In this document: positions 1-64,000 of the stretch, piece after piece
Position numbering within the stretch: the stretch's first letter is position 1
Layout: every line of letters begins with the position of its first letter
DNA from: Octopus vulgaris
Taxonomy: Eukaryota
DNA: 64,000 bases
Direction of reading: 5' to 3'
NCBI GenBank assembly: GCA_951406725.2
Contig: OX597815.1
Span: forward strand, 44,888,001-44,952,000
Notes under the pieces: model-generated
Told to the model about the DNA's origin: nothing
The model's database searches: none
Seen by the model: only the letters and a program-made list of their open reading frames with translations
Program-made: the position numbers and the translations under genes

Positions 1-894
1 GTACATTATTTTATCGATCCAATAAGGATGAAAGGCAACGCCGACCCCCAGAGAAAACGACAACATACCAGCCACAACAAAAACAAACAGGAGTATCAGG
101 TTGTGATTATAAATAAGCAAGGCAGTTAAATTCGCAACGATTTTTGACAGAACGAGAAAGATCATATACACAAAAAAAAAAATCCAACAAAACAAAGTGC
201 TTATAAAAACAAAAGAAAATAGGAAAAAATTGTGAAAAGGCGTCGTATAAAACAACACAAATAAATGAATGTAATCCCTAAAAGAAAGGGAATGAAAAAG
301 GGATGGAATATTATAACTGTAATAAGAAATGGGGTGTATAAATAAAATGGGTGAAGGACGAAGAAGTAAAATAGAAAACAAGGGAGATAACAACTGATCA
401 CCGTATCTAGGAAATATTAGTTGGCTGCCGAAAACATTGGTTACAGAAAATGTAGACTGACGGGTCTCCCTTTAAGTTTGTTAATGGCGCCACTAAACAT
501 TACCAAAATGAATAACTCATCAGCTTTCCTGAAGCTATGGCTCCTAGTTAAGGCGCGCGTGACGACTTCCTTTAGCGATAAGGTCGGCAGTCATCACAAG
601 TAGTGACGCCACATTACTGCATAGACCAAGTCGTCTGGCTGACGACATGTTTTAAACCATAACAACATCTCTGTGGAAATTGACAAGAGAAATAGGTGAC
701 AATTGTTTCTTTTAAATAAATAATTATTTTTATTAATTTACGCATTCACACGCACACACACCCATATATGCACATATGGATTATAAACACATATACACAT
801 ACGGATTATAAATATACAATATATATATATATATAATGTACACACACAAATACAATTGCAGAGACATAAAAACATATACATACTGAATAGTTGT

Positions 895-1360
<466 letters not shown>

Positions 1361-1362
1361 GA

Positions 1363-1496
<134 letters not shown>

Positions 1497-1846
1497 GCGT
1501 TTAGTTTTATAGCTGGGAGGGTAACTGCTCAATTGTATATGTATATGTGTTTGTATGTCTCTGTAATCATATTTAAGTGTATATTTAAGTCTATTCTTAG
1601 CTACAATAGCGACAACATGAATTTCTTCCATCTTGTTGCTCTGTTAAGAAAAATTATATTAATTTGTGCAGCTGCTGATAGCACTGCATTTAAATTGATG
1701 TAATGATTGCATTGTTCAATGCAATCCGGTTGATATCCGGTTGCTTATTTTGATTATGTGTGTGTGTGTGTGCATACATACATATATATATATGCGTATC
1801 TACATATTTGTATATATGTACACACACACCCACACATATGTGTAAA

Positions 1847-1926
<80 letters not shown>

Positions 1927-1940
1927 AAGAAAAATATGTA

Positions 1941-2181
1941 AAATAGTCTTAATGGTAAAAAGTCCAATTCCTTGGATGACGTTAAAAGATACCTTGATGA
2001 ATTCTTTGCCATGAAAGCACCTCAATTCTCAGAAGAGGGTATTTTCAAGTTAAAGGAAAGATGGAGACGCATTGTGCAACAAAATGGTTCGTATTTGGCT
2101 GATTAAAAGTGTAATGGCAAGTATTTATTGACCTTTTTCTTTTCTTTAAAAATCGGCACTAACTTTCCGGACAACCCAATA
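1941..2181 (+). mobile_element. Tc1/mariner transposon 3' remnant (transposase C-terminus plus right TIR)
   Basis: Reads [54 protein letters not shown], the typical mariner C-terminus (GIxKLxxRWxxxxxxNGxY). Followed by a TIR-like 'aaaatcggcactaactttccggacaacccaaTA'. Confidence 0.85.
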
Positions 2182-2499
2182 CATTGTTTCTTTAATATTC
2201 ATCGTAACTATATATCACACACTCGATCACGCAGACCTACACATTTGCTCACATACGTATACATGCTCACACACAAATACATGCACTCTGTAAAAACAAT
2301 TATACAAACGCTCATACACCCGCGCAAGCGTTTTATTCTTTATTTCTTTACTAGTTTTGTGCCCCACATAGAGGCATATAACAAACAGTCATATATAAGT
2401 TTGTGCTAATCCCAATCACAAATACATACGCATACAGGGGTGCGTACATGCATGAAGCCCCAACGCATATATATACGCTATACACATGAACAAAAAACA

Positions 2500-2812
2500 T
2501 GGCACTCTGACGGTTACGATGACGAGGCTTCCAGTTGATCGATCAACGGAACAGCTTGTTAGTGAAATCAACGTGCAAGTGACTGAGCACTACACAGACA
2601 CAGCAGTTCTTTCTCTAGAAGATTCTGTGTAACACAGAATTTGACAAGGCTGGCCTTTTTAATTGAAGGTGCAACTCATTTTCATCAGCTAAGAGCTGAC
2701 TGAACTGGAGCAACGTGAAATAAAGTGTCTTGCTCAAGGACATAACTCGCCGCCGGAAATCGATCACCTAACGTTACGATTATCAGCCAAAAACCACTAG
2801 GCCACGCACTTT
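2500..2812 (-). mobile_element. tRNA-derived SINE (family C), degenerate
   Basis: Minus strand starts 'gcgtggcctagtggt...' and contains 'gtccttgagcaagacacttta', a common SINE core. A related plus-strand copy lies at ~19105-19360. Confidence 0.6.
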
Positions 2813-3584
2813 CACATCCCAATAGCGTATACATACACTTTAAAATAAATGTTGCGTGAGATAATTTGAAATATTTTTTGAAACGTATTATAAAGTAGAC
2901 CTAATTCCACAAATATAAAGTTCTCGCTCCGCTGTGGAAAGTATAACAAAATGGTTCCTCACGTTGATTTATTTACCTGTCAGCAAATTGATTTCAATCA
3001 TTCAGCCCAACTTTTATTGCTCTTGTTCTCTTAATCACAGAGAGCACACCTAATTTCATTTTCCATACCTAGCCTCTTCAATTTTGCCATTTATCGACCA
3101 TGTACGATCTTTTGATTCTCTTGTCTGACATAGTATTCAGTAGTCCCATTATTCATACAGCGTTAAGTATCTTTTCTAAATTTTTCTGTGATCTGGATTA
3201 TTTAACTAGCTTTGCCAGTAAAATATCTAGTTTATTTTTTCAGTTACCCTTCCTTTTATCGCTTTTTACAACTTCGATTTCTAACTCCGTTCACGAAAAT
3301 ACTTTGTTGTGCTGTATATTGCACGAATGTATGATCATCTGATTGACAATTGAACATTTAAGACAGTTCGGAAATAGTTTCTGACAACGCTCAAGTACAT
3401 TTTCTTCTTTTTGTCCAGCCTGTTCTTGTTTCGATATTGTTGAATAGTTTAGTCTACCAAATCCACTCACAAGGCATTGGTCGGTCCGAGGCTATAGTAG
3501 AAGACATTTGTCCAAGGTTCTACACAGTTGGTACTGCACCCGGAAAGATGTGGTTGGGAAGCAAGCTTCTTATTTCTGTATTGC

Positions 3585-3793
3585 CCACAAGGGGCTAAAC
3601 ATAGAGGGGACAAACAAGGACAAACAAAGGGATTACATCGACTCCAGTGCGTAACTGGTACTTAATTTATCGTCCCCGAAAGGATAAAAGGTAAAGTCGA
3701 CCTCGGCGGAATTTGAACTCAATATGTGAAGATAGACGAAATGCCGCTAAGCATTTCACCCGGCTTGCTAACGTTTCTACCAGCTCGCCGCCT
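3585..3793 (-). mobile_element. tRNA-derived SINE (family B, Nin-domain-like)
   Basis: Reverse complement of 'ggcggcgagctggcagaa..gttagc...gagttcaaattccgccgaggtcgactttgcctttcatcctttcggggtcgataaattaagtaccag'. Confidence 0.85.
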
Positions 3794-4802
3794 GCGGTAA
3801 GAAGCTTGCTTCTTACCGCACAGCCACGCCTGAGCCTATAGTGTCGATATTATATAGAATAGGAATAGAGAGTATATAGTAAGTATAAAATCCGAAGGTT
3901 CTACCGATAGTCAGCATCGGTAATCAATGAGTATACAATTGGCAGGAAATGCTTTCTGACAATACCTTATATATATACGAGATGTCAATTTGCTTTGCTA
4001 TTTTACAAGAATTTTCTCAGCATATATGCAGTATCTAAGGAGGTCGGCTACGGTATCTGATGTAGTATGAACACTGTACAGGATATTCTATCAGTCAGAA
4101 TATTCGGGTTTTTCTTGTTTCATTTTACTTTTCTCTTTTTTTTTTTCGTCTTTTTCTTTAGCTTTCCATAATAATGCGGCGCGCTTATTATTACAATAGG
4201 AACAACGATTGTTGACATTCCCAAACATTCCCCACATTCATTATACTTCCAGTTCCAGTATTTTTGCACCCTCTTATCTTGAGATAAGACTGTGCGCGTG
4301 CGCGTATCCCCAATAGTAAAGACACATCTATTAAATAACATGATAAATATTCTTGTTTCTTTATTACGGTAAATAGGTCGTTAGCTTTAATTGTTCTATG
4401 TGTATTGACAGCTATATCCCAAATGATGTCATGTTCCCATGTGTTACAAAATTAAGACGGTTGAAGGTGTACTATATATTTAGATATATACCTACTTCTT
4501 TCTATATATATATATAGATATATATGGAAAGAGATTTTATGATTATATCCTTATCTTATAAGTATATATATATATTTATATATTCTTATAGTCTTTTATT
4601 TGTTTCAGTCGTTTGACTGCGGCCGTGCTGGGGCACCGCCTTTAAGTCGAAGAAATTGACCTTGGGACTTATTCTTTGTAAGCCTGGTTCTTATTCTATC
4701 GGTTTTCTTTTGTCGAGCCGCTAAGTTACGGGGACGTAACTACACCAACATCGGTGAGAGGACAAAAACAGACAGAAAGATACACACTTAAATATATGCA
4801 TG

Positions 4803-4879
<77 letters not shown>

Positions 4880-4993
4880 GAAGAATATCGTTATACGTAT
4901 AAATATACCATAAACAATTATAGAAAAATGGAGGAGAAAATGTTGTTGAATCAAAATTAGATTTAATACAAAATAAGATTCAATAAAAATATT

Positions 4994-5073
<80 letters not shown>

Positions 5074-5343
5074 ATGTGTGTGTGGGTGTGTCCAATAGTA
5101 AAGACACATCTATTAAATAATATGATACATATTCTTGTTTCTTTATTACGGTATTGCATGTACATTTGTCTTTTTGTTTTTTGTTTGGGTGAATGTGTAT
5201 ATATTATGCGTATTTTACTTTTGTACGTGTGTTTAAATTTGTGTATGTGTAAAATTTCGTATATATATGTGTGTGTATATGCTTATATATATGTATATGT
5301 GTGCGTGTGTATGCATATTCCTGTATGCATGTGTGTATGTATG

Positions 5344-5392
<49 letters not shown>

Positions 5393-5589
5393 CCTTTATC
5401 TTTTACTTGTTTCAGTCATTAGACTGTGGCCACCCTGGGGCACCGCTTTGAAATTTTTGTTGAATGAATCGACCCCACCACTTATTTTTTAAGCCTGGTA
5501 TTTATTCTATCGGTCACTTTTGCCGAACCGATAAGTTACAGGGAGGTAAACACACCAACTTTGGTTGTCCAGCGGTGTTGGGGGACAAG

Positions 5590-5668
<79 letters not shown>

Positions 5669-6844
5669 GACTGGCTTCTTTCCGTTTCCGTCTACTAAAT
5701 CCATTCACAATGCTTTGGTCGGCCAGAACCTAGAGCAGAAGACACTTATTCAAGGTTTCACACGGTTGGGACTGAGCCCGATGGTGGTGGACAAACGCAG
5801 ACACAAAGGCACACTCACACACACACACACAGCAGGCTTCTTTCATTTTCTGTCTACCAGATCCACTCACAAGGCTTTGGACGGCGCGATGCTATAGTAG
5901 GAGACAGTTGCCCAAGATGCCATGCAGTGGTTGAGAAGCAAGCTACTTACCACACAGCCACGCTGGCCGATAAATATACCATAAACAATTATAGAAAAAA
6001 TGGAGGAGAAAATGTTGTTGAATCAAAATTAGATTTAATACAAAATAAGATTCAATAAAAATATTCTTGTGTTATAGTAGTTATTTATAGTGGTTATTGG
6101 TGTTTGCCGCTCCTGATTTCGTAGTTTTTTGTTACCTTTTTATCCGGTTGTAATTATGATACCGCAGCCTCTGTGGCAGCCATTGGTAAGGATAACCGTG
6201 TGTCATGTCACTGATATAATTGAATTTGTGTTATTCTGGTTCTCCTCTTTTTATTCTATATTCCTTTTTCTTTCTTTTTTTTCACTAGTATACACATATT
6301 CTTTATATTTTGTAGTGTGTTTAAATTTGTGTATGTGTAAAATTCCGTCCGTATAGCAACCAGGAAATCGTGTCGCTTTGCTAAATAAACAAACAAGTCA
6401 GGTGAATCGAATATCTGCCATAAGAGATATTCGTGTCAGCTGCGGCAAATTCTGTATGTCAGAATCTTTACCTAAACTATCTTTTATCTTCTATTTTTTA
6501 TCTTTTATCTTTTACCAGTTTCAGTCATTAGACTGTGGCCACCCTGGGGCACCGCTTTGAAATTTTTGTTGAATGAATCGACCCCACCTATTTATTTTTT
6601 AAGCCTGGTATTTATTCTATCGGTCACTTTTGCCGAACCGTAAGTTACGGTGACGCAAACACAACAACGCCGATAATCAAGAAGAGTTCGGTGACGCTAG
6701 GTGGAGATAGAAGTACGCTTTCATAACTTGTTGCCCGACGGGAGACTCATAAGACTGTGGCAGAGATTTTTCATGGCGTCAGCTGCAGTTTTCATCTTAA
6801 TCATTTAACATTAAAAATAAGGAATATACATATAATCCTTTCAA

Positions 6845-7025
6845 CGAGGCACAAGACCTGAAATTACAGGGGAGTGGGCTAGTCGATTACATCGACCCAG
6901 TATTTCACTGGCACTTAATTTATCGACCCCGAAAGGTTGAAAGGTAAAGTCGACCTCGGCGGAATTTGAACTCAGAACGTAGCATTTCGTCCAGCGTGCT
7001 AACGATTCTACCAGCTCGCCGCCTC
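6845..7025 (-). mobile_element. SINE family B copy
   Basis: Same consensus as 3585-3793. Confidence 0.8.
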
Positions 7026-7653
7026 AGGAATAAATATATAATGCCACGAAACTCTATTCTTGAATCTATACATGTCGTGTATTATCAATAAATGACTGAC
7101 CATATCTTTAGTGGCTTTCTTCAGTTGTTTAGGAACTATGGTATACGATTATGAGTGAAATTATTTTTAGCATGAGAGTATTTTCATACATAGATAAAGT
7201 ATAAATATATGTGAGTGAGAAAGATAAAACGTTAAATGTATTTGATAACAATTTATTTTAACATATAGAGAATACGGCAAAGTGTCAGTGGAATTATGTG
7301 CTTAGTAGAGGATGTAAGAGAATTTTACTCAGCAGGCTCTCTAATTCTGTTGAGTGCATATTTTTCCACACTTCAATGATCATAGTTAGAAATGATTAGA
7401 GCAATTCAAACACAGACACACAAACACACAAACACATATATAGTCCTTATAGACACCAGACTATTTGTTCTTTAATGACAAACTGACCAAATGACCGTAA
7501 CGGGTTCCTGCCTCCCAGAGGTAAACAGTTAGATTTGTCTTCTGCTTTAGAGTCTGACAAGACATCCACGAGGTTAAAGCCTTTGTGGATGCAAAACCAT
7601 TGGTCACTCTATAATCGGACATACTTTTAATATATATATGTGTCTGTATGTGA

Positions 7654-7732
<79 letters not shown>

Positions 7733-7929
7733 TGGATATATAGTGCATAAGAATTAGTATAGAAACGGCTATGTGCAAGTGCTATTTTTTACACTGCATC
7801 ATCAAATGTGTATACAGTTTCTTTGTTTCATTTATGTATATTTTTTTTCTTTTTTGTGCTTCTTTTCGTTTGTTATTGTTCTTACGTATATGTTTACAAT
7901 GTGTGAAATTGTGAACGTGTATATATATA

Positions 7930-7998
<69 letters not shown>

Positions 7999-8156
7999 TA
8001 CATATTTACGCACGGACATCGTGTATACAGATGTTTATTAAGTATATATATATATAAAAAAATGAGGTTACGTTAACCTACATACCTAGTTTTTATATTC
8101 AGATTTATTAGGCAAACGAGCACAAATAACTACTGTGTTCTCACGTGGGAGTCATT

Positions 8157-8194
<38 letters not shown>

Positions 8195-8588
8195 ATTTTA
8201 ACTTTCCTATGACATACAACTTTCAAGATGGTATAATTTGGTTGTTCATTTTGAACCGATAAAAAGGTTTTTTTCAAATATTTTATGTATAAGTCTGTGT
8301 GTGTGTATATATATGTGTTGGTATAAATATCAACACACAAAAATATTTTTTCTTCTCCACTTCCTCCCTTATTTTTATTTTTATTTTTATTTTTATTTTT
8401 TTATTTTTTATTCTTTATATTTTTATTTATTCTTTATATTTTTTTATTTTATTTTTTATTTTTTTGTTTTTATTTTATTTTATTTTTTTAATTTTTTAAT
8501 TTTTTATTTTTATTATTATTATTTTTATTTTCCCTTTTCTCTTTTTGTCTCTCTCCCCTTCTCCAAACACACAGACACACACACACAA

Positions 8589-8627
<39 letters not shown>

Positions 8628-8853
8628 CACACACAGACACACAGAGACACACACACACACACACACCTCCACAGAATGATCATAGAAAGTGTGACCCCAA
8701 ATGACATTTGCCAGGCCAACCTATGCACAACACACACTCAGTGACATTGAAATGGACAGCCAAAGTTCTTATAAAACCACAGGGGGTCCAGCAGACCAAT
8801 GGAAATAACACTTCTTCACTCTCAGATATAAATGCGCACACACACACACACAC

Positions 8854-8925
<72 letters not shown>

Positions 8926-9158
8926 TCTCTCTGTCTCACTTCCTCCTCACCCACTACTACGAAACTATAAAAAGGTTCAAACTACCCACAACTGATTTGA
9001 TTTGAAAACCCACTAGAATGGGAGCAAGCGCTAATCCGAATGATATGATATATATGTAAAAAATGTAATATATAAATAAATATCTACAAATATGAACCAT
9101 CTGATCTGATTACCTCAATTTTTCTAATATATATATATATATATACAAATATACATAT

Positions 9159-9189
<31 letters not shown>

Positions 9190-9249
9190 TATGTGTATAT
9201 ATATATACATATATATACATATATATATACATATATATACATATACATA

Positions 9250-9293
<44 letters not shown>

Positions 9294-9352
9294 CAAACAT
9301 ATATACATATGCATATACATACACACAAACACACACACACACACATATATAC

Positions 9353-9416
<64 letters not shown>

Positions 9417-9914
9417 CATATATATATATATATACACATATTCATATATATATTTTAATGTATACATACACACATATATACATGCATACATACATACATA
9501 CATGCATATATATATATATAGGTCCTGATAGTGTAGAAAGTCGGTGTATTTCCAAGGCACACCACAATACAAACAAGCACAACACGCGCGCGTGCGCACT
9601 GGAGGTGGGGGATGGATACTCGAGGAAGTATGTATGTATGTATGTATGTATGTGATTATAAAACAGAGAGAAAGAAAGTGAATAAAGGAAAAAATGGGGC
9701 GAGGGAACAAAAGCAAATCACTGTAAATCCAAACAAGGGAAGCAAAAACACTTAGGTAAATTAATGGAAACCTGTGTACTGTGTTTTGCTTCAGCTCAAA
9801 TCTGTCAAGAGACTTCCATATAATAATCATCTCATGTTGTTTCATTTTCTCAAGAGGTGATTTAATATTTTTCTTTTCCATAGTCCGTATTATTGTCGTC
9901 ATTATTATTATTAC

Positions 9915-9953
<39 letters not shown>

Positions 9954-9954
9954 T

Positions 9955-10412
9955 TTTTTTTTCTTCTTTCAAATTTGCTTCCATTTCTTGCCGAGTGTCT
10001 TCCCGACTCCTAGGGCAAAGAAACTCATAGTATACATTGGTAGGCCATTAAACTAAACTCAATAGTTCGTTCATTTTTTTTTTAAGTTAAATTAAAATAC
10101 TTGGGTAGTAATAGTTCTCACATCGACAATGCTCTTCTCAATACGTGTGATGTACCAGTTAAGACAATCTTTTGCACTTCTTGCAGGGATGGTAAGCCAG
10201 GGACCATTCTCATATAATTTTCGGTTCCCTTCTTGATCATTCCTAGTGCTCCTACGATCACTGGTATTGTAACCGCCTTGAGATGCCACATTTTCTCAAT
10301 TTAAATGAGTAGGTCTTTATATTTTCTGAGCTTGTCAAACTCTTTCGCTGAGATATTATGATCACAGGGGATGCGCATGTCGATCAATAAGCAAACTTTA
10401 TTGTTTTGGTCT
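9955..10412 (-). mobile_element. 5'-truncated REL-endonuclease non-LTR retrotransposon (R4/Dong-like) embedded in (TAA)n
   Basis: Minus strand reads KVCLLIDMRIPCDHNISAKEFDKLRKYKDLLI*IEKMWHLKAVTIPVIVGALGMIKKG...LTGTSHVLRRALSM*, showing REL motifs (D..IP, K..KY, PV.VGALG). A 3' UTR follows, and (ATT)n arrays lie on both sides. Confidence 0.85.
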
Positions 10413-10433
10413 TTATTATTATTATTATAATTA

Positions 10434-10474
<41 letters not shown>

Positions 10475-10498
10475 ACTACTACTACTACTACTACTACG

Positions 10499-10546
<48 letters not shown>

Positions 10547-10547
<1 letters not shown>

Positions 10548-10845
10548 AGGCGGCGAGCAGACAGAATCGTTAGCCCGCCGTGCAATATGCTTAGCGGTAT
10601 TTCGTCCGTCCCCACGTTCTGAATCCAAAGTCTGACGAGGTCGGCTTTGCCTTTATTCCTTTCGTTAGCACGCCGGGCAAAAATGCTTAGCAGTATTTCA
10701 CTCGTCGCTACGTTCTGAGTTCAAATTCCGCCGAGGTTGACTTTGCTTTTCATCCTTTCGGGGTCGATTAAATAAGTACCAGGTACGCACTGGTCACGAT
10801 GTAAACGACTTCATCTCTTCCCCCAAATAGGAGGCCTTGTGCTTC

Positions 10846-10932
<87 letters not shown>

Positions 10933-12265
10933 CATTATTATTAAGGCGGCGAGCTGGCAGAATCTTTAGCACGCCGGGCAAAATGCTTAGCGACATTTCG
11001 TCCGTCTTTACGTTCAGAGTCCAAATTTCGCCCAAGTTGACTTTACCTTACATCCTTTCAGGTTCGATGAATTAACTACCAGTGATATACTGGGGTCGAT
11101 GTAATCGACTAGTCCCCGCCCCCCCAAAATTTCAGGCCATGTGCCTATTGAAAGGATTATTATTAGTAGTAGTAGCAGCAGCAATTCTTTTGCTAGTGTT
11201 GCCCTCATCATTATCACAATCATCATCTCCATTGTCGTTGATATCATCATCATCATTACGATCGTATAATGTTTGGGTTTTTTTGCGGGGTGGGGTTCCT
11301 GAAAACACACTATGATGAAAAGAAGCAGCGTTAAATACAAAACAAAGAATTATTTTTAATAATTTCTTTTGCTTTTGTGCTCGTGTGATATAGTTTCTTT
11401 TTGTTTTGTATCCTTATTCCTTCGTATATCTTCCTGCTTATTTATTTATTTATTATTCTCCCCACCCCCAGAGCTGCCTCAGACTTAAGAGAATGGCTAC
11501 GTTCTGTGAAATCAATTAAACGAGAAAATGGGAAGTGGAGTGGGGAAACTTCTTCCAAAAAAATCTTGCAAGGTTAACAAAACAAAAGAAGAAACAAAAA
11601 AAAAAACACCAATACGTATCCATAATATGATACTATTTCTTGCATATATTTGTAGCGTTTTTGTGGTAGTTTTGTATTTTCTTGCCCTATTTTTTTCTGA
11701 TTCTTTGTTTTTGTTCACATTCGCTTTATTTTTTTTTTATTATTTATTATTAGTTTATTTACTTCTATTTAGATTTTCATTTTATTTCTTATTTCTTTTC
11801 ATTATTTTTCTTCCTTTTAAAGCCGGCGAGCTGGCAGAATCGCTAGCACGCCAGGAAAATACTTAGCGGTACTTCGCCTCTCGCTACGTTCTGAGTTCAA
11901 ATTCTGTCGAGGTCGATTTTGCCTTTTCATCCTTTCGGGGTCGATTAAAATAAGTACCAATTACGCACTGGAGTCGATGTAATCGACTTAATCCTCTCCC
12001 TCAAGCTGCTCTTAGAGCAAAAATTTGAAATAATTACTTTTCTTCCCTTATAGAGGCGACTAGCTTGCAGAATCGTTAGCACGCCGGACAAAATGTCTGG
12101 CGGTAATTCGCCTGTCTTTACGATCTGAGTTCAAATGCCACAGAGATCGACTTTTCCTTTCATCTTTTTGGGGTCGATAACTTATGTACCAGTGAAGCAC
12201 TGAGGTAGATATAATCGACTAACACCACCTTTCCCAGAAATTTAGGCCTTGTGCCTTTAGTGGAA
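10547..12265 (+). mobile_element. Cluster of SINE family B copies interleaved with (TTA)n/(CTA)n
   Basis: Copies start at ~10547, 10943, 11820 and 12053, each with 'ggcggcgagctggcagaatc' or a close variant. Confidence 0.8.
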
Positions 12266-12419
12266 AAGATTATTTTCTTCCTTTGTTTCATTCTTCCAGT
12301 TTGGCTTATTGTATTCTCAGTATATACCACATTATTTCAATTATTTGTGCGTCTACGTAATATTGTTTCGCATTCATACATGGTGGTTGTCTACTCCTTA
12401 AAACAGAATTTGACCACCT

Positions 12420-14568
12420 CCTGTACCTACACCTTAGAACTATCATGGCATTTGATGTGGCTTTTAACACCAGACAATATTCTGAAAAGACAACTACATA
12501 GATTGCACATCCGATTTGGACCACCAACAGTTGCAGATAAGTTCTGATCTTTGTGGATCTTAAAAATGACTTTTGAGGCCTCCATTAGATTTGTAAGCCT
12601 TCTGACGTACATTGCATTCAAAGGTGTGCACAGACATATAGGCAGAATAGTTGGTGGAGGTTCATTTCCCATGGGTTCGCAAATGAGATTTGAGCCCAGC
12701 AAAAGAAAGGCATGGTGTATCACAAACTGTGAACACAAAAGGTCATTGTCATTCACCTCGATCGTGACATTCTTCCTTAGATCTCTTTTGAGTCTTACAT
12801 GCGTCATCCTGGCCTCTTCAAATACTTTTACTCCACTCCACACTTCTGCTCGCCATCCAGGTCTATCCGAAGCAAGGGTTTCTATGCCTTCTGGATTCAT
12901 TCCAAGTGACTTCATAGTAGTCCTTACGCCGTCTTAAACCTTTTTGTAGGTTTACGCCGATAGCGTTTTCCCTCTGCAAGCTCACCATAAAACATCTGTT
13001 TCCTCATGCGCTCATCCGCCATTCGAACAATATGGCCACACCATTTCATTTGCTTCTTCAAAATCATAGCTTTAATTGAGGTGATGCCTGCAGATGCAAG
13101 GAAATCTGTGTTTGGAGTAAAATAACTTCATTTAATGTTTAAAATGCAAGGAAGGCATTTTTGTTGGAATTGTTCTAACAATTTAAAATGCCTTTCATAA
13201 CAAGTCCATATTTCACAAGAATACAACAGGAATGGTAAGACAAATGATTTGTAAAGAGCCAGCTTTGTATTATTATATATATGTCGCTGGCACCAAACAT
13301 GTGACTCCAAGCCACCAAATGCTTTTGCTGCCCTTTGAATTCGCAAATGTATTTCTGTATCAAAATTTCCATCATTTTGTAGAGCTTCCAAGGTAGATGA
13401 ACGAATCGACAACCTCAAGTAACTTACCCGTAACAAGAATGTTAGGGGGATTGCAAACAGTACCACACACAGGTTAATGTATTACACCTGTTTTCTTCAA
13501 GTTGATGGCCAAGTCAAAATCACCACAAGCTGAGTCAGATGCAGATACAAGAGATTGCAAACCAATTTCAAAATGACTGACAAGATTAAAATTATCAGCG
13601 TATAAAAGTTCCCTAATGAGTGAAGTAAAAACCATCGTTTTGAATTTCAATCTGGTCAGATTAAAAACATTCCCTGTTGTTCGATATTTTATGTGAAAAC
13701 CCTCCTAAGAGTTTTGAAAAGCATGTGACAACATAACAGCAAAATATATTGCAAAGAGGGTGGGTGCATCAAGGTATCCTTGCTTTATTCCATCTTCCAC
13801 GGCAAAAGATTCAGAGAGCCTACCACCAAAGTTAACTCTAGCTTACATATCTTGATGCAAAGCCCTGATCATGTTTACAAATTTTTCTGGGCAACCTATT
13901 TTCCTTAGAATTAGCCACAGAGCATTTCGATTAACAGTATCGAATGCTTTGCTCAAATCAACAAAGCACTGGTATAGAGCAAGATTCTGTTCAATGCACT
14001 TTCCTTGTAATTATCTGATAGTAAAGATACAATCAGCTGTGCCCCTGGAGGAACGAAAACCACACTGAGACTCAGACACTATGTTTGGAAGTATGAAGGT
14101 ATTTAAACGTTCTAACAAAATGCGGGCAAGTACCTTTCCAACCACAGACAAAAGCGAAATCCCACGAAAATTATAACACAGATCCTTTGGCCTCGATTTA
14201 TACAAGGAGACTAAAATGGCATCAATCTAGTCTTGAGGCTCTTTCTCAGTTCACCAACAGTAACAAATTAACATATTTAAGAGTTCAAATCAAGAGTTGT
14301 TACCCCCATATTTCAAGACTTCTGCACAGATTCCATCAGACCCTGTAAACTTATTGTTATTCAGCTTATTCACAGCTAAATAAATATCACTTAGAGTTGG
14401 TTTAAATGCCATCTCTTTTCTCACTGGAAGGTGTTCGATTTTTCCTATCGTCCTCATGTCAGCGGATGACGGTCTATTCAAAAGTGCAGAAAAATGTTCT
14501 ACCCAGCGCTTATGAATAGAAGCGGTGTCAGTCAGAAGCAAACGTCCATTTGCTGTTCTCACTGGAAC
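12420..14568 (-). mobile_element. Decayed RTE-clade LINE (reverse transcriptase pseudogene)
   Basis: Frameshifted fragments RWVEHFSALLNR, NFRGISLLSVVGKVLARILLERL, ESQCGFRSSRGTADCIFTIR, LLYADN, LLYSCEIW and ETLASDRPGWR. The 5' end is truncated at (TACA)n. Confidence 0.92.
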
Positions 14569-15856
14569 ATACATACATACATACATACATACATACATAC
14601 ATACATACATACATACATACATACATACATACATACACAAACTTACACAAATAGAAAAACAAATACATGCTCCTTAGAATACACAGCCACACATACACAC
14701 ATGTACAGAAACACAGATACACACGTGCATACAGACACATATACATAGATATAACTGTATCAAAGTGTTCGTATATTGAAGAGTAAAAATTGCAATTTCT
14801 GTCAAGTACGAAACAGAAGTAGTCAATATAGGTAATATACATAAATCGCAGTATGTGTGTATAATGACTAACGCATACATTTCCACAATTCTCAACCGAT
14901 TTTCTGCAAACTTTACACATACATTACTTATGTCCCAAGGATGGTCATGCACTATAACATTTTGCCCAGAATTCCCGCATAAACGGACGTAAATGGACAT
15001 AGTTTTTTGTATGTAGGGTCTTCCATACCTTTCTAATTACTTCGACTGTCGATCTGCGCGGTGATCCTGTCAGGAAACAGGATTTGGAAGCTGTTATTTT
15101 GTTTACATATAAATAAATGTTTATGTTAATTTAAAACATTTATCAAAAAAAATATTGTTTAGCTATTAGTTTTAGCACAACACGTGTTATGTCTCCGTTA
15201 ATTTTCTTTCATGTAAATAGATGTTTATATTTACCAAATTCGTTGTATGTACATATTTTTTGTATGTAGGGTCTCCCATACTTTTTTAATCTAATCGTCG
15301 CATAATGGCATTAGAGAATAGTTTTGACTTTGATCAGATTGACTAGCAACACTGTTCGCGATGAATATCCAATACCAAACAATCTTAATCTCCATATATT
15401 TAAGCTGCATCAAACTTTGGCAAGCTTACCTTTACCTATTCTGAGTTACCTGAAAGGTGATGTTCCATTTCCTCTCATCTATTTGCTAATAAGTTTGTTT
15501 ACCTACCAGTGCGTTGTTTCACTTTAAGGATGCTTATTTACCCATCCATTATGACATTTCGACTGTTATCTATAGTTTCAAATATGCTTTAGCATTGTGA
15601 CTCTAGACTTTTTAAACAATCACATATTATTCGTCCCAAAGAAACAACTTTTAAATAAGAATTGTGCTACGCTAGCAAAAGCTAAACGTATCTTTCAGAA
15701 AGCTCCATACCAATTTCTCTTTATGCGACATTCGATGTTACTTTATGCACAGGCTATGTGGCAAGACAGAATAAAGAGGCTTTTGTTAGCTTATAATAAG
15801 AATCGATAATCACTTGGTACACTAAAATCCATTTTCCTTCTTCAGATAATACAAGT

Positions 15857-16765
15857 ATGCCACCTAAAAAGAGAGCAAGTATTGACAGAAAGTTTTCTGC
15901 AGCAGCGCTGACAGGTTAAGGAAACTGAGGACCGGAGGTCTTGTAGACTGTTGAAAAGAGCTGCTGCTGCTAGAGCTGCGACTATTCCAGGGCAGCGTGA
16001 AACCTATCGAGTGCCTGCTGCAGACGCAAGGGCCACAGAAACCCCACAAAAGAGTTCCATCCGTCGGGCACACGAAAGTGCATCTACTTCTGCCACGAGG
16101 GCTGAAGAAACCCCAGGAGAGAGTGTTATCCATCGGGCACGCAACGCTGCATCCACTTCTGTCACGCGGTTAGCAGATGACGATAAACCATCGGATGGTG
16201 AGACTTCAGTCTAATGTTCACCGGAAAGCTCTTGCCCATGGCTATTGGAAGCCATCGAGTAGTCGATGGGCATCAAAGTCGCTCAACTATGATCTTGTCG
16301 AGGATTACGCCACCCATCGAGAGACTGTTGCAGGGGCTATGTCTGTAATATGTCCATTTTGTAAGGCTCTTAGGTGAGTTGGAGAATCCAGTGGCCTATG
16401 CTGCTCAAACGGAAAGGTCTTAAGCCTGACCTGCAAAACACTCCTCAACCTTTCCTCTCTTTACTCCTTGTTCAACACCCTGATTTGCAGCAATTTATAC
16501 AGAAAATTCGCATTTATAACCCTGCGTTCCAGATGACAAGTTTCGGTAACAAACCCCTTCATGAAGACTCCTATATGCCAACGTTCAAAATTCGGATAGG
16601 ATCTATTCTTCCTGTCAACAACGCTGAACATCGATTCCTTCAAATTTACTTCATGGGAGATACCACTGAGCAAACGGCTCGCTGAGCTCAGGGGGCACCT
16701 GGAACAAAGTGTAAAAAATACCACCAAAGCAACTTAAACGCCCAAAGGACAGGTGTGTTTGCTAG
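15857..16765 (+). mobile_element. Internally deleted Helitron (Rep N-terminal fragments plus 3' hairpin/CTAG end); 5' part probably extends to ~14.8 kb
   Basis: Peptide fragments MPPKKRAS..., GAMSVICPFCKALR, CCSNGK and IRIYNPAFQMTSFG...MPTFKI/RIGSILP...FLQIYFMGD. Terminus is 'aaacgcccaaaggacaggtgtgtttgCTAG|t'. Confidence 0.85.
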
Positions 16766-16991
16766 TATCTATATATAGTAAAATAAAACATTTATTCCCT
16801 TAAAGTATTTAGGGCTGACTTGATTTTCCATAGCAAAATTTCATAACCACTGAATGGATGCTTTGCAATGGATTTTGTTGTATGTACAACCTTATGATTA
16901 CTATAGTAAGACAATATTTTTTTTACATGTCCTGAATATATGAAAGATTTAGTTCGTCATCACTTTTATAACCATATACACACATACGCGC

Positions 16992-17083
<92 letters not shown>

Positions 17084-18555
17084 ATGTCTATACATACTTA
17101 TTTTGTTGTGTCTACAAACATGAAGTATACATACATAAATACATGCACACGTATATTTGTGTGTGTGCTTATTTGTATGAGAATTAATATATAGGTATAT
17201 AAACCAAAACAATGAACAATACAGTGTCTGAAACATCAAGCGGTCGCATCTTGATTCAATATCAGACGAGAGTTATCCTCCAGAAAATGAATAACTGATA
17301 AATTAACTGATAATAAGTTTTAATAGAAGTCGTATATATAAAAAGAAAAACATACCAACAGAACTAACAATTTTACTTCAAAAAAGAACAAAAGATCCTC
17401 TCATAGAACCCAGCATACCTAACGTCAGCCGTTAATTTTTGACATATATTACTTCGACTAATGTTAATGTATTCCATTCGCTTTGAAAAGCAACGTATCT
17501 GTTTTCTTTACCCTCTCAGATGAACGCATGAATAAAGTGAACACGGTTAAACATTTGTCTTAAATCCGTATTTGAATACATGATGTGCTCCTCCTGATTA
17601 ATCATTATAGGGGAGACAATCTCTTCTAAATGAAGTTAAGCTCACACAAATTTGAAAATTTGTCATTTTTTAATCAAAGAATAAAAGCATATATATTTAA
17701 TGTTTTGCTTTATTTTTGCCTACACGTTACATAGTTCTTAAAATTTCTAGAAGTTGGTAGCCGTGTATAACGTTATTTCATCCTCCTTTGGAATCGTCAG
17801 CACAGCATAACTTGGGACAGATAAATTAAGCTTTTACAAATTTAGACATATCTTAGAGAGAGGTGATAGTTTATATATATATTTGTATATAAAATTGAGG
17901 AAGAAACATGGAAACACGTTCAGAAATCGGTAAGGTACTGAGTTTGAATAACTTCGAAAATTTGTTACTCCTATCATATTTCATTTGTTGCTCATGGAAG
18001 ATGGGGAAAAGGGCTATGTGCTTTGCATCACCTACAGAATCATAGGGTGAATTATAGGTAATATCAAATGTAATTTACATGAAAGAGAAAATAATTAGAT
18101 GAAACTACATCTCTAATAATATTCACGATAATACTTCAATTTCACTTGAATTAAATTTAACATTATTCCATAGGACAATAAAGAACCTCCTCATCCTTAG
18201 AAAGTTCAAATAATGTCGAAATTAAAGGCAAAACATGAAATTAAGACATACATACATACATACATACATACATACATACATACCGAAATTGCGAGGATAA
18301 TCTGGTGCTTGACTGAGAATAGAGGGCTTCGAATGACCCGTCCTTGTTTTCATTGAATCATCTATCTGGATGTTTTGTTGTCCCTTTTTGTATCACCTAG
18401 CTGTCCGGATGTTTTGCGTTCTTATCCCATTTTGTATTTTATATACATACATACATACATACATACATACATACATACATACATGCATGCATGCATGCAT
18501 GCATGCATGCATGCATGCATACATACATACATACATACATACATACATACATACA

Positions 18556-18584
<29 letters not shown>

Positions 18585-18586
<2 letters not shown>

Positions 18587-18866
18587 GGCCTAAATACTAA
18601 TCTTGAGAAATTAGGCTTCTCAAAACCAGAAAGAGAAAGCTGATTCCAAGCCTTCACTGGAACTGTAAAAATTTGTAAAACCTTCCAGAAGTTTATCATT
18701 TAAGTATATATGAGCATGTCTAGACATGCAACTAGATGCATGAGAATACATATATGAAACTAAACATACAAATCTGCACATATACATACATACAAAACTA
18801 CCTTATCGTTGCTGAAATTCCAATGAATCTAGGTTAGAAATTCCTTGGAGCTAGGTTAGAAACCGA

Positions 18867-18908
<42 letters not shown>

Positions 18909-18935
18909 TGGCTAAACACTGAATAATGACATACA
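18585..18935 (+). mobile_element. 3' tail of a second REL-type LINE family sitting in (TACA)n
   Basis: [15 protein letters not shown]...[15 protein letters not shown] followed by a UTR ending 'tgaataatgac(atac)n'. Same family as 29329-29905. Confidence 0.7.
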
Positions 18936-19479
18936 TACATGCTCATTTAACCAGCTACAGTGAAATTGAGAATGTAACTTTTTTTGATATATAGTAGTCA
19001 ATATATTTCCAGTTAGATATACTGAGGTTGATGCAAACAATCGATACATCAAAATTTAATGTAAGTACATCTATTAGTACTTACAAGTTGTTGCAGGTAT
19101 GTCGTTTGTTTGGCCTGGTGGTTAGAGGTTTTGGACTCTCGATCGTAAGGTGGCGGTTTCGATACCCCTATATCACATTGTTTCCTTGAGTAAAGCACTT
19201 AATTTCATGTTTCTCAAATCGACTCTACTAAATTGAGCCAGATAACCATTCACAGGTTACCCCCTACTACGGACAGACACCTCTTTTATTAAGGTGGGGC
19301 TAATTGGACTCATACGCCATGTAAACCCAGATATGCTCCAACTATGAAGCTGTACGTTCATGAAAGACATAAAAAAAAGTGATAAGGTTTAGAAATACTA
19401 AATTTATTTAATCTGGGTTTTCTGTAATTATGATTTCAAGTTTTGTCATAAAGCCAGTAGATTCCGCGGTAGAGATAGC

Positions 19480-21095
19480 TCAATTACATCGATCCCAGTG
19501 CTCTACTGGTACTTATATTATCGACTCAGAAATGATGAAAAGCAAAGTCGGCGGAAATCTGACGTCGACTGAATTTGACTTCGGAATGTAAAATCGGAGA
19601 GCCTTTTGCCCGGCACTGTAACGATTCTGCCAGCTTGCCGCTTCTCTATATTACTCCTTTCTACTAAAGGCACAAGGCCTAAAACGTTTGGGGAGTGAGG
19701 CCAATCGATTAGATCGATACCAGTACGCAAAAGGATGAAATGCGAAGTCGACCTCGGCGGAATTGGAACTCAGAACGTAAAGATGGGCGAAATACCGCTA
19801 AGCATTTCATCTACCGTGCTAACTATTCTACCAACTCGCCGGTTCTCTGTAATAATCCTTTCTATTTTAGGCACAAGGCCTAAAATTTGGGGAAGGGGTC
19901 TAGTCGATTTCATAGACCCCAATGCGTAACTGGTACTTATTTAATCGATCTCGAAAAGATGAAAGGCAAAGTCGACCCCGGCGGAAGTTGAACTCAGAAC
20001 GTAGCGGCAGACGAAATATCTATTTCTATTTCTTTACTACCCACAAGGGGCTAAACACAGAGGGGACAGACAAGGACAGACAAACGGATTAAGTCGATTA
20101 CATCTACCCCAATACGTAACTGGTACTTAATTTATCGACCCCGAAAGGATAAAAGGCAAAGTCGACCTCGGTGGAATTTGAACTCAGAACGTAGCGGCAG
20201 ACGAAATACCTATTTCTTTACTACCCACAAGGGCTAAACACAGAGAGGACAAACAAGGACAGACAAACGGATTAAGTCGATTATATCGACCCCAGTGCGT
20301 AACTGGTACTTATTTAATCGACCCCGAAAGGATGAAAGGCAAAGTCGACCTCGGTGGAATTTGAACTCAGAACGCAGCGGCAGACGAAACACTGCTAAGA
20401 ATTTCGCCCGGCGTGCTAACGATTCTGCCAGCTCGCCGGTTCTCTGTAATAACGAAACCAATTTGCATACAACTTTTCTTTAAAATGAAACGACTTTTAT
20501 CCACCCAACGCTCAATTTCATGCCTTCATCATGGCTTTTTAAACTGCTACTACGATGTTTCAATATTATTATATACGAACCTGTATGAGAGTTAAAGAAT
20601 ACGAATAATGATAAACTCTATGACATTGCTAATAAATGCAGTAATCTGTAACCATAGTCATCTGTAACCACTAGAAGAAGTAGTTGCTGAAAAATTGAAA
20701 TTGATATTGGTACACTATAAATATTTACATATGCTAAGTATTTCTTCGATCTGTTGTTATAAATTCCAAACCTCAAAATAATTAATGGTTTTAATGTTTG
20801 AAGATTGGGGATTCATTCAGCAACAATTGACCACCATGTTTTCTATGATAAGTCATCTCCATAAAATTACATATCCTTAGAATTAATTTCAAATTTTGGC
20901 ACAAAGCCAGTAATTCCTTGGGTAGGATAAGTGGATAACGTCGACCCAGTACTCAATCGGTATTTATTTTATCGATCCCGAAAGAATGAAAGGCAAAAAT
21001 CGACCTCGGCGTCCTTCGAACTCAGAACATAACGACGGATGAAATGCCGCCAAGCATTTTGCCTGGGGTGCCAACGATTCTGCCGGCTCACCGCC
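19480..21095 (-). mobile_element. Cluster/tandem of SINE family B copies
   Basis: About six copies, including a local tandem repeat at ~19905-20440. Confidence 0.8.
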
Positions 21096-21684
21096 TGAAT
21101 TTTCTGTAGAAAATATTGAATGTTAGGAATGTACTACGCTGTACACCATCGATGTACCGATACTGTAAATCATATGTTTCCAACCTTCTTTGCACCAAAG
21201 ACCGGGTGATCATGCACGTAACAAAACAATACAGTGCACAATATAATTCAATTATTACAAATATAATACATATATAATGCAGAAACACCTTCCAGATTAT
21301 GATAGTCAATAAATTATAAACGAAATTTTAAAAGATATTCTTTACGTGCAACATTGTACAGTGATTGGAGATATGTCCCTAAAAACACAAACTATTAAGG
21401 TTCATATTATTATACTCTGAAGAGCATGTGGTGTTAGGTAACCACCCTGCTACTTAATATATGTTTATCTAATAACCAGTGCGAAACCATTTGTAAGTTC
21501 GGCTCAATGGATGTATAGTACTGTACACTTTGATTAATATGTGCGTCTGTGTGTGTGTGTGTGTGTCTAAGTAATATTGTATGCATGTATGAGTGTGAGA
21601 GTGCGTGTTTAGGTGGGTGTATGTTCTTCGACTTTGAATCTGATATAAATTTACGGCAGAAAAGTAAGATAGGATCAATTGTTG

Positions 21685-21761
<77 letters not shown>

Positions 21762-21765
21762 TTAA

Positions 21766-21825
<60 letters not shown>

Positions 21826-22076
21826 CTGTATATGTATATATATATAGATATAGATATATTCTCTTATTTGTTTCAGGCATTTGACTACGGCCAGACTGGA
21901 GCATCATCTTTAGAGGTTTTAGTCGAACAAATTGGCGCCAGGGCTCATTCTTTGTCACCCTAGTACTTATTCTATCGTCCCTTTGGCAGAACCGCTAGGT
22001 TACGGCGGACATAAATACACCAACAACGGTTATCAAGCGATGGTGGGGGGGGACAAACACAGACACAAACACACAA

Positions 22077-22152
<76 letters not shown>

Positions 22153-22797
22153 GACTGATGAAAGAAGGTCACGAACGACCCGTCCTTTTCATTCCTGTCC
22201 TAATTGTTGTTTCTCTTGTCCGCCTTTGATCGTCTATCTGTCCGAATGTTTTATTGTCCTCTATTGCGTTTTTGTTCCATCTATTATTCTTTTATTCTTT
22301 TACTTGTTTCAGTCATTTTGATTGCGGCCATGCTGGAGCACTGCCTTTAGTCGAGCAAATCGACCCCAGGAATTATTCTTTTGTAAGCCCAGTACTTATT
22401 CTATTGGTGTCTTTTGCTGAACTGCTAGCTTACGGGGACGTAAACACACCAGCGTCAGTTGTCAAGCGATGTTGGGACACACACACACAAACATATATAT
22501 ATATACACACACACACACGACGGGCTTCTTTTAGTTTTCGTCTAACCAAATCCGCTGATAAGGTTTTGGTCAGTCCGAGGCTATAGTAGAAAACACTTGC
22601 CCAAGGTACCACGCCGTAGGACTGAACCCGGAACCACGCAGTCGGGAAGCAAGCTTCTTACCACGTAGGCATGCATATATATATATAAATAAATAAGATG
22701 ACGTAATATAATGTCTAAAAGTTGATGAACCACCTATTGATCCCCTCCATTTTCTTATTGCTCTCTCTCTCCTTCCTCTCTCTCTCTCTCTCTCTCT

Positions 22798-22837
<40 letters not shown>

Positions 22838-23196
22838 TCTTTTACTCTTTTACTTGTTTCAGTCATTTGACTGCGGCCATGCTGGAGCACCGCCTTTTAG
22901 TCGAGCAAATCGACCCCGCGACTTATTCTTTGTAAGCCCAGTACTTATTCTATCGGTCTCTTTTGCCGAACCGCTATGTGACGGGGACGTAAACACACCA
23001 GCATCGGTTGTCAAGCCATGCTAGGGGACAAACACAGACACACAAACAAATACACACACATACATATATATATATATACATATATACGACAGGTTTCTTT
23101 CAGTTTCTATCTACCAAATCCACTCACAAGGCATTGGTCGGCCCGAGACACTGAACCCGGAACCATGTGGTTGGTTAGCAAGCTACTTACCACACA

Positions 23197-23242
<46 letters not shown>

Positions 23243-23244
23243 AT

Positions 23245-23461
23245 AAATAATATATAAATATATGCATATATACATACATACATGTACATACCTACATATA
23301 TATGTATATGTACACGCATATATGGGTACAGGACACTATAGTTATAACTATAGTGTCCTTATAACTATAGTGTCCTTTACCCATATATGTATGTATATAT
23401 ACATATATATGTAGGTATGTACATGTATGTAAGTATATATGCATATATTTATATATTATTT
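23245..23461. repeat. Fold-back palindrome with ~100-bp arms
   Basis: Left arm 'aaataatatataaatatatgcat...catatatgggtacaggacactatagttataa' is the near reverse complement of the right arm 'ttataactatagtgtcctttacccatatatg...tatattattt'. The centre carries a 17-bp tandem duplication. Confidence 0.85.
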
Positions 23462-23604
23462 GTATTATTATATGATCGAATGTCACGCATCCTTTTCCAA
23501 GTAAGTTTTATCTATCTATCTATTGATATATATATATATATCATTTTTTCATTTTCATTTTATCTAGTTTCAGCTCACGAGCTGTGGCCATGCTGGGGCA
23601 CCGC

Positions 23605-23665
<61 letters not shown>

Positions 23666-24261
23666 GAGAGCATGAGTGAACAGTAGAAAGAACAAGAGAG
23701 GATGAAGAAGCGAAAGAGTTATATAAGTATTTTTATACAAGTGTTTATGTGTGCTTATATGTGTGTGTACATATATGTGTAGATATATATGTATTTATGT
23801 GTGAATATGTATGTGCGCGTGCGTGTGTATGTTCATATATATGTGTTTGTAAAGGGAGCTGTGTGTAAGGTACCTATGTATATATAATATATATATATAT
23901 TGTTGCGTTGGAACCTGTTGCATTACTCAAGCCAAACTAAACAACCATAAAACCAAGTCGTAAAAAGCCACAAAAATAGCTACTTTGATCGCCTAAGAAA
24001 TACACAATAAGTTCACTTAATAGACAAAGCTTGTTTAACGTTCACTTGTGGGACTTTCTAAATAGAGAGAACAATTGTTTGCTGGTATGATAAAAATAGC
24101 TGATTTTCTTAAAGGTGTTTATTTGGTGATATTTTGTAATTTTCCCAAGGGAAATCGTCTTGCTCATTTTGTATTAAAATATCGACTAAGATTAAAATTT
24201 ACACTTAATTTTCATCGTTAAACAACTTTTTCCTCTGACCCCCTACCTCGCTACTTTGGAT

Positions 24262-24575
24262 GCCTTCTTCTTCTCCTCCTCCTTCTCCTTCTTCTTCTCC
24301 TTCTTCTTCTTCTTCTTCTTCTTCTTCTCGTCCCCCTCCTCCTCCTCCTTCTTCTTCTCCTCCTCATCCTCCTCCTTCTTCTTCTTCTTCTTCTTCTCGT
24401 CCCCCTCCTCCTCCTCCTTCTTCTTTTTCTTCCTCTTCTTCTTCGTCGTCGTCTTCGCCTCCTCTTTGTTTCCCTTATTCCTCCACTTACTCTACTTCCT
24501 CTTCTTCTGCTTCCTCCTCCTTCTCTTCTTCTTCTTCTTCTTCTTCTTCTTCTTCTCCTCTTCCTTCTTCTTCTC
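24262..24575. repeat. (CTT/CCT)n polypyrimidine microsatellite
   Basis: Direct inspection. Confidence 0.95.
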
Positions 24576-25128
24576 ATTCACTTTACCCCCTCACTCTCTT
24601 TCCCTCCTGTCTTATTTTCTCTTTTTTGTACTATTTTTGAAAGCTGTCAGTTTGATATTTTCTTTTTCATTTTCTTTTCAACCAGTAAACATTCTCACAC
24701 ATTGATCCATATACCTATAAATATCTATAGAAAACTACTCGAAATCAGAAACGCATCAATACACACATCTTACAAACTTTAATATATCTTATATTGCACT
24801 CAACTCTTGTGTCCCTTCCAAATATATCATAACATCCATTTTCCCCGCCTAGCCCTTTCTCTCTCTCACCCTTTGTCTCTCTCCCCCCTCTCTCTCTCTC
24901 TCTCACTCTCTCTCTCTCTCTTTGCAAATCCCACAGCCTTGTAAGTGGTGAGTTCATAATAGACTCTCATGAAAGTGCATCTTCCTCGAAACATAACAGG
25001 GTGTTATGATATAAAAGACCCAATATTAAAATTCGGTCACGGATTCTCATATTTTCAAGAACATGCATAACATTTCATTTCATACATCAATAAATACCTT
25101 AACTACCACATATAGGCATCGAACTGGC

Positions 25129-25345
25129 AAAGGCGGCGAGCTGGCAGAAACGTTAGCAAGCCGGGCGAAATGCGTCGCCATATTTCGTCTGCCGTTACGT
25201 TCTGAGTTCAAATTCCGCCGAGGGCGACTTTGCCTTTCAGCCTTTCGGGGTCGATAAATTAAGTACCAGTTACGCACTGGGGTCGATATAATCGACTTAA
25301 TCCGTTTGTGTGTCCTTGTTTGGCCCCTTGTGGGTAGTAACAAAA
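25129..25345 (+). mobile_element. SINE family B, near consensus
   Basis: Full head and body are visible. Confidence 0.85.
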
Positions 25346-27184
25346 TAGAAATTTTACTGAGGTCGACAAAATGCTTAGCGGTATTTCTTTAGGCTCTTTA
25401 CTTTCTGAGTTCATATTTTGCCGAGATCGACTGTGCTTTTTGGATTCGATAAAACAAGTGCCTGGAGCGTAATCGAGTTACATTCATCCCCTAACTTTGC
25501 TGACCTTGTGCAAATACTTGTGAGAAATTTAGTCTATAATTAGTGGTTTATTTGAATACTCGTACGTCAAAAGAGTTCTCACTGAATTAAATTTAAACAA
25601 TAACACTACATATTTTAATCTATTACAGCTGGGGTTTTTTCTCTTCTTTTATTCTTTTACTAGTTTCAATCGCTAAACTGCAACCATGCTAGGGCACCGC
25701 GTTGGAGGATTTAATCAAACAGCTTGCCCCCATTAATTCGTCCCTTTTGCCAAAGTGCTAAGTTAAGGAAACGAAAGTAAACCAACGCCGGTTTTTAAAC
25801 GGTGGTAGGAGATAAAGCGAAAGACATGCATGCGTACGCATATACACGTGTGTGTGTGTATATATACACACACAGACATGTACACACGACTAGCTTCACA
25901 CAGCTTCCGTTTACCAAATTCATCCTCCAGCTAATGATCTGCTCGGATCTTAATAGATCCGAGGTACCACGCACTGAAACTGAACCCGAAACACGGTTGA
26001 GAAGCGAACTTCTTAACCACATAGCTATATTATTTTTTCTTCTTTCTAATTCTATAAATCATATATGATTTGTATACGATCACCAGCCCCATTATGGATA
26101 CGTATTTTAGTGAAAGAGCCTCAAGATGGTCCCTAGACTTGCTGCAAGAGAACCGAAAGAACTTTGGCTCAGAATCAAAATATTGTTTTCTTGCCCTAGA
26201 ATGCAGGTCTAAATATTTTCTGGTGTTTAGTTACGCCCCTTTACGTCAAATACCGAAAAATACTGAGATTCAGCAATTTCGCATGTTACCTACTTATTTG
26301 TCGTCGTGTGCGAGTAATGCGAGAAAACAGTGATGGTGCCGACTAACTCCATTTACTTAATAATAGAATTAATATTTAGGGACCTTTATGTTATTTCTAA
26401 ATGTTTACTGTGTAAAGAAACGAACTATTCCTTTCCAAATTGTAACCCAATTTGTACACTATAGAAATGGGGGTATCCACCACAATCACCTCCTTAGAAT
26501 ATCAAGTTTTCTGCTTCAGCTGAAATATTGTCGGTGTCAAGTTTGCAATGTCACTATTTAGAATGAACATTATGTACTACTATAATGACCGTACAAACAC
26601 TGACCTTGAGAATAGTTAAAATACATCATCATTACCATCATCATCATCGTCATCATCATCATTATCATCATCATTATTGCAGTCATTATTCACCAGTGTC
26701 AGTTCGTATAAGTTGCAGATATTTAAAGAGAAGAAATTATTTACCAAGGTACGTACGTGTGTACGAGTATCTTAATGCCTTAATACAAAACACATTTTTG
26801 GCTTTGTATCATTTTCAACACACCGTACTGGTTTGACATTCATTACATATTTCTTTGTTGATTGTCAATGTTGGAGAGGTTTATCGCATTAATTATAAAT
26901 TCAGTTATATTTTTATTTGAATTATTCTTATTTATTTCTTATTTGACTTTTATTTATTTTCGTTTGGAGAAACACTCCATGATCGTTAATGTTTTATTAT
27001 TTCCCTGTTTACAATTAATCAATGCAACACACACAGACACACATCAATTTAGAAATTTGACAAGCGTCTGTGTTATCACATACTCCTTGTAGTATGTGAT
27101 GGACAAATGGATGTCGTCTGTTACTGTAGATTTCCTAGATCAAAATGGACCTGGAGCTAAGCAATAACAATAAAAATATTTCAA

Positions 27185-27302
27185 ACACTACTTTTATCAT
27201 ACTGAAAAGATCGGTTCTCGTCTGATCACCGAAGTTAAGCAACGTCGAGCCTAATTAGTACTTAGATGAGTGATTGCTTCGGGAACCTACATGCTGTAAT
27301 TA
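27185..27302 (+). pseudogene. 5S rRNA-derived pseudogene (unit 1)
   Basis: 'cggttctcgtctgatcaccgaagttaagcaacgtcgagcctaattagtacttagatgagtga...gggaa...tgctgta' matches metazoan 5S rRNA including the box A region. Ends and box C are diverged. Confidence 0.85.
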
Positions 27303-27773
27303 GTTTCAGATGCTGGCGTGGCTGTATGTTGTAAGAAGTTTGCTTCCGAACCATACAGTCCCGGATTCAAACCCACTGCGTGACATCTTAGGCAAGCGTC
27401 TTCGCCAAAAGCGGTTCAGCAAAAGCGACGATGAAGACGACAATGAATATACATTATTTGTGCGGCACATCTCCTCTGCTAGTCTTTTAATCGACCTGCA
27501 GTTCACCGGGTTTGAGAAAATGCTTACCTTTAAAAAAAAAAATACGGTTATATTTTCTTGTTTGCATTACTTTTGTAATATTTACACGTTACAAGATGAC
27601 CGACCAAACCCTTGTTAGTGGATTTGGTAAACGGAAACTGAAAGACACATGTCGTAGCAGTGCTCCAGCATGGCTTCAGTCAAATGACTGAAACAAGTTA
27701 AAGAATAAAATAATGTGCATGTGTGTGCGTGTGCGTGTGCGAGTGTGTGTGTGTGTGTGGGTGTGGGTGTGTG

Positions 27774-27819
<46 letters not shown>

Positions 27820-28014
27820 TGTGCTTGTCCCCGACCACCGCTTGACAACTGGTATTATGTTTACGTTCTTGTAACTTCGCAGTTCGGCAAAAGACCTCAA
27901 TAGAATAAGTAGTTTACAAAAAATGAGTACTGGGGTCGATTCATTCCACTAAAACATTCTTCTAAGTGGTGCCCCAGCATGGCCACATTATAATGACTGA
28001 AACAAGATAAAAGA

Positions 28015-28263
28015 TATTTTCGTGCTCGGTGTCACTAGAACTCGATGTCGATGATGAGTGAGAAGCCGATCAAGAAGCCATGGCGTCTCCTCTTTCAGCG
28101 TGGAACCGGCTGAAGACTAACAGCACCACTCTGTCTTCCTGTGCTGGTGAGATGAAAATAGAGATTAGAGATAGGAGATTAGCGAATGGTGGGAAATCAC
28201 TAAGAAAAGCTGCAACATTAATGAAACTAGATAAAAATCAAATAAAATAGACATATAAATATA

Positions 28264-28315
<52 letters not shown>

Positions 28316-28700
28316 AATTAGGGGAGTGGAACGGGTAAAATCTAGACTACATATGTTTCTTAGCGAGCCGATCCTCTAATGTAATAATTACTCAACGAGG
28401 GACACTCTGCTTAGCTAATCATCAGGCCGAGAATACCTTAATTACATAAACGTTACATTGTCGCTTGGAATGTCAAAGTTAACTCACCGCAGATGTGCGC
28501 TGAAATGAGTAGTGAAACTTGAAGAATAGAATAATAAAAAAACAAATACTTGAAGAAATAAAACGGCCAAAAAGGATGGCGTCAAATATGTGGGAGTAGA
28601 AGTCGTATAAAAAAGAAAGAACAGGAAAAAAATAAATGAAAGAAAGCAGTAGACGTTACTCCCTACGGAGATCCGCAACTACGCGGTTTTTCGAAAGGGA
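28015..28700 (-). pseudogene. Putative spliced gene 5' fragment on the minus strand (present in all five units)
   Basis: Donor CG|GTGAGT at 28487, then branch CTAAT, a pyrimidine tract and CAG/CACAG acceptors at ~28144/28139. The downstream exon reads gccATG-A-S-*-SASHSSSTSSSSDTEHE and then runs into a SINE. Confidence 0.45.
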
Positions 28701-28945
28701 TTCAATGTCCGATGTAATGTTGAGACTGGGACACAACGAACTAATTAATATGCTGACTGAAGTAGATATGATATAGATAAGTACCAAGCGCTCCTAGACA
28801 ATAATTTGATAAATTTTGGTAAAGACCGCAGTTAGTAGTCGATCAACTATCGAAAATTTAAGAGTCTTCTTGCGTCCGTTTAAGCCAAAAATTGTCTGGG
28901 AGCAGCAATGAAGAGTCCAGATTGAGAAAGAAACGCAGCTCACCT

Positions 28946-29029
<84 letters not shown>

Positions 29030-29267
29030 CACCATCATTATATATTTCACTATTTTCCTCTATGTTATCACAACTTTCAACTAAGTTTTCTAGTCGTATA
29101 ATAAATACCTCACGCCATGGACACATCTCTCGCCCTCTTTTCTTTCTCCATCATTTTCTCTAATCACGTGAAAGCGTTTCCGACAGGCCAAGTAACGTGT
29201 ATGTATGTGTGCATGAATGTACGATATACACACACACACGCACACACACACACACACACACACATAC

Positions 29268-29299
<32 letters not shown>

Positions 29300-29328
29300 T
29301 TACATAGATACATATACACAAGAATACA

Positions 29329-29727
29329 TACAAGTTCAGGTTTATACCTGTAATTATTGAGGTCCTGGGATATGTAATGTACTGCCTAAATACCAATCTT
29401 GAGAAATTAGGCTTCCCAAAACCAGAAAGGAAACGGCTAATTCGAAGGCTACAGATGAAATCTATCACTGGAACTATAAAGATTTGTAAAACATTCCAGA
29501 AGTTAATCGTTTAAAATATATATGTGCAAGTCTAGATATACAACTATATGCATGAGAATACATACATAAGACATACAAATCTACACATACATGCATACAT
29601 ACACACACACATACATACATACATACATACGTACATACATACATACATACGTACGTAAGTACGTACATACATACATACATACATACATACATACATACAT
29701 ACATACATACATACGTACACACACACA

Positions 29728-29793
<66 letters not shown>

Positions 29794-29905
29794 CAAAAAT
29801 ACACTGTTGTTGATGTCGAAACCCCAATGAAGGAACCTTGGATTTAGGTTAGAAACCGGTTCTCTCTATATTGGCAAGAAATCTTGAAATAAACTGAATA
29901 ATGAC
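29329..29905 (+). mobile_element. REL-type LINE 3' tail in each unit (also ~37178, 42534, 50207, 63380)
   Basis: [61 protein letters not shown] (PVIIGALG-like motif). The UTR has (TACA)n expansions. Confidence 0.75.
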
Positions 29906-29938
29906 ATACATACATACATACATACATACATACATACA

Positions 29939-29970
<32 letters not shown>

Positions 29971-30630
29971 CACACACACTCATATATACATCTTCACACG
30001 TCCTGTTTTGTATTGAATGTATGGGCCGTTGTAGCAAAGAATTATAGTTGTTGTTGAATGGATATGTTAATTTCAGAATATATAAAAGTGAACAAAGAAT
30101 AGCAGCAAAATGGTTGGTTCGATGCCAGGTTTCAAATCTCAGCTGAATGTGTTGCTCATTCTTCAGATATTTAATACCATTTTAATGGTTTCGGTATTTG
30201 ATACAAAAGAGATGTTCCTTTTTTTTTCCTCAATCGGTTCTACACTTCGAATCTCGCTGGTATTATTGAATTTCTATTGCTGCAGAGTTTATTAAACAAA
30301 TACCAGTAACATCATTGGCATTATTCTATGAACCGAGTAATGAAAGAGAAATAAAAGCAAGGCATAATCCGCAGTAAAAAAAAGTAGAACTTTGGAATTT
30401 TTTCAATTTTCTTGTTCTCAAATACACTTGAAAGACAAAGATATGAATGCTATAAATCGTAATTTCAAAACTCCGATATTTTGAGAATGCAAAAAAGAAA
30501 GTATTCTATTGTTACATCATCACAATTACATGATTTTTTAAACACAAATTGAAAGAATGGAAGATTTTAAAACAAATATTATTGCGTTCTATTATACCTT
30601 TAGTCGAGAACTTTTGAGATATTCCATAAA

Positions 30631-30700
30631 TGACGTATGTTTAACCCCGCCCACTTTTGGTATTTTGGGCTATAAAAGGCCAGCGATTTCTCATTTCTAT
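30631..30700 (+). promoter_or_regulatory. Pol II core promoter (unit 1)
   Basis: TGACGTA at 30631, GC box CCCCGCCC at 30645-30652, TATAAAAG at 30671-30678. Identical in units 2-4. Confidence 0.7.
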
Positions 30701-30724
30701 CGAGGCACCAACACCGATCTAATC

Positions 30725-30786
30725 TGACATGATCTCAACTGATCTCGATCGGGGAAATTATAATCAGGTCAGTTGACATCAGGTCA
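30725..30786 (+). ncRNA. pre-miRNA-sized hairpin in exon 1 (also 38501-38562, 43881-43942, 53312-53373)
   Basis: 5' arm tgacatgatctcaactgatctcgat versus reverse complement of the 3' arm tgacctgatgtcaactgacct-gat, with a ~13-nt loop. Confidence 0.55.
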
Positions 30787-31024
30787 ACATACTTCGTTAC
30801 TGGTAAGTATACCAGGCGAGTACAAAACGAAGCTTTGTTTTGTTGACTTGCCAAGTCAGCATTAAAGTCTGCTTAGATGAGCATAAAATTATGTAAACTT
30901 GCTTGTTTACGTGCCCGTAACTAGCGGTTCGGCAAAAATACCGATAAAGTACCAGGCCCAGCAGATCACTTTTAATTTCCTCGATGATTAATTTGTATCA
31001 CTTGCATTCTATAGGAGCTCTGGG

Positions 31025-31276
31025 GTTCGATGAGAACCAACTTACCAACCTAGTCTGAAGGGAATAACACCTCGGTATTCTAGGACGAAGAAATCATGTA
31101 ATTGTGATGTAATTGTGATGACGTAACAATGCTTCGTGACAGGGTCCTCTTTCTCAGCCCTATCTAGCTCAGAGCCGGATATATAGAACGCTGTCACGAA
31201 GCATTCCATTCTTCGTCCTAGAATACCGAGGTGTTATTCCCTTCAGACCAGGTTGGTAAGTTGGTTCTCATCGAAC
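31025..31276 (+). repeat. Long inverted repeat / hairpin A (unit 1)
   Basis: Arms 31025-31092 and 31209-31276 are complementary at 67/68 positions. Inner stem 31128-31145/31188-31205; outer stem 31006-31023/31307-31324. Confidence 0.95.
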
Positions 31277-31609
31277 GCAGCCACCCTTACCCGTCTTGTG
31301 GATTAGCCAGAGTCTCTATAGAATACCGAGGTGTTATTCCCGCAGCCAGCCTTACCTGTCTTGTGGATTTACGGCACTCCTTCTGCCATTCAGATTACAT
31401 CTAATGAGACCGGGTTTAAATCTTTCCAGCGAGGCCGGTTGCAGCAAGAACTCCTCCGCCAGCAGACTCCTTAACACTCTCCAGGTGGCACCAGAGATAT
31501 CTCAGTCTCCCCAGACAACTCTTTAGCGGTTCCTGGCTGCACACGGAGCGCTTCACAAGTGATTTTCCCCCTCTCCACAAAAAGCGAAATAAGGAGTCGT
31601 TCCAGCTTG
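31209..31609 (-). mobile_element. Shuffled L1/Tx1-clade LINE ORF2 fragments, antisense to the putative transcript
   Basis: Minus strand reads KLERLL/FRFLWRGGKSLVKRSVC(S/C)QEPLKSCLG, matching the L1/Tx1 post-RT motif FxWxG...V...C..P...GGLG. Further peptide-like pieces EWQKECR*ALL, GNNTSVFYRD and FDENQLTNLV follow. Confidence 0.7.
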
Positions 31610-31613
31610 TTTA

Positions 31614-31950
31614 GCCCGATCCCTTCGACTAAAAATTGAAAGCAGTGCTCCTAACTTAACGGTTCGGCAAAAGGAACAATATAACATAAGTACCAGCGTT
31701 TCAAAAAAGCGCCCGATTCCTTCGACTAAAAATTGAAAGCGGAGCGCCTAACTTAGCGGTTCGGAAAAAGGACCCCGATACCTTCAAAAATTGGAAGCGG
31801 TGCTCCTAACTTAGCGGTTCGGCAGCGGTTCGGCAAAAGGACCAATAAAACATAAGTACCAGCGTTTCATAAAAGCGCCCGATTCCTTCGACTAAAAATT
31901 GAAAGCGGTGCTCCTAACTTAGCGCTTCGGCAAAAGGACCAATAAAACAA
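31614..31950 (+). repeat. ~95-bp minisatellite derived from the SINE family A body; copy number varies between units
   Basis: Unit 'cccgattccttcgactaaaaattgaaagcggtgctcctaacttagcggttcggcaaaaggaccaataaaacataagtaccagcgtttcaaaaaagcg'. Also at 39403-39690, 44755-44918 and 54186-54525. Confidence 0.85.
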
Positions 31951-32225
31951 TGATTAGGTCGGTTTTATGAACCCTTGAGTCTTTAAACACCCTCTGCAAC
32001 ATGCTGGTTGGTGTCATAACATAGTTGCAAGGTGTACGGGGAGTGTCACGTGACCGTATAGACTCTTAACCAGGCTCTTCTAGTGCAGGAAACCTGGGGG
32101 TTCCAACCAGAAATCGCAGTAATGTTTTAACTTCTACGTCTTGCCCTTTATTTTACAGGTAAAGGGCATATAGTTGATTCAAGAATTCACAGCACTTACA
32201 ATTAAACTTGATATAAAACTTGGCA

Positions 32226-32260
32226 AATAAAATATTTTAATGGTTTCGTTTGTTTTAGTA
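32226..32260 (+). terminator. Polyadenylation signal AATAAA with downstream GU/U-rich element
   Basis: 'aataaaatattttaatggtttcgtttgtttt'. A second AATAAA at ~32300 also has a U-rich tract. Confidence 0.45.
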
Positions 32261-32740
32261 TGAGTGAGAAAGAGACGCTGATTGGAACTTTTTAATACGA
32301 ATAAAATACAATAGAAATTTTTCGTTTATATTTGTGTTAATAGTATTGTTTCAGTGAGGAGCAGTGAGGTGTATTGTTTCAGTGGTGGGAAGAGAACAAA
32401 GATGATAAAATTCCCTTGACTCTACAATCATGGACTTATAGTCACCGCCCTTTATAAGCGGCGTCGTATTTGCAGGTTATGGTACTGGAATGACTTCTTC
32501 CCAGTATGTTTTCTCACCCCTTCCGTGATCAATAAAAATGAATCAAGTGCCTTATATTAGCGGAATACTTTTCTCGGTATTTGATCGGATTATCTACATT
32601 CAATTCAAACCTATCTTGGAACCAACTTTACTATTCTTCGTTTTTTCTCGATCGATATAAAAAAATCAAGCCAGAAGGGTCGATTGGCAGAACCATATGT
32701 GGGCGTTGTGATAGTTACAGCAATGCAGGTGTTAAATCAC

Positions 32741-33019
32741 CTGAATGTAAGTCAATTGGCGACCACCATTGTGACTTCCAGTTTCGTGCATAAATAGTGT
32801 AAGCCTCCCTTGGTCGATGTTATTATGCATCTACAATTCCACGTACCAAACTTATCGGCCTATAATAATCTTGCATGCATGGGCGGGTAGTCTTCTTCAA
32901 AACGTCAGGACCAGGTACGCACGTAGAATAGATACATGAACGTCGATCAGGGTGGGGCTACGCACTCTATGCACGAAAGTAGAGATCACAATGGTGCCCG
33001 CCTTTTGATTTACATTCAG
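32741..33019 (+). repeat. Long imperfect inverted repeat / hairpin B (unit 1)
   Basis: Left arm 32741-32847 (ctgaatgtaagtcaa..caccattgtga..tttcgtgcata..ggtcgatgtt..atcta) pairs with right arm 32914-33019 (tagat..aacgtcgatc..tatgcacgaaa..tcacaatggtg..ttgatttacattcag). Confidence 0.9.
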
Positions 33020-33899
33020 AGGTAAAAACCGATATCAAATTAAGACGTTACTATTGCTACACTTACTGCTGCTACACATCCTGAGAGACACTCGGTTGAT
33101 TAGGTCGGTTTTATGAACCCTTGAGTCTTTAAACAGGCACACTCCAGCCCCAGGCCCGCACGAGACCTCTGAAACATTACTGACGATGCATCCCAGAGCA
33201 TCTGCAAGTATTAGTAGTAGTAAGTAGTAAGTAGTAGTTAGGGTTAGGGTTTGATTTTGAAATTAAGGGAAAAAATGCATAGAAAAGATACATATACATA
33301 CATACACTTACATACACGCACACACGTACACACATGCACACATATATTAATAAATAAAATAAAATTTTAATTAGGACACCAAGTCAGGGTCAAGATTAGA
33401 TCATCATGCATATATGCATGCACATACAGACGTATTTTGAAATTTGCATAAACATGTACATGAACAAATCAAGATATACATCCATATAAATATCCATGTA
33501 TATGAAATTATGCATGCTGGCATGCTGTTTCCCGACCCACTGATTTCCTGACCCAACGTAGGGAAGTTTCTAGGTGTAGTGTTTACATAAAGAAAGAATA
33601 CAAGTGTGTTAAGCTTCACTACAGCTGTTTCAGACATGTTTTTAAAGATAATGATTTTCATTTGATTATAAACATATTTTGCAAGTAAGAATGTTTCGTA
33701 ATTCTTTGACTATGAGTGAGAGAATTGTGTGTGTGTATGCGCGCGCGTATGTGCGGTTATGTGTGTGCGCAAATGTGTGTGAGTTTGTGTGCATTTTCGT
33801 GTTTACGCGTGAGTCTGTGTGCTTGTGTGTAGATGGAATGATTTAAGATAACCGTCTACATAGATAACTAGCTAGCCGAATATATTAAATAAAAAGATC

Positions 33900-34530
33900 G
33901 ATTAGATTAGATTAGATTAGATTAGATTGGGTGGATGGATGGATGAATGGATGGATGGACGGATGGTTGAATGGATGGATGGATGGATGGATGGATGGAT
34001 GGATGGATGGATGGATGGAAGATGGATGAATGGATGGATGGTTGGATGGACGGATGGATGAATGGATGGATGGTTGGATGGACGGATGGATGAATGGATA
34101 GATGGATGGAAGGTGGATGGATGGATGGATGGACGGACGGACGGATGGATCCCTGGATGGGCGGATGGATAGGTACATAGATGGATGGGATAGCGATAGA
34201 GATAAGAGATGGATGGATGGATGGATGGATGGATGGATAAATGGATGATCGATGAAATGATGGATCGATGGATGGATCGATGGATGGAAGGATGGATGGA
34301 TGGGTAGGTAGATGAATGGATGGATGGATGGAGATTGGTAGAGATAAGGATAGCGATAGAGACAAGAGATGGATCGATGGATGGATGGATGGATGGATGG
34401 AAGGCTGGATGGCTGGATGGATGGATGGATAGATGGATGGAGATAGTGATAAGGATAGCGAAAGAAATAGTGATAGATAGAGATAGATATAGATAGATAA
34501 ATAGATAGAGAGATCTAGAGAGAGAGAGCA
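33900..34530. repeat. Compound (TTAGA)n-(GGAT)n-(GATA)n satellite at unit end (also 46866-47447, 56460-57024)
   Basis: Direct inspection. Confidence 0.95.
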
Positions 34531-34634
34531 ATGTATGTTTGTTTGTATTACACGTGTGCACCTCTTTATCAGTCTACATGTTCCTAAAAAAGAAACATTG
34601 TATAACATCATATCTATATATATATATATATATA

Positions 34635-34685
<51 letters not shown>

Positions 34686-34869
34686 GTATATAAGTGCATT
34701 TCTTATTGTCAATGTTGGAGAGGTTTATCGCATTAATTATAAATTCAGTTATATTTTTATTTGAATTATTCTTATTTATTTCTTACTTGACTTTTATTTA
34801 TTTTCGTTTGGAGAAACATTCCATGATCGTTAATGTTTTATTATTTCTCTGTTTACAAGGAATCAATGC

Positions 34870-34923
<54 letters not shown>

Positions 34924-35059
34924 TTAGAAATTTGACAATCGTCTGGGTAATCACATACTCCTTGTAGTATGTGATGGTCAAATGGATGTCGTCTGTTACT
35001 GTAGATTTCCTAGATCAAATTGGACCTGGAGCTAAGCAATAACAATAAAAATATTTCAA

Positions 35060-35176
35060 ACACTACCTTTATCATACTGAAAAGATCGGTTCTCGTCTGA
35101 TCACCGAAGTTAAGCAACGCCGAGTCTAATTAGTACTTAGATGAGTGATTGCTTCGGGAACCTACATGCTGTAATT
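35060..35176 (+). pseudogene. 5S rRNA-derived pseudogene (unit 2)
   Basis: Copy of 27185-27302. Confidence 0.82.
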
Positions 35177-35595
35177 AGTTTCAGATGCTGGCGTGGCTGT
35201 ATGTTGTAAGAAGTTTGCTTCCGAACCATAAAGTTCCGGATTCAAACCCACTGCGTGACATCTTGGGCAAGCGTCTTCGGCAAAAGCGGTTCAGCAACAG
35301 CGACGATGAAGACGACGATGAATAGACATTATTTGTGCGGCACATCTCCTCTGCTAGTCTTTTAATCGACCTGCAGTTCACCGCATTTGAGAAAAATGCT
35401 TACCTTTAAAAAAGAAAATACGGTTATATTTTCTTGTTTGCATTACTTTTGCAATATTTACACGTTACAAGATGACCGTCCAATCCCTTGTTAGTGGATT
35501 TGGTAAACGGAAACTGAAAGACACATGTCGTAGCAGTGCTCCAGCATGTCTTCAGTCAAATGACTGAAACAAGTTAAAGAATAAAAGAATGTGTA

Positions 35596-35664
<69 letters not shown>

Positions 35665-36785
35665 GTCTGTTTGTCTCTGTGCTTGTCCCCGACCACCGCT
35701 TGACAACTGGTATTATGTTTACGTTCTTGTAACTTCGCAGTTCGGCAAAAGACCTCAATAGAATAAGTAGTTTACAAAAAATGAGTACTGGGGTCGATTC
35801 ATTCCACTAAAACATTCTTCTAAGCGGTGCCCCAGCATGGCCACATTATAATGACTGAAACAAGATAAAAGATATTTTCGTGCTCGGTGTCACTAGAACT
35901 CGATGTCGATGATGAGTGAGAAGCCGATCAAGAAGCCATGGCGTCTCCTCTTTCAGCGTGGAACCGGCTGAAGACTAACAGCACCACTCTGTCTTCCTGT
36001 GCTGGTGGGATGAAAATAGAGATTAGAGATAGGAGATTAGCGAATGGTGGGAAATCACTAAGAAAAGCTGCAAAACATTAATGAAACTAGATAAAAATCA
36101 AATAAAATAGATATATAAATATATGTGTGTGTATGTATATATATATAAATATATATCCAAATTAGGGGAGTGGAACGGGTAAAATCTAGACTACATATGT
36201 TTCTTAGCGAGCCGATCCTCTAATGTAATAATTACTCAACGAGAGACACTCTGCTTGGCTAATCATCAGGCCGAGAATACCTTAATTACATAAACGTTAC
36301 GTTGTCGCTTGGAATGTCAAAGTTAACTCACCGCAGATGTGCGCTGAAATGAGTAGTGAAACTTCAAGAATAGAATAATAAAAAAACAAATACTTAAAGA
36401 AATAAAACGGCCAAAAAGGATGGGGTCAAATATGTGGGAGGAGAAGTCGTATAAAAAAGAAAGAACAGGAAAAAAATAAATGAAAGAAAGCAGTAGACGT
36501 TACTCCCTACGGAGATCCGCAACTACGCGGTTTTTCGAAAGGGATTCAATGTCCGATGTAATGTTGAGACTGGGAAACAACGAACTAATTAATATGCTGA
36601 CTGAAGTAGATATGATACAGATAAGTACCAAGCGCTCCTAGACAATAATTTGATAAATTTTGGTAAAGACCGCAGTTAGCAGTCGATCAACTATCGAAAA
36701 TTTAAGGGTCTTCTTGGGACCGTTTAAGCCAAAAATTGTCTGGGAGCAGCAATGAAGAGTCCAGATTGAGAAAGAAACGCAGCTC

Positions 36786-36853
<68 letters not shown>

Positions 36854-37061
36854 CACCATCATTATATATTTAACTATTTTCCTCTATGTTATCACAACTT
36901 TCAACTAAGTTTTCTAATCGTGTAATAAATACCTCACGCCATGGACACATCTCTCGCCCTCTTTTCTTTCTCCATCATTTTCTCTAATCACGTGAAAGCG
37001 TTTCCGACAGGCCAAGTAACGTGTATGTATGTGTGCATGAATGTACGATATACACACACAC

Positions 37062-37147
<86 letters not shown>

Positions 37148-37488
37148 TTACATAGATACATATACACAAGAATACATACAAGTTCAGGTTTATACCTGTA
37201 ATTATTGAGGTCCTGGGATATGTAATGCACTGCCTATATACCAATCTTGAGAAATTAGGCTTCCCAAAACCAGAAAGGAAACGGCTAATTCGAAGGCTAC
37301 AGATCAAATCTATCACTGGAACTATAAAGATTTGTAAAACATTCCAAAAGTTAATCGTTTAAAATATATATGTGCAAGTCTAGATATACAACTATATGCA
37401 TGAGAATACATACATAAGACATACATACGTACGTACGTACATACATACATACATACATACATACATACATACATACGTACGTACGTAC

Positions 37489-37519
<31 letters not shown>

Positions 37520-37538
37520 CACACACACATACACACCA

Positions 37539-37602
<64 letters not shown>

Positions 37603-37718
37603 GTACAAAAATACACTGTTGTTGATGTTGAAACACCAATGAAGGAACCTTGGATTTAGGTTAGAAACCGGTTCTTTCTATATTGGCAAGAAATCTTGAA
37701 ATAAACTGAATAATGACG

Positions 37719-37750
<32 letters not shown>

Positions 37751-38406
37751 CACACACACACTCATATATACATCTTCACACGTCCTGTTTTGTATTGAAT
37801 GTATGGGCCGTTGTAGCAAAGAATTATAGTTGTTGTTGAATGGATATGTTAATTTCAGAATATATAAAACTGAACAAAGAATAGCAGCAAAATAGTTGGT
37901 TCGATGACAGGTTTCAAATCTCAGCTGGATATGTTGCTCATTCTTCAGATATTTAATACCATTTTAATGGTTTCGGTATTTGATACAAAAGAGATGTTCC
38001 TTTTTTTTTCCTCAATCGGTTCTACACTTCGAATCTCGCTGGTATTATTGAATTTCTATTGCTGCAGAGTTTATTAAACAAATACCAGTAACATCATTGG
38101 CATTATTCTATGAACCGAGTAATGAAAGAGAAATAAAAGCAAGGCATAATCCGCAGTAAAAAAAAGTAGAACTTTGGAATTTTTTCAATTTTTCAAATAC
38201 ACTTGAAAGACAAAGATATGAATGCTATAAATCGTAATTTCAAAACTCCGACATTTTGAGAATGCAAAAAAAGAAAGTATTCTATTGTTACGTCATCACA
38301 ATTACATGATTTTTTAAACACAAATTGAAAGAATGGAAGATTTTAAAACAAATATTATTGCGTTCTGTTATACCTTTAGTCGAGAACTTTTGAGATATTC
38401 CATAAA

Positions 38407-39990
38407 TGACGTATGTTTAACCCCGCCCACTTTTGGTATTTTGGGCTATAAAAGGCCAGCGATTTCTCATTTCTATCGAGGCACCAGCACCGATCTAATC
38501 TGACATGATCTCAACTGATCTCGATCGGGGAAATTATAATCAGGTCAGTTGACATCAGGTCAACATACTTGGTTACTGGTAAGTATACCAGGCGAGTACA
38601 AAACGAAGCTTTGTTTTGTTGACTTGCCAAGTCAGCATTAAAGTCTACTTAGATGAGCATAAAATTATGTAAACTTGCTTGTTTACGTGCCCGTAACTTA
38701 GCGGTTCGTCAAAAATACCGATAAAGTACCAGGCCCAGCAGATCACTTTTAATTTCCTCGATGATTAATTTGTATCACTTGCATTCTATAGGAGCTCTGG
38801 GGTTCGATGAGAACCAACTTACCAACCTAGTCTGAAGGGAATAACACCTCGGTATTCTAGGACGAAGAAATCATGTAATTGTGATGTAATTGTGATGACG
38901 TAACAATGCTTCGTGACAGGGTCCTCTTTCTCAGCCCTATCTAGCTCAGAGCCGGATATATAGAACCCTGTCACGAAGCATTCCATTCTTCGTCCTAGAA
39001 TACCGAGGTGTTATTCCCTTCAGACCAGGTTGGTAAGTTGGTTCTCATCGAACGCAGCCACCCTTACCCGTCTTGTGGATTAGCCAGAGTCTCTATAGAA
39101 TACCGAGGTGTTATTCCCGCAGCCAGCCTTACCTGTCTTGTGGATTTGTCAAGAGTGCCTAACGGCACTCCTTCTGCCATTCAGATTACATCTAATGAGA
39201 CCGGGTTTAAATCTTTCCAGCCAGGCCGGTTGCAGCAAGCACTCCTCCGCCAGCAGACTCCTTAACACCCAGGTGGCACCAGAGATATCTCAGTCTCCCC
39301 ACACAACTCTTTAGCGGTTCCTGGCAGCACACGGAGCGCTTCACAAGTGATTTTCCCCCTCTTCACAAAAAGCGAAATAAGGAGTCGTTCCAGCTTGTTT
39401 AGCCCGATTCCTTCGACTAAAAATTGAAAGCGGTGCTCCTAACTTAACGTTTCGGCAAAAGGACCAATAAAACATAAGTACCAGCGTTTCAAAAAAGCGC
39501 CCGATTCCTTCGACTAAAAATTGAAAGCGGTGCTCCTAACTTAGCGGTTCGGCAGCGGTTCGGCAGCTGTTCGGCAAAAGGACCAATAAAACATAAGTAC
39601 CAGCGTTTCAAAAAAGCGCCCGATTCCTTCGACTAAAAATTGAAAGCGGTGCTCCTAACTTAGCGGTTCGGCAAAAGGACCAATAAAACAATGATTAGAT
39701 CGGTTTTATGAACCCTTGAGTCTTTAAACACCCTCTGCAACATGCTGGTTGGTGTCATAACATAGTTGCAAGGTGTTCGGGGAGTGTCACGTGACCGTAT
39801 AGACTCTTAACCAGGCTCTTCCAGTGCAGGAAACCTGGGGGTTCCAACCAGAAATCGCAGAAATGTTTTAACTTCTACGTCTTGCCCTTTATTTTACAGG
39901 TAAAGGGCATATAGTTGATTCAAGAATTCACAGCACTTACAATTAAACTTGATATAAAACTTGGCAAATAAAATATTTTTATGGTTTCGT
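38407..39990 (+). ncRNA. Putative hairpin-RNA gene with promoter (unit 2)
   Basis: TATA at 38447, donor at 38579, acceptor at 38791, hairpin A at 38802-39053. Hairpin B is deleted in this unit. Confidence 0.6.
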
Positions 39991-40227
39991 TTGTTTTAGT
40001 ATGAGTGAGGAAGAGACGCTGATTGGAACTTTTTAATACGAATAAAATACAAGAGAAATGATCGTTAATGTTTTATTATTTCTCTGTTTACAACGAATCA
40101 ATGCAACACACACACACAGATCAATTTAGAAATTTGACAATCGTCTGGGTTGGATGTCGTCTGTTACTGTAGATTTCCTACATCAAAATGGACCTGGAGC
40201 TAAGCAATGACGATAAAAATATTTCAA

Positions 40228-40344
40228 ACACTAATTTTATCATACTGAAAAGATCGGTTCTCGTCTGATCACCGAAGTTAAGCAACGCCGAGTCTAATTA
40301 GTACTTAGATGAGTGATTGCTTCGGGAACCTACATGCTGTAATT
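40228..40344 (+). pseudogene. 5S rRNA-derived pseudogene (unit 3)
   Basis: Copy of 27185-27302. Confidence 0.82.
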
Positions 40345-40776
40345 AGTTTCAGATGCTGGCGTGGCTGTATGTTGTAAGAAGTTTGCTTCCGAACCATAAA
40401 ATTCCGGATTCAAACCCACTGCGTGATATCTTCGGCAAGCGTCTTCGGCAAAAGCGGTTCAGCAACAGCGACGATGAAGACGACGATGAATAGACATTAT
40501 TTGTGCGGCACATCTCCTCTGCTAGTCTTTTAATCGACCTGCAGTTCACCGGGTTTGAGAAAATGCTTACCTTTAAGAAAAAAATACGGTTATATTTTCT
40601 TGTTTGCATTACTTTTGCAATATTTACACGTTACAAGATGACCGACCAAACCCTTTGGTAAACGGAAACTGAAAGACACATGTCGTAGCAGTGCTCCAGC
40701 ATGGCTTCAGTGAAATGACTGAAAAAGAATAAAAGAATGTGTATGTGTATGTGTGTACGTGTGCGTGTGCGTGTGC

Positions 40777-40881
<105 letters not shown>

Positions 40882-41347
40882 TCTGTGCTTGTCCCCGACC
40901 ACCGATTGACAACTGGTATTATGTTTACGTTCTTGTAACTTCGCAGTTCGGCAAAAGACCTCAATAGAATAAGTAGTTTACAAAAAATGAGTACTGGGGT
41001 CGATTCATTCGACTAAAACATTCTTCTAAGCGGTGCCCCAGCATGGCCACATTATAATGACTGAAACAAGATAAAAGATATTTTCGTGCTCGGTGTCACT
41101 AGTCCTCGATGTCGATGATGTGTGAGAAGCCGATCAAGAAGACATGGCGTCTCCTCTTTCAGCGTGGCACCGGCTGAAGACTAACAGCACCACTCTGTCT
41201 TCCAGTGCTGGTGAGATGTAAAAAGAGATTAGAGATAGGAGATTAGCGAATGGTGGGAAATCACTAAGAAAAGCTGCAAAACATTAATGAAACTAGATAA
41301 AAATCAAATAAAATAGACACATATATATATGTGTGTGTGTGTGTATG

Positions 41348-41393
<46 letters not shown>

Positions 41394-42267
41394 AATTGAG
41401 GGAGTGGAACGTGTAAAATCTAGACTACATATGTTTCTTAGCGAGCCGATCTTCTAATGTAATAATTATTCAACGAGAGACACTATGCTTAGCTAATCAT
41501 CAGGCCGAGAATACCTTAATTACATAAACGTTACATTGTCGCTTGGAATGTCCAAGTTAACTCACCGCAGATGTGCGCTGAAATGAGTAGTGAAACTTGA
41601 AGAACAGAATAATAAAAAACAAATACTTGAAGAAATAAAACGGCCAAGAAGTAGGAAAGCGGAGGATGGGGTCAAATATGTGGGAGTAGAAGTCGTATAA
41701 GAAAGAAAGAACAGGAAAAAAATAAATGAAAGAAAGCAGTAGACGTTACTCCCTACGGAGATCCGCAACTACGCGGTTTTTCGAAAGGGATTCAATGTCC
41801 GATGTAATGTTGAGACTGGGACACAACGAACTAATTAATATGCTGACTGAAGTAGATATGATATAGATAAGTACCAAGCGCTCCTAGACAATAATTTGAT
41901 AAATTTTGGTGAAGTAATTTTGGTAAAGACCGCAGTTAGCAGTCGATCAACTATCGAAAATTTAAGGGTCTTCTTGGGTCCGTTTAAGCCAAAAATTGCC
42001 TGGGAGCAGCAATGAATAGTCCAGATTGGGAAAGAAACGCAGCTCACCTCTCTCTCTGCCTTTCTTTAACCTCACCATCATTATATATTTAACTATTTTC
42101 CTCTATGTTATCACAACTTTCAACTAACTTTTCTAATCGTGTAATAAATACCTCACGTCATGGACACATCTCTCGCCCTCTTTTCTTTCTCCATCATTTT
42201 CTCTGATCACGTGAAACGTTTCCGACAGGCTAAGTAACGTGTATGTATGTGTGCATGAATGTACGAT

Positions 42268-42315
<48 letters not shown>

Positions 42316-42325
42316 ATATATATAC

Positions 42326-42497
42326 ACATAGTGACGTATATTTGCCATTTGAATATGGCTAACCCCTAAGGGTGGATGCTACTGTAGTTTGTAGCCCCAG
42401 GAAGACACCTTAGGCGTTAGCCATATTCAAATGGCAAATATACGTCACGATGTATTGCCGCTACATTTTATAACTCGCTCTGAGATTTATCATTGCT
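42326..42497. mobile_element. Unit-3-specific ~170-bp insertion with ~41-bp inverted arms in (TA)n
   Basis: gtgacgtatatttgccatttgaatatggctaacccctaagg (42331-42371) versus ccttaggcgttagccatattcaaatggcaaatatacgtcac (42408-42448). Absent from the other units. Confidence 0.75.
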
Positions 42498-42889
42498 ATA
42501 TATACATAGATACATATATACAAACATACATACATACAAGTTCAGGTTTATACCTGTAATTATTGAGGCCCTTGGATATGTAATGCACTGCCTAAATACC
42601 AATCTTGAGAAATTAGGCTTCCCAAAACCAGAGAGGAAACGACTAATTCGAAGGCGACAGATCAAATCTATCACTGGAACTATAAAGATTTGTAAAACAT
42701 TCCAGAAGTTAATCGTTTAAAATATATATGTGCATGTCTAGATATACAACTATATGCATGAGAATACATACATAAGACATACAAATCTGCACATACATGC
42801 ATACATACATGCATACATACATACATACATACATACATACATACATACATACATACATACATAAATACATACATACATACATACGTACA

Positions 42890-42983
<94 letters not shown>

Positions 42984-43093
42984 CAAAAATACACTGTCGT
43001 TGATGTTGAAACCCCAATGAAGGAACCTTGGATTTAGGTTAGAAACCGGTTCTTTCTATATTGGCAAGAAATCTTGAAATAAACTGAATAATG

Positions 43094-43124
<31 letters not shown>

Positions 43125-43786
43125 CACACACACACTCATATATACATCTTCACACGTCCTGTTTTGTATTGAATGTATGGGCCGTTGTAGCAAAGAATTA
43201 TAGTTGTTGTTGAATGGATATGTTAATTTCAGAATATATAAAAGTGAACAAAGAATAGCAGCAAAATAGTTGGTTCGATGACAGGTTTCAAATCTCAGCT
43301 GAATGTGTTGCTCATTCTTCAGATATTTAATACCATTTTAATGGTTTCGGTATTTGATACAAAAGAGATGTTCCTTTTTTTTTCCTCAATCGGTTCTACA
43401 CTTCGAATCTCGCTGGTATTATTGAATTTCTATTGCTGCAGAGTTTATTAAACAAATACCAGTAACATCATTGGCATTATTCTATGAACCGAGTAATGAA
43501 AGAGAAATAAAAGCAAGGCATAATCCGCAGTAAAAAAAAGTAGAACTTTGGAATTTTTTCAATTTTCTTGTTCTCAAATACACTTGAAAGACAAAGATAT
43601 GAATGCTATAAATCGTAATTTCAAAACTCCGACATTTTGAGAATGCAAAAAAGAAAGTGTTCTATTGTTACGTCATCACAATTACATGATTTTTTAAACA
43701 CAAATTGAAAGAATGGAAGATTTTAAAACAAATATTATTGCGTTCTATTATACCTTTAGTCGAGAACTTTTGAGATATTCCATAAA

Positions 43787-45220
43787 TGACGTATGTTTAA
43801 CCCCGCCCACTTTTGGTATTTTGGGCTATAAAAGGCCAGCGATTTCTCATTTCTATCGAGGCACCAACACCGATCTAATCTGACATGATCTCAACTGATC
43901 TCGATCGGGGAAGTTATAATCAGGTCAGTTGACATCAGGTCAACATACATGGTTACTGGTAAGTATACCAGGCGAGTACAAAACGAATCTTTGTTTTGTT
44001 GACTTGCCAAGTCAGCATTAAAGTCTGCTTAGATGAGCATAAAATTATGTAAACTTGCTTGTTTACGTGCCCGTAACTTAGCGGTTCGGCAACAATACCG
44101 ATAAAGTACCAGGCCCAGCAGATCACTTTTAATTTCCTCGATGATTAATTTGTATCACTTGCATTCTATAGGAGCTCTGGGGTTCGATGAGAACCAACTT
44201 ACCAACCTAGTCTGAAGGGAATAACACCTCGGTATTCTAGGACGAAGAAATCATGTAATTGTGATGTAATTGTGATGACGTAACAATGCTTCGTGACAGG
44301 GTCCTCTTTCCCAGCCCTATCTAGCTCAGAGCCGGATATATAGAACCCTGTCACGAAGCATTCCATTCTTCGTCCTAGAATACCGAGGTGTTATTCCCTT
44401 CAGACCAGGTTGGTAAGTTGGTTCTCATCGAACGCAGCCACCCTTACCCGTCTTGTGGATTAACCAGAGTCTCTATAGAATACCGAGGTGTTATTTGTCA
44501 AGAGTGCCTAACGGCACTCCTTCTGCCATTCAGATTACATCTAATGAGACCGGGTTTAAATCTTTCCAGCGAGGCCGGTTGCAGCAAGAACTCCTCCGCC
44601 AGCAGACTCCTTAACACCCTCCTGGTGGCACCAGAGATATCTCAGTCTCCCCAGACAACTCTTTAGCGGTTCCTGGCAGCACACGGAGCGCTTCACATGT
44701 GATTTTCCCCCTCTCCACAAAAAGCGAAATAAGGAGTCGTTCCAGCTTGTTTAGCCCGATTCCTTCGACTAAAAATTGAAAGCGGTGCTCCTAACTTAGC
44801 GGCTAAAGGACCAATAAAACATAAGTACCAGCGTTTCAAAGAAGCGCCCGATTCCTTCGACTAAAAATTGAAAGCGGTTTTCCTAACTTAGCGGTTCGGC
44901 AAAAGGACCAATAAAACAATGATTAGGTCGGTTTTATGAACCCTTGAGTCTTTAAACACCCTCTGCAACATGCTGGTTGGTGTCATAACATAGTTGCAAG
45001 GTGTACGGGGAGTGTCACGTGACCGTATAGACTCTTAACCAGGCTCTTCCAGTGCAGGAAACCTGGGGGTTCCAACCAGAAATCGCAATAATGTTTTAAC
45101 TTCTACGTCTTGCCCTTTATTTTACAGGTAAAGGGCATATAGTTGATTCAAGAATTCACTGCACTTACAATTAAACTTGATATAAAACTTGGCAAATAAA
45201 ATATTTTAATGGTTTCGTTT
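43787..45220 (+). ncRNA. Putative hairpin-RNA gene with promoter (unit 3)
   Basis: TATA at 43827, donor at 43959, hairpin A at 44182-44433. Confidence 0.6.
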
Positions 45221-45722
45221 GTTTTAGTATGAGTGAGGAAGAGACGCTGATTGGAACGTTTTAATACGAATAAAATACAAGAGAAATTTTTCGTTTATAT
45301 TTGTGTTAATAGTATTGTTTCAGTGAGGAGCAGTGAGGTGTATTGTTTCAGTGGTGGGAAGAGAACAAAGTGGATAAAATTCCCTTGACTCTACAATCAT
45401 GGACTTACCGCTCTTTATAAGCGGTGTCGTATTTGCAGGTTATGGTACTGGAATGACTTCTTCCCGGTATGTTTTCTCACGCCTTCCGTGATCAATAAAA
45501 CCCTTCCGTGATCAATAAAAATGAATCAAGTGCCTTATATTAGCGGAATACTTTTCTCGGTATTTGATCGGATTATCTACATTCAATTCAAACCTCTCTT
45601 GGAACCAACTTTACTATTCTTCGTTTTTTCTTGATCGATATAAAAAATGAAGCCAGAACGGTCGATTGGCAGAACCATATATGGGCGTTGTGATAGTTAT
45701 AGCAATGCAGGTGTTAAAGCAC

Positions 45723-46001
45723 CTGAATGTAAGTCAATTTGCGGCCACCATTGTGACTTCCAGTTTCGTGCATAAATAGTGTAAGCCTCCCTTGGTCGAT
45801 GTTATCATGCATCTACACTTCCACGTACCAAAATTATCGGCCTATAATAATCTTGCATGCATGGGCGGGTAGTCTTCTTCAAAACGTCAGGACCAGGTAC
45901 GCACGTAGAATAGATACATGAACGTCGACCAGGGTAGGGCTACGCACTCTATGCACGGAAGTAGAGATCACAATGGTGCCCGCCTTTTGATTTACATTCA
46001 G
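45723..46001 (+). repeat. Hairpin B (unit 3)
   Basis: Copy of 32741-33019. Confidence 0.9.
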
Positions 46002-47533
46002 AGGTAAAAACCGATATCAAATTAAGACGTTACTATTGCTACACTTACTGCTGCTACACATCCTGAGAGACACTCGGTTGAATAGCTCTCCATCACTAAC
46101 AGGCACACTCCAGCCCCAGGCCCGCACGAGACCTCTGAAACATTACTGACGATGCATCCCAGAGCATCTCCAAGTATTAGTAGTTGTAAGTAGTAAGTAG
46201 TAGTTAGGGTTAGGGTTTGATTTTGAAATTAAGGGAAAAAATGCATAGAAAAGATACATATACATACGTACGCTTACATACACGCACACACGTACACACA
46301 TGCTCACATATATTAATAAATAAAATAAAATTTTAATTAGGACACCAAGTCAGGGTCAAGATTAGATCATCATGCATATATCCATGCACATACAGACGTA
46401 TTTTGAAATTTGCATAAACATGTACATGAACAAATCAAGATATACATCCATATAAATATCCATGTATATGAAATTATGCATGCTGGCATGCTGTTTCCCG
46501 ATCCACTGATTTCCTGACCCAACGTAGGGAAGTTTCTAGGTGTAGTGTTTACACAAAGAAAGAATACAAGTGTGTTAAGCTTCACTACAGCTGTTTCAGA
46601 CATGTTTTTAAAGATAATGATTTTCATTTGATTATAAACATATTTTGCAAGTAAGAATGTTTCGTAATTCTTTGACTATGAGTGAGAGAATTGTGTGTGT
46701 GTGTGCGCGCGCGTATGTGCGGTTATGTGTGTGCGCAAATGTGTGTGGGTTTGTGTGCATTTTCGTGTGTACGCGTGAGTCTGTGTGCTTGTGTGTAGAT
46801 GGAATGATTTAAGATAACCGTCTACATAGATAACTAGCTAGCTGAATACATAAAATAAAAAGATCGATTAGATTAGATTCGATTAGATTAGATTGGGTGG
46901 ATGGATGGATGGATGGATGGATGGACGGATGGATGGAAGATGGATGAATGGATGGATGGTTGGATGGACGGATGGATGAATGGATGGATGGTTGGATGGA
47001 CGGATGGATGAATGGATAGATGGATGTAAGGTGGATGGATGGATGGATGGACGGACGGACGGACGGATGGATCCCTGGATGGGCGGATGGATAGGTACAT
47101 AGATGGATGGGATAGCGATAGAGATAAGAGATGGATGGATGGATGGATGGATGGATGGATGAATGGATGATCGATGAAATGATGGATCGATGGATGGATC
47201 GATGGATGGAAGGATGGATGGAAGGGTAGGTAGATGAATGGATGGATGGATGGAGATTGGTAGAGATAAGGATAGCGATAGAGACAAGAGATGGATCGAT
47301 GGATGGATGGATGGATGGAAGGCTGGATGGCTGGATGGATGGATGGATAGATGGATGGAGATAGTGATAAGGATAGCGAAAGAAATAGTGATAGATAGAG
47401 ATAGATATAGATAGATAAATAGATAGAGAGATCTAGAGAGAGAGAGAAATGTATGTTTGTTTGTATTACACGTGTGCACCTCTTTATCAGTCTACATGTT
47501 CCTAAAAAAAGAAAAATTGTATAACATCATATA

Positions 47534-47606
<73 letters not shown>

Positions 47607-47788
47607 GTATATAAGTGCATTTCTTATTGTCAATGTTGGAGAGGTTTATCGCATTAATTATAAATTCAGTTATATTTTTATTTGAATTATTCTTATTTAT
47701 TTCTTACTTGACTTTTATTTATTTTCGTTTGGAGAAACATTCCATGATCGTTAATGTTTTATTATTTCTCTGTTTACAAGGAATCAAT

Positions 47789-47868
<80 letters not shown>

Positions 47869-48008
47869 CAATTTAGAAATTTGACAATCGTCTGGGTAAT
47901 CACATACTCCTTGTAGTACGTGATGGTCAAATGGATGTCGTCTGTTACTGTAGATTTCCTAGATCAAAATGGACCTGGAGCTAAGCAATAACAATAAAAA
48001 TATTTCAA

Positions 48009-48125
48009 ACACTACCTTTATCATACTGAAAAGATCGGTTCTCCTCTGATCACCGAAGTTAAGCAACGCCGAGTCTAATTAGTACTTAGATGAGTGATTG
48101 CTTCGGGAACCTACATGCTGTAATT
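48009..48125 (+). pseudogene. 5S rRNA-derived pseudogene (unit 4)
   Basis: Copy of 27185-27302. Confidence 0.82.
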
Positions 48126-48587
48126 AGTTTCAGATGCTGGCGTGGCTGTATGTTGTAAGAAGTTTGCTTCCGAACCATAAAGTTCCGGATTCAAACCCAC
48201 TACGTGACATCTTGGGCAAGCGTCTTCGGCAAAAGCGGTTCAGCAAAAGCGACGATGAAGACGACGATGAATAGACATTATTTGTGCGGCACATCTCCTC
48301 TGCTAGTTTTTTAATCGACCTGCAGTTCACCGGGTTTGAGAAAAATGCTTACCTTTAAAAAAGAAAATACGGTTATATTCTCTTGTTTGCATTACTTTTG
48401 CAATATTTACACGTTACAAGATGACCGACCAATCCCTTGTTAGTGGATTTGGTAAACGGAAACTGAAAGACACATGTCGTAGCAGTGCTCCAGCATGGCT
48501 TCAGTCAAATGACTGAAACAAGTTAAAGAATAAAAGAATGTGTATGTGTGTGCGTGTGCGTGTGCGAGTGTGTGCGTGTGCGTGTTC

Positions 48588-48669
<82 letters not shown>

Positions 48670-49788
48670 CTCTGTGCTTGTCCCCGACCACCGCTTGACA
48701 ACTGGTATTATGTTTACGTTCTTGTAACATCGCAGTTCGGCAAAAGACCTCAATAGAATAAGTAGTTTACAAAAAATGAGTACTGGGGTCGATTCATTCG
48801 ACTAAAACATTCTTCTAAGCGGTGCCCCAGCATGGCCACATTATAATGACTGAAACAAGGTAAAAGATATTTTCGTGCTCGGTGTCACTAGAACTCGATG
48901 TCGATGATGAGTGTGAAGCCGATCAAGAAGCCATGGCGTCTCCTCTTTCAGCGTGGAACCGGCTGAAGACTAACAGCGCCACTCTGTCTTCCTGTGCTGG
49001 TGAGATGAAAAAAGAGATTAGAGATAGGAGATTAGCGAATGGTGGGAAATCACTAAGAAAAGCTGCAAAACATTAATGAAACTAGATAAAAATCAAATAA
49101 AATAGACATATAAATATATGTGTGTGTGTATGTATATATATATATATATATATATATCCAAATTAGGGGAGTGGAACGGGTAAAATCTAGACTACATATG
49201 TTTCTTAGCGAGCCGATCCTATAATGTAATAATTACTCAACGAGAGACACTCTGCTTAGCTAATCATCAGGCCGAGAATACCTTAATTACATAAACGTTA
49301 CATTGTCGCTTGGAATGTCAAAGTTAACTCACCGCAGATGTGCGCTGAAATGAGTAGTGAAACTTGAAGAATAGAATAATAAAAAAACAAATACTTGAAG
49401 AAATAAAACGGCCAAAAAGGATGGGGTCAAATATGTGGGAGTAGAAGTCGTATAAAAAAGAAAGAACAGGAAAAAAATAAATGAAAGAAAGCAGTAGACG
49501 TTACTCCCTACGGAGATCCGCAACTACGCGGTTTTTCGAAAGGGATTCAATGTCCGATGTAATGTTGAGACTGGGAAACAACGAACTAATTAATATGCTG
49601 ACTGAAGTAGATATGATATAGATAAGTACCAAGCGCTCCTAGACAATAATTTGATAAATTTTGGTAAAGACCGCACTTAGCAGTCGATCAACTATCGAAA
49701 ATTTAAGGGTCTTCTTGGGTCCGTTTAAGCCAAAAATTGTCTGAGAGCAGCAATGAAGAGTCCAGATTGAGAAAGAAACGCAGCTCAC

Positions 49789-49824
<36 letters not shown>

Positions 49825-50079
49825 CTATCTCTTTCTCTCTCCCTCTCTCTCTCTCTCTCTCTGCCTTTCACCATCATTATATATTTAACTATTTTCCTCT
49901 ATGTTATCACAACTTTCAACTAAGTTTTCTAATCGTGTAATAAATACCTCACGCCATGGACACATCTCTCGCCCTCTTTTCTTTCTCCATCATTTTCTCT
50001 AATCACGTGAAAGCGTTTCCGACAGGCCAAGTAACGTGTATGTATGTGTGCATGAATGTACGATATACACACACACAGG

Positions 50080-50178
<99 letters not shown>

Positions 50179-50592
50179 TACATAGATACATATACACAAG
50201 AATACATACAATTTCAGGTTTATACCTGTAATTATTGAGGTCCTGGGATATGTAATGCACTGCCTAAATACCAATCTTGAGAAATTAGGCTTCCCAAAAC
50301 CAGAAAGGAAACGGCTAATTCGAAGGCTACAGATCAAATCTATCACTGGAACTATAAAGATTTGTATAACATTCCAGAAGTTAATCGTTTAAAATATATA
50401 TGTGCAAGTCTAGATATACAACTATATGCATGAGAATACATACATAAGACATACAAATCTGCACATACATGCATACATACACACATACATACATACATAC
50501 ATACATACATACATACATACATACATACATACATACGTACGTACATACATACATACATACATACATACATACATACATACATACACACACAC

Positions 50593-52360
<1,768 letters not shown>

Positions 52361-52367
52361 TATATAT

Positions 52368-52400
<33 letters not shown>

Positions 52401-52541
52401 CATACAAAAATACACTGTTGTTGATGTTGAAACCCCAATGAAGGAACATTGGATTTAGGTTAGAAACCGGTTCTTTCTATATTGGCAAGTAATCTTGAAA
52501 TAAACTGAATAATGACATACATACATACATACATACATACA

Positions 52542-52573
<32 letters not shown>

Positions 52574-53217
52574 CACACACACACTCTTATATACATCTTC
52601 ACACGTCCTTCTTTTGTATTGAATGTATGGGCCGTTGTAGCAAAGAATTATAGTTGTTGTTAATTTCAGAATATATAAAAGTGAACAAAGAATAGCAGCA
52701 AAATAGTTGGTTCGATGCCAGTTTTCAAATCTCAGCTGAATGTGTTGCTCATTCTTCAGATATTTAATACCATTTTAATGGTTTCGGTATTTGATACAAA
52801 AGAGATGTTCCTTTTTTTTTTCCTCAATCGGTTCTACACTTCGAATCTCGCTGGTATTATTGAATTTCTATTGCTGCAGAGTTTATTAAACAAATACCAG
52901 TAACATCATTGGCATTATTCTATGAACCGAGTAATGAAAGAGAAATAAAAGCAAGGCATTATCCGCAGTAAAAAAAAGTAGAACTTTGGAATTTTTTCAA
53001 TTTTTCAAATACGCTTGAAAGACAAAGATATAAATGCTATAAATCGTAATTTCAAAACTCCGACATTTTGAGAATGCAAAAAAAAATGTATTCTATTGTT
53101 ACGTCATCACAATTACATGATTTCTTAAACACAAATTGAAAGAATGGAAGATTTTAAAACAAATATTATTGCGTTCTATTATACCTTTAGTCGAGAACTT
53201 TTGAGATATTCCATAAA

Positions 53218-54825
53218 TGACGTATGTTTAACCCCGCCCACTTTTGGTATTTTGGGCTATAAAAGGCCAGCGATTTCTCATTTCTATCGAGGCACCAGCA
53301 CCGATCTAATCTGACATGATCTCAACTGATCTCGATCGGGGAAATTATAATCAGGTCAGTTGACATCAGGTCAACATACTTGGTTACTGGTAAGTATACC
53401 AGGCGAGTACAAAACGAAGCTTTGTTTTGTTGACTTGCCAAGTCAGCATTAAAGTCTGCTTAGATGAGCATAAAATTATGTAAACTTGCTTGTTTACGTG
53501 CCCGTAACTTAGCGGTTCGGCAAAAATACCAATAAAGTACCAGGCCCAGCAGATCACTTTTAATTTCCTCGATGATTAATTTGTATCACTTGCATTCTAT
53601 AGGAGCTCTGGGGTTCGATGAGAACCAACTTACCAACCTAGTCTGAAGGGAATAACACCTCGGTATTCTAGGACGAAGAAATCATGTAATTGTGATGTAA
53701 TTGTGATGACGTAACAATGCTTCGTGACAGGGTCCTCTTTCTCAGCCCTATCTAGCTCAGAGCCGGATATATAGAACCCTGTCACGAAGCATTCCATTCT
53801 TCGTCCTAGAATACCGAGGTGTTATTCCCTTCAGACCAGGTTGGTAAGTTGGTTCTCATCGAACGCAGCCACCCTTACCCGTCTTGTGGATTAGCCAGAG
53901 TCTCTATAGAATACCGAGGTGTTATTTGTCAAGAGTGCCTAACGGCACTCCTTCTGCCATTCAGATTACATCTAATCAGACCGGGTTTAAATCTTTCCAG
54001 CGAGGCCGGTTGCAGCAAGAACTCCTCCGCCAGCAGACTCCTTAACACTCTCCAGGTGGCACCAGAGATATCTCAGTCGCCCCAGACAACTCTTTAGCGG
54101 TTCCTGGCAGCACACGGAGCGCTTCACAAGTGATTTTCCCCCTCTCCACAAAAAGCGAAATAAGGAGTCGTTCCAGCTTGTTTAGCCCGATTCCTTCGAC
54201 TAAAAATTGAAAGCGGTGCTCCTAACTTAACGGTTCGGCAAAAGGACCAATAAAACATAAGTACCAGCGTTTCAAAAAAGCGCCCGATTCCTTCGACTAA
54301 AAATTGAAAGCGGAGCTCCTAAATTAGCGGTTCGGCAAAAGGACACCGATTCCTTCGACTAAAAATTGAAAGCGGTGCTCCTAACTTAGCGGTTCGTCAG
54401 CGCTTCGGCAAAAGGACCAATAAAACATAAGTACCAGCGTTTCAAAAAAGCGCCCGATTCCTTCGACTAAAAATTGAAAGCGGTGCTCCTAACTTAGCGC
54501 TTCGGCAAAAGGACCAATAAAACAATGATTAGGTCGGTTTTATGAACCCTTGAGTCTTTAAACACCCTCTGCAACATGCTGGTTGGTGTCATAACATAGT
54601 TGCAAGGTGTACGGGGAGTGTCACGTGACCGTATAGACTCTTAACCAGGCTCTTCTAGTGCAGGAAACCTGGGGGTTCCAACCAGAAATCGCAGTAATGT
54701 TTTAACTTCTACGTCTTGCCCTTTATTTTACAGGTAAAGGGCATATAGTTGATTCAAGAATTCACAGCACTTACAATTAAACTTGATATAAAACTTGGCA
54801 AATAAAATATTTTAATGGTTTCGTT
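53218..54825 (+). ncRNA. Putative hairpin-RNA gene with promoter (unit 4)
   Basis: TATA at 53258, exon-1 hairpin at 53312-53373, hairpin A at 53613-53864. Confidence 0.6.
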
Positions 54826-55315
54826 TGTTTTAGTATGAGTGAGGAAGAGACGTTGATTGGAACTATTTAATACGAATAAAATACAAGAGAAATTTTTCGT
54901 TTATATTTGTGTTAATAGTATTGTTTCAGTGAGGAGCAGTGAGGTGTATTGTTTCAGTGGTGGGAAGAGAACAAAGTTGATAAAATTCCCTTGACTCTAC
55001 AATCATGGACTTATAGTCACCGCCCTTTATAAGCGGCGTCGTATTTGCAGGTTATGGTACTGGAATGACTTCTTCCCAGTATGTTTTCTCACCCCTTCCG
55101 TGATCAATAAAAATGAATCAAGTGCCTTATATTAGCGGAATACTTTTCTCGGTATTTGATCGGATTATCTACATTCAATTCAAACCTCTCTTGGAACCAA
55201 CTTTACTATTCTTCGTTTTTTCTCGATCGATATAAAAAAATCAAGCCAGAACGGTCGATTGGCAGAACCATATGTGGGCGTTGTGATAGTTACAGCAATG
55301 CAGGTGTTAAATCAC

Positions 55316-55590
55316 CTGAATGTAAGTCAATTGGCGGCCACCATTGTGACTTCCAGTTTCGTGCATAAATAGTGTAAGCCTCCCTTGGTCGATGTTATCA
55401 TGCATCTACACTTCCACGTACCAAACTTATCGGCCTATAATAATCTTGCATGCATGGGCGGGTAGTCTTCTTCAAAACGTCAGGACCAGGTACGCACGTA
55501 GAATAGATACATGAACGTCGACCAGGGTGGGGCTACGCACTCTATGCACGAAAGTAGAGATCACAATGGTGCCTTTTGATTTACATTCAG
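55316..55590 (+). repeat. Hairpin B (unit 4)
   Basis: Copy of 32741-33019 with a 4-nt deletion in the right arm. Confidence 0.9.
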
Positions 55591-57103
55591 AGGTAAAAAC
55601 CGATATCAAATTAAGACGTTACTATTGCTACACTTACTGCTGCTACACATCCTGAGAGACACTCGGTTGAATAGCTCTCCATCACTAACAGGCACACTCC
55701 AGCCCCAGGCCCGCACGAGACCTCTGAAACATTACTGACGATGCATCCCAGAGCATCTGCAAGTATTAGTAGTAGTAAGTAGTAAGTAGTAGTTAGGGTT
55801 AGGGTTTGATTTTGAAATTAAGGGAAAAAAATGCATAGAAAAGATACATATACATACATACACTTACATACACGCACACACGTACACACATGCACACATA
55901 TATTAATAAATAAAATAAAATTTTAATTAGGACACCAAGTCAGGGTCAAGATTAGATCATCATGCATATATCCATGCACATACAGACGTATTTTGAAATT
56001 TGCATAAACATGTACATGAACAAATCAAGATATACATCCATATAAATATCCATGTATATGAAATTATGCATGCTGGCATGCTGTTTCCCGATCCACTGAT
56101 TTCCTGACCCAACGTAGGGAAGTTTCTAGGTGTAGTGTTTACATAAAGAAAGAATACAAGTGTGTTAAGCTTCACTACAGCTGTTTCAGACATGTTTTTA
56201 AAGATAATGATTTTCATTTGATTATAAACATATTTTCCAAGTAAGAATGTTTCGTAATTCTTTGACTATGAGTGAGAGAATTGTGTGTGTGTGTGCGCGC
56301 GCGTATGGGCGGTTATGTGTGTGCGCAAATGTGTGTGAGTTTGTGTGTGTTCATTTTCGTGTGTACGCGTCTGTCTGTGTGCTTGTGTGTAGATGGAATG
56401 ATTTAAGATAACCGTCTACATAGATAACTAGCTGGCTGAATACATAAAACAAAAAGATCGATTAGATTAGATTAGATTAGATTAGATTAGATGGGTGGAT
56501 GGATGGATGGGTGGATGGATGGATGGATGGATGGATGGATGGAAAATGGATGGATAGATGGATGGATGGAGGGAAGATGGATGGATGGATGGATGGATGG
56601 TTGGATGGACGGATGGATGAATGGATAGATGGATGGAAGGTGGATGGATGGATGGATGGACGGACGGACGGATGGATCCCTAGATGGGTGGATGGATAGG
56701 TCCATAGATGGATGGGATAGCGATAGAGATAAGAGATGGATGGATGGATGGATGGATGGATGGATGGATGAATGGATGATCGATGAAATGATGGATCGAT
56801 GGATGGATCGATGGATGGAAGGATGGATGGATGGGTAGGTAGATGAATGGATGGATGGATGGAGATTGGTAGAGATAAGGATAGCGACAGAGACAAGAGA
56901 TGGATCGATGGATGGATGGATGGATAGATGGATGGAGATAGTGATAAGGATAGCGAAAGAAATAGTGATAGATAGAGATAGATATAGATAGATAAATAGA
57001 TGGACAGATCTAGAGAGAGAGAGAAATGTATGTTTGTTTGTATTACACGTGTGCACCTCTTTATCAATCTACATGTTCCTAAAAAAGAAACATTGTATAA
57101 CAT

Positions 57104-57170
<67 letters not shown>

Positions 57171-57354
57171 GTATATAAGTGCTCTTCTTATTGTCAATGT
57201 TGGAGAGGTTTATCGCATTAATTATAAATTCAGTTATATTTTTATTTGAATTATTCTTATTTATTTCTTATTTGACTTTTATTTATTTTCGTTTGGAGAA
57301 ACATTCCATGATCGTTAATGTTTTATTATTTCTCTGTTTACAAGGAATCAATGC

Positions 57355-57421
<67 letters not shown>

Positions 57422-57561
57422 CAATTTAGAAATTTGACAATCGTCTGGGTAATCACATACTCCTTGTAGTACGTGATGGTCAAATGGATGTCGTCTGTTA
57501 CTGTAGATTTCCTAGAACAAAATGGACCTGGAGCTAAGCAATAACAATAAAAATATTTCAA

Positions 57562-57678
57562 ACACTACCTTTATCATACTGAAAAGATCGGTTCTCCTCT
57601 GATCACCGAAGTTAAGCAACGCCGAGTCTAATTAGTACTTAGATGAGTGATTGCTTCGGGAACCTACATGCTGTAATT
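57562..57678 (+). pseudogene. 5S rRNA-derived pseudogene (unit 5)
   Basis: Copy of 27185-27302. Confidence 0.82.
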
Positions 57679-58130
57679 AGTTTCAGATGCTGGTGTGGCT
57701 GTATGTTGTAAGAAGTTTGCTTCCGAACCATAAGTTCCGGATTCAAACCCACTGCGTGACATCTTGGGCAAGCGTCTTCGGCAAAAGCGGTTCAGCAAAA
57801 GCGACGATGAAGACGACGATGAATAGACATTATTTGTGCGGCACATCTCCTCTGCTAGTCTTTTAATCGACCTGCAGTTCACCAGGTTTGAGAAAAATGC
57901 TTACCTTTAAAAAAGAAAATACGGTTATATTTTCTTGTTTGCATTACTTTTGCAATATTTACACGTTACAAGATGACCGACCAATCCCTTGTTAGTGGAT
58001 TTGGTAAACGGAAACTGAAAGACACATGTCGTAGCAGTGCTCCAGCATGGCTTCAGTCAAATGACTGAAACAAGTTAAAGAATAAAAGAATGTGTATGTG
58101 TGTGCGTGTGCGTGTGCGAGTGTGTGAGTG

Positions 58131-58198
<68 letters not shown>

Positions 58199-58777
58199 TC
58201 TCTGTGCTTGTCCCCGACCACCGCTTGACAACTGGTATTATGTTTACGTTCTTGTAACTTCGCAGTTCGGCAAAAGACCTCAATAGAATAAGTAGTTTAC
58301 AAAAAATGAGTCCTGGGGTCGATTCATTCGACTAAAACATTCATCTAAGCGGTGCCCCAGCATGGCCACATTATAATGACTGAAACAAGATAAAAGATAT
58401 TTTCGTGCTCGGTGTCACTAGAACTCCATGTCGATGATGAGTGAGAAGCCGATCAAGAAGCCATGGCGTCTCCTCTTTCAGCGTGGAACCGGCTGAAGAC
58501 TAACAGCACCACTCTGTCTTCCTGTGCTGGTGAGATGAAAAAAGAGATTAGAGATAGGAGATTAGCGAATGGTGGGAAATCACTAAGAAAAGCTGCAAAA
58601 CATTAATGAAACTAGATAAAAATCAAATAAAATAGACATATAAATATATGTGTGTGTGTATGTATATATATATATATATAACGGGAAGCTTTATGAAAAT
58701 AAACAAAAGACGAAGGCAGGTGGAAAACAAACGAACAATTGTATTAGTATGGCGCTCAGGAAATATAAATAAAATAA

Positions 58778-58816
58778 GTCTTTAACGTTTCGAGCCTACG
58801 CTCTTCAACAGAAAGA
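58778..58816 (-). ncRNA. Minimal hammerhead-like motif in the Penelope terminus (non-canonical core)
   Basis: Minus strand: tcttt CTGTTGA a gagc-gtag-gctc GAAA cgtt aaaga. Stems I and II and a palindromic stem III are present, but the core deviates from CUGAnGA. Confidence 0.45.
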
Positions 58817-58997
58817 TACACAGAGAGAGAAAAACACAGAAAGAAGGAGAGAAAAAAATGCGTGCAGTAGCTAACGAATCAACATGGCGATCTGATTTCG
58901 GCCAGAGGTCAAAGATCAAACATGAGACGCGAGAGCGAAATAAGGGGAGATAATAGGGTTGATAAATGGGTTGAGGGACCAGCTAATAGTGTTTAGG

Positions 58998-59720
58998 AGG
59001 GGTCTGGATGTGTGTATGTATAGGGTTGGTGTATGTATTAGTATGTATAAGGGTGTGTGTGTGTGTGTGTGTGTGTGTATGAGAGAGTATTAGTGCGTAG
59101 GATTGGTCTGGACGTGCGTATGTATGGGGTTGGTGTATGTATTAGTATGTATTAGTATGTATTATTACGTATTGGTGTGTATAAGTGTGTGTGTGTGTGT
59201 ATGAGAGAGTATAAGTGCGTATGCGGGGTCTGGACGTGTGTATGTATAGGGTTGGTGTATGTATTAGTATGTATAAGGGTGTGTGTGTGTGTGTGTGTAT
59301 GAGAGAGTATTAGTGCGTAGGATTGGTCTGGACGTGCGTATGTATGGGGTTGGTGTATGTATTAGTATGTATTAGTATGTATTATTACGTATTGGTATGT
59401 ATAAGTGTGTGTGTGTGTGTATGAGAGAGTATAAGTGCGTATGCGGGGTCTGGACGTGTGTATGTATAGGGTTGGTGTATGTATTAGTATGTATAAGGGT
59501 GTGTGTGTGTGTGTGTGTGTATGAGAGAGTATTAGTGCGTAGGATTGGTCTGGACGTGCGTATGTATGGGGTTGGTGTATGTATTAGTATGTATTAGTAT
59601 GTATTATTACGTATTGGTATGTATAAGTGTGTGTGTGTGTGTATGAGAGAGTATAAGTGCGTATGCGGGGTCTGGACGTGTGTATGTATAGGGTTGGTGT
59701 ATGTATTAGTATGTACTAGT
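58998..59720. repeat. ~220-bp tandem repeat (about 3.3 copies) in the Penelope 3' region
   Basis: 'ggggtctgga(c/t)gtgtgtatgtatagggttgg' recurs at ~59000, 59225, 59445 and 59667. Confidence 0.9.
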
Positions 59721-60092
59721 ATGTATTAGTACGTATTAGTATGTATTAGTTGGTGTGTGTGTATTAGTATGGCACATCATATGTGATGTGATGTGTAAAG
59801 TCATGTGGTGTAGTGAGGAGAAGAGGGGGAGGGGGAGGAGAGGGAGGAGAGAAGGGGAGGGGAATAAGAGGGGGAGGAGAGGGGGAAGAGGAGAGGATGG
59901 GGGAGGAGGGGGATGAAGGAGGAAAGAGGGAGAGGGGGAGAGAGAAGGAGAGAGAGGGAGTGAGGGAGCAGAGGGAAGGGGAAGAGGGAGGGAGAAAGAG
60001 GGAAGAAGGGAAGGGGAGTAGGGGTGAAAGGATGAAGGACTGAATAAGTAGGGGTCGGGGGGAAAGGATAGATGAGGAGGGGGGAGAGGGGG

Positions 60093-60589
60093 TTAGATGA
60101 GGAGGCGGGGAGAGTTGAGACCAAATGGCGTATAAGAGCGAAGAGAGAAGATTAATTCCTGTTCACGGCGCAAACGGGAATCCGGATGGCCTCTGTGTAA
60201 GGACAAACCGAACACAGATAGGTGTTGCAAGGAGTGACCGGTGGAGCGGAAATGGCGTGAGACCGGTGTGTCGTTCGCAAGGTGGATGTCACGAAGGTGT
60301 TCCGCGAACCGGTCAGCCAAGCGGCGTCCCGTTTGTCCGATGTACAAGGAATTGCAGAGAGAGCAAGAGATGCAATAGATAATATTGCTGGAGGTGCAGG
60401 TGAAGGAGTGGATGATGGGATAGGGTCGATGGTGGGTGCTAGTGAGGCGGGTGGTGTTGGAGTGGTAAGGGCAAGTGCGGCAACGTGGGCGGGAGCAAGG
60501 GAACGAGCCGGGTTGGGAGGTAGGGTCAGGGAAGGAGCTATGGACCAAAAGGTCTCGAAGGTTGTGGGCTCGTTTGAAAGAGGAGGGGG
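60093..60589 (-). CDS. Penelope-type GIY-YIG endonuclease (continuation after the frameshift)
   Basis: FKRAHNLRDLLVHSS, CSRPRCRTC, FTCTSSNIIYCISCSLCNSLYIGQTGRRLADRFAEH, RREQELI...GLN. Confidence 0.92.
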
Positions 60590-62320
60590 TCGGTTAGGGA
60601 AGAGGTGTGAAGTGGACGGGTCGGACTGGAGATGACGGAAAGCTCGAAGAATGGTGCGTTGGAGACGTAGGGTCGTGGGGTGGTAAGTGAGGGGAAAAGG
60701 GAGGCGGGAGACTACAGGGCGGGTTCGGGGAGAGAGAGCAGATACCCGGTCCACGGACCGTGCTCTGGCAAGGGCGGTGTGGATAGTGGTGAGGGGGTAT
60801 CCACGTAGGGTGAAGTGGTGAGCCATACGTTGAGACTGAGTCTCAAAGTCATGGTCGTCACTACAGAGCCTTCGTAGACGGAGGAATTGGAAATAGGGGA
60901 TGGAAAGCTTGGTGTGTTCTGGGTGGGAGGAAGAGAAGTTGAGGTATGAGTGTGAGTCTGTGTGTTTGTAGTGAATGGAGGTGGTAAGAATGGAGTGAAG
61001 AATGCTAACCGAAATGTCGAGGAAGGAGACAGAGGTGTTGGAGATAGTGGAAGTGAAGTGGAGGGCTGGATGGAAAGATTGGACGAAAGAGAGGAAGGAA
61101 TCTAGATGTTCGCGGGAGAGTGAGGTGGCACCGATAATGTCGTCAATGTAACGACCACATAGTTCAGGAGTGGGACCAGTGAAATTAGAGAATATTTGGG
61201 CCTCAACATAGCCAACGAACAGGTTCGCATAGTTGGGGCCCATTCGCGTTCCCATGGCCAATCCCGAGACCTGATGGTAGAACTCGCCCGCGAACGAGAA
61301 GCAGTTCAGAGTAAGGACAAGTTCGGCCAGACGAATGAGTGTGGAGGTGTCAGGTACAGGGTTAGAGCGGAGGTCAAGAAAGTGTCGAAGGGCCTGCAGT
61401 CCTTCGTGGTGAGGGATAACAGTATAGAGGCTTTGGATGTCCATAGTAAAAAGGATTTTGGAGGAGCCGGGAGGAAAGGAGAAAGAGTTGAAAAGCCGGA
61501 GAGCATGGATGGTATCGTGGATGTGGGAGGGAAGAGATGCCACTAGGGGGGCAAGGACACGGTCGAGGTATTTAGAGATGAGCTCCGTGGGGCAGTTACA
61601 GGCGGAGACGATAGGGCGGCCAGGGTTGTTGGGTTTGTGGATTTTGGGGAGGAAGTAAATGGTGGAGGTACGTGGGGTTCGCACAATTAGGTTGGATGCG
61701 GTGCGGGGGAGACGGGAGGACGAGATGAGGTCTTGGACAGTAGAGGATACCGTCTGTTGGTAGCTACGTGTGGGGTTAGAGGGCAGAGGGGAATAGAAGG
61801 AGGTGTCATTGAGTTGGCGGAAAGCCTCGGCCCTATAGAAGTCCGCGCGCCACACCACTACAGCTCCATCCTTGTCAGCCGGTTTGATGATAATGTCAGC
61901 GCGCCGTTGGAGGGAACGAAGAGCCAAGAGCTCAGCCGGGGAGATGTTGAGGCGGCGTTGGCGCCTGGAGAAGTTGAACCGCTCCAATGCACGCTGACAA
62001 GCGCCCGCGAAAAGATCCACTGCTAGGATCTGGCCAGGGGCAGGCGTCCACAGGGATGGTCGGCGGCCCAGGCCAGTGAAGCAGTCCTCTTCGTTGGGTG
62101 TGGGTGGCGAGTCGTGGTAATGCGCACTCAACCGGACACGGCGCACAAAGCTGTGGACATCAACTCGCGTCTGGAATTCCTTACAGGATGGAGTGAGGGG
62201 GATGAAACGCAGACCCCTACCAAGGACGGAGCGTTCAGCCGCAGAGAGGGGAAGATCGGGGGGAATGGTAACAACAGACGGAAGTGGAGAAGGGGTGGGT
62301 GGAATAGAAGTAGGAGAAAT
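60590..62320 (-). CDS. Penelope-type reverse transcriptase (5'-truncated, no native start)
   Basis: IIIKPADKDGAVVV, YFLPKIHKPNNPGRPIVS, MDIQSLYT, GLAMGTRMGPNYANLFV, RYIDD, FLDISV, YKHTDSHSYL. Homology ends at a 1-nt frameshift near 60590. Confidence 0.92.
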
Positions 62321-62969
62321 ATATATATATATATATATATCCAAATTAGGGGAGTGGAACGGGTAAAATCTAGACTACGTATGTTACTTAGCGAGCCGAT
62401 CCTCTAATGTAATAATTACTCAACGACAGACACTCTGCTTAGCTAATCATCAGGCCGAGAATACCTTAATTACATAAACGTTACATTGTCGCTTGGAATG
62501 TCAAAGTTAACTCACCGCAGATGTGCGCTGAAATGAGTAGTGAAACTTGAAGAATAGAATAATAAAAAAACAAATACTTGAAGAAATAAAACGGCCAAAA
62601 AGGATGGGGTCAAATATGTGGGAGTAGAAGTCGTATAAAAAAGAAAGAAAAGGAAAAAAATAAATGAAAGAAAGCAGTAGACGTTACTCCCTACGGAGAT
62701 CCGCAACTACGCGGTTTTTCGAAAGGGATTCAATGTCCGATGTAATGTTGAGACTGGGACACAACGAACTAATTAATATGCTGACTGAAGTAGATATGAT
62801 ATAGATAAGTACCAAGCGCTCCTAGACAATAATTTGATAAATTTTGGTAAAGACCGCAGTTAGCAGTCGATCAACTATCGAAAATTTAAGGGTCTTCTTG
62901 GGTCCGTTTAAGCCAAAAATTGTCTGGAAGCAGCAATGAAGAGTCCAGATTGAGAAAGAAACGCAGCTC

Positions 62970-63025
<56 letters not shown>

Positions 63026-63210
63026 CACCATCATTATATATTTAACTATTTTCCTCTATGTTATCACAACTTTAAACTAAGTTTTCTAATCGTGTAATAA
63101 ATACCCCACGCCATGGACACATCTCTCGCCCTCTTTTCTTTCTCCATCATTTTCTCTAATCACGTGAAAGCGTTTCCGTATGTGTGCATGAATGTACGAT
63201 ATATACACAC

Positions 63211-63241
<31 letters not shown>

Positions 63242-63242
63242 A

Positions 63243-63350
<108 letters not shown>

Positions 63351-63743
63351 TTACATAGATACATATACACAAGAATACATACAAGTTCAGGTTTATACCT
63401 GTAATTATTGAGGTCCTGGGATATGTAATGCACTGCCTAAATACCAATCTTGAGAAATTAGGCTTCCCAAAACCAGAAAGGAAACGGCTAATTCGAAGGC
63501 TACAGATCAAATCTATCACTGGAACTATAAAGATTTGTAAAACATTCCAGAAGTTAATCGTTTAAAATATATATGTGCAAGTCTAGATATACAACTATAT
63601 GCATGAGAATACATACATAAGACATACAAATCTACACATACATGCATACATACACACACACATACATACATACATACATACATACATACATACGTACGTA
63701 CGTACGTACGTACTAACGTACATACATACATACATACATACAT

Positions 63744-63790
<47 letters not shown>

Positions 63791-63909
63791 CAAAAATACA
63801 CTTGTTGATGTTGAAACCCCAATGAAGGAACCTTGGATTTAGGTTAGAAACCGGTTCTCTCTATATTGGCAAGAAATCTTGAAATAAACTGAATAATGAC
63901 ATACATACA

Positions 63910-63941
<32 letters not shown>

Positions 63942-64000
63942 CACACACACTCATATATACATCTTCACACGTCCTGTTTTGTATTGAATGTATGGGCCGT

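Follow-up and report, generated by a model that had tools for sequence, protein, structure and literature searches.

The closest described systems to the locus reported here are the hairpin RNAs (hpRNAs) of Drosophila and the inverted-repeat dsRNAs that are hyper-edited by ADAR. hpRNAs, such as hp-CG4068, the hp-tHMG tandem clusters and Nmy/Tmy, are defined by Dcr-2-dependent siRNAs of 21-22 nt, originate de novo and occur as tandem and dispersed copies (PMC10317233). Hyper-editing targets dsRNA derived from repeats, with octopus among the highest (PMC5625713). A survey of molluscs that included an octopus reported one Dicer, for miRNAs, and neither an Argonaute nor a signature of the siRNA pathway; the same report allows that rare cell types may have escaped it and suggests that editing melts endogenous dsRNA in molluscs (PMC12479628). 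Very long miRNA hairpins are reported to be apparently missing from molluscs (PMC12553114). Our literature search, made mostly without subscription papers, found no description of a comparable hairpin-RNA system in cephalopods.

We found that a tandem array in the genome of Octopus vulgaris carries copies of a long hairpin whose two arms are fragments of a LINE. Our best explanation, to which we give about an even chance, is that a low-copy scaffold with a LINE fold-back was multiplied to ten copies or more, that it is likely transcribed, and that ADAR likely edits the transcript, which is not diced to siRNAs. Positions below and in Table 1 are those of the window, that is, the whole stretch of 64,000 nt that was analysed.

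The window had been described in an earlier note as containing four near-identical tandem copies of a hairpin-RNA gene, a candidate source of endo-siRNAs or miRNAs. The four copies are present, but they belong to a longer array, 77 kb in length, with 10 hairpin copies or more. The array runs into a 100-N assembly gap at its end, and therefore 10 is a lower bound. The hairpin copies are 3.3-11.4 kb apart, and their cassettes are 92-96% identical to copy 1, indels included. The promoter is kept in 9 of 10 array copies and a third duplex (32741-33019) in 7 of 10. The array unit also contains microsatellites, common repeats and one decayed piece of 5S rRNA sequence. The four copies in the window represent one duplicated event and are not independent occurrences.

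Arrays of 5S rDNA with linked passenger sequences are a known system, and the array resembles them in having one 5S-like piece per tandem unit. It differs in that this piece is decayed: it shares 80-83% identity with a true 5S copy and scores 43-48 bits, compared with 104-116 bits for the true-like copies (47 scored), which cluster on contig C4. A functional 5S rDNA array was rejected because the units do not each have an intact 5S gene; the array is a segmental tandem duplication rather than 5S rDNA. Rfam at a relaxed threshold matched nothing in the array sequence but 5S and microsatellite noise, and a phage collection gave no match. Around the array, inspection by eye for a host gene found transposon remnants and low-complexity frames alone, although small exons may escape such inspection.

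Table 1. Features of the array and of its first unit in the window, with the other copies in the window.
Feature	Position	Strand	Remarks
Tandem segmental array	26861..64000, on to window-equivalent 103,955 (C2:44,914,861-44,991,955)	+	10 hairpin copies
Scaffold 5' half: upstream region, promoter, exon 1, donors	30004..30890	+	low-copy, non-coding
CRE half-site 30631, GC box 30645-30652, TATAAAAG 30671	30631..30678	+	predicted promoter
62-nt hairpin, predicted exon 1	30725..30786	+	-24.1 kcal/mol, z -4.25
Predicted donor GTAAGT 30803 and second donor-like site 30816	30803..30821	+	
Fragment of abundant dispersed repeat	30904..30953	.	matches in 7/20 control stretches
3' end of LINE ORF2, shuffled and with internal deletions	30954..31616	-	antisense to predicted transcript, inverted arm excepted
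Arm 1	31013..31092 (paired 31025-31092)	+	LINE-sense inverted copy, reads GALGFDENQLTNL
Bulge	31091..31130	-	reverse complement of 30508-30536 from the same unit, present twice
Inner 17-bp stem and loop	31128..31205	+	contains strand switch at 12-bp inverted repeat
Arm 2	31209..31276	+	antisense to LINE
Sub-repeats of ~119 bp from abundant dispersed repeat	31614..31945	.	number variable
Scaffold 3' half: acceptor 2 (exon start 32159), AATAAA 32226, 32300	31947..32700	+	also in dispersed relatives
Third duplex, old inverted duplication of scaffold sequence	32741..33019	+	-128.5 kcal/mol, z -11
Decayed 5S rRNA pseudogene	35058..35177; further at 27183, 40227, 48007, 57560	+	43-48 bits
Copy 2	37786..40059	+	truncated after exon 2
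Copy 3	43160..46856	+	
Copy 4	52612..56449	+	

The scaffold of the unit is ~3 kb long and non-coding, and it supplies the predicted promoter, exon 1, two donors, acceptor 2 and the poly(A) signals. Motif positions and an ORF check bore out the earlier description: the unit is non-coding, and its signals are Pol II-like. The TATA box, CRE half-site, GC box and GTAAGT donor are present in all four window copies: TATAAAAG is at 30671, 38447, 43827 and 53258, preceded each time by TGACGTA at a distance of ~40 nt and followed by GTAAGT at 132 nt. The two acceptors (predicted exon starts 31015 and 32159) and the AATAAA signals were also found, acceptor 1 at the start of arm 1 of the long hairpin. 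There is no real ORF, as had been claimed; the longest that begins with ATG has 40 aa, in unspliced or predicted spliced forms. Each of the nine promoter-bearing array copies (9/9) has an intact TATA box, first donor and pair of acceptors, and the second donor-like site has GC in 8/9 and GT in 1/9 and in most relatives of the scaffold. In 200 kb of control DNA, the combination of CRE, GC box and TATA had 0 occurrences, and GTAAGT followed TATAAAAG in 0/17 cases.

A genome search with 30600-31400 gave dispersed matches that are copies of a LINE with RT and zinc-finger domains. An intact member of this source family has a CCHC-bearing ORF1 and an EN-RT-zinc-finger ORF2 of 1134 aa, and the family is presumably of the L1-Tx1 type. 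The two ORFs are its likeness to L1-Tx1-type LINEs; the array differs in retaining a scrambled, non-coding 0.66-kb remnant alone. Recently active L1-Tx1 families are among those listed for an octopus (PMC13282606). In the array unit, ~960 nt of the LINE 3' end are squeezed to 660 nt, in pieces of 13-100 nt (30954-31616). Both arms of the 68-bp duplex are fragments of the 3' end of ORF2 (EN-RT type, from the dispersed LINE), a source that the earlier note had missed. This duplex had been noticed before, and folding of 31025-31276 supports it (-160 kcal/mol, z -22), with arms complementary at 67 of 68 positions.

Arm 2 was shuffled before it was copied: arm 1 is its reverse complement, with 12 further LINE bases, and so the inversion came later than some of the shuffling. 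All three older LINE copies that we checked have the 12-bp inverted repeat of the strand switch, and the one young copy does not; the fold-back likely began at this repeat of the LINE's own. Together with the bulge, which is templated locally, we infer that the repeat is a mark of template switching. Among the 10 array copies, 4/68 sites of arm 1 and 1/68 of arm 2 are polymorphic, compared with 4-7% of sites in the flanks. The changes are not compensatory, and no significant extra conservation of the arms relative to the flanks was found among these copies.

The rest of the unit includes a fragment of an abundant dispersed repeat that is presumably a SINE. The ~119-bp sub-repeats carry AATAAA at 31844 and 31941, and most copies have an earlier AATAAA. 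The third duplex has arms identical at 69/91 positions, one of them homologous to the scaffold relative C9b. An imperfect duplex of ~100 bp had been claimed in three of the four window copies, and we found it in copies 1, 3 and 4 and not in copy 2. Its mismatches show no strand bias (8 G-U pairs on the plus strand, 6 on the minus). An origin of this duplex from a MITE was rejected: genome-wide there are only the 7 array copies and no dispersed copies with terminal inverted repeats. As background, fold-backs with arms of at least 60 nt, identity of at least 90% and a spacer of at most 300 nt were found in 6 of 20 arbitrarily chosen control stretches of 10 kb. Thus, a duplex like the 68-bp one is not rare in this genome.

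We compared the unit with contigs from 4 of 24 listed sequencing runs. Two of these runs, X5 and X6, belong to one study and their kind is unrecorded. One X5 contig spans the whole hairpin (31014-31431) and has A>G changes at 31225, 31236, 31245 and 31247, all in arm 2 and within 23 nt; X6 shares three of the four. These sites are A in 10/10 genomic copies and in X2, a large DNA-like run with another organism label. The ratio of A>G to T>C, copy variants and other LINE loci included, is 14:2 in X5, 11:0 in X6 and 7:7 in X2. Among the 40 of 76 differences listed, nine others in X5 (30477, 30516, 30711, 30795, 31190, 31538, 31644, 31676 and 31682) are alleles shared with other array copies or X2, which indicates that the X5 organism is very close to the source of the genome. 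The A>G changes may be strain alleles, since X5 and X6 come from one study that has no matched DNA run. Nevertheless, the clusters in arm 2 are likely due to ADAR editing, in contigs that are not on record as RNA.

The direction of the changes makes transcription of the plus strand and folding in vivo likely, although contigs by themselves show neither strand nor transcript ends directly. The Pol II transcript proposed in the earlier note therefore survives in part: transcription and folding of the long hairpin are likely, and its start at ~30700 and its splicing are unconfirmed because contigs of X5 (30595-31043) and X6 (30511-30937) run through the TATA box and the donor unspliced. Neither of the predicted junctions, 30802^31015 and 30802^32159, was listed in the X5 and X6 contigs, which give little or no cover beyond ~32040. 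Run X1 (share 0.10) gave short patches alone. Contigs across the hairpin junction occur at near identity under three organism labels (A, B and D).

The proposal of an endo-siRNA locus did not fare as well. A genome search gave one Dicer_dimer match and four RNase III matches, of which two are at a Dicer locus on contig C11, one on C4 and one on C3. The C11 locus is of the Dicer-1 type (E ~1e-130, compared with 1e-48 to Dicer-2). The C4 locus is an intronless, 5'-truncated retrocopy of the C11 gene, Dicer-1-like and 92-100% identical per exon, and our guess is that the C3 match is Drosha. One Dicer gene was found, of the miRNA type, and exon-wise searches gave no siRNA Dicer of the Dcr-2 type, although a fast-evolving Dicer could escape them. 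This agrees with the molluscan report of no siRNA Dicer, Argonaute or signature; in the one supplementary file of that report that was searched, there was no match to four hairpin terms or to a Dicer peptide (PMC12479628). The donor is crossed unspliced in the contigs, and the arms are closer to decayed LINE copies than to the intact young subfamily (see below), both of which speak against an endo-siRNA locus, as does the frequency of comparable fold-backs in the control stretches (6 of 20).

The array unit resembles Drosophila hpRNAs in being a predicted Pol II non-coding unit, in its long inverted repeat (68+17 bp, z -22) derived from a fragment of another locus, and in having tandem and dispersed copies (PMC10317233). 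It differs in that no Dicer-2-type gene was found, that its best matches are decayed copies, and that its content is a LINE rather than a host or drive gene; its splicing and siRNAs are putative. We do not class the unit as an hpRNA: the layout is hpRNA-like, but the Dicer-2 pathway that hpRNAs depend on was not found.

Our best explanation instead accounts for the locus in the following steps. A LINE would have inserted into a low-copy, promoter-like, non-coding scaffold, and its fragment, in antisense orientation, would then have been deleted internally and shuffled; this order is our reconstruction. A template switch then probably folded the fragment back into a hairpin of 68+17 bp. The unit would have been amplified at least tenfold by unequal crossing-over, presumably without selection on the hairpin. 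To judge from the direction of the A>G changes, the plus-strand transcript would fold into dsRNA in vivo, and an enzyme that we take to be ADAR would edit and loosen this dsRNA, instead of Dicer cutting it to siRNAs. Editing and dicing can coexist.

It is possible, though we consider it unlikely, that the array is a single-strand piRNA source, in which 660 nt of antisense LINE sequence, multiplied tenfold, would be transcribed from the scaffold promoter and the hairpin would be incidental. The LINE pieces run against the direction of the predicted transcript. At 87 genomic sites, a 26-mer of arm 2 matches with at most 2 mismatches; the array contains 20 of these sites, and of the 67 others 6 are exact, whereas the reversed 26-mer, as a control, has 0 matches. 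The earlier idea is thus supported in that the hairpin contains selfish-element sequence. In addition, PIWI and piRNAs are reported to be widely expressed in molluscs, with transposon-rich clusters (PMC6128900), and octopus transposons to be mostly unmethylated (PMC9476566).

The LINE copies that are matched best, however, are relics. At five of the six loci with exact matches there is no frame of more than 214 codons, and at the sixth (L026/L116) none of more than 172. In contrast, a young subfamily has dispersed copies that are 99-100% identical, several with frames of more than 880 codons. This intact young subfamily is 84% identical to the older one and ~84-89% identical to the array pieces where these are long. 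We compared matches in 30 LINE loci, less L136 and L138. With 21-mers of arm 2 and at most 2 mismatches, 16-20 of 48 matched in four older copies, but 1-3 of 48 in five others (four near-identical young copies and the intermediate L133). With 28-mers and at most 3 mismatches, the numbers were 71-136 of 636 in the four older copies and 15-37 of 636 in the five others. The better fit of the hairpin is thus to relics, and not to the LINE that is likely active. Like molluscan piRNA clusters, the array is a non-coding locus that is likely transcribed and contains transposon fragments in antisense, but each unit holds only 0.66 kb from a single older LINE subfamily; the molluscan clusters are reported to be enriched for young elements, and the array's closest LINE copies are decayed (PMC6128900).

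The scaffold has relatives elsewhere, which bear on a further alternative. Six dispersed relatives, at ~70-78% identity, contain exon 1 (two on C9, one on C15, two on C17 and one on C18), and three more are partial. In all six exon-1-bearing relatives, a fold-back starts 0-3.5 kb downstream of the TATA position. Elsewhere in these loci, 4 of 36 bins have one (Fisher P 4e-5), and among control intervals the share is 23-25%. Upstream fold-backs within 3.5 kb were found in 0 of 6. The sample is six and the width of the interval was chosen after the data were seen. Over 18 threshold settings, the binomial P was 0.0002-0.007 in 10 (intervals of 3.5-5 kb), 0.016-0.05 in 3 and at least 0.08 in 5, and 0.08-1 at the strictest setting. 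We regard the association as a lead rather than a result. It counts against our best explanation because a passive origin would not predict these fold-backs, and we count against it as well the gathering of three fold-backs in the array unit and the intact TATA box, first donor and acceptors of the nine promoter-bearing copies.

These findings could reflect a family of hairpin-RNA genes with a shared Pol II promoter and exon-1 cassette, in which every dispersed member captured a fold-back of its own and this member was amplified tenfold for anti-LINE small RNAs made via the miRNA Dicer or PIWI, a reading that we hold to be rather improbable. Somewhat more doubtful still is a small family of hairpin-RNA genes with a shared Pol II start that repeatedly acquired different fold-backs, whose transcripts the single Dicer would process; the array member would have been amplified against a LINE. 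This reading widens the earlier idea of a hairpin-RNA gene. The downstream fold-backs of the relatives, their absence upstream and the likely folding in vivo favor such a family, as does the de novo origin of Drosophila hpRNAs, in tandem or dispersed (PMC10317233). Against it, promoter, exon 1 and upstream DNA are about equally diverged: pairwise identity is 76-80% for these three and for the donors, and 72% for the intron. The TATA box was seen intact in 3 of 6 relatives, and stronger conservation of the promoter among them was not found. The fold-backs are mutually unrelated, and those of 2 of the 6 relatives are common repeats (one an inverted pair, one a palindromic repeat), while the others have no or few matches in the control set. 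No shared frame that would suggest a protein-coding downstream exon was seen in the scaffold. The genome search gave no further relatives for an independent test (0 of 9 motif matches were relatives), an siRNA-type Dicer was not found, and the contigs are unspliced across the donor.

Very unlikely, by contrast, is a multi-copy microRNA host gene with its product from the 62-nt hairpin in predicted exon 1. Folding supports this hairpin, which had also been claimed; it is of pre-miRNA size and stable (z -4.25), and young miRNAs are reported to be numerous in octopuses (PMC9699675). But Rfam has no match for it, the basal stem is weak, and the hairpin, including the would-be mature arm, is not conserved. 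The fold was not predicted in 4 of the 5 scaffold relatives folded (z +0.2 to -1.1; z -2.3 in C9b), and C18a is without most of the hairpin. Its tightness in the array is due to a deletion of ~21 nt relative to C17a and C17b. Among the array copies, 3 of its 62 sites vary, without compensation. That the hairpin is not retained among the relatives counts against the earlier proposal.

Least probable of all is an untranscribed segmental duplication, with X5 and X6 as shallow DNA runs and the A>G changes as alleles of another strain: the unrecorded kind of run and the extension of contigs upstream of the TATA box would fit, but all four listed changes in arm 2 are A>G and clustered, X5 and X6 differ at one of the sites, and X2 is without an A>G bias.

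We therefore return to a low-copy scaffold whose LINE fold-back is likely transcribed and edited. The array unit resembles the hyper-edited inverted-repeat dsRNAs in its near-perfect, transposon-derived stem with a short loop (PMC5625713); the clustered A>G changes, in what is presumably a non-coding RNA, would be a further likeness. It differs in that its stem arose within a single shuffled LINE fragment, by internal fold-back, rather than from two neighbouring copies or a palindromic element, and in being tandemly amplified behind a shared promoter-like scaffold. On this likeliest reading, the array is a clear, mappable case of a LINE fragment turned into edited dsRNA, and as such ordinary. 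Its stem is defined, the donor of its sequence is known and there are ten copies of it; it thus offers a precise test locus for the fate of endogenous long dsRNA in molluscs, which are reported to be without an siRNA pathway. If the association between scaffold and fold-backs in all six relatives holds, the scaffold would be a reusable hairpin-RNA cassette, and if the reading as a cassette family is true, there would be hairpin-derived small RNAs in a phylum reported to be without endo-siRNAs.

Acceptor 2 of the scaffold, a low-copy non-coding unit, reads CAG followed by GTAAAG (window 32157-32164), so that a donor-like motif directly abuts the acceptor. Three relatives of the scaffold also retain AG-GTAA at this position, and the site resembles a recursive splice site. 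Predicted exon 1 is rich in AGGTCA/TGACCT-like half-sites (window 30725-30790). Because of these, its short hairpin may be due to palindromic binding sites in the DNA, and not to a structure of the RNA. Within the scaffold, a 150-bp segment (window 31955-32110) is a repeat of wider dispersal; contig depth over it is high in both X5 and X6, contig sets from sequencing runs of one study.

One unit of the tandem hairpin array is interrupted by a Penelope-like element (see table). Since this element sits inside a single unit, it is younger than the amplification of the array. Located 5' of the array are frames, picked out by eye, that we take to be RT-like (decayed) and Helitron-like (short). In a control stretch on contig C1 (L146:2104-4716), an inverted arrangement with near-perfect arms (~0.6 kb, 98-100%) stands against a 360-bp tandem repeat.

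Features in the window and on contig C4 of the genome assembly searched (G000); L-numbers are loci fetched from it
Feature	Location	Strand	Description
Penelope-like element	window 58680-62374	-	RT frame of 740 codons; weak GIY-YIG match in an overlapping frame
RT-like frames	window 12300-14670	-	by eye
Helitron-like frame	window 16374-16685	+	by eye
Dicer C-terminus retrocopy	L191:4399-5568, G000:C4:17.36 Mb	-	intronless, 5'-truncated
True 5S gene cluster	G000:C4:35.21-35.33 Mb (L040-L046)	both	period ~5.2 kb

The Dicer retrocopy spans the end of RNase IIIa, RNase IIIb and the dsRBD in an uninterrupted frame of 389 codons. It is 92-100% identical to the Dicer exons on contig C11, and its junction has no start codon.

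Loci L122-L127, L130 and L188 belong to a young LINE subfamily whose dispersed copies are 99-100% identical. ORF2 is open in several of them. The subfamily was likely active recently.

What the first reader, a model, noticed from the sequence alone, without database searches (positions are those of the whole stretch)
31025..31609. Hairpin A and the following 330 nt are built from shuffled antisense pieces of an L1/Tx1 LINE
Seen: the minus strand encodes KLERLL/FRFLWRGGKSLVKRSVCxQEPLKxxLG, then short blocks EWQKECR*ALL, IHKTGK, GNNTSVFYRD and FDENQLTNLV, with internal deletions and duplications. 'tagaataccgaggtgttatt' occurs twice plus once inverted. Known: FxWxG...P...GGLG is characteristic of L1/Tx1 ORF2 just after the RT. 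Inference: the later blocks belong to the same ORF, so the duplex would give siRNAs against a live LINE family and the rest of the transcript is antisense to it, resembling a captured-target memory cassette.
Basis: partly seen in the sequence, partly recalled or inferred. Interest (0 to 1): 0.8.

Follow-up and report, generated by a model that had tools for sequence, protein, structure and literature searches.

The report
Edited hairpin from an old retrotransposon
A scrambled, backwards piece of an old jumping gene forms a 68-base-pair hairpin repeated ten times in a row in what is likely an octopus genome; public sequence data show the letter changes expected if the hairpin is made as RNA and edited by ADAR, but it matches the intact young relatives of that jumping gene poorly, so it is likely ordinary edited double-stranded RNA and not a silencing memory.

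Summary
Window 30954-31616 is the 3' ~1 kb of an L1/Tx1-type ORF2, inserted antisense, with a 68-bp inverted repeat (67/68). Only the arm zone is shuffled; the rest is collinear with deletions. It sits in a SINE inside a TATA-bearing non-coding element, in a tandem array of 10 copies. Contigs of three public runs carry 14 A>G changes, all on the + strand, in both arms (14 of 38 A) and none in the loop (0 of 31 A). These changes are absent from all 10 genomic copies and from two genome-sized runs, so the hairpin is most likely transcribed and ADAR-edited. The run type is not on record. The siRNA-memory reading is not supported. The piece comes from an old, decayed subfamily (best 91%, to a broken copy) and is 84-85% like the young intact copies. 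No arm 21-mer has 2 or fewer mismatches to the youngest set. The arms are mosaic and show no extra conservation. Only one Dicer locus was found, and molluscs reportedly lack the siRNA pathway. Best reading: a template-switch scar in a transcribed repeat, handled by ADAR. An antisense piRNA source remains possible (about 20%).

The parts
30004..30834 (+). 5' part of the non-coding host element: TGACGTA motif 30631-30637, GC box 30645-30652, TATA-like 30671-30677, donor-like GTAAGT 30803-30808 and GCGAGT 30816-30821 (promoter and splice roles inferred)
   Evidence: dispersed relatives at 72-84% on C17, C18, C9; TGACGTA in 5 of 5 aligned, TATAAAA in 3 of 5
30904..30953 (+). Left half of a SINE-like high-copy repeat, interrupted by the LINE piece
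30954..31616 (-). Fragment of L1/Tx1-type ORF2 (about nt 2444-3439, aa 815 to end), antisense to the + strand, with about 350 nt and several small pieces deleted
31025..31092 (+). 5' arm of hairpin A (LINE-sense blocks 31013-31051 and 31060-31082); A>G in run contigs at 31052, 58, 59, 64, 66, 67, 69
31093..31208 (+). Loop: two inverted copies of upstream 30508-30536 (31091-31109, 31107-31130), inner 21-bp stem 31128-31148/31185-31205, antisense LINE blocks; no A>G listed
31209..31276 (+). 3' arm of hairpin A (LINE-antisense mosaic); A>G at 31225, 36, 45, 47, 50, 58, 59
31277..31616 (+). Antisense LINE tail: local direct duplications (23 and 29 nt), then collinear blocks with deletions
31620..31947 (+). 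Tandem SINE-derived pieces (right half of the interrupted SINE), variable between copies
31947..32190 (+). Host element resumes: 152-nt structured-looking module 31958-32113 and acceptor-like TTTTACAG ending 32158
38802..39053 (+). Hairpin A, tandem copy 2
44182..44433 (+). Hairpin A, tandem copy 3
53613..53864 (+). Hairpin A, tandem copy 4 (six more copies lie beyond the window, to about window +100.7 kb)

Best explanation
An old L1/Tx1-type LINE fragment, inserted backwards into a non-coding repeat, was later rearranged, likely by one burst of template-switching DNA synthesis, into a 68-bp hairpin and copied ten times in tandem; the hairpin is likely transcribed on the + strand and edited by ADAR as ordinary double-stranded RNA, with likely no silencing role. 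Shown: LINE origin, block order, insertion into an element whose relatives lack it, ten copies, and clustered same-strand A>G changes in both arms. Inferred: that runs X5-X7 are RNA and ADAR made the changes; that the piece lies in an intron of a TATA-driven non-coding transcript or in read-through RNA; the template-switch origin; and neutrality of the amplification.
For: LINE origin and order. Dispersed relatives of the host element join 30890 to 31947 without SINE or LINE. One young burst: all local copies are equally little diverged, whether they can pair or not (arms 1/68, direct repeats 0/23 and 2/29, loop copies of upstream DNA 0/19 and 1/24, inner stem 2/21, outer stem 3/18; 2-3-nt overlaps at the loop junctions), while the piece is 9% or more from any LINE copy examined. 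Editing signature: 14 A>G sites, 7 of 24 A in the 5' arm, 7 of 14 A in the 3' arm, 0 of 31 A in the loop (Fisher p 1e-4), different subsets in X5, X6 and X7, none the mirror image of another. The 10 sites known are A in 10 of 10 genomic copies and the alignment shows no G at the 4 later ones. Genome-sized runs X2 and X3 show only the paralog variant G>C 31190. No extra conservation: 5 of 136 arm positions vary among 10 copies, against 5 of 116 in the loop and 19 of 340 downstream; none is compensated. Octopus has one of the highest hyper-editing rates and densities of near-perfect dsRNA loci (PMC5625713, passages), and most of its editing is in introns and 3'UTRs (PMC9699675, passages).
Against: The kind of runs X5-X7 is not on record, and no DNA of the same individuals was available. 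Evidence is from contigs of depth 2-13, from one study. Run X1 (an RNA guess) covers 31013-31149 without A>G, and X5 shows none in the 5' arm. Ten-fold amplification of a unit with conserved promoter-like motifs could reflect selection that I could not test. Absence of function is not shown; no small-RNA data could be read.
Confidence: 0.66

Rival explanations
1. The array works like a small piRNA trap: + strand transcripts carrying about 400 nt of antisense LINE ORF2 would be cut into piRNAs that guide PIWI to transcripts of the young L1/Tx1 subfamilies. The hairpin itself would be incidental.
For: The RNA direction read from the editing is antisense to ORF2 over 31137-31616. Young intact targets exist. 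With G:U pairs allowed, 75 of 314 downstream 27-mers have 2 or fewer mismatches to set Y2 and 42 of 314 to Y1. Molluscs express PIWI and piRNAs in soma and germline (PMC6128900, passages). Run contigs also cover DNA upstream of the TATA box, as long read-through RNA would.
Against: With strict pairing only 8 of 314 (Y2) and 1 of 314 (Y1) 27-mers have 2 or fewer mismatches, median 6. Mollusc clusters are reported to be enriched in young elements (PMC6128900, passages), and this piece is old. No small-RNA evidence; no conservation signal.
Confidence: 0.2
2. One reading: an hpRNA-like locus whose 68-bp stem would be diced into siRNAs against a live LINE family, amplified like Drosophila hp-CG4068.
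For: Long near-perfect stem, likely formed in vivo; built from target sequence; tandem array as for hp-CG4068 with 9-20 copies (PMC10317233, passages). A 28-nt arm block has 5 exact and 26 one-mismatch sites outside the array, control 0.
Against: Arm 21-mers against young intact sets: 0 of 48 per arm with 1 or fewer mismatches, and 0 (Y1) or 3-4 (Y2) with 2 or fewer. Two exact-match loci of the 28-mer that were re-scored (L105, L107) are broken. The 23-nt block has 0 exact and 8 one-mismatch sites outside the array. One Dicer_dimer locus among 7 candidates scored; no siDicer or siAgo in molluscs (PMC12479628, section 19). About a third of arm adenosines appear edited, which would unwind the stem (established ADAR knowledge, recalled). 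Arm mutations among copies are uncompensated.
Confidence: 0.07
3. The A>G changes are DNA variants of another population or paralog, or contig errors, and the hairpin is a silent DNA scar.
For: Run kind not on record; organism label D differs from the labels of the DNA-like controls; low depth; several rows rest on one contig.
Against: In 30985-31345 the X5 differences are 7 A>G plus one known paralog variant, and X6 has 9 A>G, that variant, and 2 T>C on a contig that fits both arms. DNA variants would not be one type on one strand in both arms only, nor differ in subset between three runs.
Confidence: 0.07

Closest known systems
Transposon-derived inverted-repeat ADAR substrates (inverted Alu pairs; palindromic frog Harbinger repeat; octopus hyper-edited loci; PMC5625713, passages)
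   Same: Long near-perfect intramolecular stem of transposon origin in non-coding RNA, with clustered A>G on one strand in both arms.
   Different: The stem here was made by local rearrangement of one LINE fragment, not by two insertions or a palindromic element, and was then tandemly amplified.
Drosophila hpRNAs (hp-CG4068 tandem cluster, hp-tHMG cluster, Nmy/Tmy; PMC10317233, passages)
   Same: Young hairpin built by local duplication of a transposed sequence; tandem copies (10 here, 9-20 there).
   Different: hpRNAs are defined by Dcr-2-dependent 21-22-nt siRNAs and match their targets. Here there is one Dicer locus, no siRNA evidence, and the arms match intact LINE copies poorly.
Mollusc piRNA clusters (PMC6128900, passages)
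   Same: Transcribed non-coding region with an antisense transposon fragment.
   Different: One old fragment repeated ten times, not a varied collection of young elements; piRNA production not shown.
Templated insertions of alternative end joining or template switching (SD-MMEJ, polymerase theta; PMC2943611, PMC5728401, PMC5120786: search listing only)
   Same: Serial short direct and inverted copies of nearby DNA joined by 2-3-nt overlaps.
   Different: Larger (about 300 nt, templates up to about 560 nt away); the enzyme cannot be told from sequence.
L1/Tx1-type LINEs (source of the fragment)
   Same: Two ORFs, ORF1 with a CCHC knuckle, ORF2 with APE, RT and zf-RVT; best solved relative is human L1 ORF2p.
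   Different: The fragment is a non-coding, deleted remnant of a decayed subfamily; L1 versus Tx1 placement was not tested by tree.

Membership tests
L1/Tx1-type LINE (source family) | ORF2 with apurinic endonuclease, reverse transcriptase and C-terminal zinc domain | tested here: met
   PF03372, PF00078, PF13966 in L086 and L093 (2 of 2 ORF2 scanned)
L1/Tx1-type LINE (source family) | Separate ORF1; CCHC zinc knuckle as in Tx1-type elements (criterion recalled) | tested here: met
   zf-CCHC in 3 of 3 upstream ORFs (one below the curated cut-off)
L1/Tx1-type LINE (source family) | RT closest to L1 among characterised clades | tested here: met
   relative P0001 hits human L1 ORF2p at E 4e-50, R2 at 4e-24; only these clades were among the 10 hits
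L1/Tx1-type LINE (source family) | Phylogenetic placement in Tx1 versus L1; target-site specificity | not tested
   no reference set of clade sequences was at hand
ADAR hyper-edited dsRNA | Long, nearly perfect intramolecular stem | tested here: met
ADAR hyper-edited dsRNA | Clustered A>G on the transcribed strand, confined to the stem, absent from DNA | tested here: met
   the DNA controls are other individuals and labels
ADAR hyper-edited dsRNA | Depletion of G 5' of edited A | tested here: inconclusive
   2 of 14 edited versus 10 of 24 unedited; trend only, no test run
ADAR hyper-edited dsRNA | Matched DNA and RNA of one individual | not testable with these tools
   run kind and pairing not on record
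hpRNA / endo-siRNA locus | Transcribed long inverted repeat derived from a target | tested here: met
   (transcription inferred from editing)
hpRNA / endo-siRNA locus | Near-full complementarity of arm 21-mers to a live target | tested here: not met
   0 of 48 per arm with 1 or fewer mismatches to sets Y1 and Y2 (9 loci); other young sets may exist unsampled
hpRNA / endo-siRNA locus | Dedicated siRNA Dicer and Argonaute in the host | tested here: inconclusive
   one PF03368 locus (a divergent second Dicer could be missed; Argonautes not searched); PMC12479628 reports none in molluscs
hpRNA / endo-siRNA locus | Dicer-dependent phased 21-22-nt RNAs | not testable with these tools
   only contigs were served; they lose small RNAs
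piRNA cluster (trap) | Transposon fragment antisense to the transcript | tested here: met
piRNA cluster (trap) | Enrichment for young, low-divergence elements | tested here: not met
   best 91% to a broken copy, 84-85% to intact ones
piRNA cluster (trap) | 26-30-nt 1U RNAs, phasing or ping-pong | not testable with these tools
   no small-RNA reads available

The most novel reading that the evidence does not exclude
A TATA-driven non-coding unit captured an antisense L1/Tx1 fragment, folded it into a hairpin and was amplified ten-fold as a dedicated small-RNA source (piRNAs, or siRNA-like RNAs from the single Dicer) against the still-intact L1/Tx1 subfamilies of an octopus, with ADAR editing setting how much of the stem is processed.
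Probability: 0.2. Interest if true: 0.7.

Novelty: new member of a known kind. Interest (0 to 1): 0.3.

Why it matters
As read here it is a clean, traceable example of how a new ADAR substrate is born: old LINE insertion, one local rearrangement, tandem amplification, editing. That is a common class in octopus and of modest interest. Its practical value is as a test locus: the deletion and template-switch junctions mark any small RNA as coming from this array alone, so existing octopus small-RNA libraries could show directly whether a mollusc turns a long endogenous hairpin into siRNAs or piRNAs, which a recent survey found elusive (PMC12479628). A positive result would raise the interest to about 0.7.

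Tried and rejected
Rfam: no family for the hairpin or its unit apart from a 5S-like match and microsatellite noise; none for the 152-nt module. tRNA scan: 0. The promoter scan is for bacterial promoters and was not used. Host gene: Pfam on the 150 longest of 311 complex stop-to-stop frames in the unit and about 85 kb of flank gave 3 hits, all Tc1/mariner pieces; short exons would be missed. Hairpin B (30707-30804) as a conserved pre-miRNA: it folds well here (z -3.7) but not in 3 of 3 relatives folded (z about 0); 6 twelve-letter terms found nothing in 3 supplementary files of PMC9699675, and file 2 was not searched, so a miRNA listing there is not excluded. Run search: no RNA holder listed on record; no evidence either way. 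Stretches without contig cover (32700-33250) were not used. No splice joint was listed for X5-X7 between the donor-like and acceptor-like sites, so the intron is unproven. A closer young LINE subfamily was sought four ways (the DNA searches scored only 40 of 583-3042 candidates) and not found. Editing bringing the arm closer to intact LINEs: not seen in the two 3'-arm blocks compared. Selection on pairing: rejected for lack of conservation or compensation. A hammerhead or hairpin ribozyme reading of the 152-nt module was considered by eye against recalled cores; no full core was found. One search held one sequence in the wrong orientation and was replaced. In one search loci L105 and L107 were scored in the wrong orientation; they were re-scored. 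Literature searches for this locus or for octopus hairpin siRNAs, piRNA clusters or Tx1 elements showed no report of it; the library lacks most subscription papers. Earlier scan notes near this place or like these sequences: none.

Full report
Setting. The window is G000:C2:44888001-44952000 of a 2.8-Gb, 227-contig, microsatellite-rich genome. The nearest named relative of the LINE protein is from the octopod Argonauta hians, 59% identical, so the host is inferred to be an octopus; no call named it. The finding lies in a tandem array: window 30900-31700 has 10 copies at 94-100% within 70 kb, in units of about 3-11 kb with internal deletions, 4 of them inside the window. Nine of the 10 keep the upstream promoter-like part.

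Observation. The hairpin (31025-31092 / 31209-31276, 67 of 68 pairs), the 23-mer twice direct and once inverted, and the peptides are present. One quoted block, EWQKECR*ALL, needs 14 nt that this copy lacks and the other 9 have. Mapped on an intact ORF2 (L093), the piece covers nt 2444-3439, aa 815 to the end. Along the + strand the order is 3439-3398; then sense blocks 2838-2876 and 2776-2798 (5' arm); then antisense 3339-3306, 3253-3232, 2798-2776, 2877-2850, 2775-2739, 2803-2753, 2732-2715, 2695-2629, 2623-2583, 2549-2473 and 2468-2444. So the backbone is collinear and antisense, about 350 nt are missing, and only the arm zone is shuffled. The loop also holds two inverted copies of the unit's own upstream DNA, 30508-30536.

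Source family. Full-length relatives have ORF1 with a CCHC knuckle and ORF2 with APE, RT and zf-RVT. A relative's best solved match is human L1 ORF2p, E 4e-50, against R2 at 4e-24. This is L1/Tx1-type architecture; a clade tree was not made. Two young sets exist among 10 loci fetched: L086/L088 (1140-aa frames, 99.7% over 5 kb on different contigs) and L093/L091 (1134- and 1089-aa frames, 99.5%). The captured piece is not from them. Over 307 nt of ungapped core blocks it is 91% like L092, a broken copy, and 84-85% like the intact ones (41 loci, 8 more and 3 re-scored). Its closest relatives are all broken and about 85-89% alike to one another. Arm 21-mers: 0 of 48 per arm within 1 mismatch of either young set, median 5-6; against all 36 LINE loci then held, 7 and 8 of 48 are exact. 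A 28-nt arm block has 5 exact and 26 one-mismatch sites outside the array; the 23-nt block has 0 and 8. The DNA searches scored only the 40 best candidates each, so an unsampled closer young set is not fully excluded.

Host element. Window 30004-30834, 30839-30890 and 31947-32190 match a dispersed non-coding element of about 1.6 kb at 70-86%. In relatives L055 and L057 the first and last parts lie about 300 nt apart with no SINE or LINE, so 30890-31947 is an insertion: a SINE-like repeat, itself interrupted by the LINE piece. The element keeps TGACGTA (5 of 5 aligned), a TATA-like box (3 of 5) and donor-like sites, and an acceptor-like site near 32158. These roles are inferred from motifs. No host protein gene was found (150 of 311 frames scanned).

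Origin of the hairpin. All local duplications are about equally young, whether or not they can pair: arms 1/68, direct repeats 0/23 and 2/29, loop copies 0/19 and 1/24, inner stem 2/21, outer stem 3/18, with 2-3-nt overlaps at the loop junctions. That is far below the 9% or more to any LINE copy examined. I infer one burst of template-switching synthesis long after insertion and before amplification, since all 10 copies fold at -173 to -190 kcal/mol. Papers on such scars were seen as a search listing only. Among the 10 copies 5 of 136 arm positions vary, against 5 of 116 in the loop and 19 of 340 downstream, with no compensated pair: no sign of selection on pairing.

Evidence for RNA. Seven of 24 listed runs hold the stretch or part of it; none is on record as RNA. 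Six were laid. X5, X6 and X7 (62-69 Mb of contigs, one study) show 14 A>G sites, all in the arms and on the + strand: 7 of 24 A in the 5' arm, 7 of 14 in the 3' arm, 0 of 31 in the loop, which all three cover (Fisher p 1e-4). The subsets differ by run. Two T>C in X6 lie on a contig that fits both arms and mirror two of the 5'-arm sites. The genomic copies have A at these sites. X2 and X3 (1.5-2.2 Gb of contigs, taken as DNA) show only G>C 31190, a variant of 9 of 10 copies. Site 31052 faces a C mismatch in a UAG context. G precedes 2 of 14 edited and 10 of 24 unedited A, the direction of the ADAR preference reported in PMC5625713 (passages), too few to test. Against: X1 shows no A>G over 31013-31149, X5 none in the 5' arm, depths are 2-13, hid 13 rows, and no matched DNA exists. 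Contigs of X5-X7 also run across and upstream of the TATA-like box, unspliced, so the start site is unknown and read-through is possible. I put transcription plus ADAR editing at about 90%.

Function. The siRNA model needs a siRNA pathway and a matching live target. One Dicer_dimer locus was found among 7 candidates. PMC12479628 (section 19 read whole, other passages) reports a single Dicer, no siAgo and no siRNA signature in molluscs including O. bimaculoides, and suggests editing as the fate of such dsRNA. The arms are mosaics that match intact copies poorly. Drosophila hpRNA clusters are the closest anatomical parallel but are defined by Dcr-2 products (PMC10317233, passages). A piRNA role is less constrained: downstream 27-mers within 2 mismatches of young set Y2 number 8 of 314 strictly and 75 of 314 with G:U allowed, and molluscs have somatic piRNAs, though their clusters favour young elements (PMC6128900, passages). 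Best reading (0.66): an edited passenger hairpin in a transcribed, tandemly amplified repeat. Rivals: piRNA source 0.20, siRNA hairpin 0.07, A>G not editing 0.07.

Novelty. Transposon-derived edited hairpins are abundant in octopus (PMC5625713, PMC9699675, passages). Searches showed no report of this locus. Verdict: new member of a known kind, interest 0.3; it is a good test locus for the fate of long endogenous dsRNA in molluscs.

Noticed in passing
window 31958-32113; relatives L070-L084: A dispersed 152-nt module (41 matches listed of 104 candidates) with a conserved multi-stem fold and a possible 8-bp pseudoknot to its 3' end. On 13 sequences 92% of cells pair and 9 of 52 pairs change on both sides, partly through one related subgroup (the structure was drawn from these sequences); single-sequence z is about 0. 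No Rfam match. It occurs in tandem 298-nt monomers on C21 and just after GTAAGT-like sites in some C13 copies, and contigs with it reach depth 90-158 in X5-X7. Candidate unknown structured RNA or ribozyme; worth its own study.
   Followed up: partly
L086 (C1), L088 (C4), L093 (C24), L091 (C23): Two young L1/Tx1-type subfamilies with long open ORF2 frames and 99.5-99.7% identity between chromosomes. PMC9115989 (passages) reports only RTE and Dong elements as full-length in octopus and does not mention Tx1.
   Followed up: partly
window 30004-30890 and 31947-32190; L055-L058, L072, L082: A dispersed family of about 6 non-coding elements with conserved TGACGTA, GC box, TATA-like box, tandem donor-like sites and an acceptor-like site; no ORF found. 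Could be a small lncRNA family or a non-autonomous mobile element.
   Followed up: partly
window 30707-30804: Second, miRNA-sized hairpin just after the TATA-like box (z -3.7); not conserved as a fold in 3 relatives.
   Followed up: partly
window 27183-27302 and 35058-35177: Diverged 5S rRNA-like sequence in the tandem unit, 43 and 48 bits against a cut-off of 38; likely a pseudogene.
   Followed up: no
window about 58680-62374: An insertion in one unit with a 740-aa minus-strand frame carrying an RT and a GIY-YIG-like end by eye; likely a Penelope-like element.
   Followed up: no
window 33097-33135: A second partial copy of the start of the 152-nt module within the unit.
   Followed up: no
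L029 2526-3313 and 6493-6735 (upstream of the window): Tc1/mariner transposase fragments.
   Followed up: no
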